A DNA stretch of 64,000 nucleotides from Promethearchaeota archaeon (GCA_019058445.1 JAHPZA010000006.1:960001-1024000); one strand, 5' to 3'. Positions 1 through 64,000 are shown, counted from the first letter of the stretch. Numbers and translations: made by a program. Notes: a model not told the origin generated them from the sequence alone.

Positions 1-467
1 TCCGGTAAAGTATTCGCAATTCCGCTCATAATTATCCAATCAAATCCCATATCTTTGACAACAGAGATTACTTCCTCGGAAACTGCCATTTCAGGGGGAA
101 AAAACCCTCTAGTTTTATAAACATTGCCAAAAAATTGATGATTTGTCCTATTATTCAGGTCGATTTGACGTCTAATTTCGGGGGCGGGGATAAGAGGTAA
201 GAGCGGATGGAATTTTCCCGAGCCGGTAAATTCGATCTGCCCCCTAGATGCAAGAGTCGCTATTCTTTCAATTAAATCAACATAACCGAAATCATTCAAC
301 TGTTCTGTTAAAGTACCATTAATATTAAGTGTCACTTTCACTTCTGGATGGTTTTTTAATGCATTGATAATCGGTTTATATGATTCATTGACAATTTGTT
401 TAATAACTGGCGGGATTTGTATTGGAGGTTGATATATATGAAATAAGAAACTAAAATATACCACCAT
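1..467 (-). CDS. Glycoside hydrolase family 57 protein (5' part; runs off the left edge)
   Basis: Not in ORF track. Manual translation from ATG at 467: MVVYFSFLFHIYQPP...VTLNINGTL...FHPLLPLIP...GFFPPEMAV. HxYQP, HPLLPL and GFxPPE are GH57 motifs. Confidence 0.85.
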   Translation of the reverse strand, partial: MVVYFSFLFHIYQPPIQIPPVIKQIVNESYKPIINALKNHPEVKVTLNINGTLTEQLNDFGYVDLIERIATLASRGQIEFTGSGKFHPLLPLIPAPEIRRQIDLNNRTNHQFFGNVYKTRGFFPPEMAVSEEVISVVKDMGFDWIIMSGIANTLP

Positions 468-540
468 GATATATCATATTGAATGGATTATTTTTTAATT
501 TTGAGATTTATTATATTCAATATAAGATTACATAACTGGC

Positions 541-1383
541 TTACAATACAGGAGGGCCTTGAAGGATTCTTTCAAGCATTTTTTTTGGTGAGTTGGAAAA
601 CCTTAAGTCATTTATTCTTTCGCTCCACCATGTAATTCCTGCTTCTATATAGGGCTTTACAACCTTAGCTCCTTCTTCTGGATTGCCCGGAGTTTCTCCC
701 GCGAAAAAAACATCAAAATTACCGGTTTTGGAACGGTTTTTTTTTATAAATTCTAAGATTTCTGTAATTTCCGCTGGAGTTAATAATTGAGGATGTCTAA
801 TACTACTAGGGCATATTCCATCGAATCGAGCAGCACGAAGGAAAGGTTTTTTATGAGGCCACATTCCCGCAACCCAGATAGGAATATGATCATTTACGGG
901 AGTGGGAAGAAATTTAATTTTTCTTACCGTGAAATAGTCTCCTCTATATTTAAAAGGTTCTCCCGACCATAATCCCCTTATAATATCAAGTCCCTCATCG
1001 AGTTTTTTAGCACGAATTCGAGGATCCTTTTCTTCCCCGAAAGTTGTAAATTCGGATGCGGGATCTCCTAATCCTACTCCAAGAATAAATCGACCATTGG
1101 AAAGATGATCTATAGAAGTAACTTCACGAGCTAACTGCCATGGACGACGACGTGGAATGGGAGTGACCATTGTACCAATTTTGATATCTTGGGTTTCCAT
1201 TGCTATAGCGGCAAGTGCGATCCAAGGATCTGTGTATGATAGGCCTAAACCTTTCATGAATGCAATTTGATCATATAAAAAAAACCCATCCCAACCCGCA
1301 TCCTCCGCTTCATGAGCTAATTTAGCAATATCTCTTGGATTATAATAATAACCATAATTTGGAAAATCGATTGCATACTTCAT
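541..1383 (-). CDS. LLM-class (luciferase-like) flavin/F420-dependent oxidoreductase
   Basis: AEDAGWDGFF, DPWIALAAIA, IGTMVTP..RRRPWQLARE, LSNGRFILGVGLG are LLM-family motifs. Confidence 0.85.
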   Translation of the reverse strand: MKYAIDFPNYGYYYNPRDIAKLAHEAEDAGWDGFFLYDQIAFMKGLGLSYTDPWIALAAIAMETQDIKIGTMVTPIPRRRPWQLAREVTSIDHLSNGRFILGVGLGDPASEFTTFGEEKDPRIRAKKLDEGLDIIRGLWSGEPFKYRGDYFTVRKIKFLPTPVNDHIPIWVAGMWPHKKPFLRAARFDGICPSSIRHPQLLTPAEITEILEFIKKNRSKTGNFDVFFAGETPGNPEEGAKVVKPYIEAGITWWSERINDLRFSNSPKKMLERILQGPPVL

Positions 1384-1594
1384 TAGAATACCTTGTAACT
1401 GATTTACTAAGAATGAATTCGTAATTCTTAATAAAATATTAGTATATTACGAATCTATTTGTTTTATAAAAAACTATTTTTTGATTCATACACTAGAATC
1501 ATTATTAAAATAAGTTGATTAAAAATTATATTTCTCTTCTTAAAGCTAAAATATTATATTATATACTAGAATGAGCACTGGAAATTGTAAGAAT

Positions 1595-3109
1595 ATGACC
1601 AAAAGAATAAATCCTATAATTGTGGGCATATCACAATATACACAACCAAAGGATATTCCTCAACCGCTGGATCCTCTTCGTTTAATTTTAAAGACCAGTA
1701 AAAAAGCTCTTGATGATGCAGGAGCAGACAAATTAAAAGATTTTATCGATTCAATATATATGATTAATATTAACAGCTGGTCCTATGAAGATGCTCCTGG
1801 TGAACTTAGTAATATCATTCGCATAAAACCTGTTCAAAAGGTCTTCTTACCTGATGGTGGGGATTCCCCTCAAATGCTAGTCAATCGAGCTGCTAAAGCT
1901 ATAGCCACTGGAAAAAGTCAGGCAGTACTGATTACTGGGGGAGAGGCCTCATATTCGATTTATCGCGCTAGGAAGGGTGAAATCACACTGAATTGGCCAG
2001 AAAAAAAGACTCCAAAATATATGGAAGATAATTTGTGGAATGGTACAAGTGATTTTGAAAATAAATATGGAATGATTTTCCCTTCATGTTCATATGCTTT
2101 ATTTGAATCAACTATACGTGGAGAATCAGGCAGAAGCCTTGAAGAACATCGAGTCTACATGGGCAAGCTTTTTGAACGTTATTCTAAAATTGCCTCTAAA
2201 AATCCGTATGCTTGGAGTCAAAAATCTTATACTGTTGATGAGATCACAATCCCAAGTCCACAGAATCGCAAAGTCATCTATCCTTACACCAAACGCATGT
2301 GTTCAAATTTGTTTGTGGATCAATCAGGTGCTCTGATAATTACAAGCGAAGAAATTGCTAAAAAACTTAAAATTGATCCTACAAGTTGGGTTTATTTAAT
2401 GGGAGGTGCGGACTTTAAAAATATATTTAATATTTCTCAACGTCCGAAGCTGTTTGATTCACCTGCAGCAAGGAAAGGATCGAAACGTGCATTAGAACAA
2501 GCAGGCCTTTCACTTGGAGATATAGATGTATTTGACATATATAGTTGCTTTCCTTCTATAGTACAAATTATTACAAATGAAATGGATCTTTCTGTTGATG
2601 ATCCCCGTGATCTTACAATAACTGGGGGGCTTCCTTATTTCGGAGGCCCTTGGAGTAATTATTCACTTCACGCAATAATTACCGCAGTCGATATTATTCG
2701 TAAAAATCGCTCTAAAAAAATAATGGTTGTAGCAAATGGAGGATACAATACGAAGCAATCATTTGGAATATATGGTAATCAACCTCCAGTTATACCATGG
2801 GAAGAACGTGATGATACAGAAATTCAAAAAGAGATTCTAAGGGAAGCATTACCAGATCCAGTGAAAGAAGCAAATGGACAGATAACAATAGAAGCTTATA
2901 CAATCTATTATGAGCGAGATGGAAGACCAAAACGAGGTATTGTTATAGGATATTTAGAAGATGGAAGTCGTACATTCGCTAGAATTGAAGATAAACCTGA
3001 GAGATTAGAAGAGTTAGAACATCAAAACCTTCTTGGAAGAACTTTTCATGTTCATTTTGATAAAGAGAGCGAAGTTAATTTAATATCGTTAAATGAAGAA
3101 TTGAATTAA
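1595..3109 (+). CDS. Thiolase-like protein (TLP1 / acetyl-CoA acetyltransferase-like), paralog 1
   Basis: GGDSPQ..VN, GGEA, DIYSCFPS, TITGGLPYFGGP.NYSLHAI, ANGG and a C-terminal extra domain. Start moved from 1571 to ATG 1595 from TATA position and alignment to the paralog. Confidence 0.85.
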   Translation: MTKRINPIIVGISQYTQPKDIPQPLDPLRLILKTSKKALDDAGADKLKDFIDSIYMININSWSYEDAPGELSNIIRIKPVQKVFLPDGGDSPQMLVNRAAKAIATGKSQAVLITGGEASYSIYRARKGEITLNWPEKKTPKYMEDNLWNGTSDFENKYGMIFPSCSYALFESTIRGESGRSLEEHRVYMGKLFERYSKIASKNPYAWSQKSYTVDEITIPSPQNRKVIYPYTKRMCSNLFVDQSGALIITSEEIAKKLKIDPTSWVYLMGGADFKNIFNISQRPKLFDSPAARKGSKRALEQAGLSLGDIDVFDIYSCFPSIVQIITNEMDLSVDDPRDLTITGGLPYFGGPWSNYSLHAIITAVDIIRKNRSKKIMVVANGGYNTKQSFGIYGNQPPVIPWEERDDTEIQKEILREALPDPVKEANGQITIEAYTIYYERDGRPKRGIVIGYLEDGSRTFARIEDKPERLEELEHQNLLGRTFHVHFDKESEVNLISLNEELN

Positions 3110-3135
3110 ACATAAGATAAAATAAGACCACAGCT

Positions 3136-4410
3136 ATGTTTTCTAAAGATAGTACTGACCGATATACTGCTGATTTTAATATTATGATAAAAATAGCTAT
3201 TTTAACTAGCTTAGGATTCTTTTTTATGGGATTTTTAATTCCCATTATAAGTAGGCAAAACATGAATGCCACGGGCTTAGAAATTGGATTAATTATTTCT
3301 GCAATGGTTATTGGTTTTACATTAAGTAGCTCATTCGTCGGAGTTCTTACTGATCGAACAAAATCAAAGCGTCTTCTCATATTCATAGGCTCAATGGGAC
3401 GGGGCATTTCCTACGTAATTTTTTATATCAGCATCATTATAAACGTCTTAATAGGTATGTGGGTAGGAATGTTTATATTAGGTTTTTTTGCTGGATTTTT
3501 TTGGATACCTTTTGATACTCTTATTGCAGAGAAATCTAATAAGAATAACCGTTCTCAAGCTTTTGGAAAGAGAGATTCGGCAAATGCCATAGGACAGGTA
3601 ATTGGAGGATTAATCGGATTTGGGATCTTACTTACTGTGGGAATATTTACTGACAATCCGTTTTATTTATATAGTGCCATTCTAATATTTGGTAGCGCAA
3701 ATTTTATAGCAGGAATCTTATTTATGAGGTATGTGGACGAATCTATTAAATTTTACGATGATAATGTGGTGTCAAATGAAAATGAAGATGATAAGATAGA
3801 TTCGTCTATATTTAAATTTCCCAAACCTATGATAGTTGGTTTACTTGTTCTTTTTAGCGTAGTTCTCATGGCTAGTATTAACGGAAATTTAGCGAAGCCT
3901 TTTTTAAATATTTATATCATCGAAAATCTTAGTGATAATTTGTACATTGTCATTCTTATCTATTTACCATCTGGTTTATTAGCCACATTTCTCGCTCCAA
4001 AATTAGGAGAAATTGTTGATAAACTTGAACCTAGAATTGCAATTGTTATGCTAAGTTTGTCTGGAGCGATTGTGACATGGTTCTTAATAAACACTCAAAA
4101 TCTTGTTTTATTTACTATTCTTTTATTAATAGATATCACGATTGCTATTTCTTCTGGGTTATTATTTCGAAATCTTTTGAGCAGAATAACTATAGAACAC
4201 CGCGGAAAGATTTTAGGGATTTGTTCATTTTTTGCAAATGTTGGATCTATTATTGGTCCTATTTTAGGAGGGTTTGTATGGGATATATCTGGACCAAAAG
4301 CCCCATTTATAGTTTCGATATTTGTTGAATTATGTTTGATCCCGCTTTACTTTATTGTAGTTCATTTGTTATTACCTCACGTGGCTGAAACATATGAAAA
4401 AGATGAGTAA
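3136..4410 (+). CDS. MFS transporter
   Basis: About 12 hydrophobic segments; GVLTDRTKSKR and GEIVDKLEPR motif-A loops; IGPILGGFVWD. Confidence 0.9.
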   Translation: MFSKDSTDRYTADFNIMIKIAILTSLGFFFMGFLIPIISRQNMNATGLEIGLIISAMVIGFTLSSSFVGVLTDRTKSKRLLIFIGSMGRGISYVIFYISIIINVLIGMWVGMFILGFFAGFFWIPFDTLIAEKSNKNNRSQAFGKRDSANAIGQVIGGLIGFGILLTVGIFTDNPFYLYSAILIFGSANFIAGILFMRYVDESIKFYDDNVVSNENEDDKIDSSIFKFPKPMIVGLLVLFSVVLMASINGNLAKPFLNIYIIENLSDNLYIVILIYLPSGLLATFLAPKLGEIVDKLEPRIAIVMLSLSGAIVTWFLINTQNLVLFTILLLIDITIAISSGLLFRNLLSRITIEHRGKILGICSFFANVGSIIGPILGGFVWDISGPKAPFIVSIFVELCLIPLYFIVVHLLLPHVAETYEKDE

Positions 4411-4491
4411 AAACTGATCCTAGATTGCTTAAGCAATGACGTTTTTGTCAAATCGAAATGGATTTAAAATTTTTAATATTTCTATGTGACA

Positions 4492-5997
4492 ATGAAAATT
4501 AAATCTTGTCCCATAATTGTTGGGGTAGCCCAATACACCCAGCCTAAAGACATATCACAGCCACTTGACCCGCTTAATCTAATGGTTAACACATGCCAAA
4601 AGGCTTTTTTTGACACAGGAAATGTGGAAATAAAGAATAATATTGATACATTGTACATGGTAAACATTAATAGCTGGTCTTATAAAGATGCCCCCAGTGA
4701 ACTCAGTAACATCCTTGGTATAAATCCGGGGCAAAAAGTTTATTTACCAGATGGTGGGGATTCACCTCAGATGCTAGTCAATAGAGGTGCTAAAGCTATT
4801 GCGTCTGGAAGAAGTAAAGCTATTCTTATAACAGGCGGAGAAGCTGCCTATTCAGTTTATCGTGAAAGAAAAAAAAAAATAAGATTAAATTGGCCAAGGA
4901 AAAAAACCCATAAATATATAGAAAAGAATTCGCAGCCTTATACATCTGGATTTGAAAACAAATATGGGATGATTTATCCTTCTTGTACATATGCTATGTT
5001 TGAAACAGCTGTACGTGCAGCATCGGGGAGAAGTCTTGAACAACAAAGGGAGTATATTGGTAAATTATTTGAGCATTATTCTAAAATAGCTTCAAAAAAT
5101 CCTTATGCGTGGAGCCAAAAATCCTATACAGCTCAAGAAATTTGTACTCCCTCTCCAAAGAATCGTAATATAATGTATCCTTACACCAAACATATGTGTT
5201 CAAATATATTTGTTGATCAGTCAGCCTCATTGATAATGACGAGTGAAAAAATAGCCGAGGAACTAAATATTGATCCTAAACGCAGGGTTTACCCTATGGG
5301 GGGTGCTGATTTAAAAAATATCTTAAGTATTATTAGTCGTCCAAACCTCTACGATTCTCCCGCAGCCAGAGAAGGGTCACGACTCGCATTAAAGCAAGCG
5401 GGTCTTACAGTTGAAGATATTGATGCTTTTGACATCTATAATTGCTTTCCTTCCATGGTACAAATAATTATGAATGAAATTGGTCTTTCTGTCGATGATC
5501 CTCGTGATCTTACGATAACAGGAGGGCTTCCTTACTTTGGTGGACCCCTTAGCAATTATTCAATGCATGCTATAATTGATAGTGTTAATTTAATCCGTAA
5601 AGATCCCGCTAAAAAAATTATGGTGGTAGCCAATGGAGGATATAACACTAAACAATCCTTTGGAATTTATGGGACTCAACCACCTGTGATACCTTGGGAT
5701 GAACGAAATGATTTAGAAATACAGCAGTCTATTTTTTCGAAATCTGTACCGGAGCCGATTGAGGTAGCAAATAGTCAAATTACAATTGAAGCATACACGA
5801 TTTATTATGACCGAAATGGAATGCCAAAACGAGTAATTGTATGTGGGCATCTAGAAAATGGTCGTCGAACACTTGCTATAATTGAAGAGGCACCGGAGTT
5901 ATTGGAAAACTTGGAAAACCAGGAACTTGTTGGAAAAGTATTCCCCGTTCATCATGATTCCAATGAGGATTTTAATTTCATTTCCATTAAGGATTAA
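4492..5997 (+). CDS. Thiolase-like protein (TLP1-like), paralog 2
   Basis: Colinear close paralog of 1595..3109 (LPDGGDSPQMLVNR, DIYNCFPS, TITGGLPYFGGP). Confidence 0.85.
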   Translation: MKIKSCPIIVGVAQYTQPKDISQPLDPLNLMVNTCQKAFFDTGNVEIKNNIDTLYMVNINSWSYKDAPSELSNILGINPGQKVYLPDGGDSPQMLVNRGAKAIASGRSKAILITGGEAAYSVYRERKKKIRLNWPRKKTHKYIEKNSQPYTSGFENKYGMIYPSCTYAMFETAVRAASGRSLEQQREYIGKLFEHYSKIASKNPYAWSQKSYTAQEICTPSPKNRNIMYPYTKHMCSNIFVDQSASLIMTSEKIAEELNIDPKRRVYPMGGADLKNILSIISRPNLYDSPAAREGSRLALKQAGLTVEDIDAFDIYNCFPSMVQIIMNEIGLSVDDPRDLTITGGLPYFGGPLSNYSMHAIIDSVNLIRKDPAKKIMVVANGGYNTKQSFGIYGTQPPVIPWDERNDLEIQQSIFSKSVPEPIEVANSQITIEAYTIYYDRNGMPKRVIVCGHLENGRRTLAIIEEAPELLENLENQELVGKVFPVHHDSNEDFNFISIKD

Positions 5998-6771
5998 TTA
6001 ATCATTGTGAATCTCTAATGTGTCTAAGTCATCCGGAATAACAATTTCCTTATTAAATATTTCTTTTAAGTTTTTTATAGATTTTACCACCTTCTTCGCA
6101 AAGAGCGGGTAAAGGTGAACTAAGACCAATTTTTGACTGTTAGCGTCTCTAGCCATTTTTACTGCATCAGTGGGAGTGCTATGTCCATATTCATCTGCAA
6201 ATTTACTATATTTATCTGGCAATGTTGATTCACATATAAAAACTTCACAGTTTTCTGCTAATTTAACTAAATGCGGGATAGGTCTTGTATCTCCAGAGTA
6301 ACAAACAGAGTTATTATTTTTTTCTATACGATAAGCAAAGGCAATTATAGCATGATCCATCTTGGCGCTTTTTATTGTATAATCTCCTTTAAATTCTTGA
6401 ATCTCATTTGTATCATGTAACTCATTAAAGCGAATATTGAAATTAAATGCGCCAAATCCACCGGGAACGTTTAGTAAGGTAAATATTTTTTCAGTAGTAG
6501 CTTTTGTGTGGGGAGGACCAATAATTGTCAAGTCTTTGGTTCTATTACTGAGCCAGTAATGCCAGAGTAAGGAAAATAATCCCGAGAAATGATCTCCATG
6601 TAAATGTGTTATACAGATTATATTAATTGTATCTATTGCTTTTAATCGCAATAATTTCTGAGTACAGCCCTCACCGCAATCAAGAAAAAGATCGTTATTT
6701 ATTAAAAGTGAGGGAAAAGTTCGGTTCTCCGTCATGAGACTACCTGTTGTTCCTAAGAAAGTGATTTTCAT
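5998..6771 (-). CDS. Metallo-beta-lactamase fold hydrolase, RNase Z/ElaC/AtsA-like
   Basis: ITFLGT, LDCGEG, THLHGDH, YSGDT, GHST, LVH motifs. Confidence 0.85.
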   Translation of the reverse strand: MKITFLGTTGSLMTENRTFPSLLINNDLFLDCGEGCTQKLLRLKAIDTINIICITHLHGDHFSGLFSLLWHYWLSNRTKDLTIIGPPHTKATTEKIFTLLNVPGGFGAFNFNIRFNELHDTNEIQEFKGDYTIKSAKMDHAIIAFAYRIEKNNNSVCYSGDTRPIPHLVKLAENCEVFICESTLPDKYSKFADEYGHSTPTDAVKMARDANSQKLVLVHLYPLFAKKVVKSIKNLKEIFNKEIVIPDDLDTLEIHND

Positions 6772-6833
6772 CTTAAATACCTATTAATTTACTTTAGACT
6801 ATTAAATATTATTTAGTATATAAGAAATTGGAA

Positions 6834-8363
6834 TTATGCTCGAGCCTGTCTTCTAGGAGTACGATCTTGAAGTTTTATAAGTTCATGAAGTAATTTACTT
6901 ATTAATTTATTTTTCAATTCCCTTGAATTTTTATCGTCCCATAAATTATGTTGTTCCTGTGGATCGTTCTTTAAATTGTATAAATCTCCTGCATCTTCCC
7001 GGATATTATAAACAGTAATTCTATAGTCTCCAGTTATCATGGTACGGACTTTCATTGAAGGTAGATTTAATGAATCTTTAGCATCTTCAAAATCTTGATC
7101 CTCTTCAATAATACAATGATCTCTTACTTGTACTGAAGGATCTCTTAAAATAGGGGATAAATCATATCCTTGCATAACAGGTGGATAATCTTTAGCTTTA
7201 ATATTTAATAATTTCAGAATTGTTGAGGGAATATCAATTGAACTGGCAAGAGAATTAGTTATCGTGCCAGGCTTAGTTAAACTGGGTACTTTCCATATAA
7301 ATGGCACTTTTAAAACCCCCTGGAAATGAGCCAGAGCTTTGAGAATAATTCCATGATCGGCCATAAAGTCGCCATGATCGCTTGTGAAAATTATCATTGT
7401 GTTATTCCCCAATCCAAAAGAATTTAATGCGGCTAATATTTGGCCTACACCATGGTCAATCATGGAAATTGTTCCGTATGTATATGCTATAAATTTTCTT
7501 GCTTCTTCTTCAGTTGTTTCCCGCATCGTTGTTCTTCTATACACATTTACATACTTTCCTAAAGCTTTATGGTTATAAAGAGGTTTTATGTCATTAAATG
7601 TTAATGGTAATTTGATTTTTTCAGGATTATACATAGTTTTATATTTTCCAGGTGGACAAACCGGATGATGGGGATCTGGAAATGAACAGTGCAAGAAAAA
7701 GGGTTTTTTTCCATAATAACCCTCTGAAAATCTTTTTAGAAATAAAATTATTTCCTCTGTTATATAATTTGTATGATATATTTCTTCTGGTATTGGTGAC
7801 TCATCAAGCACTTCATGGAAAAGTCTAGGTGCTCTATGCTTAATTAATTCAAAATATTCAGGTGCTCTTTCCTCAACCCAATCCAGATAATGACCTGAAA
7901 CCGCATCTCCATGGCCAATGGTTAGCATAACTTCATCTAATCCATGATAGGGGTGAGGGATGGGCTTTCTTTTATCTTTAGGTTTGTATAAAAATGGGAT
8001 CATTTGTTCCGCTGAATTAAATTTTCTGCTAAAAGGAGTTCCATAAAAATTCAAATGAATTTTTCCAATAGAACAGGTATGATACCCATTATCGAGCAAA
8101 GTTTTTGTAAATGTAGGGATATCAGAATCTAAATTTATTCCATTACATCTAACCCCATGAATGCTTGGATATTTTCCTGTAAATATAGTGGATCTATTCG
8201 GCATGCAGATTGGGTTTGCGACATAAGCATTTGTAAATCTAACTCCCTCAGCAGCAAGGCGATCCAAATTTGGAGTTTTCAGATCAGGATTTCCAGCACA
8301 ACCAAGATGATCAGCACGTTGCTGATCTGTAATTATGAACAAAACATTCATTTTTTCACTCAT
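6834..8363 (-). CDS. Sulfatase (formylglycine-dependent, Cys-type)
   Basis: ITDQQR, CMPNRSTIFTG, GKIH, PDPH, SDHG; no signal peptide; start taken at MSEKMN. Confidence 0.9.
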   Translation of the reverse strand: MSEKMNVLFIITDQQRADHLGCAGNPDLKTPNLDRLAAEGVRFTNAYVANPICMPNRSTIFTGKYPSIHGVRCNGINLDSDIPTFTKTLLDNGYHTCSIGKIHLNFYGTPFSRKFNSAEQMIPFLYKPKDKRKPIPHPYHGLDEVMLTIGHGDAVSGHYLDWVEERAPEYFELIKHRAPRLFHEVLDESPIPEEIYHTNYITEEIILFLKRFSEGYYGKKPFFLHCSFPDPHHPVCPPGKYKTMYNPEKIKLPLTFNDIKPLYNHKALGKYVNVYRRTTMRETTEEEARKFIAYTYGTISMIDHGVGQILAALNSFGLGNNTMIIFTSDHGDFMADHGIILKALAHFQGVLKVPFIWKVPSLTKPGTITNSLASSIDIPSTILKLLNIKAKDYPPVMQGYDLSPILRDPSVQVRDHCIIEEDQDFEDAKDSLNLPSMKVRTMITGDYRITVYNIREDAGDLYNLKNDPQEQHNLWDDKNSRELKNKLISKLLHELIKLQDRTPRRQARA

Positions 8364-8508
8364 AACTTCTATCACATAATAATTAATCTATAATAAAAAC
8401 TACCAAATATGTCAGAAGTGATTAATAGTTCTTACTAGATAGTTTTATATATAATGTTAACCCAAATGTAAAAAAGTAATTAAACAATTGCATTTAAAGA
8501 TATTTAAT

Positions 8509-9903
8509 ATGGTAAATTCAGAAAAAGAAATTACACACTCGAAGGCTGTTATGGCTTCGTATGGTATGGGAGCAGCAATAAATCAATTCTTTAGAATGGC
8601 ATTTGTCGCGTTCGGTTTCTATTTTTATGAAGGGGAAATAGGCTTAGACGTTTGGATAACCGCACTAGGATACATTTTATTTGCGATATGGAATGCAGTT
8701 AACGACCCTCTAGTAGGCTATTTAACTAATCGACCTTTTAAATTCACTAAAAAATGGGGTAGAAGGTTTCCTTGGACCATGATCGGAGGAATTCCTTGGG
8801 TTCTTACATATATTCTTGTTTTTACTCCACCTGCTGTTGATCCGGTAGCAGGGGCATGGATTCTTTTTGGATGGCTTGTGTTTTCCACATGTTTGTTTGA
8901 CACATTTAATTCTATTTGGTGGGTAAATTATTATTCTCTTTTTCCTGATAAATTTCGTTCACTAAAGGAGCGTAGGACTGCTACCGGAATCGTGACTCCC
9001 ATAGGAATTGTCGGAATAACCCTTGGAGGGATAGTACCACCTCTACTTATTACTTATGGTGTTCCCACTACTTTTATTATTCAAGCTGGAGTTGTTTCTA
9101 TAATCGCATTTATTATGCTGATGCTTGGGATCCCCGGTTGGCGCGATGATCCCGATTCTGTTGAGAAATATCTCGAAAAATATGAAAAGGAGAAAGAAGA
9201 AGAATCCTTCTTTAAATCTATGATATCTACATTCCACCAAAGATCATGGGTTCTTTTGTTGATTATATATTTAACGTGGCAAGTATTAACGTTTTGCGTT
9301 CAAGCTTCGATTCCCTATCTTATGCGATTTGTTCTAAAAATGCAAGCTAGTGCCCAATTATTCTTACAAGTTGGATTTCTCATAGGTGCCATCATTTCAA
9401 TCCCCCTTTGGGTTAAATTAGCAAACAAACTAAATGATAATAAAAAAGTTTATGTAATTGCGGGTTTAATATTAGTTGTTTTCTCGATTCCGCTCTCATT
9501 ATTTGCTAATTATAACATCCTTATTCTATTATTTATTTTATGGGGTGTAGGACTTGGGGGATTTTGGGCATTAAATCGAATAATTTTAAGTGATGTGGTG
9601 GATGAAGCAGTGGTGAATACTGGGAAACGGGAAGAGGGAATATACAGTGGGATATTCATGTTTTTTAATCGTGTGGCTATAATTATTCAAGTAGTTATAT
9701 TTGCTACTGTACATACCATGACAGGATTCGTAGAAGGTGCAGATAGTCAATCAACTCAAGCTCAATGGGGTATCCAATTACACCTTGGAATTATTCCAGC
9801 AATAGTACTTCTCTTTGGTACATTACTTTTCTGGAAATTTTATGATTTAACACCTAGTAGGATAGAAGACGTACAAAGTAAATTAAAACAAATGGGCCTC
9901 TAA
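8509..9903 (+). CDS. MFS transporter, GPH (MelB-like) family
   Basis: WNAVNDPLVG, KWGRRFPW, SDVVDE..TGKREEGIY are GPH-family motifs; about 12 TMs. Start moved to ATG 8509. Confidence 0.9.
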   Translation: MVNSEKEITHSKAVMASYGMGAAINQFFRMAFVAFGFYFYEGEIGLDVWITALGYILFAIWNAVNDPLVGYLTNRPFKFTKKWGRRFPWTMIGGIPWVLTYILVFTPPAVDPVAGAWILFGWLVFSTCLFDTFNSIWWVNYYSLFPDKFRSLKERRTATGIVTPIGIVGITLGGIVPPLLITYGVPTTFIIQAGVVSIIAFIMLMLGIPGWRDDPDSVEKYLEKYEKEKEEESFFKSMISTFHQRSWVLLLIIYLTWQVLTFCVQASIPYLMRFVLKMQASAQLFLQVGFLIGAIISIPLWVKLANKLNDNKKVYVIAGLILVVFSIPLSLFANYNILILLFILWGVGLGGFWALNRIILSDVVDEAVVNTGKREEGIYSGIFMFFNRVAIIIQVVIFATVHTMTGFVEGADSQSTQAQWGIQLHLGIIPAIVLLFGTLLFWKFYDLTPSRIEDVQSKLKQMGL

Positions 9904-10160
9904 ATTAATTTAACAAAATTTAAAAAAAATTCCTTTTTTTTTAGTAGAGTAGAAAAGATCTACTCTTAAAAAGATCAAATGCTAATAATAGCCAAGAAAA
10001 GAGAGTCTGAAAGCGTAAAGCTTTACAACCAAAGGCAAAAATGCATAATTAGGGATTAAATGCGATTTATCATAAAAATAAGAAAAAATAAAAAAAAGAT
10101 GTTAATAACTCTTTATTTATTTAAAGAGTTGCAAATCATAAGTCAATATATTTAAGAGAA

Positions 10161-11291
10161 TTATGTAAGTTTTTCTTCGATTAATGATTCCTTTAATTCT
10201 TCAGCCAAAGTACCTAATCTATTTGCAGTAGCAGTAATTTCTTCCATCGAGGCAGTTTGTTCTTCTGTTGAAGCACTTATACCTTCCATTGAAGAAGTAG
10301 TTGATTGAATTTTATTGAGTATCACATCGATTTTTGAACCAGTATCTATTACTGCTCTCTTCGATTCTTCTGCAAGTTTTCGAACCTCGTCGGCAACAAC
10401 CGCAAATCCCCTGCCATATTCTCCTGCCCTTCCAGCTTCTATACTAGCATTCAAAGCTAACAAATTAGTTTGCTCAGAAATATTTGTAATTAATTTCATG
10501 ACATTACGTAAGTCATCAGAATAATTTGTTATAATACCTGTTTCTTGATTGACGTTTTGGACTGTTGAAGATATTTCTTCAGCAGATGCATTCACTTCAC
10601 TGGCACTTGCTGCTAATTCAGTAGCCATATTTGAAACATTTACGCTAGCATCCGAGGCAGCATCAATAACTTTTCTCAATGATGTCGCTGAATTCGTAAT
10701 CTCTTGTTCTATAAGTGCTACAAACGCAGTTACTAACATAATCGTAGAAAAAAATATTCTTACTCCTTGAGCATATAATCTTATCCCATCTACATCTCCT
10801 ACTGTGTTTATTATAACAATTATCAGATTTAGGAAAGCTGAAAGTAAAATCAAGCAGAGGAATGCATGAATTGGTGTTCTTTTATGCCAGTAAATTCGAA
10901 AGATTAAGATGCTACCTATTACACAAAAAATAAGTATAAAGATTTCTAAACCAAGTATGATTGGATTAACGACAAAAGCTGCTGGTATAATACGCTTAAT
11001 CTTAGTATTATCTGGTTTATTCTTAATAAAAGTTTCATTATATTCCTTGAAAATTGCTATAAATATTATGATAATAGCAAGAGCATACAAAGTGTAGCTA
11101 ATCATATTCTGACTTGTTGGATTAATAAAGGTGTTGATAGCGCCAATTAAATAAGCAATAGCCATAACATAATAGGCTGGAACCCAAAGTAATAAATCTC
11201 GCCTCTTTCTAACAACATACGTTATTAATATTGACGCAACAATACCTATAATCAAACATATAAAGCTTAACTCAAAAGACATTGCTTCCAT
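10161..11291 (-). CDS. Methyl-accepting chemotaxis-like protein with multi-TM N-terminal domain
   Basis: [40 protein letters not shown] is the MCP hairpin tip; 6-7 N-terminal TMs. Confidence 0.9.
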
Positions 11292-11503
11292 AATTATCCT
11301 ATTTTCTCCTGATATAGTGTTTTTATCTTAAACATTTGAAATTTAAGTCTATTCATATAGAATATCCTTGTTTTTCGTCTATATATTTAAAATAATTAGA
11401 ATTTATAACTAAATCTGTAATAAAAATTGTGAGATTTAAACCATCCTTTATTTTTTTAATGTTCGTACTATTGTATATTAAAAAAATAAATTATATTTGA
11501 TAA

Positions 11504-12940
11504 CTAGCTTATTAAAAGTACATATTCTTCTGGGATCTCTATGCAGTTTGAAATATGATCATCAAGCATTGTAGATAGTTTTTCTAAAATATCATTCCAA
11601 TTTGTATCTTTCGCTAAATTATAAATCTCTTTCGGATCATCTTTCCAATTGACAAGAAAAATATCTTCCTTTTCTTTCTTTACCGGTTTTCCGTTCAACC
11701 GAACTGTCTTATCCAATCTATATTTATCGGTGCGTATACAAGCCCGTCTAGGCCATCCATTTCTATTCAAGTAATTTCCATGTAACCTCATCGGAAAAGT
11801 AAAACTTGAAGAAAACCCAAAACCGATTGATGAATACACAGCTACTGGAGGTTTAGAAGAGAAAAGATCTCGACCCTTAAACTGTTTTGGAGTCTCAATC
11901 CCCGCGAGATTGAAAAGTGTTTTTGGCACGTCCAAACTTTCGCAGATCTCATCCCTAATTTTTCCTTTAGATTTAATGTTTGGACCAGCGATTAATAATG
12001 GAACCCTATGAACTTGAGGTGCATATATTTGTTTAGCATAGCACCCATTTTCTCCTAGCGAAACTCCGTGATCTGCACTAAAAACGATAATTGTGTTTTC
12101 AAGCTGACCCAAGGATTCTAAATACTCAAAAATTTTACCTATTTGGGCATCTATCCATGCAACCAGGCCATAATAATATACTTGCGCAAGATATATCTCT
12201 TCTTTAGTCATCTTGGCAGCATCTACAACTTGGGCAAATCTTTGTTCAAATTCACTCAACTTTTCCTTATATTCAATTGTGTTAGGAAAATTTTCCTCCA
12301 TATAAATACTATTATATGGAGGAGGAGTTAAAACAGGAGTATGAGGTTGAAGAAAAGATATTCTTAAAAAATAAGGGGCATTCTCTTTTTTTAGCCATTC
12401 AAGTGCGTTATTTGTTACCTTTTCAGGTGGATAGGGTTTATCTTTTGGAAATCTTCCCCCAATTATAGACATTCTCCGTCCTGTCTTAAAACCTTGAGGG
12501 GCAATCATGTTTTTTAGCTCGCTTCTCTTAACATGCATCATTTGGGATCCTTCTACATTAGAATGTCGAAAAATTGTATTTCCCTTCACATTTCTATAAA
12601 GGTCTTGAGGAAGGTGTACTTTACCAAAATTTGCTGTTTTATATCCATTTCGAGCGAAAACCTCTGGTATTGTATCATATTTCAAATCCAAATGAAAACT
12701 ACTGAGAGCTGCCTCATTGTGATATACTCCTATGTCTTCGGGATATAATCCCGTTAAATTACTCACACGAGATGGTACACAGACCGGAGAATTACAAAAA
12801 CAGTTTTCAAATTTAACTCCCATTTCAGCTATTCGATCGATATTAGGAGTTTTCATTTCTGCATATTTATTTCCATAACATCCAAGAGCGTCTGTTCTTA
12901 ATTCATCACAGTAAATATAAATAATATTTGGGGCATTCAT
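11504..12940 (-). CDS. Sulfatase (Cys-type)
   Basis: PNIIYIYCDELR, CVPSRVSNLTG, GKVH, QPHTP, ADHG. Likely start MNAPN at 12940; the ORF-track extension overlaps the upstream gene. Confidence 0.9.
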   Translation of the reverse strand: MNAPNIIYIYCDELRTDALGCYGNKYAEMKTPNIDRIAEMGVKFENCFCNSPVCVPSRVSNLTGLYPEDIGVYHNEAALSSFHLDLKYDTIPEVFARNGYKTANFGKVHLPQDLYRNVKGNTIFRHSNVEGSQMMHVKRSELKNMIAPQGFKTGRRMSIIGGRFPKDKPYPPEKVTNNALEWLKKENAPYFLRISFLQPHTPVLTPPPYNSIYMEENFPNTIEYKEKLSEFEQRFAQVVDAAKMTKEEIYLAQVYYYGLVAWIDAQIGKIFEYLESLGQLENTIIVFSADHGVSLGENGCYAKQIYAPQVHRVPLLIAGPNIKSKGKIRDEICESLDVPKTLFNLAGIETPKQFKGRDLFSSKPPVAVYSSIGFGFSSSFTFPMRLHGNYLNRNGWPRRACIRTDKYRLDKTVRLNGKPVKKEKEDIFLVNWKDDPKEIYNLAKDTNWNDILEKLSTMLDDHISNCIEIPEEYVLLIS

Positions 12941-12977
12941 TTGGTTAAGCCAATAATTGTTCTCTAAAATAATATTT

Positions 12978-14504
12978 TTAAGATCCAGCAACCCTTTTGG
13001 GATAGGGAGTCTGTGCCTTAAGATTTTCATGTAAAAGCTTATCTACGAGGTTAAATCTCTTTTCTTTGAATTCTTTATCATACCAAAGATTTTTCAATTC
13101 ATCAAGATCATTTTTTCTATCGTAAATATCTCCATAACCAGGCATACTTTCATACACAGTCAACTTATAATCCTCAGTGATTAAATGTCGTAAACGTGAT
13201 TTAAGTGGTCCTATTTCCTCATCATTTTCAATGAAACAACAATCCCTTATTTTTGTATTTAAATTTGTTAAAATAGGAGTGAGATCAAAGCCCTGCATGT
13301 CGGGAGGATGGTGCCGTTCTTTTATTCCTAATAAATTTAGGATTGTTTTAGGATAATCGACTGTACTTGCTAAAGAGTTTGTAGTTACACCTGGTTTTGT
13401 CAAGCCAGGAACTTTCCATATAAGAGGAAGCTGCAGCACCCCATTATAAGGACAGGGACCTTTAAATAAAAGCCCGTGGTCGCCCATTAAATCTCCATGA
13501 TCACTTGTGTAAATTACGATAGTATTGTCAGCAAGTCCTAACTTTTCTAAAGATGCCAGAATTTGTCCCACACTATAATCTACATAAGCAACAGAAGCAT
13601 ATGTTAAAGCGGTTATTTTTCGAACCTCTTCCTCAGTCGATTCTCTTAAAAACGCTTTCTTGAATGGTGGGTTTTTCATATGCTGTCCTAGAAATTCATG
13701 ATTGTATAGATTCTTTGCATCATGGAAACTCGCTGGAAGTTCTATATCTTCGGGGTTATACATATCCCGAAATCTTTTGGGAGGTATTATCGGGTAATGA
13801 GGGTCGGGAAATGAACAATGTAGATAAAACGGTTTGGTTCCGTAATCTCCTTTCGCAAATCGCTCTAGAAAAGCGATTGTACGTTCTTGAACGTAGGTTG
13901 TATTATAAAATTCCTCTGGGATATCATCACAATAAAGGCTAAATAGTATATCATAGTTTAAACATCTTTTTTTAACTTCCTCAGCGACAGATGGAGTTTT
14001 CTCTTCTAACCATTCAATATAATGTCCTGAGCAGATACTTCCATTTCCCACAACTACTTCTACTTCATCATACCCATAATAGGGCATTGGAAAGTTTTCT
14101 CTTACAGGATCCTTTCTACCTTTAGGATCTACCCAACTGGCTATGTTTTCTGCTGATATTGTCTTACGTTTGAAGGGAGCCATCCAAAATTGATGATGAA
14201 TTTTTCCAATTGCGGCAGTATGCCATCCTCTATTATGAAGAGTATGTGTAATAGTCGGAATATCTTCTCGCAAATTAATTCCATTACTCCTTATGCCATG
14301 TACATTCGGATAAAGCCCTGTTATCATAGTTGCACGGTTAGGCATACATATTGGATTAGTACAGAAGTAGTTTGTAAACCTTACGCTCTCACTCGCGAGT
14401 CTATCTATATTTGGAGTTTTTAATGTTTTATTTCCATAACAACTCAAATGATCCACTCTTTGAGCGTCGGTAATTATAAATAGCACATTCATTTTTTCAC
14501 TCAT
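12978..14504 (-). CDS. Sulfatase (Cys-type)
   Basis: ITDAQR, CMPNRATMITG, GKIH, PDPH, SDHG. Confidence 0.9.
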   Translation of the reverse strand: MSEKMNVLFIITDAQRVDHLSCYGNKTLKTPNIDRLASESVRFTNYFCTNPICMPNRATMITGLYPNVHGIRSNGINLREDIPTITHTLHNRGWHTAAIGKIHHQFWMAPFKRKTISAENIASWVDPKGRKDPVRENFPMPYYGYDEVEVVVGNGSICSGHYIEWLEEKTPSVAEEVKKRCLNYDILFSLYCDDIPEEFYNTTYVQERTIAFLERFAKGDYGTKPFYLHCSFPDPHYPIIPPKRFRDMYNPEDIELPASFHDAKNLYNHEFLGQHMKNPPFKKAFLRESTEEEVRKITALTYASVAYVDYSVGQILASLEKLGLADNTIVIYTSDHGDLMGDHGLLFKGPCPYNGVLQLPLIWKVPGLTKPGVTTNSLASTVDYPKTILNLLGIKERHHPPDMQGFDLTPILTNLNTKIRDCCFIENDEEIGPLKSRLRHLITEDYKLTVYESMPGYGDIYDRKNDLDELKNLWYDKEFKEKRFNLVDKLLHENLKAQTPYPKRVAGS

Positions 14505-14556
14505 AATAATCCGTTTTTCCCGTTTAATTTGAGTAAAACTTTTAAAAGTTCAAAAT

Positions 14557-15966
14557 CTAGCTGTTTGAGTATATTAAATTTAATTCCTTTAACAATTTAT
14601 TTAAAATGAGGGGATTTTCTTTAGAAATGTCATTATTCTCCCAAGGATCATCTTTCAGGTTATATAACCTGTAGGCATTTCCATATTCAACTACGAGTTT
14701 AAATTCTCCATCAGTTATCATTTTCCATTCCTTTACCCCCACTTTCGATAAATCGAGTGCAGAAATCTGATATTTCCTATGCACATTATCATTACCCTCA
14801 AGAATATGTCTTAATGATAATGAATCTTTTGCTTCTGGCATTTTTGCTCCTACATAATCTATTATTGTTGACGTTAAATCCTGAAGCTCGACAAGTGCAT
14901 CACTATATATTCCCTTCTTTACATTTGGTCCCGCAATAACAAGTGGTATTTTAACTGAACCTCTATACGGTCTAGTTTTTCCATAATTTTCAAAATCACC
15001 AAGCATTTCACCATGGTCGCTAGAATATACTATAATCGTATTATCTAATTCTCCTCTTCTTTCAACCTCTTCAAGGATAAGACCGATATTGCGATCAATG
15101 TTTTCAATCATGGCTGCATAATTTTGTCTTACTTTTATTTCTTCCTCTATCTTATTCTCATTTCCTTTATTAGGGCTTGAAAATGAAACATCCTCCCAAG
15201 CTTTTTTCATTCTTTTGGTAACATCCCAAGGGTCGTGTGGACCTGTAAAATTTACCACTAAATGCCAAGGTTTATCGTAGGGAAATTCCCTTAGCATGTT
15301 AATAGCATTATTTGTTAGCCAATTATCACAATAGGCATGCTCTGGTAAGGGGGTTGGATCTGAATTTAAGTTTTTTTTCCCAAATCTCTTCATGAAATCA
15401 TTCACATGCTTTATTAGCAAATCATTGTCTGCTAAATATTTGAGGTATGGCCCCTTTGGTTTAAAATTAGTTGGTTTAACTCTTTTTTTTCGTCCATGAT
15501 CATCCCTCTCCATAATAACTGACTGTATAGCATCCCACTTTCCTTCATTATCAATTACATGGGTAAATCCCATTTTTTCTAAATCTGGAATCCACCCATT
15601 TAAACCCCAATAAAAAGTGGGTTTATGAAGATCTAATTTTCCAACAGATCCTACGGAGTATCCATATTCTTTTAACACCGAATAATATGTTTTTTGATCA
15701 ATAGGATAATTTTCATAATTTCCCGCAACTCTACAATCTTTGTAACGTAATCCCGAGGCAAGACAGGCTCTGGCGGGAGCACATAAAGGTGATGAAGATA
15801 TGGTATTTGTAAATGTAACCCCTTTCTCCATCAATTTTTTAAGATTAGGCATTTTTAAGGGAAGCTTGTCCATTCCAAAGGTTTTAAAAACCTCCTCGTT
15901 ATAGGGCATCCAATCTCCCCTATGTTGATCTGGAAAGAAAAATATAAAATTTGGCTTTTCTGACAT
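14557..15966 (-). CDS. Sulfatase (Cys-type)
   Basis: FPDQHR, CAPARACLASG, GKLDLH, GPHDP, SDHGEMLG. Confidence 0.9.
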   Translation of the reverse strand: MSEKPNFIFFFPDQHRGDWMPYNEEVFKTFGMDKLPLKMPNLKKLMEKGVTFTNTISSSPLCAPARACLASGLRYKDCRVAGNYENYPIDQKTYYSVLKEYGYSVGSVGKLDLHKPTFYWGLNGWIPDLEKMGFTHVIDNEGKWDAIQSVIMERDDHGRKKRVKPTNFKPKGPYLKYLADNDLLIKHVNDFMKRFGKKNLNSDPTPLPEHAYCDNWLTNNAINMLREFPYDKPWHLVVNFTGPHDPWDVTKRMKKAWEDVSFSSPNKGNENKIEEEIKVRQNYAAMIENIDRNIGLILEEVERRGELDNTIIVYSSDHGEMLGDFENYGKTRPYRGSVKIPLVIAGPNVKKGIYSDALVELQDLTSTIIDYVGAKMPEAKDSLSLRHILEGNDNVHRKYQISALDLSKVGVKEWKMITDGEFKLVVEYGNAYRLYNLKDDPWENNDISKENPLILNKLLKELNLIYSNS

Positions 15967-16012
15967 TAAATCAAATCACATTTTATTTTTTAATATTAAG
16001 ATTTCGAAATTT

Positions 16013-17482
16013 TTAAAGTCCAAGACCTTCTTTAATCTTGACTTTAGGAATTAGCTTTTCAAGATATTTCTGATATAATTCATTGCCTATTTTTTTTCCT
16101 TCAGGAGTATTTCTTAGATTGTTGTTTTCATAGAAATCATTCTTTCTATCATAAAGTTCAAGTAATTTTCCCGTAGAGGAATCAACTACAAATTTCCACT
16201 CGTTTGTAACTCCCATTGTATAATTACTCACTTGGCTAATAATCAAATCTTTATGCTCATAATCTTGATCTGAATGGTCATTTATTATAAAGGGCATTAA
16301 GGATTTACCACGATTTTCTGAGGGTAGATTAATTTCAAGAACATCTAGTAATGTAGCGGGTATATCAATTAATTCGACATCATTTTCAATAATTTTTCCT
16401 TTCATGCCATTAGGTGGACGGATTATTAAAGGAACTTCAACAGAAGAACGATAAAAGACAAATTTCATGAATAATTTATGATCCCCGAGTTGTTCTCCAT
16501 GATCGCTTGTATAAATTATCCATGTGTTGTCTAATAACCCATTTCTTTCAAGTGCTTTTCTAATTTCTCCTACTTTTTCATCTATTAACGTGACATTTGC
16601 ATAATAAGCTGCTTTAGATTTCTTTATATAATCATTTGTAAGAAATTTACTACGACTAATTGTCCTTGAATTGGAGACATAACGTGGAAAAGGCCTTTTT
16701 GGGTCCTTCAAAGCTTCTTCGTCTAATTTAATATCTTCAGGATTATAGAGGGTACTATACTCTTTAATACAGTCGAATGGATCATGTGGACCAGGAATCC
16801 CAACAAAAAGGCAAAAGGGATTTTCAGATTCAGGGCTATTAACATAATTATCTATCCATTTTACTGCTAAATCCCCGACAAACGAATCAATAAAGAATTC
16901 TTTTGGTAAAGGAATTGGTTCTGCTAAAATAATAGGATATTTCATTGCCCACTCATGATATATATCTAGAAGATTATGCTTTTCCAAAGCTTCGGTGTAA
17001 CTCGATCCAACGTAAGTACCTTCCATTTTTCCGCATACTTCTTGACACTCCGAAAAACCTAGTTCATACATTTTAGGATAATGATTCTTGACGTGATCTA
17101 TAATTTTTAACTCCTTATCTCCCGCTTTTGTAAGAGCATCATAGCCATAATGACGCACTAAATGCATTTTTCCAATATCAATATTAATATATCCGTGTTC
17201 TTTAAGGATATTTAAAAACGAGTTCTTAATCAGCTCGGGATTTGATTCATGGATGAAATGTTTATTTGTATAGGTTCTTGTTTCATGAACATATCTTCCA
17301 ACTAAAAATGCTGCTCTTGCTGGAACGCATAAGGGAGCTTGGGTAAAAGCTTTCGTAAATCTAACACCTTCTGAGGCAAGTCGATCGATATTTGGTGTCT
17401 TAACGGGAGTCCCTGCGCAACCTAAAACATCAGCTCTGTGCTGATCAGGCATAATGATAACAAAATTCGGTTTACTATTCAT
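16013..17482 (-). CDS. Sulfatase (Cys-type, choline-sulfatase-like)
   Basis: MPDQHR, CVPARAAFLVG, GKMH, GPHDP, SDHGEQLGDH. Confidence 0.9.
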   Translation of the reverse strand: MNSKPNFVIIMPDQHRADVLGCAGTPVKTPNIDRLASEGVRFTKAFTQAPLCVPARAAFLVGRYVHETRTYTNKHFIHESNPELIKNSFLNILKEHGYINIDIGKMHLVRHYGYDALTKAGDKELKIIDHVKNHYPKMYELGFSECQEVCGKMEGTYVGSSYTEALEKHNLLDIYHEWAMKYPIILAEPIPLPKEFFIDSFVGDLAVKWIDNYVNSPESENPFCLFVGIPGPHDPFDCIKEYSTLYNPEDIKLDEEALKDPKRPFPRYVSNSRTISRSKFLTNDYIKKSKAAYYANVTLIDEKVGEIRKALERNGLLDNTWIIYTSDHGEQLGDHKLFMKFVFYRSSVEVPLIIRPPNGMKGKIIENDVELIDIPATLLDVLEINLPSENRGKSLMPFIINDHSDQDYEHKDLIISQVSNYTMGVTNEWKFVVDSSTGKLLELYDRKNDFYENNNLRNTPEGKKIGNELYQKYLEKLIPKVKIKEGLGL

Positions 17483-17580
17483 AATATCACAATTGAGATT
17501 TAAGATTTAAAATTGAATAATCTTGAAAGAATTTAATTTGTTTTTTAATAAAAATCTGACAAAATCATGATTATGTTTAC

Positions 17581-17600
17581 TTTGTAATATAATGTATCAC
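17581..17600. promoter_or_regulatory. Candidate operator 1 (imperfect palindrome next to the TATA box of the 4-sulfatase operon)
   Basis: tttgtaatataatgtatcac is 17/20 identical to 17785..17804; adjacent tttataaa at 17603..17610. Confidence 0.5.
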
Positions 17601-17784
17601 AATTTATAAAGAATCTTTTATTTATAAAATTAACTGTCTTTAATGATAAAATTAATTGTAGGGTTATTGAATTCTTGAGAAATTAATCTCTAAAGTTAAA
17701 GTTCAATGAAGCATTGCAGTGTAAAAATAAGGTTTAATTCATATCTAAAAAATATTGTTAAAATTTAATAATAAAAATAAAATA

Positions 17785-17804
17785 TTTGTAATACAATCTA
17801 TTAC
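17785..17804. promoter_or_regulatory. Candidate operator 2 (upstream of RHH regulator)
   Basis: tttgtaatacaatctattac contains the inverted repeat gtaata-N5-tattac. Confidence 0.5.
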
Positions 17805-17833
17805 TTAGTATCATAAAATAAATGAGGTTGAAG

Positions 17834-18415
17834 ATGCCAGAAAAAAAAACAAATAAACAATCTAGTGTCATGAGTATTCGATTAGATAATGAAACATATG
17901 AGAAGTTAAAAAGAATTGCACTGGAAACCGGCATTAAAAAAAGCAAGATTTTAAAGACTTCGTTTAATAAATGGACTAATTTAAATGAAAGTCCGATGTT
18001 TCTAAATTCGATGAACGTAGGAAGTTATTTCATGAGAAATCTCTTTGGCTTAATTAGTGAAAATGAATTAAAAGATTTAGGCAATCTTCTGGGCGAGCAT
18101 TGGATTAATATCATAAAAATTCGATTAATTGATGAACAATTGAAAAAGGACATGAATTCGTTATTGTTAATCTTTACAGAAGGAATAGGTCCTAACCAAG
18201 CTAATTGGTTTGATAAGATAAGTTATCGAATACTTGATAGTGAAAATGTGATTATCTATGGGATACATTCTCTTAACAAAAATTTTTCAGTTTTCTTCAA
18301 GACACTTTTGGAATATTTAATGAAAAAACAGTTTAATTATATTTTAATTGAGCAATCTAGCAATATTTCAGATAAGACTGTAGAATTAGAATTTAAATCA
18401 TCTGATAAGACTTAG
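17834..18415 (+). CDS. Ribbon-helix-helix (CopG-like) transcription regulator with a C-terminal putative ligand-binding domain
   Basis: VMSIRLDNETYEKLKRIALETGIKKSKIL fits the RHH pattern; divergent from the sulfatase operon; RBS gaggttga before ATG 17834. Confidence 0.65.
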   Translation: MPEKKTNKQSSVMSIRLDNETYEKLKRIALETGIKKSKILKTSFNKWTNLNESPMFLNSMNVGSYFMRNLFGLISENELKDLGNLLGEHWINIIKIRLIDEQLKKDMNSLLLIFTEGIGPNQANWFDKISYRILDSENVIIYGIHSLNKNFSVFFKTLLEYLMKKQFNYILIEQSSNISDKTVELEFKSSDKT

Positions 18416-18426
18416 GAAAGCATTAT

Positions 18427-19959
18427 TTATACTCGAGCTTCTTTATTAGGGAGGCGATCTTGGAGATTCATAAGTTCATGTAATAATTTATTTATTAATT
18501 TATTCTTCAGCGGTTGTGAATTCTCATCATACCATAAATTCTTTAATTCATGTGGATCGTTTTTTAAATCAAATAAATCTCCAGTATCTTCATGACCTTG
18601 ATAAACACTAATTCTATAATCTTCAGTTACCATTGTTCGGACTCTTAACGTAGGCAATTTATATGAATCCCTTTGTGAATCTTCATCTTCCTCGATTATA
18701 CAATTATCTCTTAGTTTTATGTCTGGATTCTTCAAAATTGGAGATAAGTCATATCCCTGCATTCCTGATGGGTGAAATTTAGGTTTTATATTCAGTATAT
18801 TTAAAATAGTCATAGGTATGTCAACTGAACTGGCTAGAGAATTAGTGGTTGTTCCCGGATTTGTAATGCCAGGTACTTTCCATATTAAGGGAACATTAAT
18901 ATATCCTTGATAATGCGCTGGACCTTGGAAGAGTAAACCATGATCGCCCATTAAATCCCCGTGATCACTAGTAAAAATGATTAGAGTGTTTTTTTCTAAG
19001 CCATGAGAATTTAAAGCCTCTAGTATCTGGCCTATACCAGAGTCTATCATTGAAATAGATCCATAAGTATAAGCGAGAAATTTTCGCAATTCCTTTTCAT
19101 TTGTTATGCGCAGCCAGTTCATCCTATAGATGTCTAAATAATCTTTCAAGACGCTATGGTTTCGGAGATTATTTATATCATTTAATGTGGGAGATATTTT
19201 AATTTCATCTGGATTATACATCATATTAAATGGTTTTGGTAAACAAACAGGATGATGGGGATCGGGAAATGAGCAAAATAGAAAAAATGGTTTATTATTG
19301 TAACTTCCCTCTGAAAATCTTTTTAGAAATGATAATGTTTTTTCAACTATGTAACTGGTTGGGTGTAAATTTTGAGGAATAGGTGAATCAGAGTACATAT
19401 GTTCCGAAAGTTTTAAAACCCTGCTTCTTATGAGCTCATAATAATCAGGCGCCTTTTCTTTTACCCAGTCTAAATAATGTCCAGCAACTGCATCTCCATG
19501 TCCTAATGTCAAATCAACTTCATCAAGACCATAATAAGACTGAGGCATAGACTTTCTTTCTTTTTTTCCTTCAAATAAATAGGGAATTATCATCTCTGCA
19601 GATTTGCTTTTTCTACTGTATGGCGAACCTTGCCAATTTAAATGGATTTTACCGGCAGAGTATGTATAATATCCAACATCATGTAAAGTATGAATGAATG
19701 TTGGAATTTCAGGATTTAAATTGATACCATTACATCTGACACCATGAATGCTTGGATATTTCCCAGTAAAGATCGAAGACCTATTTGGCATGCAGAATGG
19801 ATTGGTACAATACGTATTTGTAAATCGAATTCCTTTAGAGGCAAGTTGATCTAAATTTGGAGTTTTTAGATCAGGATTACCATAACAGCTTAGATGATCT
19901 GCTCGTTGACCATCAGTTATTATGAATAAAACATTCATTTTTTCGTTCAAAAGGCTCAC
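18427..19959 (-). CDS. Sulfatase (Cys-type)
   Basis: ITDGQR, CMPNRSSIFTG, GKIH, PDPHHP, SDHG; close paralog of 6834..8363. Confidence 0.9.
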   Translation of the reverse strand: MSLLNEKMNVLFIITDGQRADHLSCYGNPDLKTPNLDQLASKGIRFTNTYCTNPFCMPNRSSIFTGKYPSIHGVRCNGINLNPEIPTFIHTLHDVGYYTYSAGKIHLNWQGSPYSRKSKSAEMIIPYLFEGKKERKSMPQSYYGLDEVDLTLGHGDAVAGHYLDWVKEKAPDYYELIRSRVLKLSEHMYSDSPIPQNLHPTSYIVEKTLSFLKRFSEGSYNNKPFFLFCSFPDPHHPVCLPKPFNMMYNPDEIKISPTLNDINNLRNHSVLKDYLDIYRMNWLRITNEKELRKFLAYTYGSISMIDSGIGQILEALNSHGLEKNTLIIFTSDHGDLMGDHGLLFQGPAHYQGYINVPLIWKVPGITNPGTTTNSLASSVDIPMTILNILNIKPKFHPSGMQGYDLSPILKNPDIKLRDNCIIEEDEDSQRDSYKLPTLRVRTMVTEDYRISVYQGHEDTGDLFDLKNDPHELKNLWYDENSQPLKNKLINKLLHELMNLQDRLPNKEARV

Positions 19960-20183
19960 TCCTCTGTTGATAATTATCCTTAAAATTGACTATTTTTTAA
20001 TCTTTCGCTATAAAAATATAATAGTTTTATAGTAGTTTTTTAAGTCAATAGCTTAGATTCAATGCAGTTTATACAATTTTTTTTCCTTTGAATACAATGA
20101 TGCTATAATTATAAGAAAAAACTACAGAACTTAAATAAAATAGAGAGAGAACAAAGAAAAAATTTTCTCTAAAATGTTTTTTA

Positions 20184-21647
20184 TTAGCACTTGGTAAGTT
20201 TTGTAGTAACAGGAGTACACCCCAATAAGTCCTTGAATTCTCTCATAAAATCCATATCAATTGGTTCTTGCGCATCTTCCCAGGAAAGCTTTAATAATTC
20301 TTTTGCTTTTTCGGGAGCTTCGGAAATGATATTATTACATAATGCGGGATCTTTATTGACATCAAATAAACTTCCCTCTTCTATATCCCATACATACCCG
20401 TTATACCAAAAATCTCCGTCGTATACCACTACGGAGCCACCCCAAGCTGTGGTTATATGATCATAATACGTCAATCCATCATCTTGAATCAATTTCAATA
20501 AATCCTTACCATCCATATCCTTTGAAGAAATACGACAAGCTTCAGCGATTGTAGGGGCAATATCGAAATGATAGCAGAACTTATCACAAGTTTTTCCACT
20601 ACCTTCACCCTCTGGAAATCGAATCATAGCGACAAGATCGTTCACCTCGCGTCTCAGTGGATTGGCAGCTTTTGCTATAAGTCCATGTTCTCCTAACATA
20701 TGACCGTGATCAGATACTACTACAATAATTGAATCATCCCAAATACCGATCCTTTTAATATATTCGATGAAATAACCAAACCAAGTGTCTACCAGTGATA
20801 CCTCTGCTGCATATCTCGTCTTTAAATTTTTAAGTTCTTTCTCGGTAAGCATACTTGCAGGTCCATAGAGAGAATGTGAAACTTTTCGACAACCTTTTTC
20901 CCAATCCGGATCTTTTTCGTATAACCGAATGTAATGAAGGGGTGGATTCCAAGGTTCATGAGGATCGAACGACTCGACGGTTATAAATCCTTTTCCGTTT
21001 ATTAACACCTCATAATTCATATCCAACCATTCTCCAGCTGAGCGAAATACTTGGGCTGGAAATGTATCGGCTTCGGAGCGCCACCATCTTGTATTTTGAA
21101 GGAATTTACGCATCATATGCTGTGCAAACACAGTCCCTGCAGATACTCCATCCTTTTTTGAAGTGAGATATTCATTTAGAAACTTATCAGAGATCCGTGG
21201 TCCAGAAAGAAAAGAATCTTCTTCTTGTCCACGAATCCATTGCCATTGATCAAATCCGCGTTGGAAATTATATCCTGGTTTAAATTGGTGATATACATCC
21301 GAAAATAAAGCAGAAGTATATTTCTTTCGATGAAATCGCTCTGCAAGAGTTAGTTGAGAATCTGAAATGTTGCTCCATCCTGGAGCACCGAGAGCATCGG
21401 CTATGAAGTCTCCCCTTCCCGATTTTGTTATTCCACGATTATCATCATTAAATGGGAAAACACGTTTACCAGTATAAATAGCTTTTCGAACTGGAAGAGT
21501 TGGTAATGAATCAGGATACATTCGTGTAAATTTCACGGACTCTTTTGCAAAGTTGTCTAAATGTGGCGTTTTTATCCACGTATTTCCGTAGCATCCAACA
21601 TGATCCTGTCGTAATGTATCAAGTACAATTAATATCGCATTTACCAT
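20184..21647 (-). CDS. Sulfatase-like alkaline-phosphatase-superfamily hydrolase with Thr at the nucleophile position
   Basis: VLDTLR, SLPTLPVRKAIYTG (TxPxR), FDPHEPW, SDHG; GKxH motif replaced by SDVYH. Confidence 0.8.
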   Translation of the reverse strand: MVNAILIVLDTLRQDHVGCYGNTWIKTPHLDNFAKESVKFTRMYPDSLPTLPVRKAIYTGKRVFPFNDDNRGITKSGRGDFIADALGAPGWSNISDSQLTLAERFHRKKYTSALFSDVYHQFKPGYNFQRGFDQWQWIRGQEEDSFLSGPRISDKFLNEYLTSKKDGVSAGTVFAQHMMRKFLQNTRWWRSEADTFPAQVFRSAGEWLDMNYEVLINGKGFITVESFDPHEPWNPPLHYIRLYEKDPDWEKGCRKVSHSLYGPASMLTEKELKNLKTRYAAEVSLVDTWFGYFIEYIKRIGIWDDSIIVVVSDHGHMLGEHGLIAKAANPLRREVNDLVAMIRFPEGEGSGKTCDKFCYHFDIAPTIAEACRISSKDMDGKDLLKLIQDDGLTYYDHITTAWGGSVVVYDGDFWYNGYVWDIEEGSLFDVNKDPALCNNIISEAPEKAKELLKLSWEDAQEPIDMDFMREFKDLLGCTPVTTKLTKC

Positions 21648-21824
21648 GAAAATTCACCGGGATTAATTCTTTTTTTAAAATATTTTATCATAAAAATGCA
21701 CCTTTTTTTTTACTTAACTAAAGCTTTTCCCCTAAAATGCTATAGTTTTATTCTGATTAGGTAAAACTTAGATGTAAAATAAAATTTATTCTTATCAAAA
21801 TGAGTCATTTTTAAAGGGGATATT

Positions 21825-22280
21825 ATGGAAGAAAAAAATCTTGAAAAATTACCGAACAATCAGATAGAAGCTCAAGGCATGTTAATTAAAGCATTTTATG
21901 AAAAGTTCGGAAAAGAAGCTTTACCTATAATTAAAGAGATCTTAGGGAAGCAGGGTCGTGCTTTAGGTTTAAAAATTAAGAATAAATTACCAGATAATAA
22001 ATTATCTACTGTCGCAAGGGCATTTTCTAAAAGTTATGATCCAAACCTAGTGAAAGTGATAACTATTGCTGATGATATTTTCCAGATTCAAGGAACTCAA
22101 TGTCCTTTTGGTTTAGAGAATACAGCAAGAGAATTATGTGAAGCAGTTATGGAAATTGATCATGAGTATTTTCGTACTGCAGTAAGTGATAAAATAACCC
22201 TAAATATAATTCAGACCGTTGCTGAAGGAGATGATTGCTGTGATACGGTCTATGAATTGAAAAAAAGATCAGAAAAATAA
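21825..22280 (+). CDS. L-2-amino-thiazoline-4-carboxylate hydrolase-like / V4R-like small protein
   Basis: QCPFG, LCEAVMEID, QTVAEGDDCCD Cys pattern. Confidence 0.7.
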   Translation: MEEKNLEKLPNNQIEAQGMLIKAFYEKFGKEALPIIKEILGKQGRALGLKIKNKLPDNKLSTVARAFSKSYDPNLVKVITIADDIFQIQGTQCPFGLENTARELCEAVMEIDHEYFRTAVSDKITLNIIQTVAEGDDCCDTVYELKKRSEK

Positions 22281-23015
22281 GATTTCATAAAAGTCTCTCA
22301 TTTTTCTAAGGTTAATTTGTCCAGGAGCAGTTTTATCTTCAAAAGATGCGTATGTTAAGAATGAACCAACTTTCACACACATCAATCTAGATAAAATCCC
22401 GGAATCACCCATACAAAAACTGATTATTTTATGACCCTCTTTTGAAAAAGATTTGCATAAATCAAGTGATATCAAATTATCTTCAAAAAATTTAGCGGTA
22501 AATATAGCTTTATATATACTTTGTCTCACTATTTTTGATTCAACAATTAGCTTACTTATTAATTTATTCATAAAAGAGTCTATAATTGCAAATCCTTCTT
22601 GATAATTGGGGGTTTTTTCATAATCGTGGTAAGAAAATATCAAATTTACATTATTTTGAACAGCTAAAAATATAGTCTCCTCTAAAATTAAATTCGCAGA
22701 ATTCATTTCGATATCAAGATAATCCGGTTGAGCTGAAATTAAGGTTTTCAGGATGCTTAAACGGTCTTCATCATTAATGTTGATTTGACCCCCCTCTGAA
22801 TAATCTCTAAAAGTGAAAATGACGGGGATATTCGGTTGGAAAAGTTTTAATAATTTTTTGCTGAATTCTTTTGTGATTGATTGAATACGATCGATATAGT
22901 CAAATCGAAATTCAACAAAATTAGGATTCTCTTTTAAAATGATCTTTATAACGGTTTCATTTTGTGTAAAATCACCAGATTGAATTGGAACTGCCACACA
23001 AATATTAAATTTCAT
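22269..23015 (-). CDS. aroD: Type I 3-dehydroquinate dehydratase
   Basis: VEFRFD, IFTFR..EGG, YLDIE, SYHD..TP, MG..G.LSR, TAPGQ. Confidence 0.92.
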   Translation of the reverse strand: MKFNICVAVPIQSGDFTQNETVIKIILKENPNFVEFRFDYIDRIQSITKEFSKKLLKLFQPNIPVIFTFRDYSEGGQININDEDRLSILKTLISAQPDYLDIEMNSANLILEETIFLAVQNNVNLIFSYHDYEKTPNYQEGFAIIDSFMNKLISKLIVESKIVRQSIYKAIFTAKFFEDNLISLDLCKSFSKEGHKIISFCMGDSGILSRLMCVKVGSFLTYASFEDKTAPGQINLRKMRDFYEILFF

Positions 23016-23098
23016 TAAAAATCAAAATTAAAAGTTGATAATAGAGCTTAAAAATAACTATTTTTAGCAATATAAAAAATTTTGCTAAGAGTATTTAT

Positions 23099-24622
23099 TT
23101 ATAAGATTCCATCCCAAGCAGATCGCTCGTCATCTAAAGGTCCATTGACCACTTTAATCTCTTTGCCGAATAGCATTGTTGATCTCTTCTCAAGACTATA
23201 AGAGGGCCACTCAGGGATGCTTTTGTGGTTTGGATTTCCTGTGCGGGCAAAAAAAGTCCATGAATCCATCATTTTAGTGCTTATTGCTTCAGTCTCTTCA
23301 CTTTTACTTGGAAAAATACCTATAGCTTTTTCACTTAGCAATCCAAAAACAAAAGGTAACTCGATGGCATGGATTGCTCCTTGTATTCCCCCTGGCATTT
23401 TTAGCTTCCAGTTAAATAAATACATATAAGTATTCGGTTGGAGGTCGCTTTGTACTTCCGCTAAACGTATTGAAGGAATACGGAACGCAAAATCAGTCAG
23501 ATACGCATCGACAATATCTTGAGGCTCTATTGGTTCCTTACCTTTTCTTGCTTGCTGATAAGTTTTAATCATTTGCTCTGCTTTATCCTCATCTTGACCA
23601 AGAGCCTTCATTAAATTAATTGTACTCTTAAGTAATTTACTTTCATCAACTTTAGGTGCGTTAGGATTCAATGCGGTCCAAAGTTTTATCTCATCTTGAT
23701 TCGTTCCTATAAGAAGCTCAATCTCCTTAGCAGAACCATTACGCATGGCCGTAAGAGGATGTTCTGGCAAGGTTTTTTCATCAATAACAGGCCCTACCGT
23801 CGGAGCATCCGATGCAAAGGTTGAACCACTTTGGATCGCTTTATTAGTTGGATCGGCTTTAATAAGTTCATCAATAGTAACCTTACGGAGTGCATCAATA
23901 TCACCCTCCTTAATCTTTAGTTTAGATTGTACCTGATCAGAAGCTTCTTTACGTCTTAAATTGTGATAAAACATAGGATGGCACGCACCACTTTGGGCTA
24001 TAACGCGATGAAAAAGTCCTTTCGCAGAAGGCATAGCCATTAGGGTACAAACGGAAACACTACCCGCAGATTCGCCAAAAATTGTGACATTCTTAGGATC
24101 ACCCCCAAAAGCTTCAATGTTCTCTTTAACCCATTTAAGAGCCGCTATTTGATCGAGCAACCCTACATTAGCCGTTTTGCCCGGTATATAAAAAAATCCC
24201 AGAACTCCTAAACGATAATTTAATGATACGATCACCACATTTCCTCTGAGTGCTAAACGCGCACCATCCAGATCAGCACCACTTCCTGTCACAAACGCGC
24301 CACCATGTACCCATACCATCACTGGGAGGTTTTTTTGATCTGTCTCGGGACTCCAAACATTTACAGTTAAGCAATCAGCCTCACTTTGTTTAGCTTTCCC
24401 TCCAAACATTGCCAAAAGAACAGAGGGAGGTTGAGGGGCAATAGGACCGAATTCTGTGGCATCTAGTACCTCATCCCATGGCTGTCTAGGTGCGGGCGGA
24501 CTAAAACGAAGCTCTCCGACAGGCGAAGCAGCATAGGGTATCCCCTTAAATTTAAAGACCCCTCTCGCCCTATAACCCCGAACTTTACCTAAATTTGTGT
24601 CAACTATAATATTCTTTTCCAT
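23099..24622 (-). CDS. Type-B carboxylesterase/lipase (PnbA-like)
   Basis: FKGIPYA, DCLTVNVW, VHGGAF, NYRLG, FGESAG, HAIELPFVFG. Confidence 0.93.
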   Translation of the reverse strand: MEKNIIVDTNLGKVRGYRARGVFKFKGIPYAASPVGELRFSPPAPRQPWDEVLDATEFGPIAPQPPSVLLAMFGGKAKQSEADCLTVNVWSPETDQKNLPVMVWVHGGAFVTGSGADLDGARLALRGNVVIVSLNYRLGVLGFFYIPGKTANVGLLDQIAALKWVKENIEAFGGDPKNVTIFGESAGSVSVCTLMAMPSAKGLFHRVIAQSGACHPMFYHNLRRKEASDQVQSKLKIKEGDIDALRKVTIDELIKADPTNKAIQSGSTFASDAPTVGPVIDEKTLPEHPLTAMRNGSAKEIELLIGTNQDEIKLWTALNPNAPKVDESKLLKSTINLMKALGQDEDKAEQMIKTYQQARKGKEPIEPQDIVDAYLTDFAFRIPSIRLAEVQSDLQPNTYMYLFNWKLKMPGGIQGAIHAIELPFVFGLLSEKAIGIFPSKSEETEAISTKMMDSWTFFARTGNPNHKSIPEWPSYSLEKRSTMLFGKEIKVVNGPLDDERSAWDGIL

Positions 24623-24822
24623 AAAGATATCAACTTATCTTACTTCTTAGTTCTTAATTCTCACTCTTATTATTTAAAAATTTTGCTATAAAAGGAAGTC
24701 ACAATATTTTTTTTTTCAAAAGATTAATTTTCATATAATTAGCTAATATATTTAAACTAAAAATTTATGGTTAAGTTAGGTTTAGCCTAGATGAAAAAAG
24801 TTGAGAGGAGTCAGCAGTTAAA

Positions 24823-25575
24823 ATGGTTTCATTAATCAAACTTATTCAAACAGGAAAACTCCCTCTAAATCAGTTCATGGATTTAGAAACTGTTAATTGG
24901 ATAAAAGATCATAGACCCTCATTTAATTTCAGCCCTCCTCCAATTGATTTTGAACCTAACCTTGACGAGTATCTGATGGAGTTAAAGAATTATATCCCTG
25001 ATCCTAATTGGTTTTTAGTTTCAAAAAAAAGGGATTCAATCCATGGTATGAGACACATATTAAGAGTGGTCTTTCATTCAATAATACTTACCTTGCTGAG
25101 TGAGGATAAAACTTCCCGGTTTTTTAAAAATTGTTTGGTTGCCTCTTCTTTACATGATTTAAGACGTAAAAATGACTTAATGGATTTATTTCACGGAAAA
25201 AGAGCAGCAAGGTGGTTTAAAAAAAACATTTTTCTCATAGAAAAGCAATTTGAAATTCATTTATCCGAAGACGATATTAAAGCTATTTATTATTCGATGT
25301 CATTTCATGATTTACCCTATGAAAAAATAGTAAAGCACATAAAATATGAAAAATATAAAGACCTAACGGATATTCTTAAAACCGCAGATGCTTTGGACAG
25401 ATATAGATTGCCGAGTGTTCGATTGTGGTTTAAAGACAGTTATGTTTATGTGATCCCCTCTGACTATTTAAAGTGTATGGCATTTCAATTAGTAATTACC
25501 AGTGAGACCAAATTTTTGAACGGTGTTACGAATGTCAATAGTGTAATAAATGCCATTGAAGAATTTTTTAAATAG
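24823..25575 (+). CDS. HD-domain protein
   Basis: HGMRHILRV, LHDLRR, HGKRAA, FHD, KTADALDRYR. Confidence 0.75.
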   Translation: MVSLIKLIQTGKLPLNQFMDLETVNWIKDHRPSFNFSPPPIDFEPNLDEYLMELKNYIPDPNWFLVSKKRDSIHGMRHILRVVFHSIILTLLSEDKTSRFFKNCLVASSLHDLRRKNDLMDLFHGKRAARWFKKNIFLIEKQFEIHLSEDDIKAIYYSMSFHDLPYEKIVKHIKYEKYKDLTDILKTADALDRYRLPSVRLWFKDSYVYVIPSDYLKCMAFQLVITSETKFLNGVTNVNSVINAIEEFFK

Positions 25576-25651
25576 GTCAATAACATTCGGTTATTTTGAT
25601 TGCAAATTTAAAATAAGAATAGAGAAAACAGCTATCTAATATTGTATTTTT

Positions 25652-27481
25652 TTAGAATTTATATTGCCCACTAATTATATTGTCGCTTATATCATTTGTC
25701 AATGGGATATATTCTGATTTACCTGGCAACAAAACGTATAAAGGATCATCAATTTTCTTAAGATCAAAAGCTTCGTTCTTCAACTTCATTTTTTTAAATT
25801 TAAAAGTTGCTGTAACTGAAAGTTTTGATTTAAACCTGAGGAAAATTGGGATCGCATAAGCGGGAAGATTTTGTCTAAATATCTTCATAAACTCTTTTAA
25901 ATTAAAATCTTCGAGAGATGTGTTCGGTACTATTGCGGCCATTCCAGCTCGGCCATCAGTAGCTGGTATATGAACACCATAGACGGTTGAAAATAACACT
26001 TGTTCGAAGCTGTTAATTACTTTTTCTATTTCGATAGTGGACACATTATTCCCTTTCCATCGATATGTATCTCCCAGACGATCAACAAACTGAGCGTGAT
26101 TGTTTCCTAAATCTCTAATCAAATCTCCAGTATTAAACCATTCGTCTCCTTCATTAAAGACATCATGAAATAACTTAGCATCAGTAGCTTCTTTATCTGT
26201 ATATCCCCTAAAAGTTGACACTCCCGTATTTTCAAATAGTAATAATCCGGATTCACCAACATTAACCCTCTCCATAAATCCTGCTTCATTTCTGAAGGGT
26301 TTTTCTTCATCATAGTCATATTTCACTATGGCAAATGAAGTTATACAACACCCGATCGTACAATCAAAATTTAAAATATTCCCAAACGCTCCAACAGCCT
26401 CGCTTGCTGAGTAATATTCTCCGATTTTTTCAATGTTAAATCGATCTTTAAAGTCTTTCCATATCTCATTGCGGAGTCCTGGTCCAATAACTACTCTTAC
26501 AGAATTATCTGAGTCCTTATCTCTGGGAGGCTGATTCATGAGATATCGGCACACTTCTCCGATGTAATTAAAAGCAGTAGCTTTATATTTTTGTATCTCA
26601 TCCCAGAAATTGCTCACACTAAATTTACGACCAATAGCAATTGTCGCGCCACTCCCTAAAGCGGCAGCACATCCTGCTCCAATCGCATTAGCATGAAATA
26701 ATGGTAATGAAATATACATAATATCCTCAGGTGTTAAGTCTCCAAGACCTCTTCCATAAAAATAATAACTGCTTATTAGCGTATAATGACGCATTATTGT
26801 AGCTTTGGGAAATCCCGTAGTACCTGAGGTAAATAAGTAAGCAATATCATCAGTCGTCTTAACTAAAGATGTGGTTGATGGATTGTTTTTAGGAAAATCT
26901 TTAACAGCTAACGAAAGATCGATATATCCTTCTGGAAGAGAGAGGATGCCTTGATCAGGTAAAAAAAAAAGGGTTTGATCATTTGAAAGGTCTAGGTCTG
27001 ATATTACAGCATTGAAATTATTAAAACAATTTTCATCTATGATGATAAATTTTCTGGGAGTAAGTTTTAGACAATGCACTAGGGACATTTCGCGTAGATC
27101 AATATTGATCAATGAACCTATTGCTCCAATTTTACCAAGAGCATAAAGAATCATTACATATTCAGGTCGATTAGTCATCATTATTTGTACCACATCCCCT
27201 TTATTCAACCCTAAAGAAATAAAATAATGTGCATATCGGTTAATCCATTCATTAAATTCTTTAAAGTTTAATGTTGTATCTTCAAATTTTATAGCAATAT
27301 TGTCAGCATACTTTCCTGCATTTCTTTCTATAATAGTTCCCCAAGAAACTTTATTTTCTGAAGGGATATTCATGAATTCTTGGAATTCATCACTATGCTT
27401 GCCAACCCAGCTACGATAACGTTTCCTATATTCTCTTTTATCAATCAGATCCATATCTTTTGGTTCAGCTATTTCTCCCAT
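25652..27481 (-). CDS. Long-chain acyl-CoA synthetase, FATP/SLC27/FadD6 type, paralog 1
   Basis: FTSGTTGFPK, NYIGEVCRYL, WFNTGDL, FVDRLGDTYRWKGNNVST, DGRAGMA; RBS gaggtg before ATG 27481. Confidence 0.93.
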   Translation of the reverse strand: MGEIAEPKDMDLIDKREYRKRYRSWVGKHSDEFQEFMNIPSENKVSWGTIIERNAGKYADNIAIKFEDTTLNFKEFNEWINRYAHYFISLGLNKGDVVQIMMTNRPEYVMILYALGKIGAIGSLINIDLREMSLVHCLKLTPRKFIIIDENCFNNFNAVISDLDLSNDQTLFFLPDQGILSLPEGYIDLSLAVKDFPKNNPSTTSLVKTTDDIAYLFTSGTTGFPKATIMRHYTLISSYYFYGRGLGDLTPEDIMYISLPLFHANAIGAGCAAALGSGATIAIGRKFSVSNFWDEIQKYKATAFNYIGEVCRYLMNQPPRDKDSDNSVRVVIGPGLRNEIWKDFKDRFNIEKIGEYYSASEAVGAFGNILNFDCTIGCCITSFAIVKYDYDEEKPFRNEAGFMERVNVGESGLLLFENTGVSTFRGYTDKEATDAKLFHDVFNEGDEWFNTGDLIRDLGNNHAQFVDRLGDTYRWKGNNVSTIEIEKVINSFEQVLFSTVYGVHIPATDGRAGMAAIVPNTSLEDFNLKEFMKIFRQNLPAYAIPIFLRFKSKLSVTATFKFKKMKLKNEAFDLKKIDDPLYVLLPGKSEYIPLTNDISDNIISGQYKF

Positions 27482-27639
27482 CCTTAACACCTCTTTTTTT
27501 TAATATAAACTATAATCTTTCTAAATTTATATCTTATATAAATGCAAATTTGTTATGCATCCAATTTTAGGTATTTGCAAGTTAAGAAAAAAAAAAGAGA
27601 AATAAAAAATATAAACTTATAGCAACTTATTTCATAGAT

Positions 27640-29463
27640 TTAAAATTCATATTTTTGTAAATTATTGCAGATATCTCTATTTAAGGGTGTATATTCTGAA
27701 CTCCCTGGTAACAACACATACATAGGATCTTCAACGGTTTCAATATCAAAGCACTCTTTTTTTAGCTGGACTTTTTTAAGCTTAAAGGTTGCCGTAGTTG
27801 CCAATTTTGATTTAAATCTAAGGAAGATGGGAACACCATAAGGAGGAAGATTTTTCTTTAGATGTTCAGCCAGTCCTTTTAAATCAAATTCTTCAAGCGA
27901 AACACTAGGTAATATTGCCGCCATACCAACCCGCCCATCAGTATCGGGTATCTGAACACCATAGACGCTTGAAAATAACACTTGATCGAAAGTATTGATA
28001 ACTTGTTCTACTTCTGTGGTGGATATATTATGTCCTTTCCAACGAAATGTATCTCCAAGGCGATCTACAAATTGAGCATGGGTATGACCAATATCTCTCA
28101 TTAAGTCCCCCGTATTAAACCAGATATCTCCTTTTTTAAATACATCATGAAAAATTTTCTCATCAGTTGCCTTTTTATCAGTATATCCTCTAAATACCAT
28201 TGTACTTGTAATCTCAAATAATAATAATCCGGATTCACCAAGGTTAACTCTTTCCATAAAACCTTCCTCATTCTTGATAGGCTTTTCGGTATCTGGATCG
28301 AATTTAACAATAGCATAAGGAAAAAAGGTCATACCTACCGTATTGTCAAAATTCAAAACATTGAAAAATCCTCCAACACTTTCAGTAGCATTGTAATATT
28401 CTCCAATTTTTTCGATGTTAAATCGAGTTTTAAAATCTTTCCAAATTTCATAGCGAAGTCCCGGTCCAATGACCACTCTTACTGAATTATCGGCATCATC
28501 TGGTTTTGGGGGTTGATTCATCAGATATCTACATATCTCACCGATGTAATTAAAGCCAGTAGCGTTATATTTACGAATTTCATCCCAAAAACGACTTATA
28601 CTGAATTTTCGTCCAATAGCTACCGCTGCGCCCCCACCAAATGCGGATGCACATCCGGGTCCTAAAGAATTTGAATGAAATAACGGAAGGGGAACATACA
28701 AAGTATCTTCGGGTGTAAACTCTGCTATTATCTGTCCAAATAAAAGATAACAAGCCACCATTGTATAATTGGCAAACCGCGTAGCTTTGGGAAACCCTGT
28801 AGTACCTGAAGTGAATATATAAGCAATAATATCAGAAGTTTTGATGTCGTATGTGGTCGAGGGATTGTCCACGGGAAAATTTATTACCTCCTTGGAAAGA
28901 TCAATGAAATCTCCAGGAATTGAGATTAAACCTTGGTCCGGCAAGAAATAGAGTTTTTGGTCTTTTGATAAGTCTAAATCGGATTTTACAGCATTGAAGC
29001 TCTCATAACAGTTTTCACCAACAATAATAAGCTTTCCAGGGGTGAGTTCTAAACAATGTGCCAGGGACATTTCGCGCATATCGATATTGATTAGAGACGC
29101 TATTACCCCAGTTTTACCAGCAGCTGTTAAGATCATTAAATATTCAGGTCGATTGGTCATCATCAGCTCAATTACATCCCCTTTTTTTAGGCCCAAAGAG
29201 AGTATAAAATGGGCGTATCGATTTACCCATTCATTGAATTCTTTATAAGTAAGTGTTATGTCTTCGAATATGATAGCAGTCTTATCAGCATATGTTTCTG
29301 CGTTTTCTTCAACAAGTTGGCCCCAAGAAACTTTGTTCTCCTCAACAGTAGCGTTTAATTTTGCGATATCACTTCCATGTTTTCTGATAAACCTCATATT
29401 TCTTTTTCGAAACTCTCTAGTAGGAATCAGATCAGATTCTTTTGACTCATCCTTTTCTATCAA
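27640..29463 (-). CDS. Long-chain acyl-CoA synthetase, FATP type, paralog 2
   Basis: FTSGTTGFPK, FVDRLGDTFRWKGHNIST. Confidence 0.93.
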   Translation of the reverse strand: MIEKDESKESDLIPTREFRKRNMRFIRKHGSDIAKLNATVEENKVSWGQLVEENAETYADKTAIIFEDITLTYKEFNEWVNRYAHFILSLGLKKGDVIELMMTNRPEYLMILTAAGKTGVIASLINIDMREMSLAHCLELTPGKLIIVGENCYESFNAVKSDLDLSKDQKLYFLPDQGLISIPGDFIDLSKEVINFPVDNPSTTYDIKTSDIIAYIFTSGTTGFPKATRFANYTMVACYLLFGQIIAEFTPEDTLYVPLPLFHSNSLGPGCASAFGGGAAVAIGRKFSISRFWDEIRKYNATGFNYIGEICRYLMNQPPKPDDADNSVRVVIGPGLRYEIWKDFKTRFNIEKIGEYYNATESVGGFFNVLNFDNTVGMTFFPYAIVKFDPDTEKPIKNEEGFMERVNLGESGLLLFEITSTMVFRGYTDKKATDEKIFHDVFKKGDIWFNTGDLMRDIGHTHAQFVDRLGDTFRWKGHNISTTEVEQVINTFDQVLFSSVYGVQIPDTDGRVGMAAILPSVSLEEFDLKGLAEHLKKNLPPYGVPIFLRFKSKLATTATFKLKKVQLKKECFDIETVEDPMYVLLPGSSEYTPLNRDICNNLQKYEF

Positions 29464-29716
29464 TTTAGATAAACCTTTCTTTTTAATTTATTAATCAAAA
29501 TGGAGTTTTTCTTCTTTTGTCGAAATAAATTTCATTAGAATTATTTTGTTTTTTCGAGTTATAAATCTTCTATTCTTGAATTTAAAGCTAACTCAAATAT
29601 TCGGTGAATGGTGTTTGAAAACGGTATAAACTTTAAAATTTTCAAGAAATCACAAATTTACAAGGAAAAACTAAAGAGATTGAAGGATAAAAATAAAGAT
29701 AAACTATTATTTGGAA

Positions 29717-31546
29717 TTAAAATACGTATTTTTGATTTAGTATATTTTCATAAATATTCTTTTTCAAGGGCGTAAAACCTGATTCACCCGGCAACATTAC
29801 ATACATCGGATCGTCAATATTCTCAAAATTGAAGCCTTCCTTTTTCAATTGTACTTTTTTAAGTTTAAAAGTGGCTGTGATTGCCAATTTCGATTTAAAC
29901 CTAAGGAAAATTGGAATTCCATAAGAAGGGAGGTTTTTTTTAAGATGATCAGTCAGTCCTTTTAGATCAAAATCTTCAATTGAAACGGTTGGCACTATGG
30001 ATGCCATTCCTGCTCTTCCTTCAGTTCTTGGTATTTTCACACCATAGGCAGTTGAAAACAATACTTGATCGAAGCTATTAATTATTTTCTCAACTTCAGT
30101 GGTGGAAATGTTGTGTCCCTTCCAGCGAAATGTATCTCCGAGGCGATCAACAAATTGGGCATGGTTATTTCCAATATCCCTCATTAAGTCCCCCGTATTA
30201 AACCATGTATCTCCTTTTTTAAAGACATTACGAAATATTTTCGCTTCGGTTGCATTTTTATCCGTATATCCCCGAAAATAAGACGTCCCTGTTATCTCGA
30301 AAAGTAATAATCCAGATTCACCAAGTTCAACCCTTTGCATAAATCCATCATCATTTAGGATAAGTTTTTCTTCTTCATGATTGTATTGAACAATAGCATA
30401 AGGTGCAATACAAGCACCTACAGTACAATCAAAATTCAACATATTAGCAAATGCCGCAACAGCTTCGGTTGCAGAGTAGTATTCTCCAATTTTTTCGATA
30501 TTAAATCGCTCTTTAAAATCTTTCCAGATTTCATGACGTAGTCCTGCACCGATGACAACTCGCACGTTATTTTCTACATCATCAGGTTTGGGAGGTTGAT
30601 TCATCAAGTATCTGCATACTTCTCCAATATAATTAAAAGCTGTTGCATTATATTTGCGGATCTCATCCCAGAATCGGCTCACACTGAATTTTCGTCCTAT
30701 AGCTAAAGATGCGCCACCTCCAAAGGCAGATCCACAACCTGCTCCTTGAGAATTCGAATGAAAGAGTGGAAGTGAAACGTACATTGTATCATTAGGGGTT
30801 AATTCGGCTATTACTTGCCCAAACGCGTAATAACAAGCAACCATAGTAGAATGAGCAAATTTAACTGCTTTCGGAAACCCCGTAGTGCCTGAAGTAAAAA
30901 TATAAGTAATAGTATCAGAAGTTTTTACGTCTTTTGTAGTTGAAGGATTGTCTATAGGAAAACTTTTAACTTCTTGGGAAAGATCAATAAAACCTTCTGG
31001 TGTAGGGATCAACCCTTGGTCAGGAAAGAAACAAAGAAGTTGATGTTCTGAGAGGTCAATATCTGATTTCACTTTACTAAATGTATCAAAACAGTTTTCA
31101 TCAACTATAATAATTTTTCCGGGAGTAAGTTTTAAACAATGGGCCAGGGACATTTCGCGCAGATCAATATTAATTAAAGAAGTAATTGCCCCAATTTTAC
31201 CAACAGCATATACAATCATTAGATATTCCGGTCGATTTGTCATCATTAATTCCACTACGTCCCCTTTTTTCAAGCCTAAAGAGAGAAAATAATGGGCATA
31301 ACGGTTAACCCATTCATTAAACTCTTTATAAGTCAGCGTAATATCCTCAAATTTGATAGCGATATTATCAGAATATATTTCTGCATTAGTCTCAACAAGT
31401 TCGCCCCATGAAACCTTATTTTCCTCGAGTTTTTTTGTATATTCGACTAAAGCATTAGCATGCTTTCTCATAAATCTCATATTTCTTTTTCTATATTCCC
31501 TATTAGGAATAAGATCTTGTTCTTTCAACTCAGTCTCTTCTAACAT
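29717..31546 (-). CDS. Long-chain acyl-CoA synthetase, FATP type, paralog 3
   Basis: FTSGTTGFPK, DRLGDTFRWKG, EGRAGMA; start moved to ATG 31546. Confidence 0.93.
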   Translation of the reverse strand: MLEETELKEQDLIPNREYRKRNMRFMRKHANALVEYTKKLEENKVSWGELVETNAEIYSDNIAIKFEDITLTYKEFNEWVNRYAHYFLSLGLKKGDVVELMMTNRPEYLMIVYAVGKIGAITSLINIDLREMSLAHCLKLTPGKIIIVDENCFDTFSKVKSDIDLSEHQLLCFFPDQGLIPTPEGFIDLSQEVKSFPIDNPSTTKDVKTSDTITYIFTSGTTGFPKAVKFAHSTMVACYYAFGQVIAELTPNDTMYVSLPLFHSNSQGAGCGSAFGGGASLAIGRKFSVSRFWDEIRKYNATAFNYIGEVCRYLMNQPPKPDDVENNVRVVIGAGLRHEIWKDFKERFNIEKIGEYYSATEAVAAFANMLNFDCTVGACIAPYAIVQYNHEEEKLILNDDGFMQRVELGESGLLLFEITGTSYFRGYTDKNATEAKIFRNVFKKGDTWFNTGDLMRDIGNNHAQFVDRLGDTFRWKGHNISTTEVEKIINSFDQVLFSTAYGVKIPRTEGRAGMASIVPTVSIEDFDLKGLTDHLKKNLPSYGIPIFLRFKSKLAITATFKLKKVQLKKEGFNFENIDDPMYVMLPGESGFTPLKKNIYENILNQKYVF

Positions 31547-31642
31547 TATAGCCACACCATTCTTTTTTATTCTTAAAATAAAATGTCTGTTAAGATTTCG
31601 TTTTTAAAAAAATTTTATTAGAACTAATATGTTTTTTTGCAA

Positions 31643-31659
31643 TTATAAATCTTACATTC
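31643..31659 (-). promoter_or_regulatory. Shared promoter motif GAATGTAAGATTTATAA (BRE+TATA-like)
   Basis: Identical 17-mer at 38697..38713 and 41623..41639; variants at 39600..39616, 29559..29575 and 48312..48327; all upstream of minus-strand genes. Confidence 0.65.
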
Positions 31660-31769
31660 CAAAATATTTCAAATACTCAGATCTTTGGTGGAAAATAGTT
31701 AGAAGTGGTAATATTCTTAGAAAAAACTAAAATTAATAAAATAAAAATTGATATTTTTTGGTAGAATAA

Positions 31770-32564
31770 TTACTTAAGAAAATCGATAATAATTTTATTC
31801 ACTCTTTCTGGTTCTGGTGAAAATAGATCATGTCCAAGATTATCGAATAATTCTAATCTTGCACCAGGAATATTAGTGGCTAATGTTCCAGCATTTTTAT
31901 AGGGGATGAGAAGATCTTGCTTGCCGTGCAATACTAAGGTAGGAACACCGATTTTTTTTAGTCTCCTGCCTGCATTAAATCGTCCAGCAGCTAAAATATT
32001 CCTTTTACGGCTCTTATCGGGAAGAGGGGTTTCAAGATAACCTTTTTTCTTCTTTTCGATGTATTCAGGATTATTTTTTATAAACTCTTCTGGATAAAGG
32101 AGGGGCATTTCTTTTTCTATCCACTCTTCAGGAGTCTTAGTGGTTTTTCCCGCTAAAAAATCAGTAATTGCTACTGGAGCAAATATAGATCTAGATCCTC
32201 CACAATGCGTTCCAGAGAGAATAAGTTTATCAACTTTATTGGGATGATTAAGGACAAGTTCTTGGGCTATCATACCTCCCATTGATAACCCTAATATATG
32301 TGCGCGTTCAATCTTTAGAGCTTCCATTAATCCGACCGTGTCATCGGCCATCATGGGAATTGTATAGTCATAATCTGGTTTATCCGTTCTCCCCGCTCCT
32401 CTATTATCAAAAATGATTGTTTTAAAATGCTTTGAGACGCCATCTATTAAAAAAGGTGACCAAAACTTAGCAGTACCTGTAAATCCCATTATCAAAACAA
32501 GTGGATACCCTTCCCCGTGAATTTCATAATACATATTTAGATCATTCACTTTAACTTTTGGCAA
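31770..32564 (-). CDS. Alpha/beta hydrolase
   Basis: DNRGAGRT, GLSMGG nucleophile elbow, HGKQD, LGH. Confidence 0.9.
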   Translation of the reverse strand: MPKVKVNDLNMYYEIHGEGYPLVLIMGFTGTAKFWSPFLIDGVSKHFKTIIFDNRGAGRTDKPDYDYTIPMMADDTVGLMEALKIERAHILGLSMGGMIAQELVLNHPNKVDKLILSGTHCGGSRSIFAPVAITDFLAGKTTKTPEEWIEKEMPLLYPEEFIKNNPEYIEKKKKGYLETPLPDKSRKRNILAAGRFNAGRRLKKIGVPTLVLHGKQDLLIPYKNAGTLATNIPGARLELFDNLGHDLFSPEPERVNKIIIDFLK

Positions 32565-32636
32565 TTTCAGCTAACCTAATTATATTTTATTCTATGATTT
32601 ATGTGGTTACTATAAAAATTAAAAAATGTTACTAAC

Positions 32637-33470
32637 TTATTCTAAAGGGAAAAACTTTGGTAAGTCGCCCGGTACTTTCGTTTCCCACTTTGGTTTTTTT
32701 TTTTGGATGAAAGACATTACCCCTTCTCTTGCTTCAGGTTGCTTTCCCGTCCATGCATAATATTTATGATCAATTCTTTCAGCCTTATCAATATCAGTTT
32801 CGGAGAGGAATTGATAGAGCATTCGTTTTGTGAGAGATACACATACAGGACCACACAATAAGATTTCTTCGGCTATTTCTTTAGCAGTATCCATTAGCTT
32901 ATCATCCGGTACGACCCGACTGACAAGTCCATATTCTAAAGCTTCCCTAGCATTAAGAATTCTCCCTGTATACATTAATTCGGCTGCTTTACTGATTCCA
33001 ATGAGGCGAGGTAAAATCCAAGGACATGCAATTTCAGGTACGATACCACGTCGATTAAAGTTGATTCCTATTCGTGCACTTTCAGAAGCTATTCGAATAT
33101 CGAATGGCAGAATCATGGTCACTCCTACTCCAACAGCAGGTCCGTTTATTGCAACTATCACAGGTTTTTTCAGTAAAAAATACCGCTTGATCAAACTACT
33201 TTCACGTTGAATATTTTCTTCATATTCTTTGGGTCGATTTGATCCATCAAAAGTGGTGGCTCCGCCCGATAAATCTGCACCCGCGCAAAATCCTCTGCCT
33301 GCGCCGGTAACTATCAATACTCTAAGATTCGGATCATTTTCTACTTTCATAATTGCATCCCAGAACTCTATTGCCATCTGATAAGTATATGCATTAAGTT
33401 TTTCCGGTCTGTTTAGAGTGATAGTTGCTATTTGATTTGAGCTCTCAAAAATAATTTGTTCGTATTCCAT
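32637..33470 (-). CDS. Enoyl-CoA hydratase/isomerase (crotonase) family protein
   Basis: LNRPEKLNA, FCAGADL, AINGPAVGVG, RGIVPE. Confidence 0.92.
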   Translation of the reverse strand: MEYEQIIFESSNQIATITLNRPEKLNAYTYQMAIEFWDAIMKVENDPNLRVLIVTGAGRGFCAGADLSGGATTFDGSNRPKEYEENIQRESSLIKRYFLLKKPVIVAINGPAVGVGVTMILPFDIRIASESARIGINFNRRGIVPEIACPWILPRLIGISKAAELMYTGRILNAREALEYGLVSRVVPDDKLMDTAKEIAEEILLCGPVCVSLTKRMLYQFLSETDIDKAERIDHKYYAWTGKQPEAREGVMSFIQKKKPKWETKVPGDLPKFFPLE

Positions 33471-33748
33471 TTCTAATATTAACCTCCTATTTTTGAAAAT
33501 TTAATTACTTTAAATTGAATTTATTAGAGATATTTATTCTATTTTGTATAAATATTTTGTTTTGTATTGGAAAAGAGTTTGAACTTAAAACAGCTGGATT
33601 TTATATATAAATGTACAATTTAGAAATTCTTTTAAATGAACCTTCTTTAACTAAAAATTGCCAAGGAATTGTTCATTGAACATTGAACGATTCATGAGAT
33701 CTCTATAAAAAACATATATTTAATAAACCTATCAAAAGGTAATATTAG

Positions 33749-34801
33749 ATGGTAATTGAAACCAAAATTACTGAAATGTTAGGGATTAAACATCCCATCA
33801 TTGCTGCGCCAATGGGTCCTTTTTATACAACCGATTTAACTATTGCAGTTTCAGAAGCCGGTGGTCTTGGGGTATTAAGTCATACCGCGTTATATACCGA
33901 CTATGAAGCGGGAAGGACTCCAATTGAAATAATGAAAAAAAACATGGAATATGTTGTTGAGCATACAGATAAACCTTTCGGGTTTAACATTCGAACTTCA
34001 AGGGTGCAAACAGATGCTCCAGCGCTAGTGAAAGAAATTCCAGAATTCATCATGAATAATCCAAAACTAAAAGAACAATGTGTGTATGCCATTACCAGCG
34101 CAGGATCCTCAAAAACGCTACCGGAATCAAAATCTTTCCAGAAATTAAAAGAGAGTGGCTCGAATATAAAACATTTTCATGTAGCACCAGCTCTTTGGTT
34201 GGCAGATAAATGCATGGCAACAGGAGTGGACGGTATGGTTATAACCGGTAATGAAGGAGGAGGACATCAATCCTATGAAAAAGTTAGCACTCTAGTTTTA
34301 TTACAGCAAGTTGTCCAAAAATATCCAGATATGCCATTAGTAGCATGCGGAGGATTTGCTACAGGTCAAGGTCTTGCAGCCGCCTTATCCATCGGTGCTG
34401 GAGCGATTGCGATGGGCTCGAGATTCATTGCATCAAAAGAAAGTGAATTCAATGAAGCTTATAAGAATGTTGTACCTCCCGCGAAAGCACAAGATACCAT
34501 TATGGTAACTGGGTCTTTAGGTCCAATTAGGCTCTGGAAAAATAAATACTCACTCTCGCGTGGATTGATTGCGGATAAATCAGAGAAAATGGCAGAAGAG
34601 TCCAAAATGACGATGCAAGATACCATAAACGAATTAAAAAAAGGGGAAATGGCTTATAAAGGAAATATCACTGATGGTGCTGTACTTTTAGGTCAGAGTA
34701 TTGGAACTATCAATAGTGTAGAAAAAGTTAGCAAAATCATCGAAAATATAGTTAAGGATGCTGAAAATTATATAAAAAATGCTTCTGCTCAAATTAAATA
34801 A
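33749..34801 (+). CDS. Nitronate monooxygenase / FabK-like FMN-dependent oxidoreductase
   Basis: PIIAAPM, VSEAGGLG, GNEGGGH, VACGG, MGSRF, GQSIG. Confidence 0.88.
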   Translation: MVIETKITEMLGIKHPIIAAPMGPFYTTDLTIAVSEAGGLGVLSHTALYTDYEAGRTPIEIMKKNMEYVVEHTDKPFGFNIRTSRVQTDAPALVKEIPEFIMNNPKLKEQCVYAITSAGSSKTLPESKSFQKLKESGSNIKHFHVAPALWLADKCMATGVDGMVITGNEGGGHQSYEKVSTLVLLQQVVQKYPDMPLVACGGFATGQGLAAALSIGAGAIAMGSRFIASKESEFNEAYKNVVPPAKAQDTIMVTGSLGPIRLWKNKYSLSRGLIADKSEKMAEESKMTMQDTINELKKGEMAYKGNITDGAVLLGQSIGTINSVEKVSKIIENIVKDAENYIKNASAQIK

Positions 34802-34866
34802 ATCTTCACATTGAAAAATACAAATGATTAAAGGTATCAAAGAAAAGGTAAGAGAAAAAGCTTACT

Positions 34867-36696
34867 CTAAAATTTATATTTCTTTTTTTTTATATTTTCA
34901 TAGATATCTTTTGTTAAAGGGCGGTATTCTGATTCATTGGGCAACATAACATACAAGGGATCGTTTATATTATGAAAGTCAAAGCCCTCCTTTTTCAAAG
35001 TTATTTTCTTAAGTTTAAATGTGGGAGTGATTGCCAGGTTTGCTTTGAAACGTAAAAAAATTGGTATAGCATATGGTGCCAGATCTTTCCTAAATTTATC
35101 AGCTAGTGCATTAAAATTGAATTTTTCCATAGAACAGCTTGGCATAATGGCGGCCATACCTGCACGACCCTCAGTACCAGGTATCTGAACTCCATAGGCC
35201 GATGATATTAAGACTTGATCAAACACATTGAGCACTTCTTCTACCTCTGTCGTAGATACGTTATGCCCTTTCCAGCGAAAGGTATCTCCGAGCCGGTCCA
35301 CAAATTGGGCATGATCACAGCCGAGATCTCTGAGTAAATCGCCTGTATTAAACCAAATATCCCCTTCTTTAAAGACATTATAGAGTAATTTTGCCTCAGT
35401 AGCCTTTTTGTCTGTATATCCGCGGAATTCAGTCATACCCTTACACTCAAAAATGCATAAACCGGTCTCACCAAGCCCAACCCTCTGCATATAACCGTCT
35501 TCTTCTCTAATTGGCTTTTCTGCTTCAGGATCGAATTTAACAATAGCATAAGGAGCGACGCAAGTACCAATAGTACAATCAAAATTAAATAAATTCGCGA
35601 AACCTGCCACATTTTCACTAGCTCCGTATGCTTCGGCAACAATTTCGATGCCAAATCGTTCCTTAAAATCTTTCCATATTTCGGGACGAAGACCGTTCCC
35701 GATAATCGCTCTTATGGAATTTTTTTTGTTATCAGGCATTATAGGTTGATTCATTAAATAACGACAAAATTCTCCGACATATGTAAAGATCGTAGCGTTG
35801 TATTTGCGAATTTCATCCCAGAAACGGCTAGCACTAAATTTTCGGCTTATTGCTAAAGCAGCTCCACTAGCAAATGCAGGGGCCCACCCTAACCACACAG
35901 CAGTTGCATGGTAAAAAGGGAGAGCAACATATACAGTATCATCGGTGGTCGCCTCCGTTATCAAAAGTCCGACGGCATGGCCATTAAAAACTAAAGAGTG
36001 GTGGATTACTGTGGCTGCTTTATATAAACCAGTAGTTCCAGAAGTAAAGAAATACACTATTGGGTCATTAGTTTTAACATTACAAGTAGTAGTAGGATTG
36101 CGGGGCGGATAATCCTTAATTATAAGACTGAGATCGATAAAGCCATCTGGAAGAGGCTTAGAATCTCGATCGGGTGAAAATAATAATATTTGATCGTTCG
36201 ATAAATTGAGCTCGGATTTAACCTTTGTAAATTCATCAATTAACTCCGAGCCAACTATAATGAGTTTTCCTGGAGTAAGGTTCAAGCAATATGCAAGGGT
36301 TTTTTCGCGCAGTTCAGTGTTAATTAATGAGTTTATTGCTCCGATTTTCCCGATCGCGGTAAATGCTATCAATAATTCCGGTCGATTTGTCATAAAGATC
36401 TCAACAATATCACCCTTTTTCAAACCTAAAGAGATAAAATAGTGAGCATAGCGATTAACCTGTTCATTAAATTCTTTATAAGTCAATAAAATATCTTCAA
36501 ATTTGATGGCTATTTTATCAGAATACTCCCGCGCATTCCTCTCAACAATGGTCCCCCATGAGATTTTGTTTTCAATTCCTAGCTTCATAAGGTATTGAAA
36601 GAGGTGACTGTGTTTTCGAAAAAATTCTTTCCTTCTTTTTCTATACTCTTTCTTATCAATAAGATCCTTTCCTTTCAGTTCTGAGTTTTCTGACAA
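34867..36696 (-). CDS. Long-chain acyl-CoA synthetase, FATP type, paralog 4
   Basis: FTSGTTGLYK (Pro to Tyr), GNGLRP, YGASE, DRLGDTFRWKG. Confidence 0.92.
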   Translation of the reverse strand: MSENSELKGKDLIDKKEYRKRRKEFFRKHSHLFQYLMKLGIENKISWGTIVERNAREYSDKIAIKFEDILLTYKEFNEQVNRYAHYFISLGLKKGDIVEIFMTNRPELLIAFTAIGKIGAINSLINTELREKTLAYCLNLTPGKLIIVGSELIDEFTKVKSELNLSNDQILLFSPDRDSKPLPDGFIDLSLIIKDYPPRNPTTTCNVKTNDPIVYFFTSGTTGLYKAATVIHHSLVFNGHAVGLLITEATTDDTVYVALPFYHATAVWLGWAPAFASGAALAISRKFSASRFWDEIRKYNATIFTYVGEFCRYLMNQPIMPDNKKNSIRAIIGNGLRPEIWKDFKERFGIEIVAEAYGASENVAGFANLFNFDCTIGTCVAPYAIVKFDPEAEKPIREEDGYMQRVGLGETGLCIFECKGMTEFRGYTDKKATEAKLLYNVFKEGDIWFNTGDLLRDLGCDHAQFVDRLGDTFRWKGHNVSTTEVEEVLNVFDQVLISSAYGVQIPGTEGRAGMAAIMPSCSMEKFNFNALADKFRKDLAPYAIPIFLRFKANLAITPTFKLKKITLKKEGFDFHNINDPLYVMLPNESEYRPLTKDIYENIKKKKYKF

Positions 36697-36778
36697 ATAA
36701 TGCTCCTTACTCTTAATTTATAATACCAAATACAAAGTTTTAAATTCGTCTTAAATAAAAAAAAGTTTTGCTAACAAA

Positions 36779-38599
36779 TTAGAATTTATATTGTCCTTTT
36801 TGAATATTCTCATAGATATCCTTTGTTAATGACTTATATTCTGATTCAAGTGGTGTCAATACGTATATGTGATCCTCGATTTTTTCTATGTCAAAGCCTT
36901 CCTTTTTCAATTGACCTTTTTTAAGTTTAAATGTTGATGTGGTGGATAATTGGGATTTCATTCTGAGAAAAATAGGGACTCCATAAGGAGGGAGGTTTTG
37001 TATTAGTTGTTCTGTGAGTCCCTTTAAGTCAAAATCCCCAACAGAGGAGCTGGGTACAATGGCAGCCATTCCAGCTCGGCCATCAGTACCTGGTATTTGG
37101 ACACCATATACAGTAGATAACATAACCTGCTCAAAACTATTCAGGATTTTTTCTACTTCCGTAGTAGAGATATTATGTCCCTTCCAACGGAATGTATCTC
37201 CAAGGCGATCGACAAATTGGGCATGATCATTTCCAATATCTCTCATTAAATCTCCGGTGTTGAACCACATATCTCCCTTTTCAAAGACATCATGAAAGAC
37301 TTTCGCTTCAGTTGCCTCTTTATCTGTATAACCCCTAAATTCAACATTACCAACAATCTGAAATAATAATAATCCTGATTCGCCAAGACTGACCCTTTCC
37401 ATAAATCCTTCATTGTTCTTGATTGGTGCTTCTACGTCGTGATCATATTTAACTATTGCATAAGAACTTAAACAGCACCCTACAGTACGGTCGAAATTCA
37501 GTAGGTTGGCAAATGATCCTACTGCTTCGGTTGCTGAGTAGTATTCGCCAACTTTTTGGATATTGAACCTTTCTTTAAATTTTGTCCAAATTTCTGGACG
37601 AAGTCCTAAACCAATGACTATTCTCACGGGATTATCAGCATCATCGGGTTTGGGAGGTTGATTCATTAAATATCGGCATATCTCTCCGACATAATTAAAA
37701 GCAGTAGCATTAGATTTGCGAATATCATCCCAAAAATGGTTAATGCTGAATTTTCGTGCAATTGCTAAAGCAGCACCGCCCGCAAATGCAGATGAACAAC
37801 CTACTGCTAATGTATTTGAATGAAATAGCGGAAGTGAAACATACATCGTATCTTCAGAGGTAAATTCCCCAATTGATTCTCCAAATCCATAATAGGCACC
37901 CACTAAAGTGGCATGAGCAAACTTAGTAGCTTTAGGAAATCCGGTTGTGCCAGAAGTAAAGATGTAAGTAATGATGTCTGACGGTTTAACGTCCTTCGTG
38001 GTTAAAGGATTTTCTGTGGGAAATTTCTTGACTTCTTGGGAAAGATCAATAAAATTCTCTGGAATTGATATCAATCCTTGGTCTGGCACAAAATAAAGGA
38101 TTTGATCTTCTGACAAGTCCAATTCAGATTGAACGGCACTAAAACTTTCATAACAATTTTCATCAACAATAATAAGCTTGCCAGGAGTAAGGTTTAAACA
38201 ATGTGCCAATGATTGTTCGCGTAGATCAATATTGATTAAGGATGTAATTGCTCCAATTTTCCCTAGAGCATATACTATCATTAAATATTCTGGACGATTG
38301 GTCATCATTAATTCTACTACATCCCCTTTTTTCATGCCTAAAGAGATGAAATAATGCGCATACCGATTTACCCATTCATTAAATTCTTTATAAGTATATG
38401 TTATATCTTCAAATTTAATAAGAATATTATCAACATATTCTTGCGCATTCCTTTCTATAATAGTTCCCCATGAAATCTTATTCTCCTCTCTAATTTTCAG
38501 TATTTCTGCTAAAGTATTCGCATGTTTTCTAATAAACCTCATACGCCTTTTTCTATACTCTTTATTTGGAATAAGGTCCAAGTCTTTATCTTCTATCAT
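36779..38599 (-). CDS. Long-chain acyl-CoA synthetase, FATP type, paralog 5
   Basis: FTSGTTGFPK, DRLGDTFRWKG; start moved to MIEDK at 38599. Confidence 0.93.
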   Translation of the reverse strand: MIEDKDLDLIPNKEYRKRRMRFIRKHANTLAEILKIREENKISWGTIIERNAQEYVDNILIKFEDITYTYKEFNEWVNRYAHYFISLGMKKGDVVELMMTNRPEYLMIVYALGKIGAITSLINIDLREQSLAHCLNLTPGKLIIVDENCYESFSAVQSELDLSEDQILYFVPDQGLISIPENFIDLSQEVKKFPTENPLTTKDVKPSDIITYIFTSGTTGFPKATKFAHATLVGAYYGFGESIGEFTSEDTMYVSLPLFHSNTLAVGCSSAFAGGAALAIARKFSINHFWDDIRKSNATAFNYVGEICRYLMNQPPKPDDADNPVRIVIGLGLRPEIWTKFKERFNIQKVGEYYSATEAVGSFANLLNFDRTVGCCLSSYAIVKYDHDVEAPIKNNEGFMERVSLGESGLLLFQIVGNVEFRGYTDKEATEAKVFHDVFEKGDMWFNTGDLMRDIGNDHAQFVDRLGDTFRWKGHNISTTEVEKILNSFEQVMLSTVYGVQIPGTDGRAGMAAIVPSSSVGDFDLKGLTEQLIQNLPPYGVPIFLRMKSQLSTTSTFKLKKGQLKKEGFDIEKIEDHIYVLTPLESEYKSLTKDIYENIQKGQYKF

Positions 38600-38822
38600 A
38601 GTTATTACTCCATTAGTTTTGATATTCAAATTTAAATATGTGCTTAGATCCGATTTATTCAAAAAAAATGGTTAGATTTACTATCTCTTTTTCTAATTAT
38701 AAATCTTACATTCGATGAAATATCCAGAATTAAAGTTTTTGAAACAATCTTTTTGGAAATAGGGAATAATTTGAAAACTTCAAAAAAACTATAAAAGTGG
38801 TTTTTATACAACTTTTATAAAT

Positions 38823-39542
38823 TCATTTCATCTTGGGAATTTGATTACTTTCTAAAAAGGATTTAAGACCCTCTTCTAATTGAACTCCAAAAGAATTAAT
38901 AGCCATAGCTAACATATTATAATTTCCAACAGTAAAGACCAGGTCCATGATCTGGTGCATATTATAGCGTTCAGCCAACGCATTCCATGTTTTATCAGTA
39001 ATAAAAGTGTCTATATAGAGCTCGTCCACCGCTCGGAGTAATGTGGCATCAAAAAGATCCCACCCCACGGCGTCCGGCCCTTCCATAATTCGGTTGATTT
39101 CATCATCAGAGAGAAGCCCATTGTGCTTTGCGCCACGGGCATGCCAACTCCATTCATATTTCGAATAGCAGTGCCATGCGATCCGAAGAATGAGAATCTC
39201 TTTATCTCGTAGGGGTAATGTTGATAAAAATCTCGTATGAATATTGAATGTTGTATATCGCAAATAGAAATCCCTATGTCTAGCCAATGTCTTAACAACA
39301 TTGATTGATGTTTTTTCCCCTAAAATGGGGGTCATCATTTTTTCTCTCTCTGAGAGCAGTTTTGCTAATTTAGCTACATCTGATTTATTAATCGTTGATA
39401 TTGCTGATATTGCTATTTTTCGCTCTTTATCCCTGACTTTAATGAGTTTTTCTCCTTCCAAGGGAGCTATTCTGGGCGTTAAAAGTCGCACACGCTTACC
39501 CAACTCTAATTTTCTTAGATTTTGCTTTTTTTGATTACTCAT
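38823..39542 (-). CDS. Carboxymuconolactone decarboxylase / AhpD-like protein, paralog 1
   Basis: PRIAPL, LPLRDKEILILRIAWHCYSKYEWSWH, LLRAVDEL, DLVFTVGNYNM; start MSNQ. Confidence 0.85.
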   Translation of the reverse strand: MSNQKKQNLRKLELGKRVRLLTPRIAPLEGEKLIKVRDKERKIAISAISTINKSDVAKLAKLLSEREKMMTPILGEKTSINVVKTLARHRDFYLRYTTFNIHTRFLSTLPLRDKEILILRIAWHCYSKYEWSWHARGAKHNGLLSDDEINRIMEGPDAVGWDLFDATLLRAVDELYIDTFITDKTWNALAERYNMHQIMDLVFTVGNYNMLAMAINSFGVQLEEGLKSFLESNQIPKMK

Positions 39543-39690
39543 TACATATTTCAACTTTTAATTTATCCTTTATTATTTTTTAATTATTGATCACGCAATT
39601 TATAAATCTTACATCCATTTAGATATGAATTGAGAATTCAAGTAAATAAAAATTTAAAAAGAATTAAATAAAAACAATCGAAATTATTAA

Positions 39691-41520
39691 TTAAAACTTA
39701 TATTGTCCATTTAGTATATTATCATAGATCTCCTTTGTCAAAGGTACGTATTCTGCCTTACTTGGCAACATAACATACAAGGGGTCATCTATCATCTCAA
39801 GATCAAAGCCCTCTTTTTTTAACTCCACTTTTTTAAATTTAAATGTCGGGGTGATCGAGAGATTCGATTTAAATCTTAGAAAAATTGGCATAGCATAGGG
39901 AGGGAGATTAATTCTAAAATGATTAGTCAATCCACTAAAATCAAAATGCTCAATTTTAATACTAATTACCACGGAAGCCATTCCTGCCCGTCCATCAGTA
40001 CCCGGTATTTTCACACCATACACAGATGACATTAAAACTGGTTCAAAAACGTTGAGGACTTCTTCTACCTCGGTCGTGGATACATTTTGCGCTTTCCAAC
40101 GAAAAGTATCTCCGATTCGATCAATAAATTGAACATGATTACACCCTTGATCTCTCATTAAATCACCAGTATTGAACCAAGCATCTCCTTCTTTGAAGAC
40201 ATTTCGCAAAATTTTTTTTTCCGTCGCGTTTTTATCAGTATAGCCAACAAAGACAAATTCATTTTGAAGGCCCCAAAGAAGCAAACCCGTATCACCAGGT
40301 TTAACTTTTTGCATGAATCCGTTCTCATTTCTTATTGGCTGTTCTTCATCGAAATCATATGTGACAACCGCATAAGGATTTGAACAATAACCAACAGTAC
40401 AGTCAAAGTTTAAATAATTGGCAAATACAGTACCTGTTTCTGATGCTCCATATATTTCTCCTATCTTATTGATGCCGAATCGTTTTTTAAAATCCATCCA
40501 TATATCCGGGCGGAGACCATTGCCCAAGATCGTTCTCACAGGATTATTTGCATCATCAGGATTGGAAGGCCGATTAATCAGATAACGGCACAATTCTCCG
40601 ACATAACTAAATGCAGATGCATTATATTTACGAATATCATCCCAGAAGTGAGAAACGCTAAATTTACTTCGTATAGCCGTAGCTGCACCGACTCCAAAAG
40701 CTGCTGCCCAAGCTACGCATAATCCGGTAGTATGATATAAAGGAAGTGCAATATACATAGTATCTTCGGGTGTTAATTCCCCCAATAACAGACCAAATAA
40801 ATAATGACTGCCTACCATACGTAAATGGATTAATATTGAAGCTTTCGGTAAACCTGTCGTACCTGATGTGAATACATAAGCAAGTGGATCGGAACCCTTA
40901 ATATTGGAGGTCATTGAAGGATTTTCAGCAGAAAAATCCTTGACAACTTGGCTAAGATCAAGAAATCCATCTGGAATGGGCATTCCACATTGATCTGGTA
41001 AAAAAAGGAGATTCTGCCCTTTTCGTAAATTAAGATCAGGTTTAACATTATTAAAGGCATTAAAACAGTCTTCATCAACTATAAAAACATTTGAGGGATT
41101 AAGTTTTAAAGAATGTGCCAGAGTTCTCTCACGCTGTTCGGTATTGATTAATGAACTAATTGCCCCAATTTTCCCAAGGGCACTAAGGGTGATTAAAAAT
41201 TCAGGGCGATTCATCATCATAAGCTCTACAACATCACCTTTTTTTAAGCCTAATGAAATAAAATAATTCGCATAGCGATTTACCCATTCATTAAATTCTT
41301 TAAAAGTTAACATATTATCTTCAAATTTGATGGCGACATCTTCGGCATATTTTTCTGCATTTCTTTCTACAACTTTTCCCCAGGAAACCTTGTTTTCGGC
41401 AACTATTTTGACGATCTCGGCAACTTCATGGGCATGTTTTTTATTAAATTCCCTCAATTTTTTTCTAAATACTTTCTTATCAATAAGATCCGGTTCTTTC
41501 TGGTTTGGTTCTTCTAACAT
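39691..41520 (-). CDS. Long-chain acyl-CoA synthetase, FATP type, paralog 6
   Basis: FTSGTTGLPK, GNGLRP, YGASE, DRIGDTFRWKAQNVST. Confidence 0.93.
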   Translation of the reverse strand: MLEEPNQKEPDLIDKKVFRKKLREFNKKHAHEVAEIVKIVAENKVSWGKVVERNAEKYAEDVAIKFEDNMLTFKEFNEWVNRYANYFISLGLKKGDVVELMMMNRPEFLITLSALGKIGAISSLINTEQRERTLAHSLKLNPSNVFIVDEDCFNAFNNVKPDLNLRKGQNLLFLPDQCGMPIPDGFLDLSQVVKDFSAENPSMTSNIKGSDPLAYVFTSGTTGLPKASILIHLRMVGSHYLFGLLLGELTPEDTMYIALPLYHTTGLCVAWAAAFGVGAATAIRSKFSVSHFWDDIRKYNASAFSYVGELCRYLINRPSNPDDANNPVRTILGNGLRPDIWMDFKKRFGINKIGEIYGASETGTVFANYLNFDCTVGYCSNPYAVVTYDFDEEQPIRNENGFMQKVKPGDTGLLLWGLQNEFVFVGYTDKNATEKKILRNVFKEGDAWFNTGDLMRDQGCNHVQFIDRIGDTFRWKAQNVSTTEVEEVLNVFEPVLMSSVYGVKIPGTDGRAGMASVVISIKIEHFDFSGLTNHFRINLPPYAMPIFLRFKSNLSITPTFKFKKVELKKEGFDLEMIDDPLYVMLPSKAEYVPLTKEIYDNILNGQYKF

Positions 41521-41620
41521 ATTAAATCCCCTTCTATTTTTTAGTTATTTAAAACAAAATAAATCATTCGATTTCTTAGAATAAAAGAAAATTTTGTTAG
41601 AAAATAAGTAAGAAAATTCC

Positions 41621-41748
41621 ATTTATAAATCTTACATTCATGTTAAAATTCGAATCCAAAATTTTTCAAGAAATTATCTTAAAATGGAGTAAATTTGTTC
41701 TAAATAAAATAATGAGAATAAACAAAGTTATAATCTGATTATTTTGTT
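41621..41748 (-). repeat. Degenerate adk-tail/terminator copy plus downstream spacer and promoter (most distal copy)
   Basis: 41711..41748 matches 45441..45478 at 32/38; 41621..41737 aligns ungapped to 46389..46505 at about 91/117. Confidence 0.75.
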
Positions 41749-41765
41749 ATGTCATTTTTTATTTT

Positions 41766-42377
41766 TCATTCTTGCCCTTGAATAATGAATATGAGCAACC
41801 TCGTTAAAAATTCAATTAATTCATCTTCCGTTTCAAATATAGGCATGATAAACAGATGTCGATGTATTATTGCTTCAAGAAAGGAAAAGAGAAGCATTGA
41901 TTTCTTTAGTATTTTTTCTTGAGGAATATTTTTAAAAAAGTCTAATTTGTGTAATTTAATAACTGAACCTTCCATCATTTCCCTAACTATCTTCTCTTGA
42001 TTGCTAAAAAGTTCTTTATTTGACATCCTAGCTTGATCAAAAGCTTTATATAGTTCAAGATTTTCTCTGTGAGAATTTAAATGGTTTTTTACAATTATTT
42101 TGAATAGCTTAATGGGATTATCTTCCTCAATTTCAGCTAACTGATTGAGATCTAAGATTTTATCGATTGTAAAGTTATAGAATACACTTGCTATTGAGGG
42201 CATTCCTTTAGGAAAATAACGATATATTGTTCCAACACTTATTTGAGCTTTTTTAGCTATATGTCTCGTGCTTACATTGCTATATCCGTATTTATTAATA
42301 AGATCAATGAAAGTTTGGAAAATTCGTTTAATTTTCTCCTCCTTATTTCTAAGAGGTTTCTTCTTTTTTTCTAACAT
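41766..42377 (-). CDS. TetR/AcrR family transcription regulator
   Basis: GYSNVSTRHIAKKAQISVGTIYRYFP HTH. Confidence 0.92.
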   Translation of the reverse strand: MLEKKKKPLRNKEEKIKRIFQTFIDLINKYGYSNVSTRHIAKKAQISVGTIYRYFPKGMPSIASVFYNFTIDKILDLNQLAEIEEDNPIKLFKIIVKNHLNSHRENLELYKAFDQARMSNKELFSNQEKIVREMMEGSVIKLHKLDFFKNIPQEKILKKSMLLFSFLEAIIHRHLFIMPIFETEDELIEFLTRLLIFIIQGQE

Positions 42378-42389
42378 CAATTATATATA

Positions 42390-42430
42390 ATGAACAAAGT
42401 TCATAAACTTTTTATATGAACAAAGTTCAT
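42390..42430. promoter_or_regulatory. Two identical perfect palindromes ATGAAC-AAA-GTTCAT (probable TetR operators)
   Basis: Copies at 42390..42404 and 42416..42430 between the divergent TetR and membrane genes. Confidence 0.8.
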
Positions 42431-42457
42431 TAACTGTTATAGTCTAAAAATGAAAAA

Positions 42458-42913
42458 GTGTTGAAAAAGAAAAGTATGATTCTCCAACCTCCTATAAAAG
42501 AAAACCCATTGGGACTTCTAGCTGTGTTTTCTTTCATGTTATTCCTTGTAAGCATTACTACAGGATTCATATTATGGTTAATGACTAAGAAAAAGTTTGC
42601 AAAATGGTATACAGATCATAATATTAAAAAAAAAACCATCCTAAAGCTACATTGTTATGCATCTTATATTGCAGTAATTCTCGGTATCTTACATGGAATT
42701 GTAGAATATCAAGAATGCGAAACTTTATGGAGTATTAAATGGATTGCGGTTTATATAATGGGTGTCCTATGTTTTACTGGGGCGTTATTTCCTAAATTAA
42801 GTGAAATTTTACCTAATATAAGCAGGAAAAGAAAGATGACCGTATTGAGAATAATTCATTTTAGTTTACAAATTATAGTATTGGTTATTATAATTGACTT
42901 TTTATGGTTATAA
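42458..42913 (+). CDS. Four-TM membrane protein with His residues in the TMs (cytochrome b / ferric-reductase-like)
   Basis: LKLHCYAS..ILHG and RIIHF in hydrophobic helices; heme binding is an inference. Confidence 0.55.
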   Translation: MLKKKSMILQPPIKENPLGLLAVFSFMLFLVSITTGFILWLMTKKKFAKWYTDHNIKKKTILKLHCYASYIAVILGILHGIVEYQECETLWSIKWIAVYIMGVLCFTGALFPKLSEILPNISRKRKMTVLRIIHFSLQIIVLVIIIDFLWL

Positions 42914-42945
42914 TGAGATATAAAATGGTTATAATGGGATATAAA
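42904..42945. repeat. 21-bp tandem direct repeat (2 copies, 1 mismatch)
   Basis: atggttataatgagatataaa / atggttataatgggatataaa. Confidence 0.85.
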
Positions 42946-42948
42946 ATC

Positions 42949-42990
42949 AAAAAAAGAGAAAAAAGAAGGTTATAATCCGATTATTTTTTT
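42949..42990 (-). repeat. adk-tail/terminator copy
   Basis: 42 nt identical to 45437..45478; reads K-I-I-G-L-stop plus a T-rich tract on the minus strand. Confidence 0.9.
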
Positions 42991-42996
42991 AAAGTG

Positions 42997-43635
42997 CTAG
43001 TTTGTTTTAAGCAATAACCATTGCCTCTTAAAAAAGAGAGCCAAAACTAATATTGATCCCGAAGCCGTAATCATCCATGGTGAAGCTATAAGGAGTAAAG
43101 CAATGGAGAAAGTAGGGTAGAAATACACCAGAGAAATTATGGGGGTCATTAATGCATGAGCTAAAAAAAATCTTCTAACCCACCTTTCCATTCCCTGCTT
43201 GGCAAACACAGGAATTGCAAATAAACTCGCTAAACCCATGAATATATACCCCAATGCGTCAACATCCCAGAAAAGTGAATGTGGTGTTTGATCTAGAACT
43301 TTAATCTCATCATAATTACCACTTAGAATCATAGGGATAACAGTTGCCATTTGAACAACATAGTTCAGAATAACATAAGTTGCATATATAGCGGAAAAAA
43401 GAACAGCTGCATGAGCCCAAATCATCTTATCTTCGGGTGCTGAATGATAAAGCGCAAGCATAGCAAGTATAAAAGGTACAGGAATTCCAAGTGAAAATCC
43501 ATAAATTAGAATCGCATCTAAAGGAAATTTAATAGAACCTAGAAGTTGCAGAATCTGTGCTATATCAAACCCCACACTTGCTATAAAAGCCATAAGTGCC
43601 GACCAATAACCAATCTTATAAATATTTTCATCCAT
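42997..43635 (-). CDS. Hypothetical multi-pass membrane protein
   Basis: About 6 TMs; YVILNYVVQ, SLFWDVDALGYIFMG; function unknown. Confidence 0.7.
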   Translation of the reverse strand: MDENIYKIGYWSALMAFIASVGFDIAQILQLLGSIKFPLDAILIYGFSLGIPVPFILAMLALYHSAPEDKMIWAHAAVLFSAIYATYVILNYVVQMATVIPMILSGNYDEIKVLDQTPHSLFWDVDALGYIFMGLASLFAIPVFAKQGMERWVRRFFLAHALMTPIISLVYFYPTFSIALLLIASPWMITASGSILVLALFFKRQWLLLKTN

Positions 43636-43876
43636 ATTTTATTTATTTTAGCTTGGTTTTTTTTATTGTATTTCATCCAATTTTTTTAAAAAATTCTTGG
43701 ACAAAATTTAATAGAGACATATTATATTTAAACCTTTTGTTTTTTATCTAATAAATAGCATTTCTTGTTGGATATTATCTAGTAAAAAAGATCTTTCATT
43801 AGAATATATATAGATAATCAGAGATTTATTAAATATTATACAAAAAATTTAAATCTTTAAAAAGTATTATTTAATT

Positions 43877-44326
43877 ATGGACGATTTAGATCATCAAATT
43901 CTTGAGAAATTACAGGAAAACGATAAATTATCATACAAAAAAATTGGTAAAGCTTTAAAAAAACCAGCAAGCACCATCCATTTTAGAGTTAAAAAGATGA
44001 TTGATGAAAAAATAATTATTAAATTTAGTGCAATCGTAGATATGGAAAAATTAGGTTATAATACAGTAGGATGGCTTGGATTGACAATAGATCCTTTGAT
44101 GAGAGATGAAATTATTAAAAAACTTGCCTCGTATAAATTAATAAAAATGATTTCTTCTACTACAGGAGATTATAATTTAATTCTACATATACTTGCTGAA
44201 AATGAGAAAAAATTATGGAGTTTTATTAGAGACAATATCCAAATAATCGAAGGGGTTCATGATGTTCATGTAAGTTCCTCTTTAAAAATATATAAATGGG
44301 AAACTGCTTATTTTTTAAAATTATAA
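43877..44326 (+). CDS. Lrp/AsnC family transcription regulator
   Basis: DDLDHQILEKLQEN..STIHFRVKKM HTH; TGDYNL RAM domain. Confidence 0.92.
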   Translation: MDDLDHQILEKLQENDKLSYKKIGKALKKPASTIHFRVKKMIDEKIIIKFSAIVDMEKLGYNTVGWLGLTIDPLMRDEIIKKLASYKLIKMISSTTGDYNLILHILAENEKKLWSFIRDNIQIIEGVHDVHVSSSLKIYKWETAYFLKL

Positions 44327-44332
44327 AAATTT

Positions 44333-45151
44333 CTAAAATAATTCATCAAGGCTGAATCCACTTTCTAATAATTTTCCAAGTCGGGAAATAAACCTCGTTG
44401 CAGGAGCACCATCAACAATATCGTGATTTAATAAAACAGTCATAGTCAAGTATTCCCGAATTTCAATCCGATCATTAATGACTCCTGGTTTTTTGTTAAT
44501 TCCTCCTATCCCAAACGCTAATGGATGAGCCGTAGTCGGAATAGGCCATCCAAATAGATTACCGAACATTCCAACAGCAGTCACAACGATAGTTCCCATA
44601 AGCTGTTTGACTTTAATGGGGTTTTTAAGTGTATGTTTTAATAGAAATCTTCTAATAAATTTTGGCAAAGATACATAAAGATTCATCTTTTTATCAAGAT
44701 TACCACTACCTAATACAGCAGCACGATTTACTTTTTCAGATTGAGCAGCTCTTATTTCATCATGAATCTCCTTAATACTTTTTCCATTTGTTTTTCTAAT
44801 CAAAAGAGGTAAGGGTACTTTAATTCCATTAACATCTCTTTCAACTATCGTTGAAATATCAACATCTTCAAATCTAATTATTCTTTTACTTCCCTTCATT
44901 ATAGAATGGACCTCTTTATGTTCACTTGCAGCTTGTCCTATACATTTCAAAAGCCATGCTGTAAAAGATATTTTAACACCAGTATCTTTTTCATATTTCC
45001 GAATAAATTCTCGACCTCTCGTAACATCAACTTCAATTAATCCTTTTACATAATGAACTTTATCTCCCTGTGCAAGAAAATCAAGAGTAGGAATTCTTGC
45101 TTTTGGAAACTTTATAACTTCATAAGATCCAACATTTAGTTCTTTTTTCAC
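44333..45151 (-). CDS. Stand-alone 2-oxoacid dehydrogenase E2-type acyltransferase catalytic domain
   Basis: ISFTAWLLK, GTIVVTAVGM, NHDIVDGAPATRF; no lipoyl or E3-binding domain. Confidence 0.85.
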   Translation of the reverse strand: MKKELNVGSYEVIKFPKARIPTLDFLAQGDKVHYVKGLIEVDVTRGREFIRKYEKDTGVKISFTAWLLKCIGQAASEHKEVHSIMKGSKRIIRFEDVDISTIVERDVNGIKVPLPLLIRKTNGKSIKEIHDEIRAAQSEKVNRAAVLGSGNLDKKMNLYVSLPKFIRRFLLKHTLKNPIKVKQLMGTIVVTAVGMFGNLFGWPIPTTAHPLAFGIGGINKKPGVINDRIEIREYLTMTVLLNHDIVDGAPATRFISRLGKLLESGFSLDELF

Positions 45152-45436
45152 TCTGTATTAACATCTCTTCTTTTTTAAGGAAAATATAATAATAGATTTC
45201 TAGAGCTTTAATTATTCTCTATAAAAGGAATAATACAATTTAGATCTATTTAAATTGGAAATAGTTAAAAAAAATTTAAATACATTATTAATAAATCTTA
45301 ATTTTATATTTGTAAAAGTTGGATTAAGGAATCTGGTTCCCTTTAACTCCATTATTTATTTGCAAATTCAGAGTATTCTCAAAGGTGTGTAAAGAAAAAA
45401 AAAATTTCGGTGCATTAATCATTTCTAAATATCTTA

Positions 45437-45532
45437 AAAAAAAGAGAAAAAAGAAGGTTATAATCCGATTATTTTTTTGATGTCGTCTTCGGTTAAGGCA
45501 AGCGTGTTTTCCGCATCGACCTTTTTCAGCAA
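45437..45532 (-). pseudogene. adk: Displaced adk 3' fragment (24 codons + stop) with T-rich terminator
   Basis: 45458..45532 encodes LLKKVDAENTLALTEDDIKKIIGL*; 67/75 nt identical to adk 47585..47659. Confidence 0.92.
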
Positions 45533-45550
45533 TTTTTTCTTTTTAGAAAT

Positions 45551-46282
45551 TCATATCATCTTGGGAATTTTAAGCTTTTGTGTCAGTGTTTTAAGACCTT
45601 CTTCTTGCTGAACGCCAAAGGAATTAAGTGCCATAGCATACATATTGTAGAATCCCACAGTGAAGACCAGATCTATAAGCTGGTCTGTATTATACCGCTC
45701 AGCTAGAGAATTCCAAGTCTCATCTGTAATAAAGGTGTCTAAATAGAGTTCGTCCACCGCACGGAGCAATGTGGCATTAAAAGTATCCCACTCCTCGGCG
45801 TCTGGTCCTTCCATAATACGGTTGATTTCATTATCGGAGAGGTGCCCACCCGCCTTTGCACTAAGAGTATGATGCCCCCATTCATATTTCGAATAGCACA
45901 GCCATCCGATGCGAAGAATAAGAAGCTCTCTATCCCGGTCGGGGAGTGACGAAGAAAGTAAATGATGTTTGAGCGTCGCAAGTCGTACATATAAATCTCT
46001 ATTATTTGCCATTGTCGAATCATGATTGAAGATTGGAAAATACTTCGGAGCTTCGTCTATACTTCCTCCTAAAAACGGAATTAGTGGTTTATACGCTTCA
46101 ATGCCCCTTTGAACTGCTTTGTCAAATTCTGATTTATCCATCGCTGATTTTAGAACTTCCGTCGCCTTTACTCTTATTTTAATATATTCATCTTTTTCCA
46201 TGAGAGGGATTCTGGGCTTGGAAAGCCGTACATGTTTACGTGGCTCTATTTTTCTTATCACTTCTCCTTCTTGATTACTCAT
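45551..46282 (-). CDS. Carboxymuconolactone decarboxylase / AhpD-like protein, paralog 2
   Basis: LPDRDRELLILRIGWLCYSKYEWGHH, LLRAVDEL, DLVFTVGFYNM; RBS ggtga before MSNQ. Confidence 0.85.
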   Translation of the reverse strand: MSNQEGEVIRKIEPRKHVRLSKPRIPLMEKDEYIKIRVKATEVLKSAMDKSEFDKAVQRGIEAYKPLIPFLGGSIDEAPKYFPIFNHDSTMANNRDLYVRLATLKHHLLSSSLPDRDRELLILRIGWLCYSKYEWGHHTLSAKAGGHLSDNEINRIMEGPDAEEWDTFNATLLRAVDELYLDTFITDETWNSLAERYNTDQLIDLVFTVGFYNMYAMALNSFGVQQEEGLKTLTQKLKIPKMI

Positions 46283-46388
46283 TACATATTTCACCCTTTA
46301 ATTTTGCTTTTTTATTATTTTAATTGTTGATTTTTCTAATTTATACAATATTGTGAAAAAATTTCGTTATACGAAATAGGTTTATTTT

Positions 46389-46505
46389 ATTAATAAAATT
46401 TACATTTCTGTAAATTTGCTTATTCAAAATTATTCAAAAATTTTTCTTAAAATTGATGAAATTTGCTCGAAATAAAAAAAAGAGAATAAAGAAGGTTATA
46501 ATCCG
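46389..46505 (-). repeat. adk-tail/terminator copy plus downstream spacer
   Basis: 46474..46505 (aaaaaaaagagaataaagaaggttataatccg) matches the 45.4-kb copy with 1 mismatch; the whole segment is homologous to 41621..41737. Confidence 0.8.
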
Positions 46506-46542
46506 TCTAACCTGTTTTTTATGGAATAACTTTAAATCACAA

Positions 46543-47517
46543 TTAAGTTGTTAAATGATTAATCTTATCAATTGCATTTTTTTTAATTTTTTTTATAATG
46601 CAATTTTTTAAAGTAATAGTACCCGCTAATTTTTTAAAAGTTTTGAGGATCTGAATATCCGAATTTTCAATGATAACATCTTTAGATGCTCCGAATTTAA
46701 GAATATTTGTGCTAATACTCTTCATTTTTATATCTGAGCAAAATTTTAAATTGATATATTCCGAAAAACTACAATTTTCGAAGATTATGTGTTGAGAATC
46801 TATTAATTTAACATATTTTAATTTAAAATTTTTAAAAATTAGAAAATGTCTATTCTTAATAATTTTTCGTAGGTCAAACTCTTGGTTATTTTGATCAAAA
46901 TAATCAAAAATTGCCGGATCTGCTTTAGTTCCATTTCCCTTACATATTAATTCTGTTAATAAACCGAGACCTCCTACAGAAAATGTTTTATAATTCTCTA
47001 ATAGTGGTTTTTGGATGATTTTGCTATCGTATTCATACCGCCTATGGACTTGATTATTTTCAAATATATTTCCTCTACTTAAATGAAGTATATCCCAAAA
47101 GATGTTCCAAATTTCACAATTTTTGAAAACATTATTAAAGCATTTGTATAATTGAAACCACTCTTGGGATCTTGAATCTTCAAAAGAACAATTATGGCAA
47201 ACAATGAACAACACTGAATCACACCTAATTTTTTGAATTTTTATATAAGAACAATAACAAAGGTTTAAAATTTCAAATGTGGTATTTTCGATTGTAATAT
47301 TTTTTGAATATAATAAATTGACATACTTAAGGGTACAATCTTTTATTAGAATATATAAATCTGATTCCATAATATCAAAATCAGTAGGCAATCTCAAGAA
47401 CGAGTCAATAACTAAAGGATCTTCTTTTGATCCACTCCCCTTACAATTTATTTCGAATTCTTCAATTTTCGCAAAATTTCTCCATCTACTATAATTTCTT
47501 CTTAAAGTAAGTTTCAT
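46543..47517 (-). CDS. Right-handed beta-helix (NosD/pectin-lyase-like repeat) protein with two modules
   Basis: CKGSGSKEDPLVID and CKGNGTKADPAIFD caps, each followed by NITIENT/IIFENC-type repeats; start MKLTL at 47517. Confidence 0.65.
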   Translation of the reverse strand: MKLTLRRNYSRWRNFAKIEEFEINCKGSGSKEDPLVIDSFLRLPTDFDIMESDLYILIKDCTLKYVNLLYSKNITIENTTFEILNLCYCSYIKIQKIRCDSVLFIVCHNCSFEDSRSQEWFQLYKCFNNVFKNCEIWNIFWDILHLSRGNIFENNQVHRRYEYDSKIIQKPLLENYKTFSVGGLGLLTELICKGNGTKADPAIFDYFDQNNQEFDLRKIIKNRHFLIFKNFKLKYVKLIDSQHIIFENCSFSEYINLKFCSDIKMKSISTNILKFGASKDVIIENSDIQILKTFKKLAGTITLKNCIIKKIKKNAIDKINHLTT

Positions 47518-47584
47518 CTTACATCCATAATATATTTCAATATAAACTTCTTTGCTCCAAATAGAAAAAAAAAGAAAAAAAAGG

Positions 47585-48244
47585 TTATATTCCAATTATT
47601 TTTTTGATGTCGTCTTCGGTTAGTGCAAGCGTGTTTTCCGCGTCGACTTTTTTCACTAATCCTTTTTTTTCATAGTATTCGATTACGGGTTTGGCATTTT
47701 TTTCATAGGTGTCTAACCGGTTTTTAAGGGTTTCTTCGGTGTCATCGCTTCTCTGAATAAACTCTATTTCAGCTCCACATTTATCGCACTTCCATTTGTT
47801 CTCCCCTATTTGGACTTTAGGCTGGAGTGTGTATTTGTTGTAAATCTCGCCGCACTCAGGGCAGCCGAACCTTCCGAGGATCCTTTTTGTGATTATATCT
47901 CTGCCAATTTCCAGCAAGAGCAATATATCTACTTCAGATATTGTTGATAATGCTTCACTTTGCGCTAAGGTTCTTGGAAAACCATCTAGCAAAAATCCAT
48001 GCTGCTTAACATCATCCTGATTTAACCTATCCCGCACCATATCAATCACTACATCATCCGGAACGAGTTCGCCTTTATCCATGTACCCTTTAGCTTTTAG
48101 ACCTAAAGGTGTTTGATTCTTTAAATTTTCGCGAAAAATATCGCCAGTGCTTATATGAGCAATGTTTGGTAATACTCGTTTGATTTGCCCCGAAAAGGTC
48201 CCTTTACCCGCGCCAGGGGGGCCAAATAATATTAATTTTTTCAT
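47585..48244 (-). CDS. adk: Adenylate kinase (long type with CxxC..CxxC LID)
   Basis: GPPGAGKGT, HISTGDIFR, GELVPD, LDGFPRT, QRSDD. Confidence 0.97.
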   Translation of the reverse strand: MKKLILFGPPGAGKGTFSGQIKRVLPNIAHISTGDIFRENLKNQTPLGLKAKGYMDKGELVPDDVVIDMVRDRLNQDDVKQHGFLLDGFPRTLAQSEALSTISEVDILLLLEIGRDIITKRILGRFGCPECGEIYNKYTLQPKVQIGENKWKCDKCGAEIEFIQRSDDTEETLKNRLDTYEKNAKPVIEYYEKKGLVKKVDAENTLALTEDDIKKIIGI

Positions 48245-48442
48245 ATCTATCATTCAAATCTAATTTAAGTTATAAAATTAGTATCATTTAATTGTCAAAA
48301 AGATTTAAAATTTATAATCTTACATCCTACTATTCATCAATTTTTTTTTTAGAAAAATAAACCGTAAAATCGGAAAAATAAATTAAAATTTAGTTTGAGA
48401 AATGATTTAATCTATTATTTTTATTGAATAAACTTTCCGAAG

Positions 48443-49360
48443 TCACACCGAAAGCAATAAGGAGGGGGCATGTGGATAACGTAAGAGAAATTCGATAAAT
48501 TTCGATAAATTTTTGACATTTTGATAAACATTTTCATTTTTTATTTTAAAATACTCGAAAAAATCATCTATGCTATTTTTTTTATCGGATGGGGCTTCAG
48601 AAATGATTTTTTTTACCTCCTCAAAATCGAACGAATTTAGCAATTTAAAATTATAATTATTAGCATATTCAGATAACAGGAAAAGATAATAAACGCTTAC
48701 ATCCCAAGGATTTAAAAATAGAGAAGGTTTATTCCCATCTTCTGCATTTTCCCCTCTAGTTAAAAATGTATCTGTTGTTTGTGGGACCACCATATTGAAA
48801 GTAATATTGTCTTTTTTAAACTCCTTAGTGAGTGCTTTCATCAATCCAACTAACCCATACTCTGCTATAATATATGGTAGACGGAAAGGTCTGGTAATTG
48901 CCATGGTGGCTAAAAAATACATACTTCCTGTTAAGACGAATCTAGCTTTATCTTTTTTATCATCAATTTTTAAATAAGGATATGAAGCTCTAAAAGTATA
49001 ATAAACACCCATAATATGGACATCTAAAATTTTCCGGAATACATTAAGATCATAGGTTAATGAAGGCTGGGTATCATGCCATCCTGCATTTGCTACAACT
49101 CCATTTAAAGGCCCGAGGTCTTCATGAAAATTCTTAAAAATAGTTTTAACTTGTACAAGGTCAGTAATATCTCCCTCATGAACAGAAATCTTAACTCCAG
49201 TATTTATTTTTTCAATTTCATTCTTGACCTTATTTAAGTCACCTAAGGTACGTGAAGTTAATCCAATATTCGCACCTTCTTTAGCGCACAATAATGCAAT
49301 ATATTTACCGATTCCTCGGCCTGAACCTGTTATAGCGATATTTTTATTTTCTAATAACAT
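48443..49360 (-). CDS. Short-chain dehydrogenase/reductase (atypical active site)
   Basis: TGSGRGIG, VANAG; YxxxK appears as YIIAE. Confidence 0.85.
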   Translation of the reverse strand: MLLENKNIAITGSGRGIGKYIALLCAKEGANIGLTSRTLGDLNKVKNEIEKINTGVKISVHEGDITDLVQVKTIFKNFHEDLGPLNGVVANAGWHDTQPSLTYDLNVFRKILDVHIMGVYYTFRASYPYLKIDDKKDKARFVLTGSMYFLATMAITRPFRLPYIIAEYGLVGLMKALTKEFKKDNITFNMVVPQTTDTFLTRGENAEDGNKPSLFLNPWDVSVYYLFLLSEYANNYNFKLLNSFDFEEVKKIISEAPSDKKNSIDDFFEYFKIKNENVYQNVKNLSKFIEFLLRYPHAPSLLLSV

Positions 49361-49582
49361 ATTATTTCCTTATTTTTTTCATTCTTTTGAATTTCTTAGA
49401 TAAATAATCTGTTTGATTATTTATAGATTTGCGAGTATAATAAAATTTAAAATTGAATTAAGCTCCAAAAACTGATCCCAAATTTATAATCTAATATCTA
49501 ATTATAATTCAACAACAAAAAATAAGGATTATTTATTGAGATTAACGGAGATTAAGATTTTTTTACCAAAAACAGGTATCTT

Positions 49583-50371
49583 ATGAAGGTAAATAAAAGA
49601 CAAGAAGTATATAAAACTCATCGCAAAAAGGAGCTTTATATCTATATTTTTGAATCTGAAAAGCGAAATGGAAATGAACTTTTATCCGCTATCGTGTTTT
49701 TTCATGGCGGCGGTTGGTTTAGCGGAAGCCCTATGCAGTTTTTCCCGCATTGCGAGTATTTCGCCAAACGAGGTATGATCGCTTTTTCGGCAGAATATCG
49801 TATAAGAAGTAAACATAGAACATCACCAATAGAAAGCGTAATCGACGGAAAATCAGTTATTTGCTGGATTCGGAATCATTCATTAGAGTTAGGAATTGAT
49901 TCGAATAAAATTATCGCAGCAGGAGGATCAGCAGGAGGACATGTAGCCTTATGTAGTGCAATAATTGAAGGATATGAGCCAGAGTCTATTGATTGCCCTA
50001 TGGGTTCAAAGCCAAATGCTCTAGTATTATTTAATCCCGTAGTCGATACGGTGTCAGATCCACGAATAGCGGGTTTAATTAAAGGAGATGCTATGGATAT
50101 ATCACCCATACATCATATCAAAAAAGATCTCCCACCAATTATCATATTTCATGGAACCAGTGATAAAATTATCCCCTTTAAGGATGTGGAACTCTTTAGT
50201 ACCAAAGTGAAGGAAATGGGGAATTTCTGCGAACTTGTAGCATTTGAGAGAAAAGGACATGCATTTTTTAATTATGGTGTGTACAAGAATAAACCTTATT
50301 ACGAGACAGTCCGAGCAACTGACAAATTTCTTAGTGTTTTAGGTTACTTAAAGAGTGAACCCGTAATATAG
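49583..50371 (+). CDS. Alpha/beta hydrolase, HSL/esterase type
   Basis: HGGGW, GGSAGGH, HGTSD, GHAFFN. Confidence 0.9.
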   Translation: MKVNKRQEVYKTHRKKELYIYIFESEKRNGNELLSAIVFFHGGGWFSGSPMQFFPHCEYFAKRGMIAFSAEYRIRSKHRTSPIESVIDGKSVICWIRNHSLELGIDSNKIIAAGGSAGGHVALCSAIIEGYEPESIDCPMGSKPNALVLFNPVVDTVSDPRIAGLIKGDAMDISPIHHIKKDLPPIIIFHGTSDKIIPFKDVELFSTKVKEMGNFCELVAFERKGHAFFNYGVYKNKPYYETVRATDKFLSVLGYLKSEPVI

Positions 50372-50450
50372 CATTCAATTGTAGGATTAAAAAATATAAC
50401 AACAATAAAGGAAAAAAAAGGAAGTTTAAGATTTTTTTATTATATTTTAA

Positions 50451-50780
50451 TTATTCGGGCATTTTCATACCAATCATTTCCAAGGCTTCTACTGCTTTAG
50501 CACGAACTTCAATGTTATAACTATATCCTCCACCTATATCATGGAACTTTGTCATATATTTTTGTATTATTTGCAGAAATTTACCTAAATTGCTTTCTTC
50601 TACATCATCCACACTTACAACTTCTATATAGTCTTTTCTTGCCTTTACTGCATTTGGAATGAGTTCTTTTCTCAATCCTCTTACTTGGGAATTGTATTCT
50701 TTAACGGTACTAACCCAAATTTTTGCAGATTCAGCAGCCTTATTATAAGGAAGATATGAAGTTACAAATACATATGGCAT
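50451..50780 (-). CDS. Hypothetical protein (109 aa), paralog A
   Basis: MPYV start after RBS gaggtga; about 42% identical to 51019..51345. Confidence 0.8.
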   Translation of the reverse strand: MPYVFVTSYLPYNKAAESAKIWVSTVKEYNSQVRGLRKELIPNAVKARKDYIEVVSVDDVEESNLGKFLQIIQKYMTKFHDIGGGYSYNIEVRAKAVEALEMIGMKMPE

Positions 50781-50841
50781 ACTTTTCACCTCTTCTTTAA
50801 TTTTGAATTTACTACAGATGGATTTCGTAGTGATAGACAAT
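50781..50841 (-). promoter_or_regulatory. Conserved leader with ACTAC-N11-GTAGT hairpin, copy A
   Basis: 56/61 nt identical to 51346..51406. Confidence 0.6.
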
Positions 50842-51018
50842 ATGATAGTATGGTATTTATATTTTATATTTTCGTTAATTATTCACAAAAACAAATTTCT
50901 TATAACTTAAGACTATAAAGATGATAGATAAGAATAAAAGTAGTTTTTGGTTTAAGACATTATTAAAACTTAAAAAAAAGGAAATTTTAGTTTATGAAAT
51001 TACTCTATGATTTTTTAA

Positions 51019-51345
51019 TTATTCTGGCATTTTCAATCCCACTAAATTTAGGGCTTCTGTTACAGTAAATCGAACTTCCGATGTATGTTGAAATCCTTCA
51101 ATACCGTGATAATTCAGCATTAATTTTCCATGAAATAATAAAAATTCATCCAATTTACCCTCTTTTACCTCAAGAACACTTGTGGCTTCTATACCTTCCA
51201 TACTTACCTTTAAAGCATTAGGTACGACTTCCTTTGCTAAAGGTTTTAACTGGGTTCTATATTCTTTGTAAGATTCAAGATAGGCTTTCGCAACTTCGTC
51301 TGTTTTATTTAGTGGATATCTAACATAAGATAATACATATGGCAT
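51019..51345 (-). CDS. Hypothetical protein (108 aa), paralog B
   Basis: MPYV..PNA.K..EVR..EAL..GxKMPE shared with paralog A. Confidence 0.8.
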   Translation of the reverse strand: MPYVLSYVRYPLNKTDEVAKAYLESYKEYRTQLKPLAKEVVPNALKVSMEGIEATSVLEVKEGKLDEFLLFHGKLMLNYHGIEGFQHTSEVRFTVTEALNLVGLKMPE

Positions 51346-51406
51346 ACTTTTCACCTCTTATTTAATTTTTAATTTACTACAAATGGATTTCGTAGTGAGA
51401 TACAAT
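51346..51406 (-). promoter_or_regulatory. Conserved leader with ACTAC-N11-GTAGT hairpin, copy B
   Basis: mRNA ACUACGAA-AUCCA-UUUGUAGU forms an 8-bp stem. Confidence 0.6.
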
Positions 51407-51509
51407 TCATTTTTTTATTATTTAAGGTTTTACATTTGTGTCAATGGTTTTCATACATTTCTAATACCTAAAAAGAATTAAAAGAAGAAGAATAAAAAAG
51501 CTGTAAAAT

Positions 51510-52466
51510 TTAAGACTTAAAATTCAAAAACTTCTCGGCATTTTTCCCTAATAAATTTTTTATTTCCCTTTGTTTGAACTTTAATCCAAATTCCTTCGCT
51601 GATTCAGGAATATTTTTAATCCATTCGACCCAATTCTTTTGATCCATGAATGACTCTAGATAAGGCCAATCCGTTCCGAACATAAGTCTATCCTTAACCG
51701 CAGGTCCTAAGAAAGCGGGAGTATCGAAAACATACCTTAGTGTTTTAAGAAAGTTATCAGGCATTATGAGAGCTTGGGCTTGATATCCTGAAATTTCAGC
51801 GTAAATATTAGGTCTTGAGACCATAATTTCGACACATTTCATGGTATAGCTTAAGCTCCCGAAATGAATTAATAAAATTTTCAAATCCGGGAATTTTGCT
51901 GCAAGAGTATCAAGATATATTGGATCCGCGTATTTAGACATGAAGGGAGCAGTGATAAGCGTAGCAGTATGGGAACATACGGGAACATCTAATTCAATGC
52001 ATTTTTCATAAAGCGGAAAAAAGGCTGGGTCATCAGGATAATAACCAGCCGTGGGATGGAATTTTACTCCTTTCATACTCCATTTCGTTACTGCTTTTTC
52101 AACTAATTTAACGGCCTTTTCACCTCTTCGAGGATCAACTGCACAGAGGGTATATAATTTATCAGGATATTGTGCTGCTTCTTTGGCAACCCATTCATTA
52201 ATTTCCTCTATTGTCCATTTTGCCTCTCCAACATCGGAGTTCATACCCCAGTCAACCGCCATAATAAGAGATTTATCTATCCTCGCTTCTTCCATCGCCT
52301 GCACGTGAGCTTCAGCATTGCAGGCATAAACTAATGGGAGTACTTTTTCATAGACTACTTCTTTGGTGAGATTCATCGCTTTTGAAAATAAATTTGCATA
52401 ATATTCATAACACTTATCGGAACTACAATTTTTATGAATAATATGTCCATGAGTGCTTATTATCAT
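51510..52466 (-). CDS. Amidohydrolase family 2 protein
   Basis: THGH, GVKFHP, SHT, IHFG, MFGTDWP. Confidence 0.9.
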   Translation of the reverse strand: MIISTHGHIIHKNCSSDKCYEYYANLFSKAMNLTKEVVYEKVLPLVYACNAEAHVQAMEEARIDKSLIMAVDWGMNSDVGEAKWTIEEINEWVAKEAAQYPDKLYTLCAVDPRRGEKAVKLVEKAVTKWSMKGVKFHPTAGYYPDDPAFFPLYEKCIELDVPVCSHTATLITAPFMSKYADPIYLDTLAAKFPDLKILLIHFGSLSYTMKCVEIMVSRPNIYAEISGYQAQALIMPDNFLKTLRYVFDTPAFLGPAVKDRLMFGTDWPYLESFMDQKNWVEWIKNIPESAKEFGLKFKQREIKNLLGKNAEKFLNFKS

Positions 52467-52503
52467 AACAAATCACTATTACTTTAACATTTAGTAAAAT
52501 AAA

Positions 52504-54291
52504 CTATTCAATTACAGGTATATCAATATAAGATGCGTGAAATTTATTTCTTTTTATATTATATGTAGGGATACCTTCCTCAGGATAGCGGTTAAAAGTA
52601 TCCTTATCTGCTCCTGCTATTGCAACTCGTATTCTATGCCCTTTTCGGATTAAAACCGAAGTTGGTAAAAATCCAAAAGAGATTTGCATAATTTCTTCTG
52701 GTACTACGGGTTTTGCATCCTTCTTTCTAAATGAGTGATGTGGAACTGTAATTTTATAAGGAGGTTCTTCTGTAGAGATTTTTCGATGAATAAGGCGTAA
52801 TTGTCCTTCAGTGATATAAATCACTTTGCCTTTCTCATCAACATCTTCTAAATAAGCAAAGATTGCGCCATCATCGTGGGTAGAAGTCATATATAAGGTA
52901 ATGATTGCGTGTCCAGTTATTTCTATATTATTATCTAAGGGGATACTTGTTAAGGTTAGTAATTTCTCATCAATTTTAGCTCTATCTGGCATCTTTAACT
53001 TCTGGTCATAATGCACATGCCAACGATTCCCCGTCCCGGTGGATACATCAAAATCTACTTTATAGGTATTCTCCCCTACTTCGCTCTGAGGTTTCTTTTG
53101 CGATAACTCATTATTATCAGAGAAATACCATCTTTCCATAGTATGTCCTGCAGGAGGCCAAATTCCTGTTCGTTTCCATTTTTCTTCCCCCATGGTATAA
53201 TAATATAAGGCTTTTTCGGTAAATTTATCGTTAATACATAGCTCAAAGAAATCAAGCCGAGCCTTTTGCTGGACTGTTTGATCCATAGGGAGTTTATATT
53301 TTTTATAAAAGAAGGGATTTGTTTTTCGGATAATTTCATGATCCCAATCACCGATAATTGCCCTCATGGGATTGTTATACGTCATGAAACGTTTAATGAT
53401 ATGATCTGAGACAGCAGCATCCAACCAGCCACCCCATACACAAAAGGGGACATTATATCTTTCTATTTTCTTCTTTTGAGTAAATACACTGACAGCATCA
53501 ATTGTATCCCTATAGTTGACTTCAAGTTCAACTTCATGAACATAGATATTTTTTTCATGTTCTTTCACGGCTTCTTTTAGGAGTTTTTTTCCTTTATCAG
53601 ATTCTACGGGCTTCACTCCTTTTGCCAAATAAAAAAGAGGAGGATGCAGGGTAAGAAAACTTTTACTTTTATTTTGGTCCAAACCTTTATCAAGTTCTCC
53701 CCAATCTGTCATAAAATAATGATTATATACCCCTCCAGGGAGTCCAACTTCTAAATAAGTGTCCCATTGGCTGCTCATTGGAAGCACTCCTTTTAAACAG
53801 CCATTTGTGTGTTTTAAGGTTGCTAAATATTCAGCAGCAGTTCCTAAATAGGATACTCCCATTGATACTATATTTCCATTTGACCATGGTTGTTGAATTA
53901 TCCAATCAGTTATTTCTCGACCATCTTTTACCTCATTTGCGGACCAAGGCCACGGTCTGGTACCGAATGAGGCTCCAGTGCCCCTCACATCTACTTTAAC
54001 AAAAGCATAACCCCGTTCTATACCGAGTTTATGAAGGTGTTTACTATACCCAAAGCTATAGTCATTCATAAACCATTTGAAAGGAATTCTCAAATCATAA
54101 TCCCTCCAATACCGAGTTTGTAATAAGATAGCAGGAAGCTTATCTTTAACTGAGAGATTTTTGGGTAAGAGAACTTCGACGGCAATTTTTACACCGTCCC
54201 TCATTGTTAGATAATAAGAACTTTTTTTTATCCCCTTAAAGTTTACTTCTCGTCGAGGAACATTTTCAAAATAAAAAGGATTGACTTCCAT
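52504..54291 (-). CDS. CocE/NonD family serine hydrolase
   Basis: MRDGVKIA, QTRY, DVRGTGASFG, QPWSNG, GVSYLG, GWLD, GDWDH, ITEGQLR. Confidence 0.9.
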   Translation of the reverse strand: MEVNPFYFENVPRREVNFKGIKKSSYYLTMRDGVKIAVEVLLPKNLSVKDKLPAILLQTRYWRDYDLRIPFKWFMNDYSFGYSKHLHKLGIERGYAFVKVDVRGTGASFGTRPWPWSANEVKDGREITDWIIQQPWSNGNIVSMGVSYLGTAAEYLATLKHTNGCLKGVLPMSSQWDTYLEVGLPGGVYNHYFMTDWGELDKGLDQNKSKSFLTLHPPLFYLAKGVKPVESDKGKKLLKEAVKEHEKNIYVHEVELEVNYRDTIDAVSVFTQKKKIERYNVPFCVWGGWLDAAVSDHIIKRFMTYNNPMRAIIGDWDHEIIRKTNPFFYKKYKLPMDQTVQQKARLDFFELCINDKFTEKALYYYTMGEEKWKRTGIWPPAGHTMERWYFSDNNELSQKKPQSEVGENTYKVDFDVSTGTGNRWHVHYDQKLKMPDRAKIDEKLLTLTSIPLDNNIEITGHAIITLYMTSTHDDGAIFAYLEDVDEKGKVIYITEGQLRLIHRKISTEEPPYKITVPHHSFRKKDAKPVVPEEIMQISFGFLPTSVLIRKGHRIRVAIAGADKDTFNRYPEEGIPTYNIKRNKFHASYIDIPVIE

Positions 54292-54397
54292 ATAATCGCC
54301 AATAATTTTCTTTAGAATCAATATAATGATATTTAAAATCTATTGAGTTAAAATGTGTTAAAGACATTTATATAAATTTGGAATAAAGATTATTTTG

Positions 54398-55624
54398 TTA
54401 AGAAGTAATGCCAAAATGAAAATCGGCAAAATCAAGGTATCTTTCCCAGTCGTAATTAAGTACATCATGACCTCCTTCCCGGATATGATACCCTATTGTG
54501 GAGAGAATTGGTTGATGAATTCCCGGCATTTCATTAGTGTTAAGACCATCAGTTCCTAGCACTTTATAAACTAAATCCGCGTATTTAGCCGAGAGAAATT
54601 CACCTCGTGGATCAGACCAAAGATCTTTTTCAGCACTCGCAACATAAACAGGTCTTGGAGCTATCAAAGAAAGCAACATATGCTGATCCACAGGGAGTTG
54701 TTCTTCATTATCGTTATATCGTTTAAAATGCTCACAGAACCAATGAGGAAATTGATAATTGATATGCGATATAGTTTCCCCGAATTTTCGACGGTATAAT
54801 GCAGCACCCCCACATCCCGAATTATTAGAAATTACAATTGCAAATCGCGGATCATTTGCTCCCGCCCATAATGCGGTTTTTCCTAGTCGCGAATGGCCCA
54901 TCACAATTACACGCCTATTATCTATATCATCATCATTTTCAAAATAGTCCATTGCTCGTTGTAGACCCCAGGCCCATGCGCCGATTGTGCCCCACTCATC
55001 AGCAGCTGGCTTGGTTTGTCTTTTTGTATAAAATAAGGGATGTACTCCGTTTTGAAACCCGTCATCAAAATCCGGGTCAATATCACCACAATATATGGTA
55101 GATAGCCCATATCCTCGGTCAATGATAAATTCAATGGGCCATTTAGAGGAACGAACTCCTCGTGATTTTTCTGTAGCTCTATGTTTTACGATTCCAAGAG
55201 CAATTTTTGTAGGCATCCACTGCTTTGATAAAGAAATATTTGGATCGTGATAAATGGAATGATTTCCAAAAAAATTTAACCCAATAAAGGTGGAAATTGG
55301 TTTTGGTTGAACATTAGGAAGATACATGAGCATGTCCATTTGCAACTCGAGGTGATTATTTTCCAAAACGATAGCAATTTCCTTACGAGTTGCCTTACCC
55401 TTAAGCGCATTTTTATCTATGGATGTAATCTTAAACGATATCTTTTCGGGTTTTCCAGGCATTTTTCCGTACATATGCTGCTCAAATAATTCAAGAAGTT
55501 CGGGTCTTCGTTTCTCGAACCATAGTCTTTCGTCATCGATTTTTGTCCCATCAATACAAGTAAGAGGATCAGGAAGACCATACTCTGGAACGTTAGTTTC
55601 TTTAAAATTTACATCTAATCCCAA
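54398..55624 (-). CDS. Glucuronoyl esterase-like protein (CE15)
   Basis: AWAWGLQRAMDY, GHSRLGK, SGCGGAAL, GET, FPHWF, DQHMLLSLIAPRP. Confidence 0.88.
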   Translation of the reverse strand: MGLDVNFKETNVPEYGLPDPLTCIDGTKIDDERLWFEKRRPELLELFEQHMYGKMPGKPEKISFKITSIDKNALKGKATRKEIAIVLENNHLELQMDMLMYLPNVQPKPISTFIGLNFFGNHSIYHDPNISLSKQWMPTKIALGIVKHRATEKSRGVRSSKWPIEFIIDRGYGLSTIYCGDIDPDFDDGFQNGVHPLFYTKRQTKPAADEWGTIGAWAWGLQRAMDYFENDDDIDNRRVIVMGHSRLGKTALWAGANDPRFAIVISNNSGCGGAALYRRKFGETISHINYQFPHWFCEHFKRYNDNEEQLPVDQHMLLSLIAPRPVYVASAEKDLWSDPRGEFLSAKYADLVYKVLGTDGLNTNEMPGIHQPILSTIGYHIREGGHDVLNYDWERYLDFADFHFGITS

Positions 55625-55743
55625 GTTATATCCCCTAAGAAAGCAATCTATAATTTAATAAATTTCCTCAATAGTTATTATTTATCTAATATTTCTAATA
55701 ATTGCTTGGTTTTATAAAAAATTTTAATAAAAGGGAAAAGTAT

Positions 55744-56148
55744 ATGAAAGTAAACCTCCATCATGCCCATTTATTCGCATCAAACTTAGATGAAAGCCTC
55801 CGATTTTATAAAAATATGTTCGGAGCAGAAATACTCTTCGATTTAGAAGTGGCAGGTGCTCGGAATGTAATGATATCGATAGGGACTTCTAAAATTAATT
55901 TCTATGATCAACCACCGAAAGACAAGGAGCGCGGTGTGGTTCATCACTTAGGGATTGAGACCAATGATTTAGAAGCTTTGGTAGCGCATATGAAGAGTAA
56001 AGGATTTGAGTTCAGAAAGTCGATTAAAAATCTAGGAATGTTAAAATATGTCATGGCGGAGGGCCCCGATCATGTACTCTTTGAACTTTTTGAAGTAATA
56101 AAAGATAAACTATCTGAGGATCAATATAAATTAATTTCTACTTTCTGA
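55744..56148 (+). CDS. VOC/glyoxalase family protein
   Basis: LHHAHL..SLRFY, HHLGI, GPDHVLFELFE. Confidence 0.88.
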   Translation: MKVNLHHAHLFASNLDESLRFYKNMFGAEILFDLEVAGARNVMISIGTSKINFYDQPPKDKERGVVHHLGIETNDLEALVAHMKSKGFEFRKSIKNLGMLKYVMAEGPDHVLFELFEVIKDKLSEDQYKLISTF

Positions 56149-56154
56149 TAAAGA

Positions 56155-56745
56155 TTAAAGCTGGGTTGCATACCCGTTATCCACTCTTTTTAATAAATAT
56201 CTTACAGAACGCTTCTCTTTTAAGGTAAAAAATGTAGCAAAATTGCGTGTTATAGTAGATCCATAATAAGAATTTCCAAAAAAGGTATCTACACTCTTGA
56301 TAGTGTTTAACATATATTTTTTATTTCCTTGATGGAGGTATATTGAAATGTCATTAATTATCAAAATAGAAGTAGGATTTTCATTAAATATTTCCAAAAC
56401 TTCATGAGCTTTCTTATAATTAAGGAGGGCATTTTGATATAGTTCTTTCTTATTATGTGCATTTAAGCGGGGTGGTATGATTTCCCCTTCAAAAGATATA
56501 TTATTACACTCACTTGATCTATCATAAAAATCTTCAATTTTACCTCCGATTTTTAAATTCTTGATTATACTTAATTTGGGAGCAAAATCTAAAATAGTAA
56601 TCTCTTTTGGATTAAGGTTTTTCGATTCTATGAGGAATTCAATAAATTTTGCGGTAAAATAGGTCTTTTTTGTATTCGTTTCGCCATATAAAATCGTCGA
56701 ATATCCAATAAATCGGTTTAAATCCAAATCCTCATGGAATATCAT
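56155..56745 (-). CDS. P-loop-like hypothetical protein with a degenerate Walker A
   Basis: ILYGETNTKKT, ILDFAP, ILIIND. Confidence 0.6.
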   Translation of the reverse strand: MIFHEDLDLNRFIGYSTILYGETNTKKTYFTAKFIEFLIESKNLNPKEITILDFAPKLSIIKNLKIGGKIEDFYDRSSECNNISFEGEIIPPRLNAHNKKELYQNALLNYKKAHEVLEIFNENPTSILIINDISIYLHQGNKKYMLNTIKSVDTFFGNSYYGSTITRNFATFFTLKEKRSVRYLLKRVDNGYATQL

Positions 56746-56776
56746 AAAAATTACAAAAAAAATCAAATTTTAATAT

Positions 56777-57328
56777 TTAAAAATAATCTTCCCAAGAAAT
56801 TCCTGCCCTTCTTAGGATTTTAAGCATAATAAATCCTAGGATACACCCAGGAATACAACTCGCAGCGAATAAGCCCCAGTAAATAAACAATCCTTCAATA
56901 CCACCTATTGGTGCGATAAGTTGTGCGATAGTTCCACCGATAAATACCGTTCCGATGGGCTCAGTTAAAGCAGCAAATTCTACTTTTTCAGGTTTCTTTT
57001 TTCTCAAAATATATGCTGATGTTCCAACTACCACCGCACCAGAAATACCGCCATGGAAAGCGTGAATTGTGCCAATTCCGAATGCAAACCTTAAGATAGC
57101 TATACCTAAAGCAACTATACAAGAGAAAGTGAGTCCTATTAAGACTCCTGTTAACGCATTGATGAAATGTACAAAAGGATTAATTTTGGTTCCGAATAGG
57201 AAAAAATAGGCAAATGGGTTTAGAAAACTCAGTACTAACCCGACAGCTATGAAAATCCCCGCAGTTGCTACTCGTTTCGTCAACTCATTTTGGATCATTG
57301 CTTTTTTTTCGGTGCTTTCATCATTCAA
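56777..57328 (-). CDS. thiW: ECF transporter S component, ThiW-like
   Basis: PFVHFINALTGVLIG, LRFAFGIGTIHAFHGG, EPIGTVFIG. Confidence 0.8.
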   Translation of the reverse strand: MNDESTEKKAMIQNELTKRVATAGIFIAVGLVLSFLNPFAYFFLFGTKINPFVHFINALTGVLIGLTFSCIVALGIAILRFAFGIGTIHAFHGGISGAVVVGTSAYILRKKKPEKVEFAALTEPIGTVFIGGTIAQLIAPIGGIEGLFIYWGLFAASCIPGCILGFIMLKILRRAGISWEDYF

Positions 57329-57523
57329 CTTTTTATACCTCAGATCTTTTTCGCATATCCAGTAATTTTGATTTTTCGGTCATATTTACTTTATTCGTTG
57401 AATTAAAGATCAATAAATTGTAATCATTAATTAAATTAATGAAATTGCGTTTACTTTATTATTATTGCCGATTAAAATGAAGATTTTATGTAAGTAGTAT
57501 TGTTCATAATGGTGAATGGATAC

Positions 57524-58201
57524 ATGATAAAAATAGGAGATAAAACCATAAATCCCACCAAAATTATTTGTGTGGGCACAAATTATATGGATCATATCGA
57601 AGAGACTAAATTGCCAGTACCTAAAGAGCCGGTTCTTTTTCCTAAGACTTTAAACTGCTTAATAAGTGATGGAGACCCTATAATTTATCCAAAATTATTG
57701 TTTAACAATCGTAGGTTAAAAAGGGTAGATTTTGAAGTTGAGCTCGCGTTTATAATAAAGGATAAGTGCAAAGATGTGCCTAAAGATGAGACTTATGAGC
57801 ATGTCCTGGGATATTCCGTTTTTAATGATGTTACGGCTCGTAAAATGCAAACAAAGGATATAGTTTCTCAATTACCCTGGTTTCGCTCAAAATCGCTTGA
57901 TACTTTTGGTCCCATTGGTCCAAGGATCGCGTCTGTTGATGAAATACAAGATCCTCACAATTTAAAGATCGATTTAAAAGTAAATGGAGAAGTAAAGCAA
58001 TCATCTAATACGAGACACTTATTGTTTAAAATTCCGGACTTAATGGAATATATTTCTAGTTTATTTACTATGGAACCAGGGGATATTGTTGCAACAGGTA
58101 CTCCATCTGGGATTAGCCCTGTGTTACCCGGTGATGTAATTGAAGCTACTATTGAGAAAATAGGAACTCTTACAAATAAGGTTTTATTAGAGGGAGATTG
58201 A
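57524..58201 (+). CDS. Fumarylacetoacetate hydrolase family protein, paralog 1
   Basis: KIICVGTNY.DH, DFEVELA, NDVTAR, KSLDTFGPIGP, GDIVATGTPSG. Confidence 0.92.
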   Translation: MIKIGDKTINPTKIICVGTNYMDHIEETKLPVPKEPVLFPKTLNCLISDGDPIIYPKLLFNNRRLKRVDFEVELAFIIKDKCKDVPKDETYEHVLGYSVFNDVTARKMQTKDIVSQLPWFRSKSLDTFGPIGPRIASVDEIQDPHNLKIDLKVNGEVKQSSNTRHLLFKIPDLMEYISSLFTMEPGDIVATGTPSGISPVLPGDVIEATIEKIGTLTNKVLLEGD

Positions 58202-58210
58202 CTGTATTAT

Positions 58211-58882
58211 ATGAAAATTGGAGACCTTGAGATTTTTCCGACGAAAATTATTTGCTTAGGGCGTAATTACGCTGAACATGCCAAAGAGATGAATTCTCAA
58301 GTACCCCCAGAACCTATTTTTTTTGGTAAAACCATTAACTGTCTAATTAAAAACAAGGAACCTATTATTTATCCTCGAATTTTATATGAGAATCCTGAGA
58401 TCAATCGCGTGGATCATGAAGTTGAGCTAGCTTTCATAATAAAAAAGAAATGCAAAAATATCAACCCGGAAGAGTATGAAGATTTTATCCTTGGATATAC
58501 TATTTTTCTCGATATTACGGCTCGAAAGATGCAAAAAAAAGATAGAGGAATTAATCTACCATGGTACCGGTCTAAAAATTTCGATACTTTTGGCCCAATC
58601 GGTCCACAAATAATTGAAGAATGTGAGAATCCTCATAATCTAAAAATTGAATTAAAAGTAAATGGAGAGGTCAAACAGTCATCTAATACAAAGTTTATGA
58701 TATTTAAAATTCCAGAAATCATTGCATATATCTCAAAATATCTTACATTAGACCCAGGAGACATAATTGCTACAGGCACTCCAAGTGGAGTTGGTCCCAT
58801 CCTCCCTGGAGATGTTCTCGAGGCCTCAATTGATAAAATAGGTACCCTAACAAATAAAGTTATATTAGAAGATTCAGATTGA
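58211..58882 (+). CDS. Fumarylacetoacetate hydrolase family protein, paralog 2
   Basis: KIICLGRNY.EH, DHEVELA, DITAR, GDIIATGTPSG. Confidence 0.92.
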   Translation: MKIGDLEIFPTKIICLGRNYAEHAKEMNSQVPPEPIFFGKTINCLIKNKEPIIYPRILYENPEINRVDHEVELAFIIKKKCKNINPEEYEDFILGYTIFLDITARKMQKKDRGINLPWYRSKNFDTFGPIGPQIIEECENPHNLKIELKVNGEVKQSSNTKFMIFKIPEIIAYISKYLTLDPGDIIATGTPSGVGPILPGDVLEASIDKIGTLTNKVILEDSD

Positions 58883-58996
58883 AAAAGTCATATACCATTT
58901 TTTTGAATTTTATTAAATCTTTATAAGGAATTCTGCTAAATCTTTATTATTAATTGAATTCTATGTTTAAATATAAATTTATTTAGGAAAAATTAT

Positions 58997-60064
58997 ATGT
59001 CAGACGAGCCATATATAAAATTACGAGAACATTTGAATGAATTCCCTATTGGTTTTCCCGAAACATCTACGGGAATTGAAATTAAAATCTTAAAACGACT
59101 TTTTACAGAGGAGGAAGCAGAGATTGCTGTATTACTAAACCCTTTACCTGATACTGCTGCTAGAATTGCTAAACGAGCAAAAATGGACAAGAAAGAAATG
59201 GAAGAAAAATTAGAGACAATGTCAAAAAAAGGGCTCATATTTCGAGTTCGAAGGGAAGGAAAAACGTTCTATAATGCTGCTCCATTCATGATTGGGCTGT
59301 ATGAATATTCGGTAAATAAAATTGATAAAGATTTAGCAAAAATGTTTAAAGAGTACTATGATTTAGCTATGGTGGATGAAATGGGAGCAAGTGATGTACC
59401 TGGTTTCAAAGTACTTCCCGTAGATGAGACAATTGAAGCTAATACTGTACTCTATCCGTACCATGAACTTAAGAAAAGTATAAAAAATGCCAGAAAAATT
59501 GCGGTGTATGATTGCATTTGTCGAAAGGAGGCCCGATTATTAGGTCATGGATGTGATTATCCAATGGAAGACACTTGTTTGGCATTCGGAGCTGCAGCTG
59601 AATATTATATTGAAAATGGGATAGCACGAGAAATCACACCTGAAGAATGTATAGAAATTATTGAAAAAACTGATAAAGCAGGCTTGGTTCATGCGGGAGT
59701 GAATTCTAAACACTTGTCGAATATTTGCAATTGTTGCCCCTGCTGTTGTGCTACTATGAAAGGAATTACTAAAAAGGGATACGATAAACATAGATACTTA
59801 AATGCTTTGTTTGAATCTAAAATTGATCAAGAATTATGTATTGGATGTGGCAATTGTGTTGAAACTTGTCCTGTGGATGCGATTACTTTAGATGATATAG
59901 CTGTAGTGAATAGAGAGTTGTGTCTTGGATGTGGATTATGTGCTGGTACCTGTCCGGAAGAGGCTATCACATTACATCTAAGAGATGATGGTGAGGAGCC
60001 GTTTGAGAGGGTAATTGAGCTAGGAAAAGCAATATATGAAGGTAAAAGGAAGATTTCCGATTAA
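58997..60064 (+). CDS. 4Fe-4S dicluster-domain protein with N-terminal helical/HTH-like region
   Basis: CICR, ICNCCPCCC, CIGCGNCVETCP, CLGCGLCAGTCP. Confidence 0.9.
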   Translation: MSDEPYIKLREHLNEFPIGFPETSTGIEIKILKRLFTEEEAEIAVLLNPLPDTAARIAKRAKMDKKEMEEKLETMSKKGLIFRVRREGKTFYNAAPFMIGLYEYSVNKIDKDLAKMFKEYYDLAMVDEMGASDVPGFKVLPVDETIEANTVLYPYHELKKSIKNARKIAVYDCICRKEARLLGHGCDYPMEDTCLAFGAAAEYYIENGIAREITPEECIEIIEKTDKAGLVHAGVNSKHLSNICNCCPCCCATMKGITKKGYDKHRYLNALFESKIDQELCIGCGNCVETCPVDAITLDDIAVVNRELCLGCGLCAGTCPEEAITLHLRDDGEEPFERVIELGKAIYEGKRKISD

Positions 60065-60125
60065 TAAATATACCTTCTAAAACTTAAACTAAAAATTAAA
60101 AAAGAGAAAAAATATCTACAACATA

Positions 60126-60311
60126 ATGACAGAAGAAGTGAGTGAAGAAATTAAAAAAGAAATTTTTGAATTAATTTCGATGCCTGGAGTAGAGATTCAA
60201 GATATTGCAGAAAAATTGAATCTTGACTATGAAAAAGTAATGAATGTTCTTTCTGATGAATATTTGAAACATAATCTCGATTATGGGCGCAGAATGTGCT
60301 GTAGATTTTAA
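60126..60311 (+). CDS. Small hypothetical HTH-like protein
   Basis: EIQDIAEKLNLDYEKVMNVL; ends RRMCCRF. Confidence 0.6.
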   Translation: MTEEVSEEIKKEIFELISMPGVEIQDIAEKLNLDYEKVMNVLSDEYLKHNLDYGRRMCCRF

Positions 60312-60341
60312 ATTTTTAAAATAAAAAAAAGTGTTTTATTT

Positions 60342-61073
60342 TTATTCTTTGACTATCCAGTTTGCAATACGTTCTGGCATAGTCCAACCAATATAATTTA
60401 AGATGGAAGCTGTAATCAATAAAAGTCTTGTTATAACTAAAGATATTGGATTTAATGGAATTGCCGTATCTAGAATACTACCAATGAGGAATACAATAAA
60501 ACCAAGAAAGATAAATTTCCCCTTCCATCGGTTTCTTGCATCTTCTGATTGTAAAGATCTATGCAAGAAGATTATTTGTGTAACTAAAGAAACTACAAGT
60601 ATAAGTAAAATATACCACGTAACAAAGTTTCTAGTTTCAGAGTCAAATCGAGTAACTCTAATAACCAGAAATGAGGGATCAACTACAAGAAAGTACATGA
60701 AAAATATAGTATATAAAATGCCGATTGCTAGCCATATGGAAAAAATTTTCCATTTTGATTTTGGATATATAAGATACGCAAAGGAAAACACCCAAAAGAT
60801 GGTTGTTAATGACAAAAATCCAAAACTTATAAAAACATATAAAGAATCGGATAATTCTAAATCAAAAAATGCGTATAAAATAAACGCAAGGGAAGAGCCC
60901 CACCAACCTGAAGTAACAAATGTCATCATAAGTCCTATTGTAAGGAGCTCAGTTTTTTTATGGGTAAAATACTTTGAAGTAATCTTAAATCCTATAAAAA
61001 TTGAAATTACTACGCTCAGCATAGTTAAAATACCTTGTAATAATTCTAATTGTGTTAAACCTTCTAAGCCCAT
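60342..61073 (-). CDS. Stand-alone seven-TM membrane protein, paralog 1
   Basis: Seven hydrophobic segments; shares ELLTxG, FWxxSFAxLxYPKS, DP, SxDxxxxWxGKF, TR, YxGWxxP with 61264..62004. Confidence 0.8.
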   Translation of the reverse strand: MGLEGLTQLELLQGILTMLSVVISIFIGFKITSKYFTHKKTELLTIGLMMTFVTSGWWGSSLAFILYAFFDLELSDSLYVFISFGFLSLTTIFWVFSFAYLIYPKSKWKIFSIWLAIGILYTIFFMYFLVVDPSFLVIRVTRFDSETRNFVTWYILLILVVSLVTQIIFLHRSLQSEDARNRWKGKFIFLGFIVFLIGSILDTAIPLNPISLVITRLLLITASILNYIGWTMPERIANWIVKE

Positions 61074-61263
61074 AAATATCACTTTTTTTGAAGCGAAATA
61101 AATTAGTAATAATAAAATAAATTTTCTATTTATAAATCTGTTTAATTAAATAAGTGCTGTCATATCCTTACAGCTCTTTGCGAACCTTATCATATCGTTG
61201 ATTTTTCTGTAATATTGTAAATTTCAAAAATATGGGAAAAAAAATAAATAAATTACAAAATTT

Positions 61264-62004
61264 TTAGATTTCTTGCTGCTCTTTTATTACCAATTTAGCG
61301 ATACTTTTCGGTAAAAGCCATCCAAAATAGCTGATTATAGAAGATATAACCCGAAGAGTTCTCGTAAGAATTATAATTAATGCTGTATCTGGAAGAAACA
61401 TACCTATTAACCCAGAAACGGCTCCTATAATCATAGAAATTAGTAAAAACTTTCCTCTCCATTTTATTTTCGGATCTTGTGAACGGAAGCATCTATGTAT
61501 AAAGATTGACATTGTAATTAAAAGTGCCACAACAACAAATAATAAGAAACTGCTAATATATAGAAATGCCTCACCAGTAATTTTTCCCGTTCTACGTCCT
61601 AAACTTTCTGGGTCGGTAAGTAAAAAATACAACAGGAAAATGTCGTATAAAGCACTAATTATTCCAAATATCAGCATAATTTTTTTCACCGATTTTGGAT
61701 AAACTAAAATGGCGAATGAGTACATCCAAAAAAGCAATCCAAGCGGTACTAAGAGATGAAATGATAAATGAAAGACTAGTCCAGGCTCGTAATTATAGAG
61801 AATAATCAAAAAAAAAGTGATTGAACTTGACCAGTACACCACGGACCCGAAAGCTAAACTAATACCTACTGTTAGAAGTTCCCTGCGCTTATATTCTACA
61901 TATTTCCAAGCTATTATTATCCCCACAAATATACCGATTAAATTCGCTAAGGTTGTAAAGATACCATTTATAATGTCTAAATTTGATAAATCGCTTAATG
62001 CCAA
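61264..62004 (-). CDS. Stand-alone seven-TM membrane protein, paralog 2
   Basis: Same architecture and motifs as paralog 1. Confidence 0.8.
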   Translation of the reverse strand: MALSDLSNLDIINGIFTTLANLIGIFVGIIIAWKYVEYKRRELLTVGISLAFGSVVYWSSSITFFLIILYNYEPGLVFHLSFHLLVPLGLLFWMYSFAILVYPKSVKKIMLIFGIISALYDIFLLYFLLTDPESLGRRTGKITGEAFLYISSFLLFVVVALLITMSIFIHRCFRSQDPKIKWRGKFLLISMIIGAVSGLIGMFLPDTALIIILTRTLRVISSIISYFGWLLPKSIAKLVIKEQQEI

Positions 62005-62418
62005 AATAATCCCTTGTTAGTTATTTATTCGTTTAAAAAATTTTTAGGTATATAAATATTGTAGGACGCTAATTTAATATTTATTATTTAAAATATTCCT
62101 TAATACTAGTAGATCTATTTATGTTTATTGTTTATTCGCGAATGTGGCGATATTCGGCGATTCACTTACCTCTCTACACCAGAAAAAGAATATATCGAGC
62201 GAATAATACTACATAAGGAGGGAAAATTGATTTGTAAGGATGTTGATTTCTTTAAATTACACTCAGAAAGAAAATTGCGAAAAAGAGCGGAAAAAAGTGA
62301 AATTGTCTATCGAAAGCATGTGATGAAAATAAAGGATTTTTATCAGGGATTCATAAAATTTTTTAATTTTGCTTTATTTTAAAACACACTAAGTTCAAAA
62401 CATATTTTTAAGGAACTT

Positions 62419-62502
62419 AGGACGCAATTTAATGCGGTTTCAATATACTCAAGATATTGGAATGATATAAAAATATCATAATAAACCTGTGTATTGCGTT
62501 CT
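62419..62502 (+). ncRNA. Candidate structured RNA / ribosomal-protein operon leader
   Basis: Nested stems: 62419..62428/62493..62502, 62436..62440/62483..62487, 62441..62446/62454..62459, 62462..62468/62473..62479. Confidence 0.35.
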
Positions 62503-62558
62503 TTATTCTTTAGGAATAGATTTTGAATTAATTTAATAAAAAAAATTGTTAGATCAAC

Positions 62559-63056
62559 ATGAGCGAGAGAGGTAAAATAGTTGTTCGTGCCATGGTAACG
62601 GGGGGTGCTGCATCAGGAGGACCTCCAATTGGACCAGCCGTGGGGCCAACAGGAATAAACATCAAAGACGTTGTTGATGAAATTAATGCGCAGACTATGG
62701 TCTTTAAGGGGTTAACAGTCCCAGTTAGGATTGAATGTGATGCTGAGACAAAGCAATTTGAAATATTCATTGAAACTCCGTCCACAGCCTCGCTATTATT
62801 AAAAGAGGCGGGATTAGAAAAAGGTTCGAGCAATGCAGGTGAAGAAAAAATCAGTGATGTTACATTTGAACAGATAAAAAATGTAGCCAAAGCGAAGAGA
62901 GACATCTTCTTAGACAAAACATTTAAGGCGTGTGTGAAAACTGTATTAGGTACGGCGTTATCTGTAGGAGTAACTGTTGATGGAGAAGATCCACGAGTGA
63001 TTCAAGAACGGATTGACAATGGAGACTATGATGATATGATAAAGGAGGATACGTAA
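62559..63056 (+). CDS. rpl11: 50S ribosomal protein L11 (uL11), archaeal type
   Basis: GGAASGGPPIGPAVGPTGIN, VPVRI, P.TASLL, VLGTALSVGVTVDG. Confidence 0.97.
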   Translation: MSERGKIVVRAMVTGGAASGGPPIGPAVGPTGINIKDVVDEINAQTMVFKGLTVPVRIECDAETKQFEIFIETPSTASLLLKEAGLEKGSSNAGEEKISDVTFEQIKNVAKAKRDIFLDKTFKACVKTVLGTALSVGVTVDGEDPRVIQERIDNGDYDDMIKEDT

Positions 63057-63057
63057 A

Positions 63058-63786
63058 ATGAAAGTAGATGATAAATTATTAAAAAGGTCGCTTAATGCTG
63101 CGATTGATTTTTCAGTGAAGAAAAAGGAAGGATTTAGCGAGAAAGTGCGTAAATTTGACGAGACCATTGATTTTATAATTAATCTGAAAGATATAAATCT
63201 CAAAGATCCGAAAAGTAGAATTGATAAGGAATTAATATTACCTAATGACGTCATAGCAAAGGATAGTCCTAATATTTGTGTAATTGCGTCTGATGAGATA
63301 TTATTAGAAGCAAAAAGAATTAATGTTGACACATTAGATGCGGATAGCCTAGCTGGGCTAGATCGGGAAGAGAAAAAAGATAAGAAAAAATTTGTCAAAA
63401 AATACGATTTTTTTATTGTCGAAGATAAACTAATGCGAGATGTTGCCAGATATTTAGCGCGATTTTTAGGACCAGTTGGAAAAATGCCTAAACCATTTCC
63501 TACTGGCTATGGGATAATTTCTAGTGTAGAAGATTTAAAAAATGCCTTTGAAAGATATAAAAAAATCATTCGAATACAAGTTAAGAAACATCCAATTGTG
63601 CAGGTCAAAGTGGGGAAGAAATCTATGGAAATTGATAAGATTTTTGAAAATATAAAAGCCATCGTTGACTATATAGCCGATTTAATGCCTCATAAGTATA
63701 ATAACTTTAAATCCATGTTTATTAAAACGACTATGGGTAAATCTATTAAAATTGACGAGGTTTTCTTAAAAAATATAGGTGTATGA
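63058..63786 (+). CDS. rpl1: 50S ribosomal protein L1 (uL1), archaeal type
   Basis: RKFDETIDFIINLKDINL, LGPVGKMPKP, KTTMG; follows rpl11. Confidence 0.96.
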   Translation: MKVDDKLLKRSLNAAIDFSVKKKEGFSEKVRKFDETIDFIINLKDINLKDPKSRIDKELILPNDVIAKDSPNICVIASDEILLEAKRINVDTLDADSLAGLDREEKKDKKKFVKKYDFFIVEDKLMRDVARYLARFLGPVGKMPKPFPTGYGIISSVEDLKNAFERYKKIIRIQVKKHPIVQVKVGKKSMEIDKIFENIKAIVDYIADLMPHKYNNFKSMFIKTTMGKSIKIDEVFLKNIGV

Positions 63787-63790
63787 AAAA

Positions 63791-64000
63791 ATGATTAAAC
63801 AGCATGATATTCCGCAATGGAAATTGGATGAAATTAGTCTATTGGTTGATTTATTTAATAAATACAAAAATGTGGGAGTAATTGAAGTCGGACACATACA
63901 CGATCAACAAATTCAAGCAACTCGAAAGCTTCTGAGAGATAAAGCGATAATTCGAATGTCAAAAAAATCCTTACAAACACGTGCAATCGAAGTATTTGAA
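63791..64000 (+). CDS. rpl10: 50S ribosomal protein L10/P0 (5' part; runs off the right edge)
   Basis: Manual translation MIKQHDIPQWKLDEI...QIQATRKLLRDKAIIRMSKKSL; canonical L11-L1-L10 order. Confidence 0.9.
   Translation, partial: MIKQHDIPQWKLDEISLLVDLFNKYKNVGVIEVGHIHDQQIQATRKLLRDKAIIRMSKKSLQTRAIEVFE

Follow-up and report, generated by a model that had tools for sequence, protein, structure and literature searches.

Accessory gene blocks between displaced copies of the adk 3' end in a Promethearchaeota archaeon and its relatives

The window, a 64,000-nucleotide stretch from the MAG of a Promethearchaeota archaeon (G000, 4.6 Mb), holds an intact adenylate kinase gene, adk, which is recognised by Pfam (ADK 1.4e-48, with ADK_lid) and whose orthologs in the related genomes G003 and G008 are 90% and 87% identical (other relatives are labelled G005-G009, G011 and G022, and public contigs carry L-numbers). 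Between adk and aroD lies an inserted region of 24.5 kb (23016-47584), of which the first-pass annotation had described the adk-proximal part, at 41621-47659. The modules of this part (Table 1) have GC contents of 25-41%, the genome value being 31%. Pfam bears out the labels ADK, CMD, 2-oxoacid_dh, Lrp/AsnC, DUF4405 and TetR, whereas the beta-helix label corresponds to a weak feature match (0.84) to PF13229 clusters, so that the product of module 1 is possibly a right-handed beta-helix. The CMD-like gene likely starts at the ATG at 46282. Beyond the modules, the distal island encodes six AMP-binding (acyl-CoA synthetase-like) paralogs, a second CMD, NMO, enoyl-CoA hydratase, alpha/beta-hydrolase and carboxylesterase; it is in part common to G003, at a protein identity of 87-95%, and nhmmer finds no adk tails in these 18 kb.

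Table 1. Positions of genes, modules and repeat features from adk to aroD
Feature	Position	Strand	Evidence and remarks
adk (adenylate kinase), anchor gene	47585..48253	minus	intact, 222 aa (219 aa from second ATG)
Resident tail unit	47510..47717	minus	nhmmer profile positions 1-207, E 4e-59; 25-tail alignment
Module 1, beta-helix-like protein, 325-350 aa	46543..47520	minus	Pfam: no family; GC 25% vs genome 31%
Displaced tail c46	46410..46509	minus	nhmmer profile positions 120-218, E 1.7e-9
Module 2, CMD-like (carboxymuconolactone decarboxylase family)	45551..46294	minus	Pfam CMD 7e-5
Displaced tail c45	45425..45546	minus	nhmmer profile positions 45-161, E 1.7e-35
Module 3, E2-like acyltransferase, Lrp/AsnC regulator and membrane protein	42997..45151	mixed	Pfam
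E2-like acyltransferase (2-oxoacid_dh catalytic domain)	44333-45151	minus	Pfam
Lrp/AsnC regulator	43877-44326	plus	Pfam
Membrane protein, 212 aa	42997-43635	minus	
Displaced tail c42	42944..42995	minus	nhmmer E 2.3e-8; ~-20..+30
Degenerate stop-codon motif copies, n=2	42903..42940	minus	GGTTATAAT on plus strand; family D5, 74%; sequence read
Module 4, DUF4405 membrane protein and TetR regulator	41766..42913	mixed	GC 29%
DUF4405 membrane protein	42458-42913	plus	Pfam DUF4405 9e-5, 23.3 bits, below curated cut-off 26.7
TetR regulator	41766-42380	minus	Pfam TetR_N 4e-10
Displaced tail c41	41651..41755	minus	nhmmer profile positions 105-209, E 3.1e-7; ~-20..+90
BRE/TATA-like motif	41621..41644	minus	ATGTAAGATTTATAAAT on minus strand; ends junction unit, precedes acyl-CoA synthetase gene
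Distal island	23016..41650	minus	Pfam
aroD (type I 3-dehydroquinase)	22269..23015	minus	Pfam DHquinase_I 7e-42

The adk 3' end recurs in four displaced copies that split the proximal region into its modules, as the first-pass annotation had claimed. All four have the orientation of adk, and each lies within the proposed distance of about 40 nt downstream of a minus-strand stop codon, the stops of the beta-helix-like (46543), CMD-like (45551), membrane protein (42997) and TetR (41766) genes being 34, 5, 2 and 11 nt from c46, c45, c42 and c41, respectively. A profile of the adk 3' region detects the same tails (E of 2e-9, 2e-35, 2e-8 and 3e-7, in that order) and no fifth displaced copy in the window, and a repeat search joins them with the true gene end in one family, D3 (41707-41753, 42949-42995, 45437-45483, 46475-46521 and 47564-47610). 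The core 20-mer has four matches at up to three mismatches against 0.02 expected by chance. The positions first given were right or nearly so but the extents too short: c45 reaches 45546, and c46 and c41 run about 90 nt further left, across a spacer and promoter-like motif that both share. In whole-genome pattern, blastn-short and self-BLAST searches of G000, significant copies occur at the adk locus only (five co-oriented copies including the resident adk end), excluding a genome-wide terminator repeat.

The tails differ in what they retain. The resident unit runs from the final ~130 nt of adk through the stop codon (47585-47587) and the T-run into the start of a spacer, and its homology to the consensus gives way to the beta-helix module ~42 nt beyond the stop. 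Tail c46 (-9..+90 relative to the adk stop) keeps 10 nt of coding sequence, the T-run, the spacer and an eroded promoter-like motif; it aligns with the adk-CMD spacer of G003 and L054 and is the one-time adk-CMD intergenic region. In tail c45 (-95..+30) the stop and T-run follow ~90 nt of adk codons that are still in frame; it is 88% identical to adk over 107 nt, and a junction alignment shows that its junction with the CMD-like gene is shared with G003 and L054. The 42 nt of c42 at 42949-42990 are indeed 100% identical to 45437-45478 in c45. Two degenerate copies of the stop-codon motif, possible stubs of earlier tails, adjoin c42 and overlap the stop codon of the DUF4405 gene. Tail c41 includes the spacer, is 83.5% identical to c46 over 79 nt and is linked to it by family D4 (41616-41748). 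It is both the most distal and the most diverged copy, as had been proposed, but equating distal with oldest is too simple: the CMD module and its tail are common to G003 and L054 and are therefore old (the CMD module of G008 has a differently bounded tail).

The repeated element proved larger than the adk stop and T-run first recognised. Across 25 aligned tails from G000, G003, G008 and 11 public contigs (one of which, L058, is a G007 contig), the conserved unit begins with the final 9-95 nt of adk and continues through the stop codon, the T-run and a spacer of ~60 nt to a promoter-like motif. This BRE/TATA-like motif, a putative promoter, is kept at the unit's end in at least 15 tails and also occurs in G000 before adk (48310), before CMD38 (39600) and at 38697 (families D11, D12, D15 and D17). 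The 5' limits of the tails vary widely (-9, -20, -45, -70, -75, -80, -95, -120 and -186), and one displaced adk fragment starts at codon 64. The segment -9..+30 is present in every tail, and homology stops right after the T-run (~+30) in at least six, which stem from independent insertions, namely c45 and c42 in G000, c2 in L054, c2 in G008, and tails in L047 and L053. On its left, c46 stops in the middle of a 6-1-6 palindrome (ATAATC G GATTAT), and the repeats flanking the E2 and beta-helix modules measure 42 nt (perfect) and ~45 nt. One tail of G003 abuts a truncated AMP-binding gene, an imprecise junction of a kind that exact site-specific exchange would not make. No extra core copies were found elsewhere in G000 or, in DNA searches with the unit, in G003, G008 or G007, and none of the viral contigs searched carries the core.

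Gene content behind adk, which the first-pass annotation had proposed comparing among relatives, consists of different cargo sets between adk tails. The order is adk, CMD, tail, DUF1326 and tail in G003; adk, CMD-AMPb, tail, DUF362 and aroD in G008; adk, CMD-CMD, tail, OYE (reductase) and tail in L054; adk, abh-AMPb and tail in L049; and tail, isochorismatase, tail and abh in L058. The cargo elsewhere between the same tails is DUF1326, the OYE reductase, the isochorismatase, and a hydrolase with an acyl-CoA synthetase. L056 and L051, with adk, spacer-promoter and AMPb, have the unoccupied state, and G003 (adk-spacer-CMD) is an empty site for module 1. The gene that immediately follows adk in G003 matches the CMD-like gene at 71% identity, and the CMD-like gene also sits behind adk in G008 and L054. 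The beta-helix-like gene occurs within the genus only in G000 and, at 39% identity, in G009, its best relatives (43-45% identical) belonging to another genus. Searches of the nine other genomes in the genus did not find the E2-like gene, whose best relatives (64-71% identical) come from other genera and lack both the tails and an Lrp or membrane neighbour. What was originally one tail now encloses the E2 and TetR modules, and insertion therefore takes place at any tail; the proposal of adk as a reusable landing pad holds for its 3' end as a landing or exchange site but not for adk alone.

Fixed synteny is excluded by these differences in cargo and by relatives without the island, in which aroD starts ~25-35 nt after adk. 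The two genes are adjacent in G006, G022 and G005 (tblastn) and in G009 and G011 (sequence read by eye), and adk is directly followed by aroD in more distant relatives outside the island-bearing clade. No tail remnant was found at the aroD end of the island, so that a homology mechanism does not account for how adk and aroD first came apart.

The adk gene is itself a mosaic. Among distant adk genes of the island type, third-codon-position identity is 0.42-0.60 upstream of codon -24 and 0.78, 1.00, 0.63 and 0.97 in the last four 6-codon bins, so that synonymous sites of the last ~24 codons (~72 nt) are homogenised across lineages whose adk bodies fall in different clades; the homogenised tract therefore far exceeds the minimal common core. 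The adk body of L055 groups with G005 (UFBoot 98) and that of L048 with G022 (94), whereas both tails group with the island type. Informative sites divide 90:46 in the body and 2:19 in the tail of L055 (p = 9e-7) and 82:31 and 0:11 in L048 (p = 2.5e-6), both p values being nominal because the tract boundary was picked after viewing the data. A G000-specific 'gcttgc' (Ala) variant is present in both c45 and the resident adk end, L053 and L054 encoding Ala by other codons, and a G003 tail carries G003's own variant; in sequence terms, such sharing is the pattern expected of within-genome conversion.

Consistent with the first-pass annotation, Pfam searches of called ORFs identified no integrase, integrase fragment, transposase or other recombinase in or beside ~13 arrays or contigs, and no attC-like fold was found. 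Inspection of the tail core revealed no dif-like site and no 11-6-11 arrangement. G000 has two PF00589 genes, both far from the array. One is XerA-like, and such a gene is present in eight of the nine other genomes of the genus, with or without an array; the other, a tyrosine recombinase at C6:26666, is shared with G003 and absent from most genomes of the genus. A second insertion in G000 (C9:408980-410114) consists of 743 nt flanked by a 98% identical, 196-nt duplicate of the last 196 nt of its host gene, with empty sites in G003 and G008, and is the same kind of event as at adk.

We favour, at roughly an even chance, a reading in which the region behind adk is a lineage-specific hotspot of gene addition and exchange driven by homology-dependent recombination. 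The recombining element would be a portable junction unit of ~200 nt, made up of the last ~70-95 nt of adk, the stop, an oligo-T terminator, the ~60-nt spacer and the BRE/TATA-like promoter. Between its copies sit blocks of cargo, 1-2.5 kb long, that encode metabolic enzymes, regulators and membrane proteins; each block would therefore have a promoter in front and a terminator behind, and blocks would enter, leave and move by recombination between units. A circle or fragment bearing part of the unit would integrate by a Campbell-type crossover, the duplicated stretch becoming the displaced tail; recombination between two tails would loop a block out; and gene conversion would keep tails alike and overwrite the resident adk end. 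Transfer from cell to cell would bring in new blocks, and no element-encoded integrase would be required. The first-pass preference for homologous over site-specific crossover is favoured by 5' limits that vary from -9 to at least -186 and by the homogenised ~72 nt, but the constant -9..+30, the recurrent +30 limit and the perfect 42-nt repeat fit a core site. Random crossovers do not predict the shared segment or its recurrent end, repeats of 42 and ~45 nt are of typical att-core size and short for RadA-type recombination, and the c46 limit at the palindrome centre also speaks against homology, as does the fact that no circle, deletion variant or junction read was seen.

These same features would be explained by serial site-specific integration (tandem accretion) of small elements with a ~40-nt attP core spanning the adk stop and T-run, a possible but less probable account in which a tyrosine or other recombinase acted in trans or came from since-decayed elements, the modules are remnants that lack an integrase, as CIMEs and tycheposon leftovers do, and the tails serve as att sites. 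The tail type has spread horizontally, as if incoming elements bring the gene end, precedents of this kind exist (10.1101/2020.12.28.424599, a preprint; PMC7563491), and the C6:26666 recombinase is a candidate enzyme, although it was not found in G008 or G007 (81% and 72% complete). Against it stand the recombinase-free arrays and the confinement of the core. Upstream of the core, displaced tails also hold a stretch of adk codons of 45-186 nt or more, which att exchange neither needs nor makes, the homogenised tract begins well upstream of that core, and similar long-duplication insertions at unrelated genes of G000 argue against an adk-specific recombinase.

An account without horizontal capture is improbable and already strained; in it, local tandem duplications that took in the adk 3' end would have been succeeded by the divergence, deletion and shuffling of a large ancestral gene cluster, lost to differing degrees in relatives. 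Paralogy among the AMP-binding and two CMD genes, the CMD-tail junction inherited vertically in G000, G003 and L054 and the distal island common to G003 would suit it, but cargo is unrelated between modules and between genomes, the E2-like and beta-helix-like genes are isolated, module GC departs from the genome value, adk tail and body phylogenies conflict, and relatives have empty sites. Chimeric joining of strains at a short repeat is highly improbable. In its favour, the source genome is metagenome-assembled, the 42-nt repeat interrupts the Logan contigs, which are built from short reads, and other samples of the same study hold just 21-44% of sampled words, but misassembly is unlikely as a general cause because the same architecture occurs in G003, G008, G007 and contigs of several separate public assemblies, the repeat is shorter than the sequencing reads, and Logan contigs from the source run join SDR-adk-beta-helix-CMD on one contig, place the exact 243-aa CMD-like product next to adk and the beta-helix gene, and carry the E2-Lrp-membrane module on another, of 2506 nt, between two tails.

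The adk arrays resemble several known systems in part. CIMEs and microCIMEs beside ICESt1 and ICESt3 at fda and tRNA-Lys in streptococci arise by tandem accretion and include integrase-less derivatives (PMC7563491; Bellanger et al. 2011, as cited there). They likewise target the 3' end of a protein-coding gene that stays intact, form arrays of modules without recombination genes split by direct repeats of the gene end, and differ in order and content among strains; but an ICE/IME integrase, usually in the same array or strain, recognises defined att sites, whereas the adk arrays have none, their repeats span 40 to >200 nt and contain a terminator-promoter junction, and the host is an Asgard archaeon. 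In tycheposon islands of Prochlorococcus, new insertions also push older ones inward, partial target-gene copies are scattered, cargo is adaptive and metabolic, and many remnants lack mobility genes (10.1101/2020.12.28.424599); their tRNA/tmRNA targets, tyrosine recombinases and fragmented integrases are all missing at adk. Insertion with long target duplication, by a mechanism that is unknown, concerns restriction-modification genes in Helicobacter, Haemophilus and others (Furuta, Abe & Kobayashi 2010, PMC2853133) and shares direct repeats of >30 bp and variable length (46-420 bp), often overlapping a gene 3' end, with no mobility gene and with empty sites in related genomes. Those are single events at scattered bacterial sites, with no archaeal case retained in the survey, unlike the events stacked at adk with a unit common to species and other cargo. 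Xer-dependent modules (IMEX elements, pdif modules) and archaeal XerA/dif (PMC2958812) are also recombinase-less modules bounded by repeated sites, for which the mover would be a host enzyme, and a XerA-like gene is widespread in the genus, but dif has 11-bp inverted arms around a 6-bp spacer and the tail core only its 6-1-6 palindrome.

In function there is a likeness to integrons, which include archaeal integrons and CALINs and are reported as enriched in Asgard MAGs (PMC9668308): small cassettes are arrayed at one site, a recombination repeat closes each, and a platform supplies expression signals, as the adk array presumably does. It differs from them in having no IntI nearby, repeats that lack an attC-like fold and are copies of a host gene end, mixed cassette orientation, and modules that may hold two or three genes with their own regulators. 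In this small group of Lokiarchaeia-type Asgard archaea, accessory blocks have been repeatedly inserted behind adk, a site that works like an integron built from different parts.

The end of adk, a full-length gene on the minus strand, is present in the window as five co-oriented copies that a repeat search grouped as family D3. A profile built from the adk 3' regions of the source genome (G000) and of two genomes of the same genus (G003 and G008), comprising 130 nt of coding and 90 nt of downstream sequence, recovered all four of the displaced, adk-oriented tails claimed in the first-pass annotation (c46, c45, c42 and c41, at E values from 2e-35 to 3e-7) and no fifth displaced tail in the window. 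The 42-nt identity reported between c42 and c45 held on alignment, and every copy does lie close behind a minus-strand stop codon, at a distance of 2-34 nt. A 20-mer from the tail core has four matches against 0.02 expected. Direct repeats of the adk 3' end flank each cargo module and adk itself is intact; module spacing is 1.0-2.5 kb, with one to three genes per module and both strands in use. No other repeated gene tail or aroD-tail array was found in the window.

The adk locus of the window and comparable loci. Positions refer to the window unless a contig is named; tail extents are counted from the adk stop.
Feature	Position	Strand or extent	Content or support
adk	47585-48253	minus	full length; Pfam ADK 1.4e-48
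c46	46410-46509	-9..+90	profile E 2e-9
c45	45425-45546	-95..+30	profile E 2e-35
c42	42944-42995	about -20..+30	profile E 2e-8
c41	41651-41755	about -20..+90	profile E 3e-7
aroD ortholog	22269-23015		
beta-helix module			325-350 aa protein; no Pfam family, beta-helix lead only weak
CMD module			one CMD-family gene
E2 module			E2-like acyltransferase, Lrp regulator, membrane protein
TetR module			DUF4405 protein, TetR regulator
AMP-binding paralogs	25652-41520	one strand	six, full length
second paralog-rich stretch	467-22268	about 21.8 kb	
conserved sequence upstream of aroD	23016-23098; L040 6700-6789; L056 3780-3846		
carboxylesterase gene upstream of adk	L051 2-367		
447-aa protein gene upstream of adk	L052 972-2315		
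fused CMD-CMD frame	L054 1632-3065		
displaced adk pseudogene	L047 918-1085		
second long-duplication insertion	C9:408980-410114 (L107 2481-3615)		
multi-copy conserved element	L107 3812-3914	about 100 nt	
candidate repeat pairs	C6:650747/653710; C3:175751/177906; C6:953397/954789; C4:98788/101220; C10:613450/621016; C1:197358/203791		
G003			adk, CMD, tail, DUF1326, tail, truncated AMP-binding gene
G008			adk, CMD + AMP-binding, tail, DUF362, aroD
L054			adk, fused CMD-CMD, tail, OYE flavin reductase (antisense), tail
L049			adk, hydrolase + AMP-binding, tail
L058 (G007)			tail, isochorismatase, tail, hydrolase
L056, L051			adk, spacer-promoter, AMP-binding (unoccupied state)
L053, L047, L050			displaced tails beside other genes

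The short-word BLASTN comparison called for in the first-pass annotation bore out the specificity of the repeat: pattern search, blastn-short with the five copies and self-BLAST of G000 (4.61 Mb in 10 contigs) confine significant tail copies to the adk locus. A genome-wide terminator repeat was rejected, as the remaining exact 16-mer matches fall within coding sequence, with no extension of the match. With at least three copies within 20 kb as the criterion, the adk array is the sole dispersed short-direct-repeat array in G000, the one further repeat cluster being a tandem repeat within a gene. A 34-nt core match in the distant genome G042 was discarded as a low-complexity chance match beside unrelated ORFs. 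The tails have no Rfam match, and ARAGORN found no tRNA or tmRNA gene in the window. An attC-like structure was also rejected: both strands of several tails fold no better than shuffles (DNA fold z-scores of -1.0 to +0.7), and the repeats are copies of the adk end. Inspection of the tail consensus against the published definition (PMC2958812) found no dif-like 11-6-11 layout, and as marks of insertion sequences or transposons there are neither meaningful inverted repeats around the modules nor transposase domains above threshold.

The type I dehydroquinase gene aroD begins about 25-35 nt after adk in three genomes (G006, G022 and G005), and reading by eye places its start directly behind adk in G009 and G011 too. 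From the position of the aroD ortholog in G000 it follows that 24.5 kb (23016-47584) now separates the two genes there. Tails are limited to the proximal 6 kb of this island; the distal 18 kb, where profile search detects none, holds six AMP-binding (acyl-CoA synthetase-like) paralogs together with other genes of lipid or ester metabolism. The six share 66-75% DNA identity, and their alignments extend into an upstream promoter-like motif. No tail remnant was found beside aroD in G000, G008 or contig L056, even at E up to 1000. Beyond aroD, a second stretch reaching to the next gene syntenic in relatives is full of paralogs of about 470-510 aa, several pairs of which are 68-72% identical in DNA, and contains no aroD-tail repeats. 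Island-bearing genomes share a conserved sequence ahead of aroD (AAATTTTTTA-ATTGCTAAAAATAGTTATTTTTAA), which suggests that aroD gained its own promoter once separated from adk. On contig L051 a carboxylesterase gene 82% identical to the G000 copy adjoining aroD lies upstream of adk, and the upstream flank of adk is therefore variable as well. The protein encoded immediately upstream of adk on metagenome contig L052 has a transposase-type HTH (HTH_28, 7.7e-7), weak HTH_Tnp_ISL3 and MarR matches and no recognised catalytic domain.

A DNA search of 154 genomes of the order found multiple copies of the junction unit in four genomes only, all of the same genus (G000, G003, G008 and G007), and 11 further contigs, from several separate assemblies, turned up in pattern scans of contigs from public genomes and metagenomes. 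Their gene maps show differing cargo between adk tails, the outcome named beforehand as support for adk as a reusable landing pad. At the site of the beta-helix module G003 is empty and has a single repeat copy, and at that of the CMD module contigs L056 and L051 have a single junction unit. We infer that the ancestral state of G000 and G003 was adk, spacer-promoter, CMD, full tail and AMP-binding gene; the E2 and TetR modules later entered that full tail, with repeats of 42-50 nt, and the beta-helix module went in at the end of adk itself (repeat about 45 nt). None of the nine other genomes of the genus yielded the E2-like gene, its nearest relatives (64-71% identical) being in other genera, and the beta-helix-like gene is isolated in a similar manner. 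Around these relatives in other genera there are neither Lrp or membrane-protein neighbours nor tails, so no donor module was identified. The two CMD-family genes, separate in G000, are fused in tandem on contig L054 as a single 477-aa open frame directly behind adk.

Alignment of 25 tails defines a conserved unit of about 200 nt that runs from the last 70-95 nt or so of adk through the stop codon, a T-run and a spacer of about 60 nt to a BRE/TATA-like motif, which is also found before other genes of the window. The unit is complete where the following gene has adk's direction; homology ends directly past the T-run, at about +30, where the next gene is convergent or has its own upstream region. 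The segment from -9 to +30 is common to every aligned tail; left limits differ between tails, the extremes being -9 and at least -186. Within this core lies a 6-1-6 palindrome (ATAATC G GATTAT), at whose centre c46 has its left limit. Cargo-tail junctions are cargo-specific and kept across genomes, as CMD-tail in G000, G003 and L054 and as OYE-tail in L054 and L050. The displaced adk pseudogene of contig L047 begins at codon 64 and joins residues 64-85 directly to 190-222, an internal deletion of about 104 codons, ahead of the T-run.

The end of adk itself is mosaic. Third-position identity between island-type adk genes is 0.71-0.96 over the final 24 codons versus 0.42-0.80 in the body (0.42-0.69 in every pair but L056-L052), with the rise starting at about codon -24 in 6-codon bins; between these tails and those of island-free genomes it is 0.29-0.62. 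In the tree of the adk body, the contigs L055 and L048 are sisters to G005 (UFBoot 98) and G022 (94), respectively, both genomes with the adk-aroD arrangement, and in the tail tree all island-type tails cluster together, away from those of G005 and G022. Informative sites divide 90:46 in the body versus 2:19 in the tail for L055 (nominal p = 9e-7) and 82:31 versus 0:11 for L048 (nominal p = 2.5e-6), the boundary having been chosen after inspection. Judged by these alignments and trees, a shared sequence has evidently replaced the adk end in otherwise distant lineages.

Self-BLAST of G000 also returned several two-copy direct repeats of which one copy overlaps or abuts the 3' end of a gene. On contig C9, a 716-aa gene is followed by a second, 98% identical copy of its final 196 nt, and the repeats enclose a 743-nt insert with an ORF for an 85-aa membrane protein. 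The site is empty in G003 and G008, where the segment occurs once and the insert is absent, so insertion with a long gene-tail duplication is not peculiar to adk in G000. Part of the insert matches another G003 contig at 74%, and a multi-copy conserved element of locus L107 matches several contigs per relative at 88-92%. Six further pairs, with repeats of 79-286 nt at 85-92% identity, have one copy at a gene's 3' end and the other 1.4-7.6 kb downstream and are candidates for the same insertion mode; C6:650747/653710 was set aside as an insertion because relatives lack a clean empty site.

We give even chances to a reading in which junction units recombine by homology, with insertion, loop-out and conversion producing the array. 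It is favored because the left tail limits vary, much adk coding sequence is retained in the displaced tails, homogenisation covers about 72 nt and so far exceeds the shared core, tails of one genome share variants, the junction in G003 is imprecise and the same type of event is seen at an unrelated gene. That a recombinase instead acts on the tail core of about 40 nt is somewhat improbable: the common segment, the recurrent +30 limit, the short flanking repeats (42-45 nt) and the position of the c46 limit speak for such an enzyme, but the left limits extend as far as at least -186 and the homogenised part of adk begins at about -72. Our genome-wide search of G000 was for tyrosine recombinases (PF00589); it gave no match in the window and two genes elsewhere (the XerA-like C9:114213 and a second, C6:26666), both far from the array. 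Co-occurrence of either with the array was rejected, since the XerA-like gene is near-universal in the genus (8 of the 9 other genomes, with or without an array) and the second is patchy, being present in G000 and G003 and not found in G008 and G007, both incomplete. Pfam searches of the ORFs called in or beside the inspected arrays returned enzymes, regulators and membrane proteins only, in agreement with the first reading that no integrase or transposase is visible, and no cognate integrase was found in about 13 arrays and contigs. Two IMG/VR pattern scans, made to look for a virus or plasmid bearing the tail core, gave 0 matches. Duplication alone is unlikely as the origin of the array. It is also unlikely that the array is an assembly artefact, because one Logan contig from the source run has SDR, adk, beta-helix and CMD in one piece and stops inside c45 and another, of 2506 nt, is the E2-Lrp-membrane module between c42 and c45; the contigs break because the 42-nt exact repeat splits a short-read graph, and they confirm module adjacencies, not module order.

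Among the closest parallels to the adk array are CIMEs, integrase-less arrays at gene 3' ends in streptococci (PMC7563491), in which, as here, the modules are bordered by direct copies of the 3' end of an intact target gene; CIME-like arrays have a cognate integrase in the array, in a related element or in the strain, however, and none was found for the adk array. Islands built by tycheposons are also close (10.1101/2020.12.28.424599), but these target tRNA or tmRNA genes and, when intact, have a tyrosine recombinase and a replication module, in contrast to an adk target with no recombinase. Insertion with long target duplication, described for restriction-modification genes (PMC2853133), is similarly close, and the adk array shows its defining traits, with direct repeats of more than 30 bp that are single-copy in a relative (G003; L056 and L051) and no mobility gene among the Pfam-searched module ORFs. 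Integrons, known in Asgard MAGs (PMC9668308), are parallel in function only, as adk has neither an adjacent IntI-type recombinase nor attC. Integron cassettes lie less than 4 kb apart and are mostly co-oriented; the adk modules agree in spacing, but their genes lie on both strands. Xer modules have 11-bp inverted arms and a 6-bp spacer (PMC2958812), whereas the tail core has the 6-1-6 palindrome only. A limited literature search returned no report of adk as an insertion site or of such arrays in Asgard archaea.

How the large accessory gene sets of Asgard archaea are acquired is little understood, and to our knowledge few plasmids, integrases or transposons have been linked to specific gene gains in their genomes. 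We tentatively propose that Asgard archaea may have a general, integrase-free mode of gene capture at the 3' ends of housekeeping genes, in which the entry of foreign blocks duplicates the tail and adk-type tails serve as portable junctions swapped between species; the second long-duplication insertion in G000 fits such generality. At favored sites like adk, the duplicated tail would become a portable terminator-spacer-promoter junction, equivalent in function to an integron whose parts are host-gene ends and which is driven by host recombination or a hitherto unrecognised host enzyme. The adk locus is a sequence-defined site at which the gain of metabolic and regulatory genes, and their exchange across species, can be traced, and its mosaic end is a clear signature of DNA crossing species boundaries. 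Should a hidden recombinase be at work, the 42-nt core would be a ready substrate for its discovery. Were homology the driver and the process general, flexible islands that lack mobile-element genes would be explained, genetic tools for Lokiarchaeia would gain a natural landing pad, and insertion with long target duplication, so far a bacterial curiosity, would become a recurrent mechanism in archaea.
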